Assembly (NCBI RefSeq): GCF_964194155.1
Contig: NC_135888.1
Coordinates: 116,622,001-116,686,000, forward strand
Reading direction: 5' to 3'
Length of the DNA: 64,000 nucleotides
Origin: Cetorhinus maximus
Lineage: Eukaryota
Shown here: piece after piece, positions 1-64,000 of the stretch
Layout of the letters: each line of letters opens with the position of its first letter
How positions within the stretch are numbered: the first letter of the stretch is position 1
The notes under the pieces: generated by a model
Seen by the model: the letters and a program-made list of their open reading frames with translations, nothing else
Told to the model about the DNA's origin: nothing
Database searches by the model: none
Program-made: the position numbers and the translations under genes

Positions 1-399
1 AACATCAGTTTATTTCTGCTGCCATGTCGAGGAGATCTACAGGCATCTAAAAGCAGTGATGCCATCAAACAGGGAAAGCAGCTAATTTCACTGAAGTATT
101 CTCAGAGCTAACCAGGAAGTAAAAACTACCAAATCTCTTCATTTTTAGTTCTATTTTTTCAGATTGCAAAATAATAATTGAGATATACACAAAATTAAGG
201 CAGAAGATAAAATATAAACAAAAAAATTGTGGAAATTGTCATAATTGACATTCACCAAATATAAAATTAACTCTTTCAGGTTGGGCAAGGCTATTTAGCA
301 GTAATTACAAATTTAGTGTGTAATAATTACACCTCATTCAACAAGGTGTAACTTTTTTCTTTTAAAAAGATTTTTACAGCAAGAAAAGCATGTAAGGGT

Positions 400-1060
400 T
401 AAAGTTCTTGCCAGTTCATTAGGTTCCAATTGATTGCAGTCTGGGGGAAACAGTGCAATCTCTGGAGAAGCCCAGAATAACTGAGAACTTGAACGTTGCT
501 GGAAAGGGAGACATGTTGCCGAAGCAGGACAAATGGAAGAATGGCAAATTTCTACAGGACAAATGGGTGTTGATCGGTTGGCAGGTCAACTCTGGCCAAA
601 GTGTTACCATGGAGAAAGCAACAGGGAATTATAGGCTCCCCAAGCTATGGCGTAATTCAAAAAATTCACTAACAGTAACTTCTGAATTTCTGTATTTAAC
701 TGTGCAAGTGTGGACTCTGGAAGCTTCAGTGAAATAATGATGGCGAGTGCTGAGATTTGCCATTAGTTTAACTTTGGTTACTGGCAAGCTGATAGATTGG
801 ACCAGAGATGATCATCTAGAAAGAAAAGGTAACATTAAGGACTCCCAGCACAGCTTCTGGAAAAGTAGGCCCTGTCTCATTAACTCTGCTAAGGAAGTTA
901 CAAAGTTGGTCAAAGTTAAAGCCCAGCTTACATGTATCTGGACTTCAGTGCCTTTGACAAAATACCACAAAGTTACTAAGCAAGTTTTGTGGAATTGGTG
1001 GGAAATTTTGGAGTTGGATAAGAAGCTGGTTAGTACCATAGACAGAAATTCATTAGTAAT
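400..1060 (+). mobile_element. Highly decayed CR1 LINE fragment (RT region)
   Basis: Remnant motifs: 'ggactcccagcacagcttctggaaaagtaggccctgtctc' (SQHGF..GRSCL) and 'tatctggacttcagtgcctttgacaa' (YLDF.AFDK). Confidence 0.55.
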
Positions 1061-1114
1061 GGTTGCGGCTCTTAGTGAGGTTAGTCACTACTCGACTCCC
1101 AAAAGATTGACAAA

Positions 1115-1455
1115 TAGAGCCTTTGTACTTCACCGCTTCTCCAGTGCAGTACTGAGGGAGTGCAGTCTTACGGATGAGACATTAAACCAAGGTCCCATCT
1201 GCCAGCTCAGGTGAATTATTTCAAAGAGGAGCAAGAGAGTTCTCCCCGGTGTCCTGGTTAATATTTATCCTTCAAACAATATCACAGAAACAGATTATCT
1301 GGCCATTACCACTTTGCTGTTCGTCAGCCAATTTGCGCAAACAAGTTCCAAGTTTTATATATTATAACAGCGACTACACTTCAAAAATACTTCATTGGTT
1401 GTAAAAAACTATGGAACATTCTTGAAAGGTGCAAGAGAAATGCAAGTCATTATTT
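1115..1455 (+). mobile_element. Deu-domain SINE (SacSINE1/AmnSINE1-like), 5'-truncated, with L2-type tail
   Basis: 'cggatgagacattaaaccaaggtccc...ccccggtgtcctggttaatattt' resembles the Deu core as I recall it; ends in the L2-like tail 'aaaggtgcaagagaaatgcaagtc'. Confidence 0.65.
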
Positions 1456-3291
1456 TATTGGGGGAACACAATCACATTGTTTATATCGTATATATTGGTA
1501 AATGACAAAATGTGGGTGCAATGGCCTCAAATAATGGCAACAAATTTCAGACAGATCTAAATGAAACGGGGAAATTGGCCCATATCCGACAGGTGCCCTT
1601 TAATATAGATAAACACCACTTAAGTATGGACAGCTCCATGAGATCATACCAGGACATGAAAGGTTTGATATATTTTCCATTATTTAACAAACAAAAGCCT
1701 CACTACTGACTAGAGGTGACAGCCAGAAATTGAACATCAGCTTTCTCCTCCTTTAAATGAATAAAACAACAAGATTAACCAATTTGAAGTGGAAGAGACA
1801 TCTGTGTTCGTAGGAAGATGGTGAGTGACATTTAGTAATTGGAAGTAGGCAAACCAAGTTCAGCAACAGCAATGGAGTTGCTGAGCTTTGGCAGCATGGA
1901 GTGGTGATATTAAAGCATGACAGTACTGCTGGAAAAGCTGGAGCTTTCAATGTTGTGTTGGAAGAACACTGGAACGTAGAACTTATTTTACTGTGTAGTT
2001 TCTGGGTTCTCGCAGCACAGATAGAGTGTCCCACATTTTGGCAGCACTCAGAGGGAGTGGTGAGTCCTGGGGTCTATGAAAACTGGGGTAAGTACTGGGA
2101 TTTATCAGCACTGGGGCAGATAGACTTAGTGGGAAGTGATCGTGGGGGGTTCTGCAGTCTGACTGCACTGGAGAAGAGGTTTTAGAGTGTGGAGTAAGGA
2201 TGGCAAGTGGGTGGGGAAAGGGAAGGAGGAAATATCAATATCTGGGTCCTTTGTAGGGAAATATCAGTGCCTAGGACGCAGTGGCATTGAAGTAGTCACA
2301 GTAGTCAGGGCATTGTAGCACTGAGGCAGGGTGTGCCCAGGTGATCGTGGCTAGGCTCACACCTGGCCACTAAGCATCTCCCTTTCTTTGAGTTGACAAC
2401 CATTAAGCCCTCAGTTCTAACTATAATAATCACAGCTTATATTTGCTATGCCAGCATGCATGTAGCAAATAAGACTGTTTAATGGGAATAACTTATACAG
2501 CCGAAGTCAGGCAGTATTGATAGCTAACTACTACAGGACAGGGGGTGAGATGGGATAACTGGGGAGGGAACACTGATGCCTGATAATCAAAATATTTTCA
2601 GAAAATAAAGTGAAAACTGTTCTGAATTGCATTTTGCCATCAGTTGTATAAGTTTAGAAATCTGTCCTAGGATAAAGAGTCTTTCAGTTGCAGAGAGAAA
2701 AGCTTATTGATGCTTGGTAGAAAACTGTGGAAGCTGTATACATGCATACTGTTGGATCCCTAAAGAGAAAAAGGAGACCATAACTGAGTCAAAGCAAAAA
2801 CTTTATGATGAGGCGTTTGAGAGTGGCTGTCGTAAAACAAAAATGAAATAACTAAAACGACAAAGTAACAATTAAATGCAAGAACTTGGAATATATTTGT
2901 AAATTATTTAATGTAACCTTATAAATTAGGAAATTTGACTATGAAGCACTGCATTGCATGTAGTATGTACAACCTTTTAATATTTATTAATTCTGTACTT
3001 CAGTGACAATGGTCACTGCATAGGATTTTATCTCTTCTTGTTCCCTTAATTTTGACTTGTACATTCCCTACTGGTGTTATGATTGATTCACAGTAAAACT
3101 ATGAATCAAAGTGTAATGGGAAAAGTGCAACAGGAAGGGAGTTTCAAGAAGTGTCCACTAAATGCAACACTGCTAATAGAAGTGCCCCAATACCTAAATT
3201 CTAGCCTTTCAGCACTTTGCAAGATAAATGATACCAGTCACTGGTATACTCTTATACAGATAAGTGCATGAAGATCAAACCCCTGACATAC

Positions 3292-3451
3292 CTCAGGAGA
3301 TATACATGATGGTTCATTCGCCTCACTGTCACTAGAGCTGCTCTCACTTTCAGAGTCTGATCCAGAACTACTTTCAGACCCACTGTGGCTACTGGAGTCA
3401 GCCCTAGGCGGTTCCATAACCTCATTGCTTTGTTGGGAAAGCTCAGAACTA
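3292..3451 (-). CDS. AFF4: AFF4 coding exon (Ser-rich [30 protein letters not shown]...SPE); last exon inside the window
   Basis: Acceptor ttctttttcag|T AGT TCT GAG, donor CCT GAG|gtatgt; 160 nt, phase 2 to 0. Peptide is nearly identical to the vertebrate AFF4 Ser-rich segment. The next exon (PEPPPTNKWQLDNW) was not found in 1-3291, so it lies outside the window. Confidence 0.96.
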
Positions 3452-4222
3452 CTGAAAAAGAAGAATGATTTGGTTAGTCTATTAAGAAACAAATACAAAT
3501 TTTTTAATATATAAAAATGTAAAGTGGAAGTAGTCACCTGTGTGGGTGTCTGGTGCCAGATAGTTAACATTACACTAAGTGAGATTTTCTAGCTACACCA
3601 AATATCATCTCGTTAACCAAATATGCAAAGTCACCCCACTAAGCTCATTACCATGTTTCAACCTCTAATCGCAAGTAATTTCTGCATGCACTGCATGATC
3701 TTTTTGCACTCTAATACACAAACAAGAATTTCAGGGAGCCTGTAACTTTCAGAAGGAGCAAGAATTATGTTTCAAGTTATTCTTAATGTTTCTGTATGAA
3801 GACCTAGTAAGTGAATATAATATTGTGAAAACAAGTTATTCATTAAACAGTAATTCATTAGAATTATTAGTAGTATTCTGGAAACACATCTTCATTCCCA
3901 AACGGGAAACCCCATGCAATTGCCAATCAAGTAACACATCGATATGTTAACAAAGTTGCTTATCTCAACTGCAGGATTAATCAGATAATGGTGAACACCT
4001 CAAGGATTATAATTTGCTTGATGCTGGCTAATGTCCCCAATTCTTTGTCTCAAGTTCCTGATGCAATCACAAAATGTTATTAAGTCTACGAGTAGATGAC
4101 CTGCATTCCTCCTGGTCAAAAAACGATAATAGTGCATTGTAAGGAGGCATGGATAAAGAACAAGGGAAGGGACAAATGTTTTGGTGACCTTTCTACATTA
4201 CACAGAGTTAAGTACTACCTAC

Positions 4223-4260
4223 CCTTCAAGAGTAGCCCTTGCAGGTGGTTTCCCCATATC
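4223..4260 (-). CDS. AFF4: AFF4 coding exon (DMGKPPARATLEG)
   Basis: Acceptor ttttatttctag|GAT, donor GAA GG|gtaggt; 38 nt, phase 0 to 2. It exactly bridges the flanking exons and corresponds in size and position to the human DCDKTMPRSTPGS exon (from memory). Confidence 0.88.
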
Positions 4261-5230
4261 CTAGAAATAAAAAAAAAATACAAAGATACTCATAAAATTG
4301 AGGTACATTAATACTCAAATGTAGGATACACCATTTCTTTTATACATATTCCAAAAAATTCTTTGGGAAGATGTGATGTGTCAATTCTTCACAGTACAAA
4401 TATTTTTAAATGTAGTCAGAAAACGTGTTTTTGCAATGTAGATTCAATTAAGTAGAATTCCTCCACCCAAACACCATACAACTTTAGTACACAAATAATA
4501 GAACCAGCAAAGTATTCTAAAATATGTTTCTAAACATGTACCAAACTACTGAGCAGGCAGATTGGAAGTGATGTATTAAACTATGCAAGATCGAAAAACT
4601 CATATGGGAAAACAATATTTTGTTTGATAGCAGTAAAAATGTTTCTAGTTGTACTAGTAGGTTTAGATCCAAATGCAAAACTATATCAGAAATAGCGCAG
4701 TTATGGATTTTCTTTCTCCATTATTGTCCCTATGCTTCAGTTATGACTTTACAGGAGGGAGGGAAATGAATGAAAAATTCCACTTGCAAACACAACAACA
4801 TTTTATTTTGTTTTATCAAGCTGCAAAGTAAGTCAACCGGTCAACTTATAGATCTCACAATACTTAATGCATTTCTTTTTCCATTTCCATTCCTTTGTTG
4901 TTCCTTTGCCGTCTGCTGCATGTGATCCTTTATATATGGTTATAGTTCTTATTTCCATTAACTAACAGAATCACAGAATCAGAATTGATAAATGTAAACC
5001 TTTCTTGCCAATCAAGTATCGCAAGTTTTTGGTGAGTGAAAAGATCATCCAGGGAAGTTTAACGGAAAAAATCTTGGTCCGCTCTTCAAGAAGCGAGCAA
5101 CTTATTCATATTTTTCCAGCACATTAAAGGTCTGCTGCATCAAATTTATCAATAAATTGCAAGTTAGTTTCATTAAGTAAGCAATTTCACTTTTCATACA
5201 CAGAAAACAAATGCTGGAGTGGAGGCAAAC

Positions 5231-5285
5231 CTGGTCTGCATCGCTGTCTTCACTGCTGCTAAGTTTGAGGTCATCTTCCAACATT
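5231..5285 (-). CDS. AFF4: AFF4 coding exon ((R)MLEDDLKLSSSEDSDADQ)
   Basis: Acceptor ccttttatatag|A ATG TTG, donor GAC CAG|gtttgc; 55 nt; carries the hallmark AFF-family MLxDDLKLSSSEDSD motif. Confidence 0.96.
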
Positions 5286-5921
5286 CTATATAAAAGGAAA
5301 AACAATTACCAGCATCACCACTGTAAGATGCAAGTTTTGTTCTTAGAAATTCATCTGCATCAATGAAATGTTCAGCTATACTTGGGACAGCAAGTTCCAT
5401 TTTAGTGGAGCCCTCTCCAGACAACTACAACACAAGGCAACAAAATGGGTGTGTGGGATAAAGTCTAATAAAAAAAAATGTTAAATCTGTCAGTCAGGAA
5501 TACAAAATCTCAATGATCTAATTGAATGGTGGAGCAAGCTTAACAGGCTGAAAGGCCTAGCCCTGTTTCTATCACAAATTAGGAAAATTCTCGCTCAAGG
5601 GAAAATAAAAGCCACATTTCCATGGAATATTTAGGGCTGTATTTCACTGGAAAAAAGGAGTGCGCAAAAGGGGTTCTATTTAAAGACCCATCTCACTAAA
5701 ACTTCATTAAGTAAACAGAATGAATTTAGAAATAGTTGTGGCCCAAGTATAAGATAATTACATTTTCAGAGCATAGAAAATGTTGAGTGATTGTTGGTAG
5801 GTAACGATCACAATCAAATTAGTCAACTGAATTAATCTCTTACAGTTTGAGTCATCCGAACCCTTAAGTTATTTTTAAAAATTACCAGCCATCAAGGTGG
5901 ATGACTAATATGCTGTATGTA

Positions 5922-6637
5922 CAGATAGTCCTCGCTTTAAGTCATCCTGTTTTAGGTTGTTTCGATTTAATGTTAAGTTTTTACTGGGGACGGTATTCGT
6001 GCTTAGCGTTGTGGATTTGCATTAATATGGTTTTGTGCCGGGCATGATGAAATGTAACATGACCCAATCGTTGCTACTTAGGAGCAGCCTCTCCCACTCC
6101 CCAACGCTGCCCACTTCTCTAGTTTGCAACCTCCCCAGCTTGCAGCTTACCTCCATAACCCCACAACCTGAAGCTGCTCTGACACCATAGGTTACTTCCT
6201 GCTTTTTGCTACTCATCCCCCAAAGCCTTGCTCACAGCCAGGGTTTGGGAGTGAGTCAGCAATGGCTGGGGGTGGGGGGTGCGGGAGTGTCAGCGTCAAC
6301 CAGAAGGGGAGGGCAGATGACGGTGGGGAACACAAGAGGTGGTGATCCAGAGGGCCGGAAAGCGGGAGAGGTGGCGAGTGGGAGCAACGGCTAACGGGAG
6401 GCAGGTAGAAAGAGTTAACATATATTTCTTTTATATTTTAATAAGTTATATTTAGTTACTTTGTTTACAAATATAGTAATTTAACACTGTACCTAAGCTT
6501 ACAGGGTATAATTTTCAATATTTTTCTGATAGGAACCTTTTACCTTGGTTGTAATGGGGAAATCAGATTCACTTAACATTGTTTCATCTGAAGATGCACT
6601 TTTCAGAAATGCAGCAACGTTAAGCAAGGAATTACTG
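5922..6637. mobile_element. Tigger/pogo-like non-autonomous DNA transposon (MITE)
   Basis: Starts TA|cagatagtcctcgctttaa and ends aacgttaagcaaggaattactg (reverse complement cagtaattccttgcttaacgtt), forming imperfect CAG-starting TIRs; GC-rich interior, no transposase. Confidence 0.6.
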
Positions 6638-8279
6638 CTGCTGATGCCTGACATTATCTGTACTGAAAGATTAATCAACACTGCCAAATATAAATTTGCA
6701 GTTCACAATCAGAAATTCTAAGACTGACAAAATAGTAGTACTTTAGTTTTTAAACAAACTGAAGGGACCAGGAAGCTGCTGCAATACGTGAACATATAAA
6801 AAATGAAGATGATATCTTCACTGGAAGCAAATAAGCAAACAAATATGACTGATTATAAAACTATAATGTGGATTGTAGAATATAAACTGTTAAGTAGGTA
6901 AGCTGTCTAAATCCTAAACTTTAGTGTGACAAGTACGTTATAGGAGAAAGTTATAGCATAGCACAAGATGTCTGTTCTGTACAATCCATTACTCTGTAAA
7001 ATCATGTTTTGCTTCCAACATTTGCTAGTGTCCAATTTAAACGTGCTGATTTTGATCGCCTCTTTACCCTGAGTGGAAGGGTCGCCAAGCTGACTTTGGA
7101 GTGTGGCATCTATTGAGTAGCTTTCCTGTAATTATTGGAATTTCTACTGACAAGAAACTCCGTAAATTAAACTCAGAATGGACAATAGCAGTAGCAATCA
7201 AACTGGCAGAACAAATTGCAAATTTGGAGAGAGGGGTATGCATGAAAGAAACAAAACGCAAGTCATAGGTAAGGGGGAAACTGGGGTATGCAAAGTAGCT
7301 AAATGCAGGCTAGATACTTCTAATTTAAAAAAAATTCAATTGTGATGCAGATGTCTTAATAAATGTACACAGTGATTTATAAATATCAATGTCTATTACA
7401 GTTTAAAATTCATTGCTGGCTAAACTATCTTTAAAGAAAAACGTTTTCTTATTATTATATTGGAAGAACATGGAGTTCAAAGTGATGATTACACAATACA
7501 AAGTCACAGAACGTGAAGGTACCCAACACTTATTTCGCAACAAGAATCGCAGCACTGAGTTTTCCTGATAGCATATAGGATTGGTAGTGAACTGCTCAGT
7601 ATTGTACATTGTTTTTGGAGGAAGAAATTAAATACATCACCACAAAGGATCACATACGGCAGTCTATTGCAGAGATGCCCAACCTTTAGGTCCAAGGTCA
7701 CACTTGACCCGAGCTTTGAAAATCCAACCCTAAAAGCACAAGCTATTTGTACTGACCCCCTCTGTGGGTTCTGTGTGTTTTTAGCTTTTATCTGTTAGCA
7801 CCTTGTGAAATACAAAAATCAATCGGAACAGTTACTGAAACATGCATCTATTTGGCAAAGTCAAATCCTTGCAACAGTGTGATTTACTGTTTTCTAGGTT
7901 CTCCTAGTCTGAGTGAAATCCAGATAACTGTTTCTAAAAAAACAGAATTTGCAATAAGCTTCAGTGGGCTAAACTGTCGTGGCTCAGTCAATACTATAAT
8001 TTGAATGAATGATTTGAGACCTCCCTTTTTTCAAAATCTTTGAGCACATCATCCTGGAGGTCTGGGCTCACCTTTCTCATTATTCTTTGTTTAAAGCCCT
8101 TCAGTCCAGTTTCTACTTTGCTTAGTGTCTATTGCAGCCTGACAAAAATCAACTTTTTTTTTTTGACTGTGGTATGTTCCAGTCTCCCTGTTCTCAACCT
8201 TTCTAGAGCATTTGATACATGCACACCACACTGTCCACTCCATGGTATCAACTGCATTTGGTCCCACTTTTTAAAGAAA

Positions 8280-9285
8280 TTTACTCTCTGAATGTGGGTG
8301 TCATGAGCAGGGCCAGCATTTATTACCCATCTTAAGTGTCCTGAGAAGATAATGATGGGCCACCTCCTTGAACTGCTGCAGTTTCTTCTCTTTGTAGTGG
8401 TTTGATATAACTAAGTGACTTGCTAGGCTACTTCTAAGGGCAATTGAGTATTTTTAAATTATTCGCTCACGGGGTATGGGCATCACTGGCTGGACCAGCA
8501 TTAATTGTCCAACTGTCCTTGAGAAGGTGAAGATGAGCTGCCTTCTTGAACTGCATTAGTCCATGTGGTATAGGTACACCGACATACTATTATAGAAAGG
8601 GAGTTTCAGGATTTTGACCCAACGCCTGAGAACGAATGCCGATATAGTTCCATGTCAGGATGGTATGTGGCTTTGAGGTGAAATTGCAGGTGGTGTTCCC
8701 ATGCAACTGCTGTCCTGCCATTCTAGATGGTAGAGGTCACGGGTTTGGAAGGTGCTGTCGGAGGAGCCTTAATGAAGTGCAGCAGTGTATCTTATAGATG
8801 GTACACACTGCCACCACTGTGCGTCAGTGGCAGAGGAAGTGGATATTGAAGGTGGTGGATGGGGTGCCAATCAAACAGGTTGCTTTGTCCTGGATGATGT
8901 CAAGCTTCAAGCGTTATTGGGGCTGCGCTCATCCAGAAAAAGAGAGTATTCCATCACACATCCGACTTGTGTCTTGTAAATGGTGGACATGCGTTAGGGA
9001 GTCAGGAGGCGAATTAACCATTGGAATTGTATACAAACCAAGTCAGGTAAGGATAGCAAATTTTCTTCCCTAAATGACATTAAAGAACTGTATGCGTTTT
9101 TTTTAAAAATACAAACATTCTTGACAGCTTTGTGGTCACTTTTTTAAATTATGAATTTATACCAGTTTTTTGTTCCCAGATTTCTTTTTACATTCAAATG
9201 ATCATCTTCCATGACACTTATTCTCTGCATTAACAGACTAGGCACCTGGATTACTAATATATTAATATAATTACTATATTACCAC
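8280..9285 (-). mobile_element. Cluster of 3' fragments of the tRNA-headed LINE family (see 48854) plus a related SINE remnant
   Basis: Two tandem copies of the tail 'gccagcattta..ccc..cctgagaag..g..gccttcttgaactgc' (about 8290 and 8460), followed by reverse-complement RT C-terminus and SINE-core remnants. Confidence 0.7.
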
Positions 9286-9796
9286 ACTCCAATATAATCA
9301 GCACTTTCCATGCGATCGTTTTTCCTTGTACTCCACCACTGTCATCTGTAACGTGCCACAAGGTTCCACCCAGGAACTATTAACTCCTATTCCTTATCTG
9401 CATGCTCCTCCTTATCATCCAAAGGTATAAAGTCAGCTTCCACATGCATGTTGAATACGCTCATCTCTAATTATAAAATAAGAATCCATGGTCACCACCA
9501 TACTTGTCTGGCTGCTTGGAAGGCAATGAGAATTTGTAGGAGACCTCTATATGTCCATTACCATTTTGTTCAGTTCTTGCCAAATAATCTGCACCTTAGC
9601 TCCATCCTCCCCTTTGTTACTCCTTCAGGCTCAACTTATTTGCGTGTAATCTTGGAAGTTCTGTTTGCTGTGTTTGGTAGGTGGGAACATGACGACAGGC
9701 ATGGGCATTCAGACAGGAGTACAGGAGAGGAAAATGGAGGGAACTGGGGGTGGTAGGAGGGAATAGCAAAGGGGCAGAAAATAAGTATTCAGGGCA

Positions 9797-9829
9797 GGAG
9801 AGAGAGAGAGAGAGAGAGACTAGAGAGAG
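9797..9829. repeat. (GA)n microsatellite
   Basis: ggagagagagagagagagagagactagagagag. Confidence 0.9.
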
Positions 9830-11037
9830 CAGAAAGGTGAAGGCTGTACAGTGCTAAGTTCAGAAGGTTCTACACATTCAATTCCCCCCCCCTCCCCAGG
9901 TGTTTAAAAACAAAAGAGCTTACCAACGATTTTGTGGAAAAGCCCCAGTGGTTTTCAGCACTCTTACTTCAACTAAAGCTTCCCCAAATTCACTGGGAAA
10001 GATTTAAAGAAATACTGGGTCAAAAATCCTAGAACTCTCTCCCTAGCAGCACTCAATGTACTTACAACTACATGGACTGCAGCAGTTTAAAAAGACAAGT
10101 CACAACCATCTTACAGGAAATTACGACATGGCAATGAATGTTAGACATACACGTACATGTGTGTGTCTAACATTAAAAAAAAATTCCATTTTAAGAGCCA
10201 CATTCCAGCCCTGGTCAGCATTAAGAAAAAAAATCTGGTTCTTGTATCGCACCTTCCATATCCTCAGCAAGTGTCAAAGCATTAACAGCCAAGGATTACT
10301 TTTGGGATTTCTCTGTTGTTCAGTGACAAACGCAGAGAATAATTTTTACACAATACAGTGCCAGAAACAGCACTGAGATTATGTTAATCTATTTAAGTGG
10401 CATTACTTGAAAGACTAATAATAGCCAAGAAAACCTGATGTTTTTTTGAAAAGTAACATGTGATTCCTTACTGCCACTTGTACAGATAATGCTTCTGTTT
10501 AATAGGTCGCCTAAAACATGCCACTTCCAATAACACTGCATAACAGGGCAGCATGAGCGAGGAGGGACAAAAAAAAAGACCATGAAAGAGAAAAAGACAT
10601 CTTGGTAGTTCTGCACTGCTAGATTAGGTTAGGTCAAGGAGGTGGTATGATCCCCTCAGCCCATGGTGTAACAGCACCCCCAGGAATACTTATCTCAAGC
10701 AGATTCAGAATCTGGTAAAAGTAATGACAAGAGTAGGTCATCTTCACAAAGGAAACAGACAGGCTAAACAGTTGTGACATTTAGCTGCTAATTCCCACCT
10801 ATACCACTACATGATCTGCACTACCCAACATTACTGCAGATGGCACCTGAACACCTTTTATAGAAGAAGTTGGGAAAGTGACCTAGCTCTTTAGGCAATG
10901 GAGAAAGAATAGCAAAAAGTATGGAGACTGTTCTATAGCATCATCATTTGCAACTCAGGTCCAAGCACCAAACAAATATACTGTATACCACACAAGTCTG
11001 TTTTCTATGTTAGAATGAAAACCCAATGCAGACTTAC

Positions 11038-11064
11038 CTTGAAGCAGTTTGGTCAGTTTCAGAG
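11038..11064 (-). CDS. AFF4: AFF4 27-nt micro-exon ((C)SETDQTAS(R))
   Basis: Strong acceptor cttctttctttttaaatag|C and consensus donor TCAAG|gtaagt; phase 2 to 2, no stop. Needed to keep the frame open, because the direct 13274-to-5285 junction reads TG|A = stop. Confidence 0.85.
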
Positions 11065-13273
11065 CTATTTAAAAAGAAAGAAGGTGTTAAATCATAATGT
11101 TTATAAGCTATTAAATTTGGTACCTAAGTTTTGCTTCATACATTTTTAGTGGTTTGGAATCCAAAGTAGTTTTAAAAAAGTAAAAAGCTACATTTGACAC
11201 TTCTCTATTTCTGTTCTCTTCATTTAAGAACACATTTTATCTACAAACGCATGCCAATATTGCTGAATTGCATGATTTAAAACATAAGAAAACCAAACCA
11301 ATCAAGTTTCAATTATGGCATTGAAATTCTTTGTTGCCAGGTCCTCTTGTTTGCTGTGTAATCCTGGTACTATTTCAGTTATTATTGTTACTAATGTACT
11401 CAATACTTAATAAAAACTGAATCAAGAACTGCAAACTTAGGGACAATAAAAAATCATTGTAGCTTCCACCAGTGGGTTACATTGGTGTATAACTGGCTGT
11501 TGGAAAATCAAAGTGGAGGCAGTGGAATCCTCATAATTCATAATGCACTATCAGGCTGCCCAGAAGATTAAATATTTAAAATTGATGGTTGTGAGAGGCC
11601 AATTGAAGAGGAGGGTGGCACTTAAATGATGATTAGGTTCACTATAAACCAGTTAATTATTTTAAAGCATGACAAAATACATTCGCCTGGAAGCCCTCCA
11701 GCAACTTTATTGCTCTTTTGTAAATCCATTCAACCACAGGAGGCATCTAACTTGCAAATGCTTGGCAATGACATCACTGTTTTCCTGCCTCAATAGAGTT
11801 AAAGTCATTGTAGCATTGGATGAGACCATTCGGTACATCGAGTCCAAACTGGCTCTCTGTAGAGGAATCCTATTAGTCCCATTCCCGCACTCTACAATAA
11901 TCATCAATAGATGCAGCACTGATTAGGACTTGAACATGGAGGGTAGTGTAACATGATCTCCATGGCTTGTTGGGTCACTCTACAGTCTGAAATAATGGGA
12001 ACTTCCATAACCACTGCCAACAGAGGCTTCGGATTGTAGCTGACACTTATACAGCTCAACACCAGGCCACACACTGCATTTACCCTTTAGTTGTTGGAGA
12101 GATCCTCCTCACCTAATAGTTCCCTACTTGCAATCACTTGACTTGTGTTCAGTTATGCGCAGAATAATCACCAATAGGCAAGCGATGCACATTTTAATTT
12201 CTCCAACAAGTTGTTAGCAGCTGCACTCTCTCAAATACCATTTTCACTTTAACATATATCAAGTGTAAACTAAAATTTTGAATGGTGTGAAGCCCACAAT
12301 TAATATAGATCCCATGATTTGGGAGATGCAAGGGAAGTTGAGACCAAGATTTTGACGACAGGTTCCCATATTGCAAGTTTACAATCTTGATCACAACAGT
12401 AGGGGAGAGAACAATTAGAAGTAACAATTCTAATGCCATTTTCATATAGCATTTGCTGCAATTACAAAGATGATTTATCTGTTTGGATGGAATTTATTTT
12501 TAATGGGGAAGAGGAGAAAGAGATGGCAGTTTAAAAACAAAAGTAAATCAACAGGAACTTTAAGTGGAGTATTTGTTTTTCTTGAGTGTCCCCTCCAGAA
12601 GATAAGGACATTGACATCATAACAACAGACTTGAAACTTTACAAGAGATACCTTTAGTCATATTTATTGACAATTGAAAAGCATGGAAATTAATTGAAAT
12701 ACAAATTATACAGTATACAAATATTAAAATAATTAAATCAGTAAAATTACAAAATGGTTTAACATTTTTAAAACTACCTTTCATATCATCTGGCTTCACA
12801 CACCTGAGTTATGCACACATATTTTCAAAACTGGTGCCTGCCACAACCCTTTGCCAGTAGCCAAGTGTAAAACAAAAATATCTGGAACAGGCCAATTCTA
12901 ATATGAACAGGCTGCAGAATCATTAAATGCACCCTTCCCAGGATAAGTATATTCCCCGACACTGCATGTTGCCAAAACAATTTATAAACACAGCATCAAG
13001 ATCATCTACTGGTTGTGGTACTATACTGTTGAGATGACTATTAGCTGACAAAGAAACTGGACACATTCCAGCCTAAGGCTTACTTGCAGTTTGCATACTT
13101 CATTATACATCTTCCTCAGTCAAAAATATGCTGAAAGAAGAGGGAAGGATTCCTCCATGTTCTAAATGCACTAAAATTGTAAACCCAATCTTTATACAAA
13201 AGATTTTATGATTACTGTAAGAGTGTGCAGAGAAATTCTTGTTCCAAAATAAGGCAAAATGAAAATTACTTAC

Positions 13274-13325
13274 CATTTTGCTTGGTGATGACTGGAGGTT
13301 GATTTTGAAGTTGCATTGTATCTCT
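13274..13325 (-). CDS. AFF4: AFF4 coding exon ((K)RYNATSKSTSSHHQAK)
   Basis: Acceptor ttttaattgcag|AG AGA TAC, donor AAA TG|gtaagt; 52 nt, phase 1 to 2; matches human KRYNPSKTSNGHQSK. Confidence 0.92.
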
Positions 13326-13769
13326 CTGCAATTAAAATCTCATTATTAAAAAAATATAGTTCTAAACACTACCAAAAACAGTTCAAGGCCTTCAATTATG
13401 TGCAATAGATTTCTACCTAACTTTTAAGGTACTGGACAAAGGCTCTCTTAATTATCAAGTGAGCATGTCTGGAGAGTAGGTGAGTCACAGACTAAGCAGG
13501 TGCCGGTTCAATGCTTGACCTGTGCTGAATTAACTGATCTTAATTGGGTAGTGCTGGAAGCACTCCAATTGGTCTCAGTAACCTAGGCTGAGGGTGAAAA
13601 TAATTTTGTTGTTCTCATTGCTAACCGCTGCCCTTTGTGGTGTAATCACTGGATGAGGGTAGAATCAGGTTTGTCCTTGGTGCTCATCACAGTTGAACAT
13701 TCTATCCACATTCAATAGCTCAGCAGGGAGTCAGAGTTCAAGAGGGAGAAGGGAGGTTGGGGAAGGCAG

Positions 13770-14410
13770 ACACACTTGCTTTGATATAGGTTTGGAGGAA
13801 ACTGGGGTTCAGGGAAGAAATTCCAGAGCTTTTGGCCAACTAAAGGCACAGTGATCAATGGTGGAGTGAAGGAAGTGGAGAATGTGTCGGAGGTCAGAGT
13901 TCGACTGCAGTGTTTTCATAAATGTAGGCTGGAGGAGGCTACAAAGATAAGGGGCGGTGGTGCATAAGGCTAATAAGGGATCTGACTGCACGAGAAACAT
14001 GGAGACAAAGAAGCTCATTGAGAGCAGGGATGATGGTTGAGCAGGAGTTGCGTTTTGGATGAGCTTAAGTTTAAGAAGGGAGGAGAGGAGGCTGGCCAGG
14101 AGATCATTGGAACAGTCAGTCATAAGGTGACAATTCTGAACAAGATTTAACAGCAAATGGGCTGAGGGAGAGATGGGCAATGTTACAGAGCTGGAGGTAG
14201 AAGTAGTTAGTCTTTTTGTGGCAGAGGACATATATTTGGGTGCTCAGCTCAGGATCAAATAGGGTACCAAGGCTTCACAGAGTTTGATTTAGCCTGAAGC
14301 ATTGGTCCCAAAAGGGGATGGAATCAGTGGTTAAGGGAGTGAAGTGTGAGGGATAATGAGGCAAAAAGACAATGGCTTCGGCATTCGAAAAGCTAATTTG
14401 GAGGAATTTT
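13770..14410 (-). mobile_element. Decayed L2 LINE 3' fragment
   Basis: Minus-strand translation includes KLKLIQNATPA and 'CAFS..A.EF'; shares sequence with the L2 copy at 44550-45900. Confidence 0.6.
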
Positions 14411-14517
14411 TCTATCACACGGATAAAAGTAGAATCAAGCAAGGGAAATCCAATGTATGGAAGGGAAATCCATAGTTGGATAATACAGGAAAGTTTTTGA
14501 AAAAAGAATATAGTGTC

Positions 14518-15690
14518 AACCTTGGCTCAGTGGTAACATCCTTCCAAAATTAGGTTGAGGATTCACCCCCCTTTTCAGAGACTTGAGCACATAAATTAGG
14601 TCAGCATTATAATGTAGTACTGAAGGAAACACACAGAAATAGGAGGTCATTCAACTGTGGTGCCAGTCAGTTAGATCAATGCTGATTTGTATCTCAGCAC
14701 AATTTACTTGCCTTTGCTCCATACCTCTTGATACACTCCACCTAACAAATATTTATTGATCTCAGTGCTGAAAGTTTCAACTAACCAGCATCAGCATCCA
14801 CCACTTCATGGAAAGAAGTATCTGGATTTCCAGTGCCCTGTGTGAGAGAAAAAGTGCTTCTTGATGTCACCCCTAAAAGGCCTAGCATTAATTTAAGATT
14901 GTTCCTTTGTTCTGGATGGAGTGTTGGACAGAGACGACATCTTTGGGATGAGATGTTAAGCATAAGTTACAACCGCCCTCGCTAGTGGACATAAACGATT
15001 CATAGTGTTAAACTTCTGACAACAAGATGAAGTAGGAAACCAATCGTTTACTTAATACTAGATTTATTTACAGAATGCAACATTGTAAATGCCTTCCTCT
15101 ACCCAACACCTTTTGTTCCACTAGTATGTGCTTAAGGTACTTAAATCAATCAGTGACTTCCACTTATATATCCTTAATCTTAGTAATACAATTAACATAC
15201 CATTAATACATAGTACTATTCAGAGAGCAGGGGGGGTTATCCAAGAAGTCCTGACCTATGTTTGTCCCTCAACACCAGTAAATCAATTTATCTGGTCTAA
15301 AAATAGAAAGTGCTGGAAAAATTCAGTAGGTCTGGCGCCTGTGGAGAGAGAAACAGAGTTAATACTTCAAGTCGAACATTAGCCATGGGCTGAATGGCCT
15401 CTTTCTGTGCTGTAACTTTATGGTTATATGGCTCTCTCTCCACAGATGCTGCCCGACCTACTGAGTTTTTTCACCACTTTTTTTATTTCAGATCTATAGC
15501 ACCCGCAGTATTTTGCTTTTGTTTCAGTTCATCTAGTCATTTATCCTTGCTGTTCATGGGACTATGCTGCGGACAAATTGGCCACTATATTTATCTTATG
15601 TCAGTGTCTAGATTTCAAAATTATTAATTAACTGATGGGCTTTATCATGTTCTGTGGAAATTAAAGGCACTACATAAATGCAAGCTTGTT
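14518..15690 (+). mobile_element. Deu-type SINE fragmented by nested insertions (CR1 3' piece at about 14640-14915 on the minus strand; Penelope-derived palindrome at about 15299-15525)
   Basis: tRNA-like head cttggctcagtggta, Deu-like core 'tctttgggatgagatgttaagc' and tail 'aaaggcactacataaatgcaagc' occur in order, colinear with the copy at 1115-1455. Confidence 0.55.
15299..15525. mobile_element. Short palindromic Penelope-terminus-derived element
   Basis: Arm 'tgctggaaaaattcagtaggtctggc..ctgtggagagag' is inverted as 'ctctctccacagatgctgcccgacctactgagttttttcacca'; related sequence at 23230-23430 and 24577-24660. Confidence 0.6.
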
Positions 15691-16988
15691 TTTTCTTTCA
15701 ATCTTTGGTCAACATTTACATTTCAAGTATATTAATACTTTAGATTTAACCAGGTAAATAACACATTAAATAATTATGAAGTGTTTATTATTTTGACCTA
15801 ATTACCCCTAGCATTATTGGATATTTCAGTGCCACTATGCATTCTTTATAATCAACAGGAACAGATACATTCCTGGGTAAACAATCTTATACCACCAGTT
15901 TCGTTCCTTAATCGATAAGGAGGTGTTAACAACTAGCCACTAAGAAAGAAATATTGTCTATCAACTTCATATTTTAGCACCATTTTCGCTTGCTCCAACC
16001 ACTCGTGATTACCGGCATGTGACCAGTGTCCAGTTCTTTGCTAACTGTTGTCCTTTAACTAATTAATAGGCATGTTGAGAGCAGTCTCTTAATTACTTGG
16101 CCTCAAATTTTTCCTTCCTGCTGTGAAGAAGTGCCTAGCTGCCCTGGGCTTTCACCACCCGACCTTGCCAGATGGTGGGCATTGCAGAACTAAATTTACA
16201 CCTGACCATGAGTTATACTGCCAATCTGACTTGGAATAAAAGGCTCATCAGATTCTGAAGACAAATTATCCCTACAATCTTAATGTAGCCTGAAAGTTGT
16301 AAATGAATATGGGCAACTGTTAACCATTAAGATAATTTAGTTTTTAAATCACTCCACTTAGGTAGTGAATATATGTTTCATTTTATTATTGTGACAAGGT
16401 TTTAAAACTATTAGTGGATTCCCATAGAAGTACTCATGGGGGTACATGAGAGCACATGGTAGAATTTTAATATCTGCTGGGCGTGCAGTAAATGGATAAT
16501 AGTGGCATTTCCTGATTGAAGTTACACCCCAAAGTAGTCAGAAAAGAGTGTTAGAATTTCAGTGCTACAGACAAAGTATAAAGCTATTATATACCATGAG
16601 CAAACACAATTAATCAATCTTTTAAGGTGTAGGTGTCGCTTTCAAAGATTAAAAATGGTTAGCTAATGTTAAGTAAACACTGGTTAAGCTCATAGACAGG
16701 TCAGGTATGATTGTGTTTCTCTGGTGTTTTTCTGTCACTGCAGTTTGTACATTCCAAGTAACTGCCTTTACTCCTCATTACCTTTTCGCAGAGAAATTTC
16801 ATTAGCGTGCCATGACTTAAGTATGCAGTCTTTGTTTAGATTATGATAAAAGAAGATCTTCCATGGTTTGGCTGTCAGCAAATTGGATGATATGTAATTT
16901 TCTACTGACAGGAGCATCACACCATGTAATGAAGACTAATATGGATAAATTAATAAACATCCCATTTTAAATAGTTTTAAATACTTAC

Positions 16989-17025
16989 TCTGCCCTGGTA
17001 CATTGTAGTTAACATGCTGAGATTC
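16989..17025 (-). CDS. AFF4: AFF4 coding exon (ESQHVNYNVPGQ)
   Basis: Acceptor ttatctttttag|GAA TCT CAG, donor CAG A|gtaagt; 37 nt, phase 0 to 1; matches human ESQQSNFGTGEQ. Confidence 0.92.
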
Positions 17026-18076
17026 CTAAAAAGATAAAAGATAATAAAGATGTGAAATGTACTTCAACTAAAATGATCATTCTAGGACTGGAAATGGAAC
17101 AAACTTCTCCTTTACCCATAGATGTTCCGCTGACTATCCAAATTTTAAGCAATATAGGCTTCTAAAATCCACTGCCATTCAGGAAATTTTCATAGTGTAC
17201 TTTACCTGCAAGATCGTGTACATATTCTGTAGGGTTTTAATCACAATACATGTTGGAAAACAGTGCTGGAAGTAGTTTCTTAAATTTACTCACAATTAGG
17301 ACCTCTTTCAAACCCAGTACAATGAACTTTCCACTCACCAAAATCTGTTAATTGAGCCTTAACCAGAGAAAATAAACCCTAAAAAGAATTGAAATGCACC
17401 TTTGGTAGGGACAAGAATCTAGTCAGTGGGGTAGATAAGAGCAGCTACAGGACAAAAAAAGGATCAGATGCAGCATGAAAGCAAAAGGAAATGGAAGAGA
17501 GAAAGAAACACACCAAGGTTAATCCCAAACTGTAGTGATTTTCAATTTGCAAAAAATGCAAAGTAGTGAAGCTTCCTCAAACTAGTTAGTAAGTGTGCTT
17601 CTAGATTTGCTGCAAAATGAATGCATCATCTTCAATACAAACTGACATCTGTACATAATCACAGGTTCCCCTTAGCTGTGCATTAGTGGAAATATTCACT
17701 TTACCAATGCATTTGAGCTTCCCATCTCAGGAATGGATTTACATTTGTTCAAATAAATCATTAATATCATCAACATTAAAATGTAATGTGTCAAATTTTA
17801 AAGTTTATATATTGCACTAAAAGGATACAAAGATACTGAAGTTCCCTTGCATTGTGAATTCCTCTGCAATGCCTTCCTCACTCTTGCAGTGTGCTTGTCC
17901 TTTGACATTTCTTCTTTTTCTCTCACACTGAGTAGTTCCTTTTTCTTCTCCCACATCACGGATTCACAGCTACATTATTTCTTTCCTACATCACACCAAT
18001 TCCACTGTTCTTGTACTCTTCTCTTGACCCCAGTTTTAAATATTCCATGTCTGTAGAAGTAAACACAGATACCCAC

Positions 18077-18163
18077 CTTTGTTGGAAATGGAAATTTTGA
18101 TGGCTCAGCCTTGCACGGTGTATGAATTGCTGTCAGTGGTGGTGGCCAGGAGTGTGTCATTTC
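18077..18163 (-). CDS. AFF4: AFF4 coding exon ([29 protein letters not shown]; ELL-binding region)
   Basis: Acceptor gctgtag|GAA ATG, donor ACA AAG|gtgggt; 87 nt; peptide nearly identical to the AFF4 ELL1/2-binding segment. Confidence 0.97.
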
Positions 18164-18689
18164 CTACAGCACACAGTGTACAATGGGTCAGAATTGTATT
18201 CCATGACAGATGACGCAATAATAAATCCTAACCAACAAGTAATTTATACAGAGCAGGCTTGATGGGCTGTGTGGTCTACTCTTGCTCCTATTTCTTATGT
18301 TATATTCTGATAACAGCTCAAAAATCTTGTAGCTTCAACTACCTAATACATTAAAAAGCTTACTTTTGCACACACACCCTGGCAAAATTTTTCATTATAA
18401 ATTTATATAATCAAACTTATAATGGAGAGTGATGTATAATTACACCTTCCCACCAATTAGAACATAAGTCTACATAATCAATTTACATTATAAATATGGG
18501 CACCAGAATTTACAAAAGATATATAAGTACAGAATTTTAACTAATGTGGGGGCTGAATCACAGTGCGCTCGGGTCAAATTATCCCCTGCCTTCTAACAGC
18601 ACTTCACTTAAATATTGAACTTGGTCTTTGACTTCCCATGTATAATCCAACAGGGGATCAACTAACTAACTAAAGATGGATATTTGGTG

Positions 18690-20258
18690 GTGCAGAACTT
18701 GAGTATTGCTGAAAAAGAGAGACGTTTTTTGTCTTGGACTCAGCAGTTCAATTTCGCAAGAAAATACCAAATGTCAGGGGAAATAACATATTTATATTGT
18801 ACGAAAAGAGAGTGCTGATTGGTTGACAAGTGGACTCCAGTAGCGGCGTTGCCATGGTGAATGCACCAGTTGATGGTGACTGACAGTTAACTGCCAAACA
18901 TTGTTTGAAATTTAAACAGACATCTTGACTCCAATTGGTCAAGACATTCCCCTGAGGAAAAAAACAGCGAATGGCTGTCACTTATTTTGTTTATCTGAAA
19001 CAAGTACAGTGTGTGCACATATTCTGTCTGCAAAGAACAGGGCCCTGTGTGTTAATATGTGTAGCTTCCAGCACATGTAAATGTACCACACGGCAAGCCC
19101 GACTGACAATCTTAAATTGGCTGTCAGCGTAATTCTTAACACACTGCGGATTATTTAGCAATTGACACCCAACCATGGAATCACATCCAATGTTAGACAC
19201 TGTATTTTGAGTTTTGCAAGCACGGACTGGTTGGGTATGGTCTGTACCTTGTCTGTTACAAAAGCGGAAGGGATATGCTGTTTGATATGATCCTCCGGTC
19301 TTTAGGACGTACGGCCTACATACCTAGCATCACACTAGCACTGAAATTCATACACCACATTACTCATTTGTGGGATAGTGGAAACGTCATTTTGGCTTGA
19401 TGGCAGCTTCCTGTTAGTGGCAAAAACCATTTGTGTTGCTACTGCATAGTAGCAGCGTGAAACAGTTAACTTCATTTGTTGCTCAAATTTTTGCGATACC
19501 TTGCTCTTTCAAGGAAATCTTAGGGGAACTGGGCACTTTTCAGGGCTGAAAGTGACATCCTTTGGGCCCGTTTATGAGTTTGCACGATATAAAGTGTGAA
19601 GTGATCCATCAGGGTAGCCATTATTATTCTGCAAGATGCCTTTGATGCACCCTATTTCAGCACGAAGCTTGCATGGTGAGCAAATGGCTCATTTACGAGG
19701 TTGCCATTAGGACCAATCTTAAAGCGTGTGGAACTATAAGAGTCCCAACGAGTGTATCGACCAGTGAAGGTAGGCTTGCGGTAGACCATGGTAGAAAATC
19801 TCCTGGCAAATTTCTCAACTAATACGTGAAGGAAAGGGAGTTCATTTGACTGCTCCAATTCAAAGGTGAATTTAAGCACAGGATGGAACCCATTAAGACA
19901 TGTAAGGAAATTATGACTTGCAGCTGTGGATTTAAATATAGCAAATGTACCATCCACGTATCTGATATATAAAAGGGGTAGGAGGTTGGGTGTCATTCCA
20001 TTGAAGACATATTTCTCATGGAACCCAGCAAATATATTTGAGAGAGCTGGGCTTAAAAAGGGGATCCCATGGCAACATCATCTATTTGGACATACATGGT
20101 GTCATTAAAGCTGAAATTTAAGTTGCCGAGTTCATAAGCTCAATGAATACTGATTCACGCAATGGTGGTGGGTCTAGATCGTCATGGTATAGTGCTGCAG
20201 TGCAAATATCTGTGGATCCCTTAAGTGGAACATTGATGAATAGGCTGGCAATGTCAAT
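18690..20258 (-). mobile_element. Penelope-like element (RT plus GIY-YIG endonuclease), decayed, 5'-truncated
   Basis: Minus-strand motifs DIASLFINVP, MGSP, YIRYVDGTF, FTFELEQSNELPFLHVLV, VYRKPTFTGRY, VYEFQC.CDARYVGRT and LEATHI. Confidence 0.92.
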
Positions 20259-21478
20259 GATATTTGTTATATTTAAATCTGCAGCTGCATGTAATAATTC
20301 CTTGCATATCTTAATGGGTTCCATCTGGCGCTCAAATTCACCATTGAAATGGAGCAGTCAAATGAATTCCCTTTCCTTGACGTACTAGTTGAGAAATCCG
20401 CTAGGGGGTTCTCTACCATGGCCTACCACAAACCTACCTTCACTCGTCAACACACGCTGTGGGACTATAGTTCCACTCGCTATAAGATTGGCCTTATCGG
20501 GAACCTCGTAAATAGGGCCTGAGCCATTTGCTCACCACGCAAGCTTGATGCTGAAATAGGCATACCCTGAGGGATAATGGCTACCCTGATCAGATCATTT
20601 CACGCTGTATATCGTGCAAATTCATGAACAGGCCTAAGGCCTGGAAAAGTGCCCAGTCCACCTCAGGTTACCCTGGAAAGGCAAGGTATCTCAAATATTT
20701 GAGCAACAAGTGAAGCTAGCTGTTTCATGCTGCTACTATGCAGTAGCAACACAGGTGGTTTTTGTCACCAACAGGATGCTGCTGTCAAGCCAGAAAGGCG
20801 TTCCCGCTATCTCACAAATGAGTAACATGGTGTATGAATTTCAGTGTTAGTGCGATGCCAGGTACGTAGGCCGTACGTCACAAAGACTGGATTCCATCAA
20901 ACAGCATGTCCATTCCGTCGTTTGCAACTGTCAAGGTAAGGGCTGTATCCAACCAGCCCATGCTTGCAAAACTCAAAAGTGTCCAACTTTAGGTGTGATT
21001 CTGCGATCAGACAACATTTGCTAAATAATCCTCAGTGTACTAAGAATTATGATGACAACCAATTTGAGATCATCAATCGGGCTCGCAGTGTGGCGTGTGT
21101 GTACTGGAAGCTACATATATTAATAGACAGGGCTCTGTTCTTTGAAGACAGAAAGAACATGGACACACATTGCACCTGTTTCAGCTAAACGAAATAAGTG
21201 TCAGCCATTCATTGGTTCATTCCCCAGGGCAATGTTTTGACCAGAGTCAAGCTGTCCAGCTTAAGTTTCAAACAATGCTTGGCAGTTAACTGTCAGCCAC
21301 CATCAACTGGTGCATTCTCCATGGCACTGCCTCTACCAATCAGAGTTCACTTGCCAACTAATCAGCACACTCTTCTCATGCAGTATCTATTTCCCCATAC
21401 AATGGTATTTCTTGTGAAGTGTTCTGATTAGTCCAAGTTGAAAAGCTTTTTCAAAAAGTATCTCTTTTTCAGCAAAAT
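20258..21478 (+). mobile_element. Penelope-like element 3' portion, inverted relative to 18690-20258
   Basis: Reverse complement of about 18700-19950, including LPFLDVLV, YHKPTFT, GIY-YIG-type VYEFQC..YVGRT and SAIRQHLLNNP. Confidence 0.92.
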
Positions 21479-22282
21479 TAAAGATACTTCATCCATTTAT
21501 AGATTTTCACTACTTCTTAATTCCACAGATTTCAATGCAAGCGAAGCTCAATTTATTTTTGTATAACGAACTTTGAAGTAGCGTACATTTATAACAGGAA
21601 AACAGTCTAACACTACAGTTAAAAGCTAATTTTCATGCCTTCTACCTTTTCTGGTTTTGCATTACTGTATCACCATTGTTGTTCAGTTGATTCAAAGCAT
21701 TCAGTTTAGCAAAATGGGAAGAAATATCCACAACACCTTATGGCCATTGCATAACAACTGCAAAGCATTTACAAAGGAGATCCAGCTGGTATTACCAAGT
21801 ATGCCCTCTGAGTTGCTTTTGCAAAACTGATGGCAAGATTGGAATTCACATGGTCATCTTTGGATAAATGCATCATCTGCATTATACTGAGCCATGCAGA
21901 CCAGAATTATACAAAGTTTGATCCCTGCTATATGCTAAATTAGGCAGCAGTAGAAGCACTATAATTGCCCTTAGCGGATGATGAGGGAAAACGTGAGCAA
22001 GGATTACTGCTCCCAGTACACGTGCATGTAAAGCAATTGAGTGAACACAGGATTGGTCTTGGTTACAATTAACCACACCATAAAATCAAACAATCTGCAG
22101 GGCCCTGACCCATAATACCAGATAGCTTCCAGTGCCTGCGATATTATACCCCAGCAGCACAATTGCCTTGAATAAGTCAGCATCTCTGGGAAAGGAGGGA
22201 ATAAAGGGTGAGAGGAAAAAATAAAAATGCCAGGAGTAAAGATGAAAGAAGTACTAACATCAAATGATCATAACGGACATAC

Positions 22283-22327
22283 CTTTAGAATCTCATCCAC
22301 ACAGCTGGCATCACCTGACACAGAAGA
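22283..22327 (-). CDS. AFF4: AFF4 coding exon (SSVSGDASCVDEILK)
   Basis: Acceptor aatttacag|TCT, donor CTA AAG|gtatgt; 45 nt, phase 0 to 0; matches human ASASGDVSCVDEILK. Confidence 0.95.
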
Positions 22328-22787
22328 CTGTAAATTTCAAAAAGAAATAATGTAATTTTTTCTTACCAACAGAATATTTTATTTGATGGCTTCATGTCTG
22401 CTGTATACTACCGACATTGCTAACAAATCATCAGCAATACCACCATTTTAACAAAATTGAACCGATCCAATGAGTGGGAGATCACTTATGCTTAAATGAG
22501 TGAACCAACAAACTAAAGGTAGATAATAGAAAGCATTCCATGAAAAAGCCAAAGGCTCGTACAATAACATTTTAAATACCATGGATCATAGCACCTCCCA
22601 GAATCAAAGCCACATAGAAATACAGGTCTGGTGATATAATTTTGAAGTTTTAAGAACCCAGTTTTTGTTTCATTTTCTATCAACAACCATTGCCACTATG
22701 CTGGAGCCTACAGTCACCAAGTTTTGAATTTGATACTGCAATTAGGCAAACAGCAACATATAGGCTAAACAGAATTCAAAACAGTTG

Positions 22788-23160
22788 CCCACTCATGTGA
22801 TGTAGACGTCACTGACAAGGCCAGCATTTGTTGCCCATCCTTAATTGCCCTTGAACTAAATGACATGCTAAGCTATTTCTGAGGTCATTTAAGAGCCAAC
22901 CACATTGCTGTGGGTTTGGAGTGACATGTAAACCAGACCAGTTAAGGGTGGTAGATTTCCTTCTCTAAAGGACATTAGTTTTTATAATTAGTGATAATTG
23001 CCATGGTCACCATTACTGATATTAGCTTTCAATTCCAGATTTTATTAACTGAATTTAAATTCCACCAGGTGCCATGGTAGGATTTGAACCCAAGACCCCA
23101 AAGCATTTGGGTGGGCCTCAGAGCTACTAGTCCAGTGACATTGCCACTATGCCACCATCT
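22788..23160 (-). mobile_element. tRNA-derived SINE sharing head and core with the 5' end, and tail with the 3' end, of the LINE at 48854-52072
   Basis: Reverse complement shows box A tggcatagtgg, box B ggttcaaatcc, core 'aatgtcctttagagaaggaaatc..tggtctggtttacatgtcactcca' and tail 'ggatgggcaacaaatgctggcc'. Confidence 0.85.
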
Positions 23161-23229
23161 TCCTTTTGTTAATGTGGCTAAACAGCTCCTTCAGTCACTC
23201 CCAATTTATTCCTTGTGTACAAAAAGTAA

Positions 23230-23430
23230 TACCAGCAGATGCTGGAAAAAATCCAAGAAAATACAGAAAACATTCAGGTCAGGCATCATCAATAGAGAGA
23301 GCAGAGAAATTGATGTTTTGGGTGCAAACCCATCATCAAAATTTAGACGGCGCACACCTGAAATGTAAACTCTCCTGTTCTCTCCAAAGATGCTGAGTGG
23401 CTTCAACTTTACTGGCTTTTGTTTCGCACC
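23230..23430. mobile_element. Short palindromic Penelope-terminus-derived element
   Basis: 'gcatcatcaatagagagagcagagaaattgatgtttt' is imperfectly inverted as 'gaaatgtaaactctcctgttctctccaaagatgct'; same family as 15299. Confidence 0.5.
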
Positions 23431-24576
23431 TTTCTTTTACTATATTTAAATGTTAGTCCTCATTAGCTCTATTTGATGGGTGACAGTACTTTTTGACAGC
23501 CCTTATTTATACAGCAGTCTGCTGCTTGAATATTTAATTTCAGAATATTTTTCAAAACTAGTCGAACCAAGCTGGTAATCAGTGATAAAACAGTCTTGCT
23601 TAGTTAAGTCATTGTTAAATAAAGTTTTAAATAAAAAGTGGGGCACTTATTGCTGCTACCTACAGTAACAAACAAACAATATACAGTGATGAGCAAAGGT
23701 TAATCAGCTATTGCATTGCAAATTCATTCAGTGCAATACCATAGACTTTTAAATAACAGATTCTAAAATAGTCCTGAACAAAGGGAGAAACCATTTCTTC
23801 CTCTTGAATTAAAAATAATGAAATATCCTATATGTATTTTATAGAGATTTTGTAAGGACATCATTTGAGGTCCAGTGCAAGAGGCAAATGCATTGCCTGC
23901 ATGGTAGGACCATTTACTTGGACTACAATAAACACAAGCAGCCCTGGCACAAATTACATTTCCTGGGTAAGAAAGCATATTGTATGACTAAACAGTAAGT
24001 TCAGCTATTAGATTACTAAGCAAGCAATTTCGCTTTTAAGTCTTTAATTTTAAGTTTAAAGAGACATTCACTCTCTGTGGTGACCCAAAGGTTTGACTAT
24101 AAAGTAGGGGCTGGTTGGCCAACTTCCATTCCTATGTACCAACAATTGTTACACTAAGCATGTGGTAATGCTTGATAATGCAAAAGTCCAAAAATTATAA
24201 GTGCCAAGAATAATTCTAACTCAGAAGGAACTGGATTCGGGCCTCACATCAGGCAACCCCAGTGAATGGAGATTAGCGTTCTCATCTCAGAATACAAGGC
24301 TGACAGCCAGGTGGGTACTTGTATCCAATGGAAACAAAGTGGTAATACCCTTTCATTCTATCAAGCTGATCCTACTGGTAGGAGATGGAGAGTCAGGCTA
24401 ATGGCCTATCCATGTAAAATGGGTCATTGTTACAGAAACAACCCAGATAATATGCCTCAAAGCAGAAAGTGCTCACTTTACAGTCAAGATTCTCAGGTAG
24501 CCCAATTCTTAAAAGTTCTCTGCAAAGACAAAGCAGTGCAATCTGTCTCAGCAGGGACAATAAGGTAATATTTGGA

Positions 24577-24660
24577 TAAAAACAAAAAACTACTGCGGAT
24601 GCTGGAAATCCAAAACAAAAACAGAATTACCTGGAAAAACTCAGGTCTGGCAGCATCGGT
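24577..24660 (-). mobile_element. About 84-bp Penelope-terminus-type insertion with a 13-bp target-site duplication
   Basis: ggtaatatttgga occurs at 24564-24576 and 24661-24673, flanking 'aaaaacaaaaaactactgcggatgctggaaatcc...ctcaggtctggcagcatc'. Confidence 0.75.
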
Positions 24661-24902
24661 GGTAATATTTGGAAGCAGTTAAGTGCAGCTCAGCTAACTA
24701 TTTTATGGCCTTAGCTTTGTATTGAACTAACTGCCATTCTGTATTGGTTGTAAAGTCTGGGTTTGAGGTTTTAAAACTACTTGAAAGAACTTGTGTCAGG
24801 AAAATACCAATTTTTATTTCAGGCAAGATTTTACACCTTGCCGGTACATCAATAAAGTTGCTTTAAAAAACTGATGTTAAAAAATTGAGACAATTTGCTT
24901 AC

Positions 24903-25730
24903 CTCCACTTGCTGAGATGGGATTTTTAGTTTTGAGAGATGTACTTTGTTGCCTGACTTCATTTCTGCCAGACTACTGCCATGAGACTGGTTACCATAAT
25001 GCTCAGAAGGAATCTTTGGTTCTAATGATTCATTAGGGGCTTGATCCTGTCCATCCATAGGCCTTACATATGCAGTGGGTTTCTGTAACATTGAGTTGGG
25101 TTTGGACATCAATGCAGGAGTGAATGACTGCGAAGAATGCTGCCCACTGGCAGGAAATGTGTGAACACGTGATGGAGAGTCCCAGGTAGCATCCAGGTCT
25201 CGAGGAGATTTTGACCGATGCCGCTCCTTACTATGGTGGTCACTTCCTTGAGATCTGGAATGATTAGAACTTAAAGAAGAAGAAACTGCAGGTGGTTTAG
25301 CTGGACTGACCGAATGGGATTTTGAATGTTCAGATCCATGTTGGCCACTTCTCTTACGACTGCTGTATGAATCACGGTCGTGCCTCTGGCTACTGCTACT
25401 GCCAGTATTGCTGCTGCCACCACTAAGTCTTTGGCTACTGCCATGGCTGCTTTGCAACCCTGAACTTGACCTCTTCTGTGACTGTGAAGAAGTACCAGGA
25501 GCAGAAGTTGCTGGACCCACTGGAGTCCACTTACTACTTTGGTGAGATGTACCGTGTCTCTGCTCACCAAAAAAAGGTTGGTCAGGTTTCTCATCTGTAG
25601 TTGATGGAACTGTCCCTTTGGGTATGCCAATGAGCTTTTGAAGAGATTTATCTCCTATCAAGTCTTTCATTTCATCATAATTTCCCAACATGCTCTGGAT
25701 TCTGCTAGAAAGTTTATCTTCCGTTCGCCC
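24903..25730 (-). CDS. AFF4: AFF4 large coding exon ([23 protein letters not shown]...[12 protein letters not shown]...LKIPSQQVE)
   Basis: Acceptor aaatacag|GGG CGA, donor GTG GAG|gtaagc; 828 nt. Covers ORF 24849..25691. Contains AFF4-specific [11 protein letters not shown] and SKSPRD segments and the SIAH degron PTAYVRP. Confidence 0.98.
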
Positions 25731-26898
25731 CTGTATTTAAAAAAAAAATATATATTAAAGAGCAGAAAACTCAACTTTTAAATAAAATTGTTTAGCTTAT
25801 GATGAATGCAACAATTGACAGCTACAATGCATAAAGCGGCAACTTTGTGAATCATGACAATCACAATAGCAGGCAAAATACATCTACTGATACATACGGC
25901 CTTCAGTTTCAATTACAGCTGTCGCATTTTTTGGGATATGACCGAGAGAACCTATACTTGTTACATCATAAATCAACAAAAGGTCAAAATTACACGACCA
26001 GGTGCAGCTCTAACAATATCACAGAACCAAATACAGGTACAACCACAGTGTGGAGCCAGACAACAGTCAAAACTTTAGTATTGAACATTACCATTTAAAA
26101 ATACACCCTGAAAACAGGGTGAAATCTGATCCTGCATCTCTCTTACCCCAAAAAGTAGGACGTTTTCATTTAGGCTGTATCTTTCTCTGCTTGATTATGA
26201 CAAATTTGTTGAACTATGATTATTTGTGCAATGAATAAAGTTTACAGTAAAGGCAGCTATCATAGTGCCTTCGAAAAACTCAGTTTTACAATCCTTAAAA
26301 TTTATGAAATAATCGGGAAACTTAAGATTACATAGAATAGACCATAGCAAGAACGTAAGACATTGAACAAGCATGAAGTAGTAAACTGCCCTAAGTATAC
26401 ATGACACACATGCTATTGTGAAAAGTAAAGAAATAGTTTTGCTTTTTGGTGAACTGTGGCTCTTCACTACAAGGTTGAGTACCTCCAAGCGGCAGAAAAA
26501 CAAACTAACTTTTTCTCCTGAAACACATTCATGCATAGAAAATAAAAGTATAGCATGTTCAAAAAAGATTTAGCTTAAGCCCATCAAATTCATTTCACAC
26601 AAGACTCTTGAAGCCAAGACTTTCCATTTGGCGCCTGTGGAGTCCACAAAAATCTTTGTCATATTTGCCAATATAACATACATATCTAAGTAAATCATTA
26701 CATATGAAGCACCTTGAGGGGTGTAAATATTTTACATATTAAAAGCTTATTTATTCAGCTTCAAATTTGTTTTTGCCATCTCAAAACATTCCCATTTTAG
26801 GATCACAAGTGAATGGGACAGGACACATGGCTTCTTGTCCGAAATAAGCTGCATGTTCAAGGGTAATTATTAGCTTTGCTCACCCATATTTACTGTAC

Positions 26899-27025
26899 CT
26901 GTACTTTATACGGCTCAGCAAAGAGAGGGGAATTTCCAGCAAAAGTCTCTTCATTCTGAATTCCTTGATTTCTTCGCTCACGTTCTTTCATACGTAGTAC
27001 ATTTCTGTCTTCACGGTTCATGTTT
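26899..27025 (-). CDS. AFF4: AFF4 coding exon ([42 protein letters not shown]; P-TEFb/cyclin T1-binding N-terminus); canonical ATG at 27021-27019
   Basis: Acceptor ttttattatcag|AAAC ATG AAC CGT, donor GTA CAG|gtacag. [19 protein letters not shown] is the AFF4 N-terminus. Missed by the ORF track because it is under 60 aa. Confidence 0.97.
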
Positions 27026-28010
27026 CTGATAATAAAAAAAAAACAACCAGTTGCATTTCCAAAGAAATGTTGATGGCATGAATCTAAAAGAGTCTTTTAC
27101 AGACTGCAATTTTTGAGAAGATCTGCATGGGTGCCAAGTGTTACTTCATGTGTTAAAATGAGGAAGCCTCATAATTAATACAGATTTGGAAACGCAAATA
27201 AGCCAGACGCAGCCAGCAAAACAGACAACATAAGTTACTAATACATGTAGATGAAGTAAGAGCACAAACATGAGTTAGCAATATGGTTTTATGTTAGCTA
27301 TACTGACATCATTAGGTTCAGTACTTTCTCCAAACCAATCTTTTACCAATAAGGTAATCACCACTCCCACTTGATCAGAATCAACAGAAAAGTAAACTTG
27401 TAATAAAATGATGGCTGGAGACAATGACCTTCAAAAGAATTGAGGTATTAACAATAAATTTTACAAATCAAACACCTAGGTTTTGAGAACTGCTATTTTC
27501 ATATTGATTTTATAGTACAGTCCCTACAACTCCTGAGGACTTACTCAAGTTAATATGATGCGGTAAGTAAAACTGCTGCACAATGCACAGAAAATGCAAA
27601 ATCATGATATTCCCCAGGACTCCATCTCTGGCTCATTGTGATTCTTCCTAAATTCAGACTTGATTTGTCGCCATAACATATTGAAGTAATTCAATAAATG
27701 TTGTGCATCTCTGTTAGAGAGCAAATCAAATCAGAAGAATTTCTAAAAAGCTGGTGACAACTTGCTAAAATTATGAAGCTTCCACCCCCAAATATTGTTG
27801 AAATAGATGTTTCTTAAATCACATATTTGCAATTGACTTCAATGTTGACAGCTAGTGCACTTAGCAGATAAGTGCCATACTGTGATGAATGTGGATGGTG
27901 TAAATGGTGAGATCTGTGTATTCTGATATATCTACATATGATTGATTGGCAGCCTTGAGAGGTGATGGCATGTGCCTTGGTGGATAATTCAGTTAAACAT
28001 CACCTGGTAT

Positions 28011-28570
28011 TGTTAGCAGGCTATGCCTCTTTATTTCTGAAAATGGTTTTTCAACTTTCAATTGACTGGAAATTTATTTATTTGAACTGAGATAGAGCAA
28101 TCTGCTTAAAAATGCAAGGCCACATTCCAATGTGAAGATGAGAAACCAACAAATCACCCTCAGGGGAGTGTGAAGAGAGAGAAATTTCCTGTAATTCAGG
28201 CACCTTATCAAAACTCATAACTGCCGAAGGAAGAGACAGTAAAAATGCAAAGTACTGGATATTGAAACAATGGTTGCCAGAGACCTTATTTTTCATGTGT
28301 GTGCACCTGCTCCCTAATGGCTGTATGAGGGACGAAAGCTTGACATTGCATTTTATTATTTTTCTTGGGTTTAGTGGTTAATAAATTTGCTCTTTGACTC
28401 AACAAAACCTTGCTTTGGCCCCTTATTGCTCACAACTTAAGCAGTTAAATAAATTCTGATTTGGAAAAGGCATATCCTTGTCAAAAAGAAACTTAAACCT
28501 TTATCGTGACCAACCGAGGGGATTGAATAGAGGGGAGCCAGTTCACCACTTCTCACCTGGTCAAAAGCAA
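28011..28570 (+). repeat. 5' LTR of the Gypsy element (internally deleted)
   Basis: Begins with TG. 28018-28285 is a diverged direct repeat of 34505-34755 (for example ctgcttaaaaatgcaaggccacattcca, gagaaaccaacaaatcaccctcag, aagtactggatattgaaacaatgg). The 3' end is approximate. Confidence 0.8.
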
Positions 28571-30168
28571 TCTAAAAACTGTAATGCTAAAGTGCTAAAA
28601 TGTCCACATTCAATGTCAATGTGTTCATTGAACAGGATGAGATGACTGGTGAGAAGTTAGGGGCACTGTCCTTGGAAAAATTAAAAGGTGTAGAAGTGTA
28701 GGCATTTAGAGGTGGAGGTCTGCCCGAAAGCCAGAAAAACAGAAATTTTAAATAAGTGGCAAAACATCGAGGTGGAAATTGAGGATACTGAAACAGATAA
28801 TGAATTGTGAGGCGGGCGAGAGCGAGGGAGAGGATGAGAGAGAGAGAGAAAGAGAGGACAAGAGGGGCATGAATGGAAGGAGGAGGGTGAATTCCAGGAA
28901 AGAGAAAAGGGAGTTTAAATTAAAACAGCTTAAGCTGAGAAGGGAGGATCCCACTGTACTCATTGAAGACAGCCCTGGTGAGGAAACCACCTCCTAGCTT
29001 ACACTTTAGGGTGAAGGTATACAAGTTTGCCCATTTAATCTCTATATTTGATTAAAAAGAGGTGGACGCTATCTTTATCTCTTTTGCAAGGTTAGCACAG
29101 CAGTTAGTGCTCAACTCAACACCGGTCCCTGCTGTTGCTGAGTAAGCTGACAGGAAAGGTTCATGAGGTATACTCCCTCTTGTGCGAGGAAAGTGCAACA
29201 AGCAATGAAGCAGCAAAAAGGACTATTTTAAGTGTGTACCAGTTAGTGCTAGAGGATTACTGTCGGAAATTCCCTACCCTCAAAACAGCCTGACCAGATG
29301 TGTCTGGAATTTGAATGGTTTAAGCAGCTTTCTTTTGGCCGGTGGGTACGGGCACTTAAAATTGAGGCCACCTACAAATACCTTTGTGAAATAATTCTCC
29401 GAGTTCAAAACTTCCATTCTCTACCCATAAGAACTTACATAAAGGAACAGAGTGCCGTACAGGCAGGCAGCAACCTGGGCTGATGATTATGAGCTTATGC
29501 AAAAACCCTTGTCCCAAAGGAAACTCTTCCCTAGTCACCCCCAACCAACTGAGAAGGATAGAAGGTGGGGGAATGATAGGAAACTGAGTACCCATGGGAG
29601 AGAAGGGACAGCTGGAAACAGAGCGGGCCCTCCTCAGGTCAGAAAGAATGGTGCTGGGAAGAGGAGGGAGGCCAAGAAATCTGTATGTTATAACTGCCAC
29701 AAGGCAGGTCGCTTCCATGCTGAATGCTGGAGGTTATGGGAAAAACCCTTGATATTTGTTGGGGCACACAAACCCTGTGAAGAAAACACAAGTCAGAGAG
29801 CATTGCAGACCAGGCTATGGTTCTGACTGCAGCAGCAAATCCTTGTAGCAGCACTACTGAGAGTGCAGGTGAGTTTAAAAAAATCCCTACGAGGTACAAG
29901 TATTTTGTATCAGAAGGAAGAGTGGCACATTTACCCAGAGCGAGGAGAGTAAGCCTAGAGTAATATGGAGGGATACAGGGGCCAGCGAAACTCTACTGCT
30001 GAGAAAAGGCAGTCCTTTTCCACCAGTAAGTGCTAAGGTGTTGGTAAAGGTTATTGAAGACGAGGGGGGGGGGGGGCGCGCGGCTGGTGGTGGTGGTGGT
30101 TCATGCCCATGCCCATCCCCTTATACCATGTGCGACTGGAGTGCAAACCTGTGGGAGGATCATGGGAG

Positions 30169-31336
30169 TTTTTTTTATTCATTTACGGGATGTGGGCTTT
30201 GCTGGCTGGGCCAGCATTTATTGGTCATCCCTAGTTGCCCTTCAGGAGGTGTTGGTGAGCTGCCTTTTTGAACCACTGCAGTCCAGTCCATGTGGTGTCG
30301 GTACACCAGCAGTGCTGTTAGGGAGGGAGCTCCAGGATTTTGACCCAGGGACAGTGAAGCACCAGTGATATATGTCCAAGTCAGGATGGTGAGCGACTTG
30401 GAGGTGGTGGTGTTCCCATCTATCTGCTGCCCTTGTTCTTCTAGATGATAGTAGTCATGGGTTTGGAAGGTGCTGTCTAAGGAGCCTTGATGAATTCCTG
30501 CTGTGCATCTTGTAGATGGTACATACTGCTGCTATTGTGCGTCGGTGGAGGAGAGAATAAATTTTTGTGGATGTGATGACAATCAAGCGGGTTGCTTTGT
30601 CCTGGACTGTGCCAAGCTTCCTGAGTGTTGTGGAGGCTGCTTTTATCCAGGGTAGTGGGGAGTATTCCATCCCACTCCTGATGTGTACCTTGTAGATGGT
30701 GGACAGGCTTTGGGAAGTCAGGTGAGTTACTCATCGCACGATTCCCAGTCTCTGACATGCTCTTGTAGCCACAGTATTTATATGGCTAGTCCAGTTCAGT
30801 TTCTGGTCAATTGTAATCCCCAGGATGTTGATAGCGGGGGATTCAGTGACGGTAATGCCATTGAACGTCAAGGGGTGATGGTTATATTCTCTCTTGTTGG
30901 AGGTGGTCATTGCCTGACACTTGTATGGCGTGAATGTTACTTGCCACTTGTCAGCCCAAGCCTGGATATTGTCCAGGTCCTGCTGCATTTGGACATGGAC
31001 TGCTTCAGTATCTGAGGAGTCACGAATGGTGAACATTGAGCAATCATCAGCGAACATCCCCACTTCCGGCCTTATGATGGAAAGGTGGTCATTGATTAAG
31101 CAGCTGAAGATGGTCGGGCTGAGGACACTAACCTGAGAAACACCTGCAGTGGTGTCCTGGGGCTGAGATGACTGACCTCCAACAACCACAGCCATCTTCT
31201 TTTGTGCTAGGTATGACTCCAACCAGTGGAGAGTTTTCTCCCTGATCCCCATTGACTCCAGTTTTGCTAGGGCTCCTTGATGCCACACTCAGTCAAATGC
31301 AGCCTTGATGTCAAGGGCAGTCACTCTCAACTTACC
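30169..31336 (-). mobile_element. 5'-truncated LINE (same family as 48854-52072) inserted into the Gypsy protease
   Basis: ORF 30731..31288 (WHQGALAKLESMGI...MFADD...) nearly matches ORF 50959..51258; A-tail appears as the T-run at 30169; Gypsy protease sequence resumes after about 31337. Confidence 0.93.
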
Positions 31337-34300
31337 AGGTGAGAGTCATCCCCAGTTTGCCTGTGGATGGGATTGACCTACTCCTCGGAAATGACTTGGT
31401 GGAATCAAAGTTGAAGACATCCCCTGTAGTCTCAGGTTGACTGAGGTCAGGGGGACAAAACATCTGCAGGAGGAAATTCCTGACATTTTCCCTGACTGTG
31501 TGGTAACTTGGTCTATGGCCAGCCAAGCACCGTCAGAGGAGGCTGAAGTGGCTCTGCAGACAGATGACCCTACTGTTCGGCTATCTTAGATCTTCTTCAG
31601 GAGTCTAGAGGCCTCCGAGGTAATAAATAGGTCTTCCTTGGAGTTAAGCAAGCCAATCCGCTGTTAAGAATGTTAGCTTCAGTTTGGGCAGCCTGGGTTG
31701 AGGCAGAGGGAATCTGAATGCTACAACATTAAAAAGCTGGTGCTGATGAGGAAGTGGAGACCCCCTCAGAGACCTGCAAACGAGGAGTGGACAGTGATCC
31801 ACCAGGTAGTGGTGCTGTCGGGGTACCATTGGGAAATATTAAAGCTAGTACACAAAATCTCAATGGCTAGGCATGATGGTATATGAAAAACACAAGCCCG
31901 CATCAGCCAGCATTTTAACTGGTCTCACCTCCACAAGGATCTGCTAGGGTTTTTCAGAACCTGCCACACCTGCCAGATTGTGTAAAAATCCCAGCCTGCA
32001 ATAAAACCGGCACCTATGATTCCCGTGCCGGCTTTAGGGGAACCATTGAGCAAGTGGACTGCATGGGGCCCCCGCCCAAAACAAGAGTGCTATCAGTATA
32101 TCATTACCAACATCGATGTGGCTTCTCGCATTCCAGAGCACATTTCCCCAAGAACCATATCTGCCAAAATAGTAAAAGCGGGGGGGGGGGTGTCGAGAAT
32201 TAACACAATTCTTTACCCAGTATGGACTGCCCATCGAGATCCAGTTGGATCAGGGCTTAAATTTCATGTCCCGAAATTTCCAGGAAATCATGGGTAACCT
32301 GCGCCTGACCCAGCTGAAGTTCTCAGCATATCACCCTCAGTCGCAGAGGGTGCTAAAACGGTACCACCAGGCTTTAAAAACAATGATCAGGACATACTGC
32401 CATGAAGATCCACATGACTTGGATAAAGGGCCAGGTTTCCTTCTGTTTGCTACCAGAGACTCATCTAATGAGTCCACCGGTTTTACTTCATTTAAATTGG
32501 TTTATGGGCATCAAGTGACAGGTCCATATAGAAAAGAAGGAGGAAGTCTCCATGTTAGACTATGTAACCATGTTCTGTGAGTGACTCACAAGAGCCTGTG
32601 ATGTGGCTCAAGAATACTTAATCCCTCAAACAGCTATGAAAAAAGAAACAGGCAGACAAACATGCCAGGTCCCAAACCTTTCAGCCAGGAGACTACATGA
32701 TAGTGCTCCTATCATTACTGGGTGAAGCCACAAAAGCCCTGTTCAGCAGTTGTAAGAGTGCAGTAAGGACACTTGGGAAGGTAAACGACCTGATTGCTCT
32801 TCTCTGCAGTCTGGAGTGTCAAAGGCTGTGTCATATCAACATGATAAAACAATATCACAATCGAGAAGAGGACAAGCAAGTAATGGTTTGTCCAATAACA
32901 ACAGACCCAGAGGGCGAAAGGAACAGTAAGGATGAGTTGGACTGAGACATGGGTGAGGCCCACATTGAACCCCCTACCGTCTGGCTAGCAAACAGAAATT
33001 CAAGCGAAATTAGACACCATATCGTTGTTCTGCGTTTAGATGGGTGGATGAGATCTGACAAGGCTGCTCACTGCATTTAAAAACATCTGGAGGCACAAGC
33101 CAGGCTGTACCACTTTAGTTCTACATGATGTGGATGTGGGAGAGGTCCCTCCCACAAGACAACATCCCTACTGTTTAGGTCCAGAAAAACTGGACCAGGT
33201 TCAGGAGGAGCTAAGCTACATGCTGCAGCGCCAACCAATAGAGCCCAGCATCAGTAGCTGGAGCTCCCCAGTTGTGCTTGTACCCAAGCCAGATGGCTCC
33301 ACAAGGCTCTGCATGACTACCGCAAGGTTAATGCAGTGACCAGAGCCGACTCCTACCCAATCCCTTACCTGGAAGGCTGCATAGATAGGGTAGGTAACGC
33401 AGCCGAAATTACAAAGGCAGATTTACTCAAGGGGTGTTGGCAGGTTCCCTTGACTGCCCGTGCAAAGGAAATCTCCACCTTTGCGAATCTGGATGGGCTG
33501 AGTGTTGAGTCATGCCATTTGGACTCAAATGCCCCAACCACCTTTCAAAGGCTGATGAACCAGGTAACCGTGGGCTTATCTAATTGTGTAGTATACTTAA
33601 GACGACCTCCTAGCGTACTGTGAGTGACACCTGGGAAACTCAGAGCAACTGGAAGCCTTCTTCCAGAAATTGGTTAGCTGACCTAGTGGTCAATCTCACA
33701 AAGAGTGAGTTCGCGAAGGCTCACGTGACCTACCTAAGACACATGGTGGGTCAAGGACAAGTACTGCCCAGAGCTGCAAAGGTACAAGCAGTAGTAGTTT
33801 CCCATTCACACAACAAAACTGGAAATCATGAGTCTTTAGGGATGTGTGGGTCTGGCTGCAAATTCATCCCAAACTTCAACACTGTAGCTGACCTGCTGAG
33901 AGCTCTACAACAGAAAAAGGCAAAAGTAGCATGGACCAAAAAATACCAGACAATGTTTAAAAAGCTGAAAGCCATTTTAATAAACAAACCAGTGCTAGCA
34001 GCTCCAGGCTTTAACCAAGCAGTTGAAGTAGCCATTGATGCTAGTGACCTCTGGGAAGGGGCTGTCCTCCTCCAGCAGGAGGAATCAGGGATAGAGACAC
34101 CAATCGGGTACTTCTCAAAAAAACTGAACAAACATCAGAAATGGTTTTCCACAGTAGAAAAAGATAGCTCTCAAACACTTTGAGATATGTCCTAAATGAA
34201 TAGAGAGAGACCACAGTCTATGTCGACCACAGTCTGTGCCAACCACAGCTCTTTTGACCTTTGGGGAGAAATTCAAAACTCAGGATGCAAGGTTAGTCCT

Positions 34301-34496
34301 TTGGAGTTCATTTCTCCAACCATATCGCCTAAAAATCACCCACATTGTAGGGAAATTGCATGTGATTACAGACAGCCTGTCCAGAACTTAGAGACCAAGT
34401 TAGAACTGATAGGATAATCTAGGCCAAGGCTAAGAGAGTAAATGGAAGTAAATGTGTTTTGTTTTGTGCTTTTGTACCATGTGTGTGACTGGGAGG

Positions 34497-35100
34497 TCTT
34501 ATGAGGCTATGCCTTTCTATTTTTGAAAATATGATTGATCAACTTTCAACTGATTGGAAACCTTACAATTTGAATGGAGCAAACTGCTTAAAAATGCAAG
34601 GCCACATTCCATGGTGAATGTGAGAAACCAACAAATCACCCTCAGCAGTGTGAAGAGAGAGACATTTCCTAAAATCCAGACACCCATCGAAACTCAACTG
34701 TCTAAGGAAGAGACATTAAAAGTACTGGATATTGAAACAATGGCTGCCACAGACCGACACACCCAAAACCTTTTGGAAATACACAATGGGTGAAGTGTTT
34801 CAAGGCAAAGGCTGCTAGCCACTAGAGAGAGGTTGCAAGTGACATAGGCGGTGACAAGAAGGTCTTCAGCATAGGAAACAAGCTGAGGGATGCGCTCTCT
34901 CCCTCTCTCTTTTGGAATAAGCATGTTGCCTGGGTCAAGAAGCCAACTCTACCAAAATTTATCAGCAAACAGTGATCTTGTAATAATTGCAACATCATCT
35001 ATATCTGACCGCATCCAAGAAACCAGCTAATCTAAATTGGCCACAACATTTAAAATCTACTCCTCAAGGGCAATCAAAGGACACTTAGCCATATATTATT
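34497..35100 (+). repeat. 3' LTR of the Gypsy element (3' end uncertain)
   Basis: Follows a short purine tract gggagg (about 34491); direct repeat of the 5' LTR over about 260 bp, after which similarity is lost. Confidence 0.75.
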
Positions 35101-35389
35101 TTACCTAATACAGCCAATCTATTCAAACTGACAGCATACCTATTAATATCTGTATTTAGCTCAAGTATTATTAATGTTCTTTTTCAAAGAATTTTGAGCG
35201 GTATATCTTTGGCTGATTTTCCTCTAGCCAACAGGCAGGGTCCATCTTGGGTACATAGCTTTATTTAAAAAAAGGTTCTATGGTGGCATTTCACCACCTA
35301 AGGTGGTGATCAGCCATGCTTCAAAGGAGAATTTCATTTTGAGAGCTGATACAGGGGAAATATCCATTGTTTTGTTACTGAGAATAAAA

Positions 35390-35990
35390 TTTGCCTCTGT
35401 ACTGAACGACTTCTGATCAGCGATTTCAACCTCCATCTCAACTCATCATGCTCTATCTCCTGAGTTCACTGTCTTTTTATCTTCCTGAAATCTCTCCCAT
35501 ATAAGCTTCCCACCATATTCACGGGCCCCCATTGACCTAGCCATTTTACGCATAATCCCATCATTTCAAACACAGATAAGGCCATCTGATTCCTTGTATC
35601 ATCCTCCACCTGCATCCTCTTCCACACCAACTCTACCTCCTCCTGTATCCATTCCCGAAATAAAACATAACCCCCAATTCACTTACAACTGTACTTTCAA
35701 AACCCCAACTATTTAGTCCCCTCTGTTCCTAACAACATTCCTACAGCTCAACCACATTTGTGACTTGCTCAACCACACCCTCACCTCCACCTTTGATGCA
35801 CTAGTCCCCAGTAAAACCATTACTCTCCTCACCTGGCCATTCCCCTGCAACAGTCCTCATCTCCACTCCCTCAAGTCCCAGGAACTCCGAATTGATATGG
35901 CAGGCAACGGTTAGTCATCCACTGGCAGATCTGCCTGGACTATCTAAAACACTAAATTCCATTTAGAAAGATTCTACAAGGAGGAGGCAG
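35390..35990 (+). mobile_element. L2 LINE endonuclease-region fragment
   Basis: 'gatttcaacctccatctc' (DFNLH), 'cccaccatattcacggg...attgaccta' (PT..G..DL), C-rich L2-like composition. Confidence 0.6.
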
Positions 35991-35994
35991 CATC

Positions 35995-37590
35995 CCTGGC
36001 TAACTAAGTTAAGGATGGGATCAAATTGAAAGTCATACAATGCTGTGAAGGTTAGTGTTAGGCCTGAAGATTGGCAAAATTTTAGAAGCCAGCAAAGGGT
36101 GACTAAAAAACAATGAAGGAGAAATTAGAATGCGAGAGTAAACACAGGAGAAATATAAAAACAGGCAGTAAGAGCTTCTACAAATACATAAAAAGGAAAA
36201 CACTCAAGTGAGTGTTGGTCCCCTAGAGGATGAGATAGAGGAATTAAGAACAGCAGACGCTTTAAGCAAGTATTTTCTGTCTGTTTTCATAGTGGAACAC
36301 AAAAAGCATCCCAATGATAACAGAAAATCAAGGAGCAAAAAGGAGGAACTTAAAACAATCACTAGAGAAAACTGGTAGGAAAATTAATGGGACAAAAGAC
36401 TGACCTGATGGCCAGCATCCTAGGTTCTTAAAACAAGTGGCTGCAGAGATGATGGATGCATTGGCTGCAATCTTCCAAAGTTTCCTAGTCTCTGGAAAGG
36501 TCCAAGCAGATTAGAAAACTGTGAAGTAAACATCTCTATTCAAGAGAGGAGGGAGACAAAGCAGGCAACTTTAGGCCAGTTAACCCGACATCTGTCACTG
36601 GGAAAATGTTAGAATCTATTAAGTAGCAGCAGGACATTTAGAAAATCATAATACGATCAAGCAGTCAACGTGGTTTTATGAAAGGGAAATAGTGTTTGAC
36701 AAATTTACTAGAGTTCTTTGAGGAAGTAACAAGCAAGGTGAATAAAGGGGAACCAATATGTTGTGTATTTGGATTTCCAAAAGGCGTTCAATAAAGTGCC
36801 GTACAAAAGGTTACCATGCAAGAGTTCATTTTGGTGGCAATATATTAGCATGGATACAGGATTGGCTAACCAACAGGGAGTAGTTAGGATAAATGAGTCA
36901 TTTTCAGGTGGGCAAACTGTAACTAGTAGGGTGGCAGAGGGATCAGTGCTGGGGTCTTAACTATATTAATGACTTGAATTTGTTGCCCAGGATTGTAGCT
37001 AAATTTACTGATTATAAAAAGATAGGTAGGAAAGCAGGTTGTGCCAAGGACAGAGTCTGCAAAGGGACATATGTTGTTAAGTGAGTGGACAAAAATTTGG
37101 CAGATGGAGTATAAATGGGAAAATGGCAGAAACAATAGATTATTTTAATGGAGAGAGACTGCAAGATGCTGCAGTATGGAGGGATCTGAGTGCCCACGTA
37201 CATGAATCACAAAAAAGTTAGCAAATGGAATGTTGGCTTTTCTGCAAGGGGGATGGAGTAGCAAAGTCTTACAGCTGTACAAAACTGTATTGTGCACAGT
37301 TCTGGTCTGCTTACTTAGGAAGGGATGTAATTGCATTAGAAGCAGTTCACAGAAGGTTTAGTCGGTTGATTGCTGGCGTGAATGGCTTGTCTTATAGGGA
37401 AAGATCAAGCAGGTTAAACCCATATTCACTGACATTTAGAGGAATTAGAGGTGATCTTATTCAAACATAAAAAATTAAGAGGGCTTGATAGGTGAGAGAA
37501 TGCTTCCCCTTCTGGGGGAAGCTAGAACTAGGGGGTACAGTTTCAAAATAAAGGGTCTCCCATTTAAGATAAGATTAGGAGGAATTTCTA
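35995..37590 (+). mobile_element. Decayed CR1 LINE (ORF2 RT and 3' portion)
   Basis: YLDFQKAFNKVP, GSVLG, QFWSAYLGRD..ALEAVHRRF, RGDLIQT motifs. Confidence 0.9.
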
Positions 37591-38460
37591 AGAAATTTCT
37601 AAATCTCCTCTCACATGAACCCGCCCCCAACTATTTAGTTTAAAACAATCTACAGCCCTAGTTACACAATTCACCAGTGCACTCGTCTCAGCACGGTTGA
37701 ATTGAATTGTACCCAACGTTACAGTTCCAGTTTTCCCAGTACTGGGACCAGTGCCCCATAAACCAAAACCCATTTCTCCACAGCAATCTTTGAGCCACAC
37801 ATTCAACTCTGGAATCTGATCTATCCCATTCCAATTTTGCTTGTGGCACAGGTAGTAATCCAGATATTATTGCCACCTTTGTGGTTCTGCTTTTTAAATT
37901 TAGTCCCTAGCTGCTCATACTCCCTCACCAAAGGTTCTTAGTCCTACGTATGTCATTGGTACCCACATGAACCAAGAGAACTGGATCCTTCCCCTCCTAC
38001 TAAGTTCTCCAGCCCTGAGGCTGGCACCAGATGGGCAACATAGCCTTTGTCTCCAGTGAACAGTATCTATCCCCCAAATTATGCTGCTCCCTACGACAAC
38101 ATTTTTTTTACTCCCCCACTCGAATGGCTCCCTGCACCAAGGTGGTGTGGTCAGTTTGCTCATTTCCCTGTGGTCCCTGCTCTCATCCACACAAGTTGCC
38201 AGAACCTCTAATTTGCTGGACAATTGCAAAGTCTGAGGCTACTCCATTGCTACCTTCTGGATCCCCATACCTGCTCACTTGTGGTCACAACCTCCTGTCC
38301 CTGACCGCATACCAAATCTGAAGTACCTAGTCTAAAAGGTGCCTCCTGGAGCAAAATGTCCAGGTAACTTTCCCCCTCCCTGGCGCATCGCAGTGTCCAG
38401 ACTCCAGATCAACAAGTCTGAGCCAAAGTTGAGTTCCAGATACTTACTGCAGATCACATT
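37590..38460 (-). mobile_element. CR1 LINE ORF1 fragment with SGNH esterase-like domain
   Basis: Minus strand shows VVVGSSIIWGID (GDS-like block), HVGTND-encoding 'catgtgggtaccaatgac', IISGLLPVP, NVWL and GFWFMGHW, typical of CR1 ORF1 esterases. Confidence 0.75.
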
Positions 38461-38584
38461 GGCATCCATATGTTACAGCTCCAACAAATCATCTGCCATG
38501 CTATCTTTATTGTGTTTAACTAATTAGGTTTCGAGTTTAGAAATGTGTCTGGTGATACCAAGCAATTTAATTACCATGGTGGTA

Positions 38585-39225
38585 TTGCCACACAACATGG
38601 AGGATATCCTCCTACCAACAATGTCAAAGACAGACATCTGCCTCAGGTAGATTGGTCAGGCGAAGTTGAGCAAGTTTTCCCCCTCTTGTTGGTTCTCTGA
38701 CCACCTGTCGCAAGCCCAGTCTGACAAATATGCCCTCCAGAACTCGGCAACCTCAGTCAGTAGTAATGCTACCGAGCCACTTTGGACACTGAAGGCCCCC
38801 ACCTAGAGTACATACTGCGCCATTGCTACCCTCAGTCCAAGTGGTGCACCACGTGAAGGAGCACTGATTCACCAACTGAGGGAGGGTGGTTGATGGCACT
38901 CAGGAGGTTTGACCTGATGCCATGAAACATCATGTGGTCCGGAGACAAGGTTGAGTCCCTCCCATATACTACTGTGTTGCCACCTCTGGACAGTCTGTCC
39001 TGCCAATGGGGCAGAGCATGTCCACAGATATGGCTGGAACAGTCTGCGGCATTGGCTGTAAGATATGATTCCATGAGTATGACTATGTCAAGATGTTGCT
39101 TGACTAATCTGTGGGACAGTTTTCCTTATTTTGACAAGTCCCCAGATGTTAGCAGGGACCACTTTGCAGGGTCAACTGGGTGTGGTGTGCGTTTGTTGTT
39201 TCCGGTGCCTAGGTTACATTCTGGT
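38585..39225 (-). mobile_element. Endonuclease-region fragment of the tRNA-headed LINE family
   Basis: Minus ORF MESYLT..WQDRLSRGGNTVVY..ESVLLHVVHHLD parallels ORF 49271..49819; includes the upstream linker 'aacctaggcaccggaaacaac'. Confidence 0.85.
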
Positions 39226-39264
39226 TTTCACCTATCCATGATCTCTCCCCTCCCTATCACCAGC

Positions 39265-39560
39265 CCCATAACCCTTGAGTTATCTACACTCATGTAATTT
39301 TGGCCTATTGACCACCCCCAATTTTAATCGCTCCACAGTGGCCATACCTTCAGTTGCCTAGGACCAAAGTTGTGGAGTTCCCTCCCATATCTCTCCACCC
39401 CTCTACCTCACTTTCTTCTTCCTTCAAGAAGGTTCTTGAGGAAGGAACATACGCTTTTGATTAAACTTTTGGTCATCTGACAAATACCTCATGTGGCTGT
39501 GCCATATTTTATTTTATAATGCTCCTGTGAAGTGCCTCAGGATGTTTTATTAGATTTATA
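39265..39560 (+). mobile_element. L2 LINE 3' end
   Basis: 'ccttcagttgcctaggaccaaagttgtggagttccctccc...cttttggtcatctga...gctcctgtgaagtgcctcaggatgttttatta' is the reverse complement of the L2 end at about 44550-44800. Confidence 0.65.
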
Positions 39561-41261
39561 CAGCACTTTTAAAGTAAGGTTTACTGTACATAGAAACTGT
39601 ACTGAATTCTCATGCTAAAATTAATTTTTCCAATTGTGGGTATAATTTTTATAAGCACTGAATATGGCAAAATCACTTGGCACATATCTTCCAGAAAGTC
39701 TTAGTCTCATTAGGAGGGATTTGATGTTGATTGTTAAGATTCACTCCATCTACCTAGATACATGTGAAATTCCTGTTGCTATGCTCGCAATGACTCAAAA
39801 GATATGGGAATTCTTGGGCTCTCTTTTTTTTAAAAAAGAGGGATGTGGAGTTCCAAATATGAAAGGCTTTTTCAACTGTCATTTCCCAAGATTGAATGAG
39901 AAAAGCCTGTTTTTTTGTACAGCAGAGACAAGTGCAACACAATTTAATATAAGATATATTGCGCAAGTATGTAAGTTATGAAGTGGGCGATGATGGTAAA
40001 CCCAAGGAAAATTACAAGTGCAAACACCTAAAAGTGTTAGCCTAAACTACTGGTACACAACTTATGTTGGACCTCTAGAAAACAACAATGATACGGGCCT
40101 GCAAACAAATCTCATCTCCTACACCTCAAGCAAAAATGATCCATGTTGTAGAAGGGTCAGCCAAGTAATGCTCAAAGTGAACATTAATAACATTTCAGAA
40201 ATTTGTGGTTCTTCTGTTGATCACAAAAAGAATGAACCAATAAAATTTACCTACCATCTAGGAATGGACCTGGGAGACTGAGCTTGAAGAAGCAACATCA
40301 TCTACTGTAGGCAAGACTGAAAGGTAAGTGCACATATCTTCCAGTCCATGATAAAAAATATCCAGACAGGACAGGTTTGATCTCTGAAAGTAGGCATGAC
40401 AAAATTGTGATACAAAAAGAGTAAAGTATGAAATGGCCAAGGTAGTACAAACAAAACTTACTAGGTTTCTGCCACTGTAAATACTGGCCTTATATGGATT
40501 TAAGCAAACAAATGTATAACATATGGGCATACATCTAAAATTTATCAAGGCATAGAGAAATGTCACTTGTACATCATCAGATGCAGATTAAAGATTATAG
40601 CAACCAATTCTATGATAACAATCTTCAACTTGATGATGCCGTTTTATTCATTTTCCATCACTGTGTGCCTGTGGTTGTTGTCTCTGCTGACACCAGTCAA
40701 GCAGCTGTTACATGCTTGTGACATAGGCAAATATTATTCTCACATGATTAATGATGGCACCTTGTCTGTAACTTCAGTAAGAAAACTGAATAAGGGGACA
40801 AGATCATCCTCAAATTTTGGAATTCTACAATGGTACAGCAATATCCCAAGTGTAGGGGAAAATAATTGCTCTGCAAGTGATAATGGTTCTATTTGCCAAG
40901 AAAATTACAAAAAGTACAGAAGAATCAGTATAATGAGGCAATGTCTCATGCGCCTGAGTAAGAGAGGAATAAGGAAGAAAAATTACACATTGGTTCAGTA
41001 TGGTAGAGGATACAATTCACTCCAAACAACTCCTAGTACTAAAGCATCTCTCAGTGACACTCAGTGCCACTATTAAGGGAGTGGCATTTTTCAGCTAGAT
41101 GACATATAGAAGTGAGGCACATAAGAATTATGGACCCCAGGGCACACTTCAGTAGGATGGTGGGCCAAAGTTTTCAGGTGGGCTGACAAGAGTGCCGGAG
41201 AACTTGGTGAGGGCAGAGCAGCAACACTTCTTGAAGATGGATGCTGCGCAGTACCGAGTTC

Positions 41262-42790
41262 TTTTCTTTCTTGGGATGTGGGCTTCACTGGCAAGGTCAG
41301 CATTTGTTGCACATTCCTTAATGCCCTTGAGATGGTGATGAAGAGCAATCTTTTTGAATTGCTCCAGTCAATCTGGTGCAGGTACACCCACAGTGCTACT
41401 AGGAAAGGAGTTCCAGGGTTCTGACCCAGCAAAAGTGAAGGAACAGGGATTTCAGATTCAAGTCAGCATGATGTATGGCTTGGAGAACTTGCAGGTGGCA
41501 GTAACTGTACGGAAAATATATTGTGCATTTTGTTCATTTAAAGCTACCATACACATATACCACCAGAGGGAGTTTAGAAGGAGAATAAAGGAATCAATTT
41601 TTTTATATAGCACATGCAGTTCTAATTTAATGTTTCTTTCTGAATCTTACTGTCCCTTCCCAAAAACTTCACAGTGCTATTCCGATGCATCTATTGCCCT
41701 TGTCCTTTTCAGGTGTAGAGATCACAAGTTTGGAAGGTACTGTCGAAGGAGCTTTGGTGAATTGCTGCAGTGCATCTTATAGATGGTACACACTGGTTCT
41801 ACTACTGCATGCCAGTGGTGGAGCGTGTGAATGTTTAAGTTGCTGAATGCGATGCCGATCAAGTAAGCTCCTTTGTCCTGGATGGAGCTTTGAGTATTAG
41901 AGCTACACTCATCCGAGCAAGGGGTGGACAGGCTTAAGGGAGTTAGAGGAGCTATGCACCAGAGAGCTCCCAGCCTCCAACTTGTCGCTGTAGCCACAGT
42001 ATTTATATGGCTGGCTCAGTCAAGCTTTTGGTCAATGGTAACACTCAGGATTTTAATGGTATAGAATTTTGTTATTGAATACAATGGGGAGATGATTACT
42101 TTTTCTCTTGTTGGGGATGGTCTTTGCCTGGCACTTGAGGCAGAAATGTTACTTGCTACTTATTAGCCCAAGCCTGAATGTTGTCCAGGACTTGCTGCAT
42201 GGACATGGACTGCTTCAGTATTGGAGGAGCTCGTGAATGGCAACTGAAGGCTGCACAATCATCTGCAAGCATTCCTACTTCTTGGTTTCCTCACCACCCC
42301 CGCAGGACCAGTATGGCAGACAGGTCCTCCAGGACATGGCCAGCTCGGTCAGTTGTAGTAATACTGAGCCACTCTTCATGGTGGGCATTGAAGCCCCCTG
42401 CCACCCAGAGTATATCCTGGGCCCTTGCAACCCTCAGTGCTTCTTCAAAATGGTGTTCAACCTGGAGCAGCTGGCACTTGTGTGCACCGAATGTTAAATG
42501 CCACTTAGCAGCCCAAGCCTGAATGTTAACCAGGTCTTTCTGCACATGGACATGGACATGGACTGCTTCAGTATGAGGAATCACAAATGGCACTGAACAT
42601 TACACATCCCCATTTCTGACCTTATGATGGAGAGAAGGTCATTGATGCAAGCAGTGAAAATGATTGGCCTAGAACACTACCCTGAGGAACTCCTGCAGTG
42701 ATGTCCTGGAACTGAGATAGATTGACCCCAACAACCACAGCCATCTTTCTTTGTGCTAAGTATAACTCCAACCAGTGGAGTCTCCCTCCA
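41262..42790 (-). mobile_element. Rearranged fragments of the tRNA-headed LINE family
   Basis: Tail at about 41270, CTIYKMHCSNSPKLLRQ, IQAWAAKWHLTF; an endonuclease piece (GGFNAHHEEWL) sits between duplicated RT segments. Confidence 0.8.
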
Positions 42791-43016
42791 CCTCCCCACA
42801 ATTCCTAATGACTTCAGTACGTTGGTTAAATATGATCTGCAATTCCTGAAACCAGGCTAGCCATTTCTATTTAACCCATCATTCAAGAGGGTTCCTAATT
42901 ACAATTTCAAACAATTTCCTTACAATCAAGCTAAGACTTGGCAATTCATCCATAGCACACTAAGAGCGAGACCAGGGCCTAATCTACTTCTGCAACTTGC
43001 TTATCTATTTAGCTTT

Positions 43017-43968
43017 TGATTTGGAGGAAAATGTAACTGGGCTAATTAGTAAGTTTGCAGACGACACTAAGGTTGGAGGAGTTGCAGATAGTGAAGAGGA
43101 TTGTCGAAGGATACAACGGGATATAGATCGGTTGGAGACTTGGGCGGAGAAATGGCAGATGGAGTTTAATCTGGACAAATGCGAGGTAATGCATTTTGGA
43201 AGGTCTAATACAGGCAGGAATTATACAGTAAATGGCAGAACACTTAAGTGCATTGACGGGCAGAGGGATCTGGGTGTACAGGTCCACAGGTCACTGAAAG
43301 TGGCAACGCAGGTGGATAAGGTAGTCAGGAAGGCATACGGCATGCTTGCCTTCATTGGCAGGGGTATTGAGTATAAAAGTTGGGAAGTCATGCTGCAGCT
43401 GTATAGAAGCTTGGTTAGGCCACACTTGGAATATTGCGTGCAATTCTGATCGCCACATTACCAAAAGGATATGGAGGCGTTGGAGAGGGTGCAGAGGAGG
43501 TTTACCAGGATGTTGCCTGCTCTGGAGGTTATTAGCTATGAGGAGAGGTTGGAGAAACTCGGATTGTTCTCACTAGAGCGATGGAGATTGAGGGGTGACT
43601 TGATAGAAGTTTACAAAATTATGAGTGGCATGGACAGAGTAGTCAGAAGCTTTTTCCCAGGGTGGAAGAGTCAATTACTAGGGTACATAGATTTAAGGTG
43701 AGAGGAGAAAACTATAAAGGTGATGTGCGGGGCAAGTTTTTTACGCAGAGGGTAGTGAGTGTCTGGAATTCGCTGCCAGAGGAGGTGGTGGAAGCAGGTA
43801 CGATAGTGGTGTTTAAGAGGCAGATTGACAAGTACATGAATAGGATGGGAATAGAGGGATATGGACCTGGGAAGTGCAAAATGTTTTAGTTGACGGGCAA
43901 TATGATCGGCGCAGGCTTGGAGGGCCGAAGGGCCTGTTCCTGTGTTGTACTTTTCTTTGTTCTTTGTG
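43017..43968 (+). mobile_element. Young 5'-truncated CR1 LINE (RT C-terminus plus 3' UTR)
   Basis: LISKFADDTKVGG...WQMEFNLDKCEVMHFG...RPHLEYCVQF, few disruptions; typical CR1 3' end 'gggccgaagggcctgttcctgtgttgtac' plus the (tctttgt) tail. Confidence 0.95.
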
Positions 43969-44551
43969 ATTTTGAAAGTTTCTAATCCATGATCAGCATT
44001 TAACTACATCTTCATTTTCAGCATTAATTCACTGCAAAGTAGTGGTTTAATTCTTAGGCAGTCTTGCTATTCTCAACCACCACCTGCCCATCATTTATTT
44101 TGTTACTTTTAGATATATGACTGATTTACTTTCTCATTATCTCTCATTAATTCTTCACATTTGTCAGACTGTTTTTATGGATCAATCTATCCTGCTCATT
44201 TCCTGAACTCAACACACCACATAAGAAACTAGCAGTTTTAAACCTTACATAGCTTGCATAATAAAGTTCAGAGTATAATTTCTAGGTTGGAACTCCATAA
44301 ACATTAAATACTTCATTATTTTACTGTCCAATATATCAATCAATTGAATTGCTTTGTAATACACTCAAACACCTTGTCTGCAAAGGAGCAGTAGCAGCTT
44401 GTTCTTAAATACAGTATCAATTGCCGGTGCTTCAATTCAACCATGAGATATTTATCAGGGTGGTGTTGGAATTTGCAAGTTTTATTCAATATTAATCTTT
44501 CACACTTAAGATAGCTATACTATTTACAGATATTCTGAAGTTCAAAGTATT

Positions 44552-45900
44552 ACAACAACTTGCATTTATATAAACGTTCAACATAAAATGTTCCAAGGAA
44601 TTTTACAAGCATTATCAAACAAATAATTTGTTACCAAACCACGAGATGTATTAGGCCAGGTGACCAAATGCTTGGTTGAAGAGGCAGGTTTTAAAGAACA
44701 CCTTAAAGGAGGAAAGAGAGGAATAAGGACAGAGGTTTATGGGAGGGAATTCCAGAGGTTCAGACTTTACAGCTGAAGGCATGGCTGCCAGTGGTGAAGC
44801 AATAAAATTTGGAGATTTTCAAGAGGCGGTTCTAGGGATGGAGGAGATTAGAGAGATTGGGGGGAGGGCGAGGCCACAGAGAGCTTTGAAATGAAGTGAG
44901 AGAATTTTAAAATAAAGGCTCTGCTTCACCCAGAGCTAATTTAGGTCAGTGAACACAGTGATTGATGTCCTTGGTCTGGTTATGAGTTATGACATGGGCA
45001 AAATTTTGGACGACCTCAAGTTTACAGAGGGTATAACATGGGAGGCTCGCCAGGAGTTAGAATAGCCAACCCTAGATGAGGGTTTCAGCTGATAAGCTAA
45101 GAGAAAGGCAGAGTTGGAGGGTGGAAATAAGCAGTCTTGGTGATGGTGCAGATTTGTGGTCAGAAGCTCATCTCAGGGTCAAATATGAGGCCGAGTTTGC
45201 GAACATTCCGGATCAGCCTTGGACAGTTGCCAGAGAGGGGGATGGAGTTGGTGATTAGGAATATGAGTTTATGGTGGGGACCAAAGACAACGGTTTTGCT
45301 CTTCCCAAAATTTAGATGGAGAAATTTTGTTTACCCAACGCTCAATGTCAGACAAGCAGTCTGACATTTTAGAGACAGTGAAAAGGCCAAATGAGGTGGG
45401 GGATGAGGTAGAGCAAGGTGCCATTAGTGTATATGTGGAAACTGACACTGTTTTTGAATGATGTCACCAAGGGGCATTATGTCAAAAGGAAATAAGAGTG
45501 GGCCAAGGACTGATCCTTGGGGGGGCACTAGAGGTAACCATACAGGAACAGGAAGAGAAGTTATTGGGAGTGATACTCTGAACATGATTAGATAGATAAG
45601 AGAATGGAACTAGGTAAGTGTCGTCCCATCCAGCTGGATAACAGGCTTTGGAGGAGGATGGTGTGGTCAATCTTGTCTAAGGTTGCAGACAGGTCAAGAA
45701 GGATGAGGGCGGATAATTTACCTCTGTCACAGTCACTTACAATGTTATGATTTTGCCAAGAACCGTTTTGGTACAGCGGTGGAAACCTGATTGGAGAATT
45801 TCAAAACATGGAGTTCCTTACAACATGTTCAAGAGCTTTGAAGGAAGGAAGGTTGGAGATGGGGCAGTAGTTTGCATGAATAGAGGGGCCAGGGGTCTTT
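44552..45900 (-). mobile_element. Decayed L2 LINE 3' region
   Basis: Starts with the L2 tail reverse complement 'acaacaacttgcatttatata'; minus-strand remnants of PQGSVLGP ('ccaaggatcagtccttggccc') and FHIY. Confidence 0.75.
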
Positions 45901-47630
45901 TGAGCATGGTGATAACAGTACTTTTTTTGCACCTTCTCTACTGCCTCTGTATTCTTTTCATAATATGGAGACCAGTGCTAATTCAAAAAAATGAAATGTA
46001 AATAATAATTCAATTTCAGAACACCTGAGCTGCATCCAAAGTTGAATTTGACGACCTTCGTTCCCAATACCCAACGGTAAAAAAAACCCATAGCATTGAA
46101 TCAAAATACTGTATTCTAAATTCAAAAGCATGTCAACTTTTAGAAAGAATTGAGGACACTGAGCAAAATTTCTTAACCGAAATACATCTGGAATGACAGT
46201 CAATTTAATGATGAGAAGTGACAAACTTCTTTCAGATCTAATGTCAGAAGCATGACTCTCTTATCAAGAATTACAACACACAAATTCTTTTCAAATGCAG
46301 TAGTTAGGCTGATTGTAAAATTTGCCTTGTTCTTTACCATTTGGCAGAAGTTTGTCATTTAAGATTTTTAAGACTTTCTAATTAGTTGACACCTTTAGGA
46401 TCCAATCTAAATTGATCCAGACTTTAGAATAAAACAAAAGGATTTCTTTTAGTTTGAATTAAGTGTCTGCTATACATGTGATATAACAGTATGCAAAGAC
46501 TGCTGCTAGCCTTAGCATTTTATTTATACTATAAAAATAAGCTGCTCATACTTGTTGGGTTCATGAGTACCATAGTGTAAAACTCCCATTCAACTGGCAG
46601 CTTTGCGTTCAGTTCATATTCCACAACAGTTTCTAATTTACATGTTTCGAATGCAGACTTATTATGCAAGGCAGTCAATAAGGTTTATAATCAATGCACA
46701 TGAGATACTGTAAACCTTTTAAAAATAAATGCTGCTGCATTTTGAAGGGATATTTGCATCAAAATAGTTAAAAACTTTAAACCAAAATTTGTGTCACTAT
46801 TTATATAGTGTAGTACCCAAACTTTGGTGACTACAGAACTCCTTATGACTGTCTCTCTACATACTCCTTGACTTCTTCATTGCCTTCAATATTATAACCT
46901 ACTTTGTCCTAACCACAGTGGTGGACCTGACAATTTATTTTTTACTAGCTTAAAAGCCAAGGCAAAAATCAAAAAAGCAACACAGATATTTTTAAGGGTG
47001 TGCTTACACTGTTAGTTTAGCAGTGGGAAGCTGACATTACTTCATCTTACTTGTGCAAAATTGTTGTACATTTAGAGTAAAACTTCTGGGAGCGGCAAGC
47101 TTCACAATGCTTTGGTTTGACACCACATGAAGTGCAAATCTAGTTTGGTGTCAAATCTGATTTGCAAAATTGGACCCGAAGAAACTCTGTAAATTGACCT
47201 GGTAAATGAATTGTTAGGTGAGCAGAGATCCTTCTCTCACCTCTCTAGAAAGTTAAATTTGTATTCATTGGGATGACAGCTCTGCCCATGCACATATTCA
47301 GGTATGCGCTGAGCTAAAAAGTTCTGACCTGGGAGGAGCCAAGCAATACAAACTGGGTTCTTCTGCATGGCTAGAATCTCAACCGTGTTTAATTGTATCA
47401 GGCCAATAGCCATAGTACATTAAATACATTCTAAAGATTTAAAAATTGTCTTGATATGAATGAACAGCAACAAAAAATATTTTTCAAAATCTCCAATTAT
47501 CAAACTTTGGAGAAAATGAGACTATAAAATCAAAGGAGTTCAATTCCAAAATGATTCACATTCAAACATACTATATTAAAGCCTCTCAAATGTATCTAAA
47601 CATGCAATAACCAATGTTTTAGATACTCAC

Positions 47631-47647
47631 CCAGTCTGAGAAGCCAT
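47631..47647 (-). CDS. AFF4: Putative AFF4 first coding segment (ATG GCT TCT CAG ACT GG = MASQTG), at the 3' end of a 126-nt exon spanning 47631-47756
   Basis: Exon has acceptor ctctcaaaattgcag|AAG and consensus donor TGG|gtgagt. Splicing to 27025 gives in-frame [14 protein letters not shown], resembling the AFF1 N-terminus MAAQSSLYNDDRN. Confidence 0.78.
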
Positions 47648-47756
47648 GGAGAAATGTGGGAAGCAATGCAAAAGGCTTCACTGATCGAAAAGGCACAATC
47701 AGCTCACATCTCTTCTTATATCTCTTCTCTCACGAATCAGGAAATAAACTTTTCTT
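47648..47756 (-). other. AFF4: Putative AFF4 5' UTR portion of the upstream exon, containing an ATG-TGA start-stop uORF at 47709-47704
   Basis: Lies between the AG acceptor at 47758-47757 and the ATG at 47647. An acceptor here implies a further upstream exon and promoter, not identified in the window. Confidence 0.6.
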
Positions 47757-47949
47757 CTGCAATTTTGAGAGAAATAGTAAACCCGGTTACATAAAGAAAA
47801 GGTTATAACTAAGCTAGTTCTATTTCTGGATGTACAAGGTATAACAACAATGGGGCTAAGAATAACACATATATAAAACAAGCAAGGTTCCATGTTGAAT
47901 ACCTAAAATGTCCATTCTTCTCCTCTACAACTGTCATGCTGCTTATGGT

Positions 47950-48830
47950 GCCTTTACCAACCTCAAATTCAGGACCATCTCTGAAGCCGACCACACACTC
48001 CTCCTTCCAAGTTCAGTAACCACACCCTATAGGCCATAAGATTGTGCTTGCTTTGTTTATCTGCCAGATCTGGCTGTACCACCTCAAACTGTACCATCAC
48101 TCCCTCTCCTTAGAGGAATCCAAGAACATCTGTAGAGCTGAAATCCAACCCCCCCACCCACAACCACTTCATGACAAACTCTCCTCAGAAATACCTTCAA
48201 CATGGAATCAAATTAGAAACTTTTTCTAACTACTGCTTTACCTGTTGTAGCCTCTTTAATGTTCAACTATTAGCTCTCACTTTCCCTCCTAAGTCCTCGA
48301 CCCAAATCTCCCTCAGCACATCTTGCCCATGAAACGGACAACTTACTCTCTTCATCCCTTCTTAAGGCAACACATACTTCATCAGCCCCAATTTTGCCAA
48401 CTGTCACTCCTTGTTAGAGCTAATCCTGCGTGCCTTCCATCTGATCCACAGTTCAGAATCTATGCTGGTGAGATGGTAACTATGACTCTCGCCACATCCC
48501 ACTTGACTTCTCCATCACCTTCCACAATGCTAATCATTCCTTTATGGCAGTCTTATCTAGTTCTACTTATATCTATCAGAATACAGGCACTACACCACCT
48601 CAAAGGAGCTACCATGGTCTGCCCTCAAGTCACTTCCCATAACATTTACACACTATGTTGGTGATATTACCCAGAATAGATTAGTTTCAAATGTATATTA
48701 ATGACCTGCCTTGCCCATTCATCCAAATGTTGTTGCTACACTCCAATTGCCCGTCTGACATGAAAACTTGAATAAGTCAAAATCTTCATCTGCTTTGTCA
48801 GGGAACTAACAGCAACTCTTGCCTTGACTG
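47950..48830 (+). mobile_element. Highly decayed L2-like fragment
   Basis: C-rich composition with remnant similarity to the other L2 copies; no intact motif. Confidence 0.4.
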
Positions 48831-48853
48831 CCATCCAGGAAGGGCAGGACTTC

Positions 48854-51800
48854 GGGAGGCGATGGCGTAGTGGTATTGACGCTGGACTAGTAATCCAGAG
48901 ACCCAGGGTAATGCACTGGGGACCCGGGTTCGAATCCGGCCATGGCAGAGGATGGAATTTGAATTCAATTTAAAAAAAATCTGGAATTAGAAGTGCAATT
49001 GTGACCATGACACCGTCGATTGTTGTAAAAACCCTAATGGTCCTTTAGGGAAGGAAATCTGTCATTCTTACCTGGTCTGGCCTACATGAGACTCCAGACC
49101 CACAGCTATGTGGTTGACTCTTAAGTGCCCTCTGAATTGTAACAAACCGCTATAAAGACACAAAAAAGGAATGAAACCGGAGGGACTACCGGGCATCAAC
49201 CTAAGCACCGGAAACGACAACGGCAATCGAAAGCCTGTCGACCCTGCAAAGTCCTCCTTACTGGGGGCTAGTGCCAAAATTGGGAGAGCTGTCTCCCAGA
49301 CTAGTCAAGCAACAGCCTGATATAGTCATCCTCACGGAATCATACCTTACAGATAACGTCCCAGACTCCACAATCACCATCTCTAGCTATGTCATGCCCC
49401 ACCAGCAGGACAGATCCAGCAAAGGCGGCGGCACAGTGGTATACAGTCGGGAGGGAGTTGCTCTGGCAGTCCTCAACATCGACTCCAGATCCCAGGAAGT
49501 CTCATGGCATCAGGCTAAATATGGGCAAGGAAACCTCCTGCTGATTACCACGTACCACCCTCCCTCAGCTGATGAATCAGTGCTCCTCCATGTTGAACAT
49601 CACTTGGAGGTGACACTGAGGGTGGCAAGGGCGCAGAATGTTCTCAGGGTGGGGGACTTCAATGTCCTTCACCAAGAGTGGCTCGGCAGCACCACTACTG
49701 ACCAAACTGGCCGAGTCCTAAATGGCTCTGCGGCAGGTGGTGAGGTAACCAACAAGAAGGAAAAGCATACTTGCCCTCATCCTCATCAACCTGCCTGCCA
49801 CAGATGCATCTGTCTATGACAGTATCAGTAGGAGTGACCACCGCACAGTCATTACAGAGATTAAGTCCCGTCTTCACATTGAGGATACCCTCCATTGTGT
49901 TGTGTGGCACTACCGCCGTGCTAAATTAGATAGATTTTAAACAGATCTAGTAACTCAAGACTGGGCAACCATGAGACGCTGTGGGCCATCGGCAGCAGCA
50001 GAACTGTACTCGAACACAATCTGTAACCTCATGGCCCGGCATATCCCCCACTCTACCATTACCATCAAGCCAAGGGATCAACCCTGGTTCAATGAAGAGT
50101 GCAGGAGGGCATGCCAGGAGCAGCACCAGGCATACCTAAAAATGAGGTGTCAACCTGGTGAAGCTATAAACAGGACTACTTGTGTGTCAAACAGCATAAG
50201 CAGCAAGTGATAGACGGAGCTGAGCGATCCCACAACCAACTGATCAGGTCTAAGCTCTGCAGTCCTGCCACATCCAGTCGTGAATGGCGGTGGACAATTA
50301 AACAACTCACTGGAGGAGGTGGCTCCACAAATATCCCCATCCTCAATGATGGAGGAGCCCAGCACAACAGTCCAAAAGATAAAGCTGAAGCATTCGCAAC
50401 AATCTTCAGCCAGAAGTGCCGAGTGGATGATCCATCTCGGCCTCCTCCTCCTCCGGGGGTCCCTGGCATCACAGATGCCATTCTTCAGCCAATTCAATTC
50501 ACTCCATGTGATATCAAGAAATGGCTGAAGGCACTGGATACTGCAAAAGTTATGGGCCCTGACAAAGTTCTAGCAATGGCACTGAAGACTTGTGCTTCAG
50601 AACTTGCTGCGCCCCTAGCCAAGCTTTTCCAGTACAGCTACAACACTGGCATCGACACAGCAATGTGGAAAAGTGCCCAGGTATGTCCTGTACATAAAAA
50701 GCAGGACAAATCCAACCTGGCCAATTGCCGCTCCATCAGTCAAGATCATCAGTAAAGTAATGAAAAGGGGTCATCAACAGTGCTATCAAGTGGCACTTGT
50801 TCAGCAATAACCTGCTCACTGATGCCCAGTTTGGTTTCCGCCAGGGCCACTCAACTCCTGACCTTGTTAAAGCCTTGGTTCAAACATGGACAAAAGAACT
50901 GAACTCCCGAAGTGAGGTGAGAGTGAATGCCCTTGACATCAATGCAGCATTTGACTGAGTGTGGCATCAAGGAGCCCTAGCAAAACTGGAGTCAATGGGA
51001 ATCAGGGGGAAAACTCTCCACTGGTTGAAGTCATACTTAGCACAAAGGAAGATGGTCGTGGCTGTTGGAGGTCAGTCATCTCAGCTCCAGGACATCACTG
51101 CAGGAGTTCCTCAGGATAGTGTCCTAAGCCCAACCATTTTCAGCTGCTTCATCAATGACCTTCTTTCCATCATAAGGTCAGAAGTAGGAATGTTCGCTGA
51201 TGATTGCACAATGTTCAGCACCATTTGCGACTCCTCAGATCTGAAGCAGCCCATGTAGCAAGACCTGGGCAATATCCAGGCTTGGGCTGACAAGTGGCAA
51301 GTAACATTCGTACCATACAAGTGTCAGGCAATGACCATCTCCAACAATAGAGAATCCAACCTTGATGTTCAATGGCATTACCATCACTGAATCCCCCATT
51401 CTCAACATCCTGGGAGTTACCATTGACCAGAAACTGAACTGGACTAGCCATATATAAATACTGAGGCTACAAGAGCAGGTCAGAGGCTAGGAATCCTGCG
51501 ACGAGTAACTCACCTTCTGACTCCTCAAAGCCTGTCCGCCCTACAAGGCACAAGTCAGGAGTATGATGGAATACTCCCCATTTGCCTGGATGAGTGCAGC
51601 TCCCACAACACTGAAGAAGCTGGACACCGTCCAGGACAAAGCAGTCTGCTTGATTGGCACTACATTCACAAACATTCACTCCCTCCGCCACCAACGTACA
51701 GTAGCAACAGTGTGTACCATCTACAAGATGCACTGCAGGAATTCACCAAGGGTCCTTCAACAGCACTTTCCAAACCCATGGCCTACCACCTAGGAGGACA

Positions 51801-52072
51801 AGGGCAGCAGATAGATGGAAACACCACCACCTGGAAGTTCCCCTCCAAGTCACTCACCACCCTGACTTGGAAATATATTGCCATTCCTTTACTGTCACTG
51901 GGTCAAAATCCTGGAACTCACTTCCTAACAGCACTGTGGATGTACCTACACCACATGGGCTGCATCGGTTCAAGGCGGCAGCTTACTACCACCTTTTCAA
52001 GGACAACTAGGGATGGACAATAAATGCTGGCCCAGCCAGCGAGGCCCACATCCTGTGAATGAATAAACAAAA
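48854..52072 (+). mobile_element. Near full-length non-LTR retrotransposon (CR1/L2 group, Zenon-like C-terminus): tRNA-derived head, short core, then APE-RT ORF with no ORF1
   Basis: Pol III box A TGGCGTAGTGG (48863-48873) and box B GGTTCGAATCC (48927-48937). APE motifs PDIVILTES, GGGTVVY, VGDFN, SDH; RT motifs GPD, QFGFR, LDI..AFD, VPQDSVL, FADD; C-terminal YKAQVRSMMEY..W. Ends gaatgaataaacaaaa. Several frameshifts and stops. Confidence 0.93.
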
Positions 52073-53094
52073 TCTCAAAGTTCTCCCAAGAATCATTACT
52101 ACCAATACTGCTTTATTCTATTTCTGAATTATACACTACCTTCTTGGCTAGCTCACCACCACCACTAACTCTGAGGCTTGATTAATCGATTACTCATTTA
52201 AATGGTCACAGCTAGCAACCGAATTTGCACAAAAACACATATGATCAGTCACAACTTCCTTTACATCTGGTAAGAATATGACAGTTCACATGGTCTCCTT
52301 CTGTGCTGTAACCCATTCTGTGATGCTTACTTCCTAGTGCTTTCCTACATTCTAATAATAGTCTGGGGAGAAAGAAAAAAGTAAGACTTGCATTTATGTA
52401 GCATCTTGCAAGACCTCAGGATGTCCCAATGTACTTTACAACCAATTAAATATTCTGTGAAGTATTGTTCTTTGAAGTAACAGAAAGGGCTAAATACTGC
52501 GGTTGATGTGTATGGTCTTTCAAAATGCATTTGATCAAGAATCATATTATAAACTTGTTAGCAAAACTATGGGATTAAAGGGGCAATGCCAGCGTGAATA
52601 CAAAATTGGCTATGAACTAGAAAGCAGTGTACACACGCTTCTCAGACTGAAGAAACTACACACAGTGGTGTTCCTCACTCTTTTCGATGTAGACAATTCC
52701 ACAGTTGGCAGATGATTAATGAAACTCAAATGTAGCAAACAGTTAGGGGGATAGTGACAAACTTCAGGAGGACAGACTGGTGAAATGGAAGGATACATGG
52801 CAGATGCAATTTAACACAGAAAAGTATGAAATTATGCATTTTGGTATGAAGAATGAGGAGCACCAACATAAACTAAACCATACAATTTATAGCTAAGAGA
52901 GGCCAGAGATGTGCATACACAAATAAACTGTTTTACCCTCTCATCTGAACTATGACAACAGCATTCCCTTGGCACTGCACTGGGAGAGTCAGCCTTGTCT
53001 GCATACTCAAAACCTTAAGTGTGACTTTATCCAACCCATTAAAAAAACCTTTCTACATCACACCACTGACCACCTCTAAGGAGAGTCTGACCAC

Positions 53095-53435
53095 TTTCCC
53101 ATGACATTTGATGGCATAACTATCAGATTCCTCATTTAACATCCTGGGAGTTACTAACCAGAAACTCAAGTGGGCCAGCCATATAGATGCCAGTGCTACT
53201 GGAGCAGGTCAGAGGCTGGGTATTCTGAGGCAAGTGGCACATCAGAATTCAAGGGAATACTCTTCACTTGCCTGGATGAGTGCAGCTTCAACAAACACTC
53301 ATGAAGCTTGACACTATCCAGCACAAAGCTGTTCACTTGATCGGTACCCCATCCACTGGCTTAAAACACATTCCCTCCACCATTGGTGCGTTGCAGTTGC
53401 AATGTGGACTATATACAGAATGCACTGCAGCAACC
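53095..53435 (+). mobile_element. Decayed RT C-terminal fragment of the same LINE family
   Basis: Colinear with 51360-51740 (aacatcctgggagttac, gagcaggtcagaggct, gcctggatgagtgcagct). Confidence 0.8.
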
Positions 53436-54280
53436 TGTTTCTAATGCATTTACATCTTTCCTTAAATAAAATGGCCAATACTGTATACAGTGCTCCACAA
53501 GCCACAAACTCTTTTGCTTTTAAATGCTGTTTCTTTCATGCAAACAACCAATTCCATTTTAAAATAATAAATTCTTCCCAAACAGTTTGTGGCACAGAAT
53601 TTCTATTCCAACAATCCTCTGTTCAAAGATATAGTTCTGAAAATCTTCCTTAATTTGCTATGATTATCTCATTACAATCTCATTAACCAGTGAAAACAAT
53701 CCATCACTATTTACCTTATCACAATCCCTTGGCTTGAAGGCCTCTTTTAAGTCATAAGGGAATAAAGTCACCACTAATTTATAGCTCTGATAAAAAAATA
53801 CAAGCCTTAGAAGTTCAACATACCTCCTTTTTTTGTATTCTGATACAAAACTAATGATAAAAAGTCATCGAATGGCCTATCTACTGCCATCTTGTACCTT
53901 TGCTTTATTTAAAATCTGACCAATTAAGCTATATTTTCTTACCAAATATAACACTATACTTCCACTCTTGTTACATTAAGCTGCATCTGCCATCACCCAG
54001 CCTGCAAGTCCATGTCTCCTCCTGTTTTTCACAATCCTCATCACAATTAGCTATGCCCCCTAACTTGATGCCATCAGAAAATGTCAACATTGCTGCCCCT
54101 CTTAATTTCCAAGTTCACTTCATTTGTGTATGGAGTAAGTTTAGATCAATACAGGCCTCTACAAAACAGCAATCACAACAGTCCAGTCCAAGAAACTTCC
54201 TTTTACTCCTGCTCTTTGATTCCACCCCCAGGCACCTCTATCCAGGTAGACATACTTCTCCCCCAGGTACCTCTCTGTCA

Positions 54281-54677
54281 AGGGAGAGGCAGTGGCATAG
54301 TGGTATTGTCACTGGACCAGTATTCTAGAGGCCCAGGGGGCTTGGGTTCAAATCCCATCATAGCAGATGGTGAAATGGTCAATAAAAATCTGGAATTAAA
54401 AGTCTGATGATGACCACTATACTACTGCCTAATGTCCTTTAGGAAAGGAAATCTGCTGGTCTGGCCTACATGTGACTCCAGATCCGCAGTAATATAAATG
54501 CCCTCTGAAATGACCTAGCAAGCCACTCAGTTGTGGTCAATAAAAAGGAGCAAAACCAGACAGGCCACCTAGGCACCGGAAACAACTGACACCACAGGGG
54601 CTGCAGCGGTTCAAGACAGCAGCTCACCACCAGGGCAATAAATGCCCACATCCCATAAATAAAATGAATTAAAAAAC
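54281..54677 (+). mobile_element. Internally deleted derivative of the tRNA-headed LINE (head, core, linker, 3' tail)
   Basis: Box A tggcatagtgg, box B ggttcaaatcc, core, linker 'cctaggcaccggaaacaac', then directly the LINE 3' end 'caccacaggggctgcagcggttcaagacagcagctcaccac...cccacatccca' and an A-rich tail. Confidence 0.82.
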
Positions 54678-55379
54678 TGCCAGCCAGTCTTCTATCCATA
54701 CTCCTTTCATTTTCCGCAATAACCTTCGATTTTTGCCTTGGCTTTGGGGAGTTACTCTCTGCAGAATTCCCAACCTTTGACCTACTCTTGTAGCCACAGT
54801 ATTTATATGGCTGGTCCAGTTCAGTTTCTGGTCGATGGCAACCCCCAGGATGTTGATTACAACATAGGTTAGCTCAGTCCTGAAATTCCACGGGCAAGTA
54901 CATCATCTTGGAGTCACTTTTGTCCCCTCAAAAACGCTGCTCATGAAAATGGATAGCCCTGTACATAAATGGCCATGGAGAAGTAATCCACCCTGTCTTC
55001 TAAACGCTGGAGGAGTGGCACAAAACAGAATGGTGTGAAGCTGCTGCTGAGTCCAAAGTGATCTAAGCAAAAGGGAAACCAAACTTTGCAGAGAGCAAGT
55101 GAATCAGAGTGAGTATATAACCCATGAAAAGGACAGCAACATAACTTGTATATGCAATTATGTATTTAATCGATGGCGCCAGTGTGCAATCAAATTTACC
55201 TTTCAACCACCAAGCTGAACTTCGAAGCAGTTCTCTATAGTTCCGAAAAAAATGAATCATAAATAAGTGAAATCAAGAAATGGGTCCTTAGAATCACTTT
55301 CAACTACACTTTACTTTCTTGGGTAGACCTGTGCTTTGAATACAATCAACCCAATCTGCTAGACTTTACTGCTACTGAC

Positions 55380-56125
55380 CTAGACTATTTCTTGATTACC
55401 AAAAATTTACAATAAAGCAACAGAACAATAGGTCAAGGAACAAATTGGGAGCAAGCTATCTTATATCTAACATTGTATAATGAGACAGGGCTAATTTGTA
55501 ATCTTATGTTAAAGGATCCTTTGGGGAAGAGTGGTCATACGATGAATTTCATAGAGCTCGAGTGTGATGAGTTTAACTTCAAAACTAGGTTCTCAAATTG
55601 CCACAAAATTTACACGGCAAGCCAGTTGACCAAGGTTGATTAGGAAACCAGATTAAAAAGTATGACATTAGATAAGCAATGGTGGACAAAATAATTCATA
55701 ATGCTCAATGAACATGCATTTCCCTTGAGGAACTAAAAACTCTATGGGATAAGTGGTCCAATCATAACTAACTGGGAAGTTAAAGGATATTGTTGGATTA
55801 AATGGGGCTTATAATGTTGCCAAAAAAGAGAGGCTGGTAAGCCTGACTACTTGCAGGGTTTTAAAGATCCAAGAGTGATCAAGAAGCTGATAAAGAAGGA
55901 GAAAATAGAATCAGAGAGTAATCTAGCAAAAAAATGATTGTAAGAGCTTCTACAAGCATGTGAAAAGGAATAGACTGGCAAAATTAAACTTGGCTCCTTT
56001 AGAGGGAAGGGTAGGAAGAATTATCACGCGGAATAAGGAAATGTTAAACAAGGAGAGGGCAGAAAAGTAGAGTTCTGTCATGATCTTGCTGAATAGCAGA
56101 GGAGCCGTGTGGCTTACTCCAGTTT
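55380..56125 (+). mobile_element. Highly decayed CR1 fragment
   Basis: 'ccttggggaagagtggtcat' (LG.SDH-like), 'aagagcttctacaagcatgtgaaaaggaa' similar to 36170-36200, and a CR1 3' end remnant. Confidence 0.6.
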
Positions 56126-56147
56126 AGATCATCTTAATCCAACGGTA

Positions 56148-56566
56148 CAGGTTGTGAATCTTTTATCTATAAATCCAAAATCTGAACATCCAAAAACTGC
56201 ATTTTTTTTGAACCGCATCAATCTTTACGCGAAAAGTCTGTGACCTGAGCAGACATGAACCTCACCAACTGCACCTGGCCTTTAACGCAGGAAGTCTAGT
56301 TGTTTATCCACACTGTTTACCTTGTGAACTCTCTCCTACAAACAGAATCGCAGATGGTGCCACGGGTGGGAACTTATTACCGGTACCTGTATTTATTATT
56401 CAGTGGTACATCTTATTTTTCTAACCATTTACTTTAAACTATAGCTAGCCTAGGCTTCGGCCATTGTAATGTAATTAGGCCTAGGCCTATATGTGATATC
56501 TGAAAACCGAAATTATCTGAAATCCAAAATGCAATTGGCCCCGATGGTTTCGGATAAACTAACTAT
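56148..56566. mobile_element. Tigger4/MER46-like MITE
   Basis: Starts TA|caggttg...aaatccaaaatctgaa and ends 'tctgaaatccaaaatgcaattggccccgatggtttcggataa'; resembles Tigger4 (Zombi) termini as I recall them. Confidence 0.6.
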
Positions 56567-57059
56567 ATTCTGATTTGATCCTTCTCCCATTTTTCACCTT
56601 ATTCAATTCATAACATGCAGCTCTATTAAACTTTGATCCAATCTGTGTTGCTTAAAATGACTGACATTCACTGTTGAGCATCCCTTTTTTCATCAGTTGG
56701 CTCTGAAAAGGTATCTAACAGTGCATTTTTTTTAAATGTTTATCCGAACACAAGAATTGTGTTTGATTTCCCATTAGGTGCCCACAATCTTTGAAAAATA
56801 TTCAAAGCAACTTTCAAGTCTTGTAAGAGTCTGGTGAACATTTATGGAGTATCACTTTTTAAAATTCATTCACAGATTCGGGTGTCGCTGGCAAGGTGAA
56901 TTATTGCTAATTCCCAAATGCCTGAGAATTTGGTGGTAAGCCACCGTCTTGAATGGCTGCAGCCTGTCTGGTGAAGATACTGCCACAGTACTGTTAGTTA
57001 CGGAATTCTAGGATTTTGACTCTGTAGCAGTGAAGGAATGTAGGATTGGAATCCACTCA

Positions 57060-57990
57060 TCAGATTCCATACCTTTGCCTTTGTTTCCCACCACCTCCCC
57101 CCACCCCCACCAATCTGGCAAATTCTTTATGCTTCAGATAATTATCCAATTCTCTTCTGAAAGCCTTGATTGAATTTGCCTCCACTATGCTCTCAGGTAG
57201 ACCATTCCAGATCCTAACCACATGCCGCATAAAAATGTTTTCATGTCACCGTTGCTTCTTTTGCCAATCATCTTAAATCGCTGTCCTTTGGTTCTTGACC
57301 ATTCCACCAATGGGAACAGTTTCTTCCATGCACTTTATTCAGACCCCTCATGATTTTGAAAACTCTAACAAATCTCCTCTTAACCTTCTCTTCTCCAAGG
57401 AGGCCAGCCCCAGCTTCTCCAATCTATCCATGTAAATGGTTCTAGGGATGAGGAGCTTACGAATTCTTCTGTACTCCCTCGATTGCCTTCACCTCCTTCC
57501 TAAAGTGTGGTGCCCAGCATTGGACACAATATTCCAGTTAATGCCGAACCAGGGTTTTTAAATACAGGTTCATTATAACTTGCTTGCTTTTGCGCTCCAT
57601 GCCCCTATATATAAAGCCAGGATCTTGTATGCTTTATTAACTTTCGCAAACTGCCAGCTTCAATCATTTGTGCACATATAATCTCAAGTCCCTCTGTTCC
57701 TGCACTCCCTTTAGAATTATATCCTTAATTTTATATTGATCTCTTCGTTCTTCCTACTGAAACAAATCACCTCACATTTCTCTGCATTAAATTTCAGTTG
57801 ACACTTGCCCACACATGCAATCAGTCTAAGTGCTTTGATGTTTAGCCTATCCTCCTCACAGTTCACAATTTTGCATTAATTTTGAAATTGTGCCCTGTAC
57901 ACTAAAGTCTAGGTTATTAACAAAGATCATTAAAACAGTGGTCCTAACACCAAACCTTGGGGAACCTCACTATATATATCTTCCAGTCAG
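57060..57990 (-). mobile_element. CR1 LINE 3' part, continuing at 61735-62255 beyond the Penelope insertion
   Basis: Reverse complement of the CR1 RT C-terminus (LEYCVQCWAP; 'ccccaaggtttggtgttaggacc' = PQG.VLG). Confidence 0.8.
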
Positions 57991-57991
57991 T

Positions 57992-58690
57992 AGTACAGAA
58001 CTTGAATTTTACTGAAAACAGACATTTTGTTTTGTACACATTAGGACAATCACAAGAATACTAATTTAAGGGGAAGCAACAACTTTATCTGTACGAGAAG
58101 AGAGTGCTGATTGGTTGGCAAGTGGGCTCTGATTGGCAGAGACATTGCCATGGAGAATGCACCAGTTAATGGTGATTGACAGTTAAAAGTCAAGCATTGT
58201 TTGAAATTTAAACCAGGCAGCTTGACCCTGATTGGTCAAGACATTGCCCTGAGGAATGAACCAGCAAATTGCTATCACTTTTGTTCAGCTAAAACAAACA
58301 CGATATAGATACATGTTCTTTCTGTCTGCAAAGAACAGGGCCGTGTATTAATATATGTAGCTTCCAGTACAAGCAAATGTGCCACACTGCAAGCCCAACT
58401 GATAATCTTAAATTGGTTGTCAGCATAATTTTTAGCACAATGAAGGTTATTTAGCAAATGTTGCCCAATTGCAGAATCACATCTAATGTTGGGCACTGTT
58501 TTGAGTTTTGCAAGCATGGGCTGGTTGGGTACCTTGCCCATTGCAAACAGCAGAAGGGACATGCAGTTTGATACGATCCACCAGTTTTTGGGACATATGG
58601 CCTACATACCTAGCATCACACTGACACTGAAATTCATATGCCACATTTGTGAGATGGCGGGAACGTCTTTTTGGCTTAATCCTGAACAGT
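57992..58690 (-). mobile_element. Penelope-like element 3' end (GIY-YIG), same family as 18690
   Basis: YEFQCQCDARYVGH, SAIGQHLLNN, LEATYI; colinear with 18690-19400. Confidence 0.9.
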
Positions 58691-58699
58691 CTTGACAAG

Positions 58700-59970
58700 G
58701 TGGTATTTACAATATATATTAATGACTTGGATGAGGGAAATGAATGTACTATTGCCAAGTTTGGAGATAACACAAAAATAGTTGGGAAGGCAAGCAGTGA
58801 GAATGACACAGAGGGATATAGACAGGTTAAGTGAGTGGGCAAAAATGTGGCAGATGGAATATGTCGGAAAGTGTGAGGTTATGCAATTTGGCAGGAAGAA
58901 TAGAGGAGCTGCATATTATTTAAATGGAGAAAGACTGAAGAAAGCTGCAGCACAGAGGGATTTGGGATCCTCGTGCATGAATCGCAAAAAGCTAGCACAC
59001 AAGTTCAGCAGGTAATAGGGAAGGCAAATGAAATGTTAGCTTTCATTTCAAAGGGAATGGAGTATAATAATAGGGAAGGCTTGCTAAAACTATACAAGGT
59101 ACTAGTTAGGCCACACCTAGAATACCGTGAAGTTTTGGTCCCCTTATCTGAGGAAAGATATACTAGCATTGGAGGCAGTCCAGAGAAAGTTCACTAGGTT
59201 GATCCTGGGGACGGAGGGATTTTCTTATGAGGAGAGATCGAGTCGATTGGGCCTGTACTCATTGGAATTTAGAAGGATGACAGGTGACCTTATTGAAATA
59301 CATAAGATTCTTAGGGGGCTCGATAGGGTAGATGCTGAGGGGTCGTTTCCTCTTGTGGGAGAGTCTAGGACCAGAGGGCATAATCTCAGAGTAAGGGGGC
59401 GCCCACTTAAAACAGAGATGAGGAAGAATTTCTTCTCTCAGAGGGTAGTCAATCTGTGGAATTCTTTACCTCAGAGGGCTGTAGAGGCTGGGTCGCTAAG
59501 TATATTCAAGGCTGAGATAGACAGATTAAATCAGTAAAGGAATCAAGGATCAAGGGGAGAAAACAGGAAAGTGGAGCTGAGGATTATCAGATCAGCCATG
59601 ATCTCATTGAATGCCAGAACAGACTCGATGGGCCGAATGGCCTACTTCTGCTCCTACATCTTATGGACAGGTAAGGATGTTTCCTCTTGTGGGTGAGTCC
59701 AGAACTAGGGGGCATTGTTTTAAAATTAGGGGTCACCCTTATAGGGCAGAGATGAGGAGAAATCTCTTCTCCCAGAGGGTTGTGCGACTTTGGAACTTTC
59801 TGACTCAGAAGGCGGGGTCACTGAATACTTTTAAGGCAGAGGTAGTAAGAATCTAAGGTGACCAGGGTACATAGGAATGTGGAAATCAGAAGCAAACAGA
59901 TCAGCCATGATTTTATTGAATGCTGGAGCAGGCTTGAGGGGCCAAATGGCCTACGCCTGCTCCTATTTTG
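58700..59970 (+). mobile_element. CR1 LINE 3' fragment (58700-59668) followed by a second CR1 3'-end fragment (59669-59970), nested within the Penelope structure
   Basis: FTIYINDLDEG..IAKFGDNTK, RPHLEY, FFSQRVVNLWNSLP; the segment FPLVGESRTRGH...3' UTR occurs twice. Confidence 0.92.
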
Positions 59971-59974
59971 CATG

Positions 59975-60740
59975 TTGGTGCAAATACGCGGACGCAGCAA
60001 GCAGTGAGGACAAACCCTGTCAATTATATCTTGCAGCAGCTCATCACTCTTACACAAATCCAGCAAGCACCTTTTTTTGTTTTAAGCTTACTTTTGAGCA
60101 AGGCTGGCAGGTTATCTTGAACTGTAGGTCCAATGGATACAAATTTGGACCAGCCATTAAGAATGGCGTGCATTTTGTTGATTTGGTCACGCTTGTTAAG
60201 GAAATCTATTCTCGTTCCTTTGTCAGGTATATGTCCAGATTGGTCTTAAGACCTCGCAACACTAAGACATTCATGTTGCACATGAAAATCAGACAGGTCG
60301 TTCAGAAACCCGCAATGTGTGCGCTAGATCAGCTAGGCATGCATTCAACAATTCAGCATCTTCAGTGGATGCTGGTTTGTGCTTGGAGAGGAGTTAGAAC
60401 TCAGCAAATGCCTCTTCCTGTTTGGTTTTGGATGAAGGCCCACCAAAAGTGAAACCATGCGCAAGAACAAACTCCTTGCTTTCTGAGAGTATCTGGGCAG
60501 AGAGATATGTTACATGTTTAGTGGCGTTGTTAACTATGTTGTGTTATCCGCTTAAATAAGTTTATGGTGCGTACATGTTTCAAACAGGTACTGTTTATGG
60601 TGCGGTCATCTATTGAGCCAATATAGCGGGATAAACGGATCAAAATCGACAAAAGAAAGAAATCTGCACACCTCAGGCCAAGTGCAGTGTAGGGCACGGC
60701 GTGAATTAGTCAATACATGTGTTGGGATTCTTACAGTCCC
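59975..60740 (-). mobile_element. Probable Penelope N-terminal region
   Basis: Minus strand near 60490-60440 encodes ...EFVLAHGFTFG, resembling the Penelope N-terminal 'LS..E..VL..GL.F' motif; it lies between the two Penelope arms. Confidence 0.5.
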
Positions 60741-61732
60741 ACGCACTATAAGAATGGTCTTGTCAGTAACCTGATAAATAGGGCCTAAGCCATTTGTTCA
60801 CCATGCTAGCTTGATGCTAAAATAGGGCACAAAGGCATCCTGCAGGATAATGACCAACCTGATCAGATCATTTTGCGTTGTATATACTCATGAACCGACC
60901 TAAGACCGCCACTTTCAGCCCTGAACAGTGCCCAGTGTACCACAGATTAACCTGGAAGTGAAAGGTATCTCAAAAATTTGAGCAACAGGTGAAGCTAGCT
61001 ATTTCACGCTGCTATACAGTAGCAACACAAGTGGTATTTGCCACAGGATGCTGTTGTCAAACCAAAAAGTAGTAGTTCTGCCTATCTCACAAATGAGTAA
61101 TGTGGTATATGAATTTCAGTGCTAGTGTGATGTGAAATATGTAGGCCGTACATCCCAAAGACTGGTGGATCATATCAAACAGCATGTTCCTTCCGCTGTT
61201 CACAATGGGCAAGGTACAGACCATACCCAACCAGCCCATGCTTGCAAAACTCAAAACCCAGTGCCCAACATTAGAAGTGATTCTGTGATTGGACATTTGC
61301 TAAGTAACCCTCAGTGTGCTAGAATTGCACTGACAACCAATTTAAGGTCGTCAGTCAGGCTCGTAGTGTGGCGCATCTGCGCAAACTGGAAGTTACATAT
61401 TAATACCCAAGGCCCTGTTCTTTGCAGACAGAAAGAACACGTATGCACATTGCGCCTGTTTCAGCTAAACAGAATAAGTGACAGACATTTGCTGGTTCAT
61501 TTCTCAGGGCAATGTCTTTACCACAGTCAAGCTGCCTGGTTTAAAATTTCAAACAATGCTTGGCACTCAACTGTCAGTCACTATCATTGGTACATTCTCC
61601 ATGGCAACGCCTCTACCAACCAATCAGCACTCTCTTCTCATACAGTGCGAAGTTGTTGCTTCCCCTGACATTCTTGTGATCGTCGAGTGCAAGATGAAAA
61701 ACTTTGACAAAATGTCAGTTTTCAGGAATATT
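60740..61732 (+). mobile_element. Penelope-like element 3' portion, inverted relative to 57992-58690
   Basis: Colinear with 20465-21475; KYVGRTSQRLVDHIKQH and SVIGHLLSNP. Confidence 0.92.
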
Positions 61733-61734
61733 CA

Positions 61735-62255
61735 TATAGCTTCCTTCAGTCCGATAAAGAACCATTCACCACTACTTTGTTTCCTGTCACTCAGCCAACT
61801 TCTTATCCATGCTGCCACTGTCCCTTTTATTCCACAGGATTCAACTTCGTTGATTAGCTTGTTACGTGGCACTTTATCAAATGACTTTTGGAAGTCCATG
61901 TACATCACATCAATCACATTACCCTCAACCTTCTATTACTTCATAACAAAAAAATCAAGTTAGCTACACACTATTTTCCCTTAACAAATCAGTGCTGGCC
62001 TTCCTTAATTAATCCACATTTGTCCAAGTGTCTGTCCCGAATTACCATTTCTAAAAGTTCTCCCGCCACAGAGGTTAAACTGACTGGCATACAGTTGCTG
62101 GACTTATCCTTACACACTTTTTTTAAAAAAAAACAATCATGTAAAATTTGTAAACCTCCAGTCCTCTGGCACCACTCATGTCTATGGGGGGTTGGCAATT
62201 AAGGCCAGTACCACTGCAATTTCTATCCTTACTTTTCTCAGCATCCTTGGGTGTA
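61735..62255 (-). mobile_element. CR1 LINE RT fragment (upstream continuation of 57060-57990)
   Basis: DVMYMDFQKSFDKVP, WIRSWLSDRKQ, PVSLTSVAGELLE. Confidence 0.9.
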
Positions 62256-62269
62256 TTTCACATCACCTC

Positions 62270-63840
62270 TGGAATTCCGCCCCCATGTCCATATTTGAAC
62301 CAAGGCTGTACTGAGATTTGGAGCCAAGTAGGACTGGCGAAAACTAAACTGTGCATTTGTGAGATTATTGATGATTACGTGTTGCTTGATCGATGATTCC
62401 TTCCATCACCTTGGCGATGAATGCAGAATGGGGCAAAATTAGCTTGATTGGATTTGTCTTGCTTTTTGTAAACTGTGCATACCCAGACGATTTCCCATTT
62501 TGTCAGGTAGATGTCAATGTTGTAGACTGACTGGAACAAGGCATACCTGGTTCTGAAGTACAAGTCTTCAGCATTATGACTGGGTTGTTATGGGGCCCAT
62601 AACCTTTGCTGTAGCCAGTATGTTCAGCTGCATATTGTTACGACATGGGCTGTATTGGATTGGTTGGAAGACTGGCTTTTGAGAGACCATGGAAGTGGCT
62701 GAGATGGATCATGCACTGGGCACTTCTGCTTGAAAACGGTTATAAATGCTTCAGTTTTGCCTTTTGCACTGATGATAGGTTCCACCATCATTCTGGATGT
62801 GTATGTTCATGGACAACCTCTTTACGCTAGGTTTAATTGTCCAGCTCCTTTCACAACTGATGTGGTATGACTGCAGAATTTCAATCTGATCCACTGGTTG
62901 TGGGATTCTCTACTCTCTATAGCATACAGCTTTTGCTGTTCAGTAGAAACGTAGTCCGTGGTGTAGTTTCACCAGGATAGGATAACACATCATTTTTAGT
63001 TATGCCTGGTGCTGCTCTCCTACATTCCTTGTTGAACCAGATTGGTCCCCTGGCTTGAGGGCAACAGTACAGAGTGTGATATGCCAGGCCATGAGGTTAC
63101 AGTTGTGCCAGAATACAATGCTGCTGTTGATGCCCCACAGCACCTCATAGGTGCCCCAGTTCTGAGCTGTTAAGATTTATTTTTACCCTATTTAGCACAT
63201 TGACTGTGTCACATGACATGGAGGTGACCTTAGTGTGAAGGTGAGAGTTGGTCTCCACAGGGATTGTGTGGTGGCCACTCCTACCAATACTGTCATGGAC
63301 AGATGATTCTGCAACAGTAGATTGGCGAAGATGAGGTCAAGTAGGTTTTGTCACCACCTGCTGGAGACCCAGTCCGGGACTCAGCCATCTAAGCCAATAG
63401 CGGTGCTACCAAACCTTCACCAGCATTGAAGTACCTCTCGCAGAGTACATGTAATGCTCTTGCTACAGTCAGTGCTTCTTCCAAGTGGTAATCAGCATGG
63501 TGGTGTACTGATTCATTAGCTGAGGGAGGGTGGTATGTGGTAATCAAAGGAGGTTTCCTTCCCCGTATTTGATAATACTACAAGACTTTATGGGGTCCAG
63601 AGACAACGTGAGGGTTCTTAGGGCCACTCCATCCTGACTATGTGCCACTGAGTCGCCAACTCTAATGGGTCTGTTGTGCTGGTGGGACGAGGCATACTCA
63701 GGAATGGGTGATGGAGGAGTCTGGGATGTTGGGGTAATTTTGAGAGTTGACTAGTTTGTGGGAGCGTTCTAATTTTGGCGCTAGTCCACAAATGTTAATC
63801 AAGAGAACTTTGCAGGACTGACTGGGTGGGACGAGCCCAA
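62270..63840 (-). mobile_element. Older decayed copy of the tRNA-headed LINE family (APE to RT N-terminal region)
   Basis: Reverse complement is colinear with about 49230-50900 (VYKKQDKSNQAN; 'ccatgacagtattggtaggagtggccacc'; 'cctccctcagctaatgaatcagt'). Confidence 0.82.
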
Positions 63841-64000
63841 GCAATACTAAGAATTAGCACATTATTCAAAATGTAGTACCAGATAAGCAAACTTCCAATT
63901 TAAAAATCAAGATCAGATTCCAGACTGATGTATTAACATTGATGAAATGCCTTTGCTGAAGCATTCAAAAAGCATTACGTGCTCTCCTGTTAGTGTTTCA

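What the first reader, a model, noticed from the sequence alone, without database searches (positions are those of the whole stretch)
11038..11064. 27-nt AFF4 micro-exon whose skipping creates a junction stop codon (TG|A)
Seen in sequence: the upstream exon ends in TG (13275-13274) and the downstream exon begins with A (5285). Inclusion reads TG|C...AG|A (Cys-SETDQTAS-Arg). Skipping preserves frame but produces TGA with many downstream junctions. Human AFF4, from memory, joins the two flanking exons directly (GHQSKSMLKDDL). Inference: a frame-neutral micro-exon has become obligatory, or acts as an on/off switch through NMD. The alternative product would be a truncated AFF4 keeping the P-TEFb, SIAH and ELL sites but lacking the ENL/AF9-binding and C-terminal domains.
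Basis: partly seen in the sequence, partly recalled or inferred. Interest (0 to 1): 0.7.

Follow-up and report, generated by a model that had tools for sequence, protein, structure and literature searches.

The report
Ancient AFF4 micro-exon with latent stop
A 27-base exon of the shark AFF4 gene is real and has counterparts in most jawed vertebrates; skipping it alone would create a stop codon, but that is likely a tolerated by-product of an exon that is nearly always kept together with its neighbours, not a regulated switch.

Summary
In detail: minus-strand exons 13325-13274, 11064-11038 and 5285-5231 join as TG|C..AG|A, and direct joining gives TGA at codon 398. A spliced contig from a close relative carries both inclusion junctions; no skip-only contig was laid. 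The exon is not a shark invention: its peptide is in chimaera, ray-finned fish, coelacanth, turtles and birds, where skipping is in frame. The TG comes from a Ser-to-Cys change seen in 18 of 19 named shark and ray species and missing in Heptranchias. The splicing choice actually seen is larger: a 171-base block of four exons, including this one, is skipped in frame in 4 of 4 runs laid and in models of 22 of 23 named cartilaginous fishes. All 14 partial versions of the block give premature stops. Verdict: a 3n 'essential exon' with the stop on the junction, a described class (PMC11062102); likely passive (0.65). A regulated NMD switch is unsupported but not excluded, because contigs and protein models hide NMD targets.

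The parts
11038..11064 (-). 27-nt AFF4 micro-exon, phase 2-2, (C)SETDQTAS(R); third exon of the four-exon block
   Evidence: spliced contig in run X3; 51 of 51 block-bearing cartilaginous-fish proteins
11065..11100 (-). acceptor region: branch-point-like yTnAy at -26, pyrimidine tract 0.82, AG; no TGC in -30..-3
   Evidence: motifs are recalled consensus, matches only
11032..11037 (-). donor GTAAGT after AAG, 8 of 9 matches to the U1 consensus, highest of 15 mapped donors
13274..13325 (-). 52-nt upstream exon, phase 1-2, ends TG (13275-13274); second exon of the block
5231..5285 (-). 55-nt downstream exon, phase 2-0, starts with A; encodes MLEDDLKLSSSEDSDADQ; fourth exon of the block
   Evidence: loose end at 11038
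16989..17025 (-). 37-nt exon, phase 0-1; first exon of the block
   Evidence: loose end at 13325
18077..18163 (-). 87-nt exon before the block ([15 protein letters not shown]); its donor joins 4260 when the block is skipped
   Evidence: joint 4259-18076 in 4 of 4 runs
4223..4260 (-). 38-nt exon after the block
3292..3451 (-). 160-nt AFF4 exon; tandem acceptor gives isoforms differing by one Ser
22283..22327 (-). 45-nt AFF4 exon
24903..25730 (-). 828-nt AFF4 exon (identifies the gene: 99% to lamniform shark AFF4 models)
26899..27025 (-). 127-nt AFF4 exon near the N-terminus

Best explanation
This is an old jawed-vertebrate AFF4 micro-exon inside a four-exon, 171-base block that cartilaginous fishes splice in or out as a whole, and the junction stop is likely a tolerated by-product of a Ser-to-Cys change in an exon that is likely almost never skipped alone. 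Shown: the exon, its two junctions in RNA, the in-frame block skip in RNA, and that each of the 14 partial versions of the block ends in a premature stop. Inferred: the upstream exon ended TC in the ancestor (Ser in chimaera, coelacanth, reptiles, birds, rodents, and TC at the matching exon end of the AFF1-like paralogue in this genome); TC became TG in the shark-ray ancestor while the next codon went from Cys to Ser; because the exon has strong splice sites and is kept whenever the block is kept, nothing selected against TG|A. Rare skip errors would be removed by nonsense-mediated decay, so the stop would act as an error filter, not as a dial.
For: Peptide present in chimaera (2 of 2 block-bearing records), coelacanth (2 of 3 records), 100 of 120 ray-finned records (7 shorter inserts, 2 without, 11 unscored) and 72 of the 88 new reptile, bird, rodent and coelacanth members. 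In none of those scored is the junction residue Cys, Trp or Tyr, so high inclusion does not need the stop. Heptranchias has Ser there and still includes the exon in 2 of 2 block-bearing models. Donor 8 of 9, best of 15; tract 0.82; no TGC. In X3 one unbroken 201-nt contig (171+30) spans the block; bin depths over the upstream exon (29.4 and 15.6) equal that contig alone; of 14 laid records none fits a skip-only arm. In X2 bin depths over micro-exon and upstream exon both imply about 21.5. Block skip joint in 4 of 4 runs and in 38 of 92 proteins, 22 of 23 named species, chimaera and Heptranchias included, so it is older than the TG. 0 of 84 new short proteins end at the predicted stop.
Against: Cys is kept in 47 of 51 records and 18 of 19 named shark and ray species, in a region where neighbouring residues vary, which selection on the TG would also produce. 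The orthologous exon is a true cassette in annotations of reptiles and birds: Apteryx rowi, Caretta, Podargus, Pelecanus and Accipiter have models with and without it, so skipping can happen. Full-length protein models cannot show a skip that ends in a stop, so 51 of 51 is circular for the 47 Cys records; contigs drop rare variants; only 2 of the 7 runs laid showed the block at all, both from one relative (organism A), none from the window's own species. The ray-finned search used a query that has the insert, which favours records with it. The first base of the downstream exon is known only for the window and organism A (A in both).
Confidence: 0.65

Rival explanations
1. Selected lock: TG is kept by selection because it closes the last in-frame partial route through the block, so AFF4 is made either with all 57 residues or with none; or because G at -1 strengthens the upstream donor.
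For: With TG|A all 14 partial combinations stop early; with TC the micro-skip would be open (the TC case is inference). Cys in 18 of 19 named shark and ray species. The donor has 7 of 9 U1 matches with TG and would have 6 with TC (inference).
Against: Heptranchias and chimaera skip the block and lack the TG. Conservation of Cys can be selection on the residue: bony vertebrates and chimaera keep a Cys one codon later. In rays the downstream first base is unknown; G would give Trp.
Confidence: 0.15
2. Regulated switch: skipping of the micro-exon alone is induced in some tissue or state and lowers AFF4 through nonsense-mediated decay.
For: The stop is 55 nt or more before 7 mapped junctions. The orthologue is skipped in frame in some reptile and bird models. 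AFF4 level matters: stabilising variants cause CHOPS syndrome (PMC9125161, passages). NMD would hide the product from my data.
Against: No skip-only contig, strongest donor in the gene and no TGC motif of the SRRM4 type or TGCATG within 300 nt (motifs recalled). TG missing in Heptranchias and outside sharks and rays. Most exons of this gene (10 of 14 internal mapped) already give frameshifts when skipped, so an NMD outcome alone is ordinary.
Confidence: 0.12
3. The skip transcript escapes decay and yields a stable 397-residue AFF4 that binds P-TEFb and ELL but lacks the C-terminal parts and competes with full-length protein.
For: The fragment keeps the stretches that match PDB chains 4imy (7-80) and 5jw9 (318-370) and loses 938-1203.
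Against: Many downstream junctions predict decay (50-55 nt rule in PMC11062102). No such short protein among 84 new hits (weak search).
Confidence: 0.04
4. The stop is avoided in practice: when the micro-exon is skipped the upstream donor uses an in-frame AG inside the downstream exon (5258 or 5255) or another exon (10210-10157).
For: Both AGs and the 54-nt candidate keep the frame open.
Against: None of 92 cartilaginous-fish proteins shows such a junction; the internal AGs lack a pyrimidine tract; no contig lies there as an exon.
Confidence: 0.04

Closest known systems
Essential exon of length 3n with the PTC formed on the exon-exon junction (PMC11062102, Fig. 2D text, passages read; general class in PMC6547761, passages and section 18)
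   Same: Normally included, multiple of three, stop appears at the junction made by skipping, many junctions downstream.
   Different: The reviewed cases of unproductive splicing are regulated events with measured NMD response; here no skip transcript or regulator is shown, and the exon sits in a larger all-or-none block.
AFF4 micro-exon of birds, turtles, crocodiles (SCESNQTD), coelacanth (SCDSDQKN) and ray-finned fish (ACDDQPT and variants) in public gene models
   Same: Same position, between the KRY.. exon and the MLxDDL exon; similar C/S-E/D-x-D/N-Q peptide.
   Different: 21 nt (7 residues added) in birds against 27 nt here; junction residue Ser, Ala, Thr or Pro, so skipping is in frame and appears in some models.
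Neural SRRM4-type micro-exons (recalled; the TAF1 6-nt example is in PMC9125161, passages)
   Same: Length within the usual 3-27 nt range (recalled), frame-preserving, in a disordered region of a transcription factor.
   Different: No TGC before the acceptor and strong sites; skipping would not give a second protein; tissue pattern unknown.

Membership tests
3n essential exon with junction PTC | [quoted passage not shown] | tested here: met
   27 nt, phase 2-2; included in the X3 contig and in 51 of 51 block-bearing proteins
3n essential exon with junction PTC | Skipping forms a stop codon on the new junction | tested here: met
   TG|A = TGA at codon 398
3n essential exon with junction PTC | Stop lies more than 50-55 nt before a downstream junction | tested here: met
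   7 mapped junctions 55 nt or more downstream
Regulated unproductive splicing (AS-NMD switch) | Skip isoform exists in RNA | tested here: inconclusive
   Not seen in 7 runs laid, of which 2 show the block; contigs drop rare variants
Regulated unproductive splicing (AS-NMD switch) | Skip isoform rises on NMD inhibition and varies with tissue or regulator | not testable with these tools
   No raw reads or perturbation data were offered
Regulated unproductive splicing (AS-NMD switch) | NMD-causing configuration conserved across species | tested here: inconclusive
   Cys (TG) in 18 of 19 named shark and ray species, absent in Heptranchias, chimaera and scored bony vertebrates; downstream A known in 2 organisms only
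Regulated unproductive splicing (AS-NMD switch) | Conserved intronic flanks around the exon | not testable with these tools
   No orthologous genomic DNA reachable
Neural SRRM4-type micro-exon | TGC motif just upstream of the acceptor (recalled) | tested here: not met
   No TGC in -30..-3
Neural SRRM4-type micro-exon | Inclusion restricted to neurons | not testable with these tools
   Tissues of the runs are not given
AFF4 (AF4/FMR2 family member 4) | Orthology and AF-4 plus AFF4_CHD domains | tested here: met
   99% to shark AFF4 models; PF05110 and PF18876 on P0005

The most novel reading that the evidence does not exclude
One base change in the shark-ray ancestor turned an ancient optional micro-exon into a lock that makes a four-exon AFF4 module all-or-none: cells make AFF4 either with or without the 57 residues that carry the conserved SSSEDS phosphorylation cluster, every intermediate is destroyed, and regulated skipping of the micro-exon alone sets the dose of the long form.
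Probability: 0.15. Interest if true: 0.55.

Novelty: new member of a known kind. Interest (0 to 1): 0.25.

Why it matters
As it stands it is a clean, datable example of how a frame-neutral exon becomes essential through one substitution at a split codon, with a natural control (Heptranchias, chimaera) in which skip rates can be read without NMD bias. The more useful by-product is the in-frame four-exon skip: a common AFF4 isoform of cartilaginous fishes that lacks the MLEDDLKLSSSEDSD motif, whose serines match by pattern and numbering the human S387/388/389/392 cluster reported as a CDK9 target (PMC10092763, passages; the match is my inference). If the switch reading were true it would add a splicing-decay layer to the control of a dosage-sensitive elongation scaffold.

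Tried and rejected
No RNA holder on record was listed; the runs used are guessed RNA, kept as contigs, from relatives. (3200-18300) was crowded by repeat hits: 133 joints were not shown, so micro-exon junctions could only be inferred there from bin depths. X8 and X11 had no cover over the micro-exon or the upstream exon. In one search, X13, X20 and X21 gave nothing on the exons, so the downstream first base in more distant species stayed unknown. A pattern scan of metagenome contigs for vertebrate AFF4 DNA found 0. A search of shorter proteins found no product ending at the predicted stop, but short products can hide inside clusters of full-length ones (P0182, P0183 do) and clusters were listed only in part (15 of 22, 15 of 16, 15 of 19). 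Paralogues: three found in G000; only the one on C1 was read further; its exon assignment rests on splice patterns and peptide likeness, and whether it has a micro-exon was not settled. A link of the downstream motif to LEDGF/TND binding was looked for and not found. Paper searches on AFF4 with microexon, NMD, exon skipping, shark, truncated or splice variant listed nothing on this exon; the library lacks most subscription papers and splicing databases. The supplement of PMC6547761, which may give the share of 3n exons that cause a stop, was not seen. The genome-wide chance rate of junction stops was not computed; my estimate of a few percent of symmetric phase-2 exons rests on recalled splice-site base frequencies. 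Two look-ups of earlier scan findings returned nothing.

Full report
Observation. The three exons are on the minus strand exactly as described. The upstream exon (13325-13274, 52 nt) ends AAA TG before gtaagt, the micro-exon (11064-11038, 27 nt) lies between a pyrimidine-rich AG and gtaagt, and the downstream exon (5285-5231, 55 nt) begins with A. Inclusion reads HQAK-C-SETDQTAS-R-MLEDDL; direct joining reads HQAK-stop. The gene is AFF4: the 828-nt exon is 99% identical to lamniform shark AFF4 models. The window lies on contig C10 of a 3.99-Gb genome. A spliced walk of protein P0132 maps 16 exons over the window and the 30 kb beside it, with the micro-exon in phase 2-2. The stop is codon 398, and 7 mapped junctions lie 55 nt or more downstream. 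The closest RefSeq records (P0005, P0132) may come from this same assembly, so I do not count them as independent.

RNA. No run on record as RNA was listed; 22 runs were offered, all as contigs, and 7 were laid. In X3, from a close relative (word share 0.73), one 201-nt contig joins 11064 to 13274 at CT..AC, runs from 11038 into the first bases of exon 5285 (starting with A) and from 13325 into exon 17025. Its length is the 171 nt of four exons plus 30, so it is one unbroken arm; depths over the upstream exon equal that contig alone, and none of the 14 laid records fits a skip-only arm. In X2, bin depths over the micro-exon and the upstream exon both imply about 21.5 (my arithmetic). Contigs drop rare variants, so this shows inclusion and does not show absence of skipping.

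The event actually seen. A joint from 18076 to 4259, skipping four exons (37+52+27+55 = 171 nt, 57 residues, in frame), stands in 4 of 4 runs (three organisms), at depth 115.2 beside 74.5 for the inclusion contig in X3 and 27.7 beside about 21.5 in X2; in X8 and X11 it is in the main long contig (depths are rough). Of 92 cartilaginous-fish AFF4 proteins, 51 have the block, 38 skip it whole and 3 could not be scored; the skip is in 22 of 23 named species, chimaera included. Translating all 16 combinations of the four exons shows that only all-in and none stay open; 12 partial forms shift the frame, the micro-exon alone is read in another frame with an inner TGA, and the micro-skip ends on the junction TGA. 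The skipped block holds MLEDDLKLSSSEDSD. Human AFF4 has a phosphorylated cluster S387/388/389/392, with S388 reported as a CDK9 site (PMC10092763, passages); the spacing fits SSSEDS with Met at 379, the number in insert-less bird records. That match, and with it the absence of the insert in the human reference protein, is my inference; no named human sequence across the junction was retrieved.

Age of the exon. The peptide is in Callorhinchus (SCEPDQAASR), coelacanth (SCDSDQKN in 2 of 3 records), gar, bichir and teleosts (100 of 120 records with five or more residues, 7 with three or four, 2 without, 11 unscored; the query had the insert, which favours such records), and reptiles and birds (72 of 88 new members with it, 12 without of which 2 are rodents, 4 unscored). 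In the first search 56 of 91 tetrapod and coelacanth records lacked it, many of them partial bird models of one kind. Five reptile or bird species have models both with and without it, so there it is an in-frame cassette, at least in annotation. Eight of 8 rodent records lack it.

Age of the stop. The split codon is Cys in 47 of 51 block-bearing records and in 18 of 19 named shark and ray species; Heptranchias has Ser-Ser-Glu and chimaera Ser-Cys-Glu. No scored bony-vertebrate record has Cys, Trp or Tyr there. The AFF1-like paralogue on C1 has a matching exon that ends TC and a downstream exon that starts G ATG, and paralogous proteins mostly read S-MLEDDL. The simplest history, an inference that assumes fixed junction positions, is TC in the ancestor, a swap of Ser-Cys to Cys-Ser in the shark-ray ancestor, and one loss in Heptranchias. 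The A that completes TGA is known only for the window and organism A; Arg in other sharks and in one skate allows A or G if the micro-exon ends AG, and Gly in most rays allows any base.

Splice signals. The micro-exon donor has 8 of 9 matches to the U1 consensus, the best of 15 mapped donors; the tract is 0.82 pyrimidine; there is no TGC before the acceptor and no TGCATG within 300 nt (motifs recalled, simple counts, not a trained model). One other 3n candidate exon (10210-10157) and two in-frame AGs inside the downstream exon exist but appear in no protein or contig examined.

Mechanism. Most likely (0.65) the exon is kept whenever its block is kept, so the TG|A junction is seldom made and was free to arise; rare errors would be decayed. 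Ten of the 14 internal exons mapped already shift the frame when skipped, so being essential is the usual state in this gene. Selection for the TG as a lock or a stronger donor (0.15) fits the 18 of 19 count but not the loss in Heptranchias, and the count is also what selection on a cysteine would give. The regulated switch (0.12) has no positive evidence, but every data type used here is blind to NMD targets, and the orthologue is skipped in some reptile and bird models. A stable 397-residue product (0.04) would keep the stretches matching PDB chains 4imy and 5jw9 and lose the C-terminal domain; none was found among 84 new short proteins, a weak test.

Known kinds. [quoted passage not shown] PMC6547761 (passages and section 18) says that 3n exons generally do not introduce a stop. 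PMC12322889, PMC13247117, PMC11740969 and PMC9125161 were seen as passages only; other papers only as search listings. The structural criteria of the class are met here; the criteria for regulation are inconclusive or untestable. Searches listed no paper on this exon or on the four-exon skip; the exon itself is already in public gene models.

Verdict. Real feature, known class, probably passive: new member of a known kind, interest 0.25. The four-exon isoform is the better lead.

Noticed in passing
window 17025-5231 (minus strand), joint 18077 to 4260: In-frame skip of four exons (57 residues) removes the conserved MLEDDLKLSSSEDSD motif; seen in 4 of 4 runs laid, in models of 22 of 23 named cartilaginous fishes and in one stork model (P0194).
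   Followed up: partly
window 13275-13274 and 11064-11061: Adjacent-codon swap: Ser-Cys-Glu in chimaera and birds, Cys-Ser-Glu in most sharks and rays, Ser-Ser-Glu in Heptranchias and in one turtle (P0217). A cysteine is kept within one position in most lineages.
   Followed up: partly
window 10986-11071, run X3: At 80% likeness the bin depth is 36.1, above the 23.4 that the inclusion contig explains; at 85% there is no excess. An unlisted record of 80-85% likeness lies there; not identified.
   Followed up: no
window 3451-3448: Tandem acceptor 3 nt apart gives the one-serine difference between paired isoforms (X1/X2, X3/X4) in many sharks and rays.
   Followed up: no
window 29400-34200 (+), with 30178-31288 (-): Broken LTR-retrotransposon-like element: by eye a zinc-knuckle and protease-like part, then an integrase-like piece before the RT and RNase H pieces (Gmr1-like order, recalled); Pfam confirms only RNase H (33614-34180). 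A LINE-type RT fragment (PF00078) lies inside on the other strand.
   Followed up: partly
window 18806-19946 and 20262-21374: Inverted pair of about 1.15 kb at 80% identity inside an AFF4 intron; RT/endonuclease-like wording in its ORFs by eye, no Pfam match for the piece tested.
   Followed up: no
window 8240-9250 and 15300-15800: Very high-copy short repeats that draw most contigs of the relatives' runs.
   Followed up: no
proteins P0489, P0491-P0493, P0495, P0496, P0500, P0503: Killifish, livebearer and ricefish AFF4 records have only 1-4 residues at the micro-exon position, suggesting shrinkage or loss there, as in rodents.
   Followed up: no
proteins P0513, P0515-P0519, P0527: Several teleost models keep the micro-exon peptide but lack the following MLEDDL exon and more, another way of dropping the same motif.
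   Followed up: no
protein P0540: A record filed under a bacterial assembly is nearly a mammalian AFF4 fragment, probably host contamination.
   Followed up: no
G000 C8:136476452, C1:97195723, C7:66518607: Three AFF paralogues located by their EMTHSW-type exon; only C1 was read further.
   Followed up: partly

Follow-up and report, generated by a model that had tools for sequence, protein, structure and literature searches.

LINEs are usually assigned to Pol II and SINEs to Pol III, with Pol III considered unable to carry long coding elements (PMC10886601). The closest described relatives of the element analyzed here are the elasmobranch Zenon LINEs (Stuart et al. 2026, PMC13343379), which according to that account are universally without ORF1, are poly-A tailed and occur in five elasmobranchs at >84% identity. 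Table S2 of the paper holds seven elasmobranch Zenon consensuses from five species, four sharks and one stingray (CarCar_, ScyCan_, RhiTyp_, HypSab_ and SquAca_Zenon), and within the first 400 nt all seven start with a tRNA-derived head. By eye, the hagfish and coelacanth Zenon entries of the same supplement lack such a head within their first 400 nt. The main text contains no occurrence of tRNA, promoter or Pol III and has SINE solely in a reference title; it describes neither the head and its partner SINEs nor the depletion of terminators and the out-of-frame AUG reported below. Our literature search, with Repbase, Dfam and SINEBase outside its scope, found no account of a tRNA-headed Zenon, of its SINE partners or of a Pol III LINE; the partner SINEs may already be catalogued in repeat databases. 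The Zenon family sequence, head included, and the absence of ORF1 are already published; a first-pass annotation of this DNA could not say whether the family is catalogued, and had counted the missing ORF1 as unusual, which it is not for Zenon. What is new here is the absence of active Pol III terminator motifs from the sense strand of the consensus.

The analyzed window is a stretch of 64,000 nt from Cetorhinus maximus (GCF_964194155.1, contig NC_135888.1, positions 116,622,001 to 116,686,000, forward strand). It contains a full-length copy of the element, listed below with its parts, and further pieces of the same family; identities are to the consensus built here.

48854..52072, + strand: decayed full-length tRNA-headed Zenon LINE copy, 90.7% identity
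48854..48947, + strand: tRNA-derived head with boxes A and B; Rfam tRNA match below threshold
48948..49136, + strand: core of ~190 nt common to the SINEs, short (young) variant
49137..49244, + strand: LINE-specific linker of 108 nt, with an ATG at 49171, 74 nt 5′ of the APE start and out of frame
49245..52010, + strand: APE-RT ORF, broken in this copy by frameshifts and stops; the consensus frame is open from about 49143
51998..52072, + strand: 3′ tail common to the SINEs, with a predicted stem-loop, two GAAT repeats and a short A-run
54281..54677, + strand: derivative with an internal deletion, in which head, core and linker run directly into the final ~115 nt of the LINE
22788..23160, − strand: SINE of the older long-head subfamily (S2), made of head, core and ~65-nt tail
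38585..39225, − strand: older 5′-truncated fragment from linker to APE, headless, 74%
30169..31336, − strand: 5′-truncated 3′ fragment of the same Zenon LINE, 90%
62258..63816, − strand: older internal fragment, APE to the start of RT, 71-78%
41264..42780, − strand: older rearranged Zenon LINE fragments, 70-81%
8279..9101, − strand: older 3′ fragment with core and SINE-like pieces, 73-81%

Both promoter boxes are present in the window sequence: box A is TGGCGTAGTGG (48863-48873) and box B is GGTTCGAATCC (48927-48937). The best Rfam match of the head is tRNA (48859-48947), a weak match of 19.3 bits (E=0.3) against a gathering score of 29; the consensus head displays hairpins resembling a D arm, an anticodon arm and a long variable arm. 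The APE domain sets in at 49245 (Pfam Exo_endo_phos, E=3e-6), about 390 nt from the element start, and RVT_1 was found by Pfam on the sister fragment, at 30734-31288. Alignment to the consensus protein breaks the window copy into 7 pieces with frameshifts and stops, so its ORF is not intact, and 21 nt of the consensus are missing at the core/linker boundary. For an HDV-like 5′ ribozyme as in R2, RTE and Ingi, the search covered Rfam models up to E=10, which gave no ribozyme match in 48700-49400. The first-pass annotation had read this locus as a box A/B tRNA-like head and core running into an APE ORF about 400 bp from the start, and had pointed to three neighbors: one joining head, core and linker to the LINE 3′ end (54281-54677), one joining the linker to APE (38585-39225), and a SINE of head, core and LINE tail (22788-23160). 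All of these descriptions hold, the second neighbor being without a head.

A majority consensus was built from 26 of 40 copies, and a 12-nt alignment gap in the core was corrected using 70 copies, which gave 3,283 nt. APE and RT motifs lie in the one open frame of the consensus, which measures 969 codons from stop to stop; the intact single ORF that the first-pass annotation had proposed checking is found in the consensus, but not in the broken window copy. About 420 nt precede the APE, containing no ORF1 and no long upstream ORF. Homologs of the protein carry PF03372 and PF00078 at 30-43% identity, and a PDB search returned nothing beyond weak L1 ORF2p matches. Two exact motifs match only Zenon rows in Table S2 of PMC13343379 (7/7 and 2/2), and the closest entry to our consensus is that of the white shark; the first 400 nt of CarCar_Zenon-1 (3,288 nt) and of our consensus are near letter-identical by eye. 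We place the family in elasmobranch Zenon (CR1 group), resting on the published assignment (PMC13343379); the Zenon LINEs of that paper and the element here are alike in having a single ORF, no ORF1 and an A tail.

No in-frame AUG lies ahead of the APE in the consensus, and the first in-frame Met comes after the APE domain. Twelve AUGs are found 5′ of the APE, 11 of them upstream of the linker AUG. Of the 72 copies measured, 58 have the linker AUG out of frame and at a distance of 74 nt from the APE. In the consensus this AUG begins an upstream ORF of 35 codons that extends over the APE start, and it is visible in 6 of the 7 published elasmobranch Zenon consensuses. The linker displays no canonical slippery site or significantly stable fold. 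At the other end, the predicted stem-loop of the tail has a z of only −1.4, and subfamily differences sit in its loop and bulges. An A-run, mostly of 3-9 nt, follows the GAAT repeats in 71 of 76 LINE tails and constitutes a poly-A tail. We considered an encoded 3′ terminator, as T3-T6 precedes the A-run in 20 of 76 LINE tails and one T in 46, and read these residues as post-insertion decay of the A tail.

The join of head, core, linker and APE is fixed genome-wide. Searching the 4.0-Gb genome with a head-to-APE query, all 40 scored matches span nearly the whole query from head to APE; this query itself selects for the join, and copies anchored downstream were therefore examined too. Collinearity from head to tail holds for 18 of 39 other fetched copies, which have unrelated flanks and begin with the same bases. 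The exact 21-mer of the core-to-linker junction has 3,979 matches (reversed control 0), from which, at 7-9% divergence, the LINE copy number would be very roughly 18,000-29,000. In a set of linker-anchored copies (the first 30 chromosome-ordered matches to one linker 21-mer), 23 extend to the head, 7 are 5′-truncated and all 30 continue into the APE. Out of 29 APE-anchored copies, 11 reach the head (2 with insertions), and the others break off in the core (5), in the linker (10) or at the ORF start (3). A different shared 5′ UTR or an ORF1, which the first-pass annotation had set against its own reading, occurs in none of the 29 APE-anchored and 30 linker-anchored copies, and its description of an autonomous-type retroposon with a fixed SINE-type 5′ end is borne out. 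The older long-head LINE subfamily has 209 pattern matches in the genome, and 19 of 30 fetched run into the APE.

The same searches bear on the integrity of the copies. At 30 of 40 junction-anchored loci the sequence continues into the APE; 2 others resume further along the ORF, 6 pass directly to the tail and 2 stop. Of the 40, 15 have an internal deletion of at least 200 nt, 6 of which are direct linker-to-tail joins, and one-off deletions show scattered breakpoints. One pair of APE-anchored copies has 539 bp of upstream sequence in common. A headless subfamily starting in the linker was suggested by 5 of 29 APE-anchored ends falling within 16 nt, and was rejected when this pattern was not repeated in the 30 linker-anchored copies. 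A simple exact search for target-site duplications in 32 two-ended copies found one (12 bp), with one more degenerate case by eye; being this rare, they are no usable marker. No intact ORF is present among the fetched copies, and Zenon may for this reason be extinct in this genome.

Two SINE subfamilies share both ends with the LINE, including a tail of ~65 nt: the short S1, with 4,925 exact junction matches, and the long S2, with 2,965 (reversed control 0 for each). Both have the make-up of SINE2 elements—a box A/B head (Rfam tRNA below the gathering score), the tail of a LINE partner, and a fixed structure at high copy number—and their transcription by Pol III is predicted, indirectly, from the terminator depletion in the LINE. 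The young LINE carries the same head variant as S1, and S2 has a longer one, like the dogfish LINE consensus (PMC13343379, Table S2). One tail site also tracks the subfamilies, so SINE and LINE heads and tails change together. A head-and-core tree of 54 copies places 18 S1 and 9 young LINE copies in a single clade (99/99); monophyly of the SINEs is rejected (p-AU 0.00024). For this sample, resemblance to the window head served to choose 10 S1, and the long-head pattern to choose the 10 old LINE rows; 8 S1 picked by junction fall in the same clade as the other S1 and the young LINE. A minor SINE, with 24 pattern matches, joins the young head to the exact S2 junction: of 12 examined, the tail is S1-type in 7, S2 in 3 and cut in 1, and the remaining one is a LINE. 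S1 is most simply the minor form minus 23 nt, which suggests that all SINEs probably share one junction. No SINE combining the Zenon head with another tail was recognized among 183 head-bearing elements, 19 of them unclassified.

If the full element is read by Pol III, its sense strand would have to avoid Pol III terminators. Among the motifs compared by Orioli et al. (PMC3141230), T4+, T3VT, TVT3, T2AT2 and T2CT2 are active to varying degrees, and isolated T3 and T2GT2 are nearly inactive in human extracts; these classes were defined for human, not shark, Pol III. Active motifs number 0 on the sense strand of the Zenon consensus, as against 33 on its antisense strand, for a motif set fixed after the T4 and T3 results were known. 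The ORF has 0 active motifs versus 5.4 expected (P=0.001; 5,000 synonymous shuffles keeping protein and codon usage), and for the whole element, against a Markov model of first order, the count is 0 versus 6.2 expected (P=0.002). For A, C and G, the equivalent 4-run and interrupted-run motifs occur as expected. T3 runs are depleted as well, with 3 versus 11.5 expected (P=0.0002); the five remaining T3 are isolated and both T2VT2 motifs are T2GT2, that is, of the nearly inactive classes (PMC3141230). T4 alone does not reach significance (0 versus 1.8 expected, P=0.12, synonymous shuffle). Since isolated T3 is depleted though nearly inactive, a further cause may be involved. Active motifs also number 0 in the first 1,100 nt of the older subfamily's consensus, and 19 decayed single copies have gained 1-8 terminator motifs each. 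The sense-strand depletion of T runs, which the first-pass annotation had proposed checking, is thus present.

Control sequences retain many such motifs. A CR1 consensus from the same genome has 11 versus 15.8 expected (P=0.016), a mild depletion that still leaves 7.5 per kb; the null may therefore run high for consensus sequences. Distant relatives were collected from 80 metagenome loci, the best with 37% identity in the first aligned segment, and were used as T-run controls only, being too distant to represent all Zenon. For the 50 of these loci with an ORF of at least 450 aa, observed/expected ratios lie between 0.79 and 1.37, and no ORF has fewer than 6.6 motifs per kb; these ORFs are T-richer than Zenon (22-37% vs 19.5%), are single sequences and represent distant relatives only. 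None of the 80 loci has a box A/B pair just upstream of the ORF, two have a pair 0.6-2 kb upstream, and relaxed ARAGORN returned only noise on them. In a separate observation, contigs of four presumed-RNA runs cover the head and the APE; strand, start and level are not readable from contigs, and these were left out of the evidence.

The empty sense strand, the normal runs of A, C and G and the many motifs kept by the controls make it likely that the full 3.3-kb Zenon RNA is made by Pol III. In the cycle that we propose, TFIIIC would bind boxes A and B, and Pol III would start at the first G, proceed through the terminator-free body and stop at the first T-run of the flank. With the start at the head and the stop in the flank, every full-length insertion would bring its own promoter. 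Pol III RNAs can serve as mRNA, and in R2 elements translation proceeds from an uncapped RNA and does not begin at an AUG. Translation of the uncapped Zenon RNA would begin internally, with the conserved linker AUG as the probable start, and the ribosome would then enter the APE-RT frame by a −1 frameshift or by re-initiation; we infer this cap-independent route with less assurance than Pol III transcription. The protein would then recognize the 3′ stem-loop, and insertion would follow by target-primed reverse transcription, both steps being established for related LINEs. As SINEs, short RNAs with the same head and tail would be mobilized in trans, and SINE and LINE ends likely stay matched through template switching in the core and tail that they share. 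A single gain of the head is probable, either before the shark-ray split or by spread among these lineages. We lean modestly towards this composite picture as a whole: elasmobranch Zenon would be an autonomous coding retrotransposon transcribed end to end by Pol III, with a terminator-purged ORF and uncapped translation by way of an out-of-frame AUG, which has swapped ends with its own SINEs through shark and ray evolution, so that LINE and SINE represent the long and short forms of one Pol III element.

Could the arrangement be a chance insertion of a SINE before a 5′-truncated LINE, or an assembly artefact? Zenon sequence covers 15.5% of the 64-kb window, and chance adjacency would be common in principle. 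The thousands of identical junctions with differing flanks, in two subfamilies and five published species, make such an origin practically negligible, in agreement with the first-pass annotation, which had considered chance adjacency unlikely before the 3,979 exact junctions and the 18 of 39 collinear copies were available. A weightier alternative accepts the head as real and fixed, with the LINE mRNA made by Pol II, either from a promoter in head, core or linker or by host read-through, and boxes A and B kept through exchange of ends with Pol III SINEs. Non-LTR elements are generally held to be Pol II-transcribed (PMC10886601, PMC5786205), Pol II would supply a cap, exchange of ends between SINE and LINE is indicated by our data, and the CR1 control is also partly terminator-depleted. 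Moreover, the processivity of Pol III is held to limit such elements to well under 1.5 kb (PMC10886601), which counts against the Pol III reading. Yet Pol II leaves unexplained the complete lack of terminator motifs in a 2.9-kb ORF that is absent from the SINEs, a capped RNA would still meet 11 upstream AUGs and an out-of-frame start, and full-length LINE copies share their exact start base with the SINEs. We regard transcription by Pol II as unlikely, and Pol III as the likely polymerase.

The origin of the shared ends is less clear-cut. The lepidopteran Zenon is headless (PMC6740152), hence the head was gained at some point. In one account the SINE is the older form, and a headless Zenon acquired the SINE head by template switching, possibly via a shared core representing the old Zenon 5′ UTR, which would take the bipartite route of Kojima (2018) one step further. 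Persaeus matches the 5′ end of lepidopteran Zenon without tRNA homology (PMC6740152), the head was not seen by eye in the first 400 nt of hagfish and coelacanth Zenon, and a single SINE junction seems to persist across subfamilies. Against it, the APE- and linker-anchored copies yielded no headless elasmobranch subfamily, and the 183 elements (19 unclassified) no Zenon-headed SINE with a different tail; we hold this account tentatively, as a serious possibility somewhat short of favored. In the opposite account the SINEs are SIDEs, products of internal deletion that arose independently from one tRNA-headed LINE subfamily after another, without subsequent exchange. Internal deletions of the required kind do occur (15 of 40 junction-anchored copies, 6 of them direct linker-to-tail), S2 matches the old LINE and S1 the younger LINE at head and tail sites, and lepidopteran Zenon repeatedly spawned the SIDE Persaeus (PMC6740152). 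A clean independent deletion origin of both SINEs was indeed first suggested by the tree, but is weakened by the minor SINE, in which the young head and the S1-type tail accompany the exact S2 junction; the scattered breakpoints of one-off deletions also speak against it, and we find it doubtful. The first-pass annotation had offered capture of a SINE promoter or deletion of the LINE as the two options. SINE and LINE heads and tails change jointly, and the intermediates favor one SINE junction with later exchange of ends over one clean direction.

If true, the rule dividing Pol II from Pol III elements would be broken, in thousands of copies in sharks and rays, by a 3.3-kb LINE that has a tRNA promoter and an ORF free of terminators. 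It would also provide a natural Pol III mRNA together with its translation, and a direct route between LINE and SINE. The claim of a Pol III LINE is open to ordinary in vitro transcription and reporter assays.

Several known systems resemble parts of this arrangement. The core is by eye unlike the UCON3 rows in the supplement of PMC7245038, which sets it apart from UCON3-domain SINEs, and the partners listed for V-, Deu-, CORE- and Meta-SINEs (HE1, SacSINE1, CmiSINE) are HER1, CR1-4_DR-like and L2-2_CM, not Zenon. RTE-1_DAn and related elements in Repbase, known to us from their description in PMC5786205, are LINEs with a tRNA-like sequence matching many SINE2 and form a possible precedent; they belong to another clade than Zenon, and that description does not give the position or function of the tRNA-like part. 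In the bipartite SINEs, composed of a tRNA head and the 5′ and 3′ parts of RTE or Vingi LINEs (Kojima 2018, PMC5786205), the likeness of SINE and LINE extends beyond the tail, as it does here. There, however, only the SINE is tRNA-headed and only RTE and Vingi contribute, whereas here the head belongs to an ORF-bearing LINE of the CR1 group. Persaeus and lepidopteran Zenon (PMC6740152) likewise combine a LINE with short non-autonomous elements that share both Zenon ends and track the local LINE in phylogeny. S1 and S2 share both ends with their LINE in the manner of such SIDEs; Persaeus has no tRNA homology and no Pol III promoter, whereas the 5′ end shared here is a tRNA head and the short form is a SINE2 by structure. 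The TRIMp3 elements Cassandra, Helenus and Ajax (PMC10886601) are non-SINE retrotransposons with Pol III promoters derived from small RNAs, as we propose for Zenon. They are non-autonomous LTR elements of 0.3-1.3 kb encoding no protein, in contrast to the 3.3-kb coding LINE found here.

The full-length copy of the tRNA-headed Zenon LINE lies 23 kb from a large exon that belongs to a gene of the AF4/FMR2 family (AFF), on the upstream side and in antisense orientation, and is probably located in an intron of this gene. Within the window, the majority of Zenon-family fragments are carried on the strand of the AFF gene. The exon and some further retroelements of the window are as follows:

24849-25736, minus strand: large exon of the AFF gene (Pfam AF-4, E=4e-73)
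~31986-34183, plus strand: decayed LTR-retrotransposon pol pieces (Pfam RT_RNaseH_2)
18687-21483, 36666-37476, 42997-43880 and 57135-62129: canonical CR1-type LINE fragments

Some of the CR1-type fragments are in an inverted arrangement. In the pol region, the integrase-like part precedes the RT and RNase H-like parts, an order that may reflect two separate pieces or a rearrangement.

Four of the 30 linker-anchored genome copies (L416, L420, L437 and L441) have 5' truncation points no more than 8 nt apart, at consensus positions 257-264. The cluster coincides with a small hairpin in the core, which is a possible RT pause site. Among the APE-anchored copies, the 5'-truncated L083 has an inverted piece of the head immediately upstream, resembling a twin-priming inversion. 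Two others, L089 and L097, have 539 bp in common immediately upstream (88%), placed in L089 between the head and the ORF; this stretch could represent a repeat that integrated at, or close to, the same site, or could mark a small subfamily with an insert. In L071 and L102, a SINE of subfamily S1, which shares both ends with the LINE, is nested in the same orientation within a copy of its family's LINE, and such nestings could date SINE activity against LINE activity.

The first A's of the tail are replaced by T3-T6 in 20 of the 76 LINE tails. This replacement, with the total length roughly unchanged, suggests hairpin-templated mutation of the A tail. Copies with such tails thereby have a Pol III terminator at their own end. 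A hagfish element, CR1-7_EBu (PMC7245038 supplement 2), has by eye numerous sense-strand T4 runs and a C-terminus similar to that of the shark ORF, and offers a natural control for the count of Pol III terminator motifs in the Zenon consensus.
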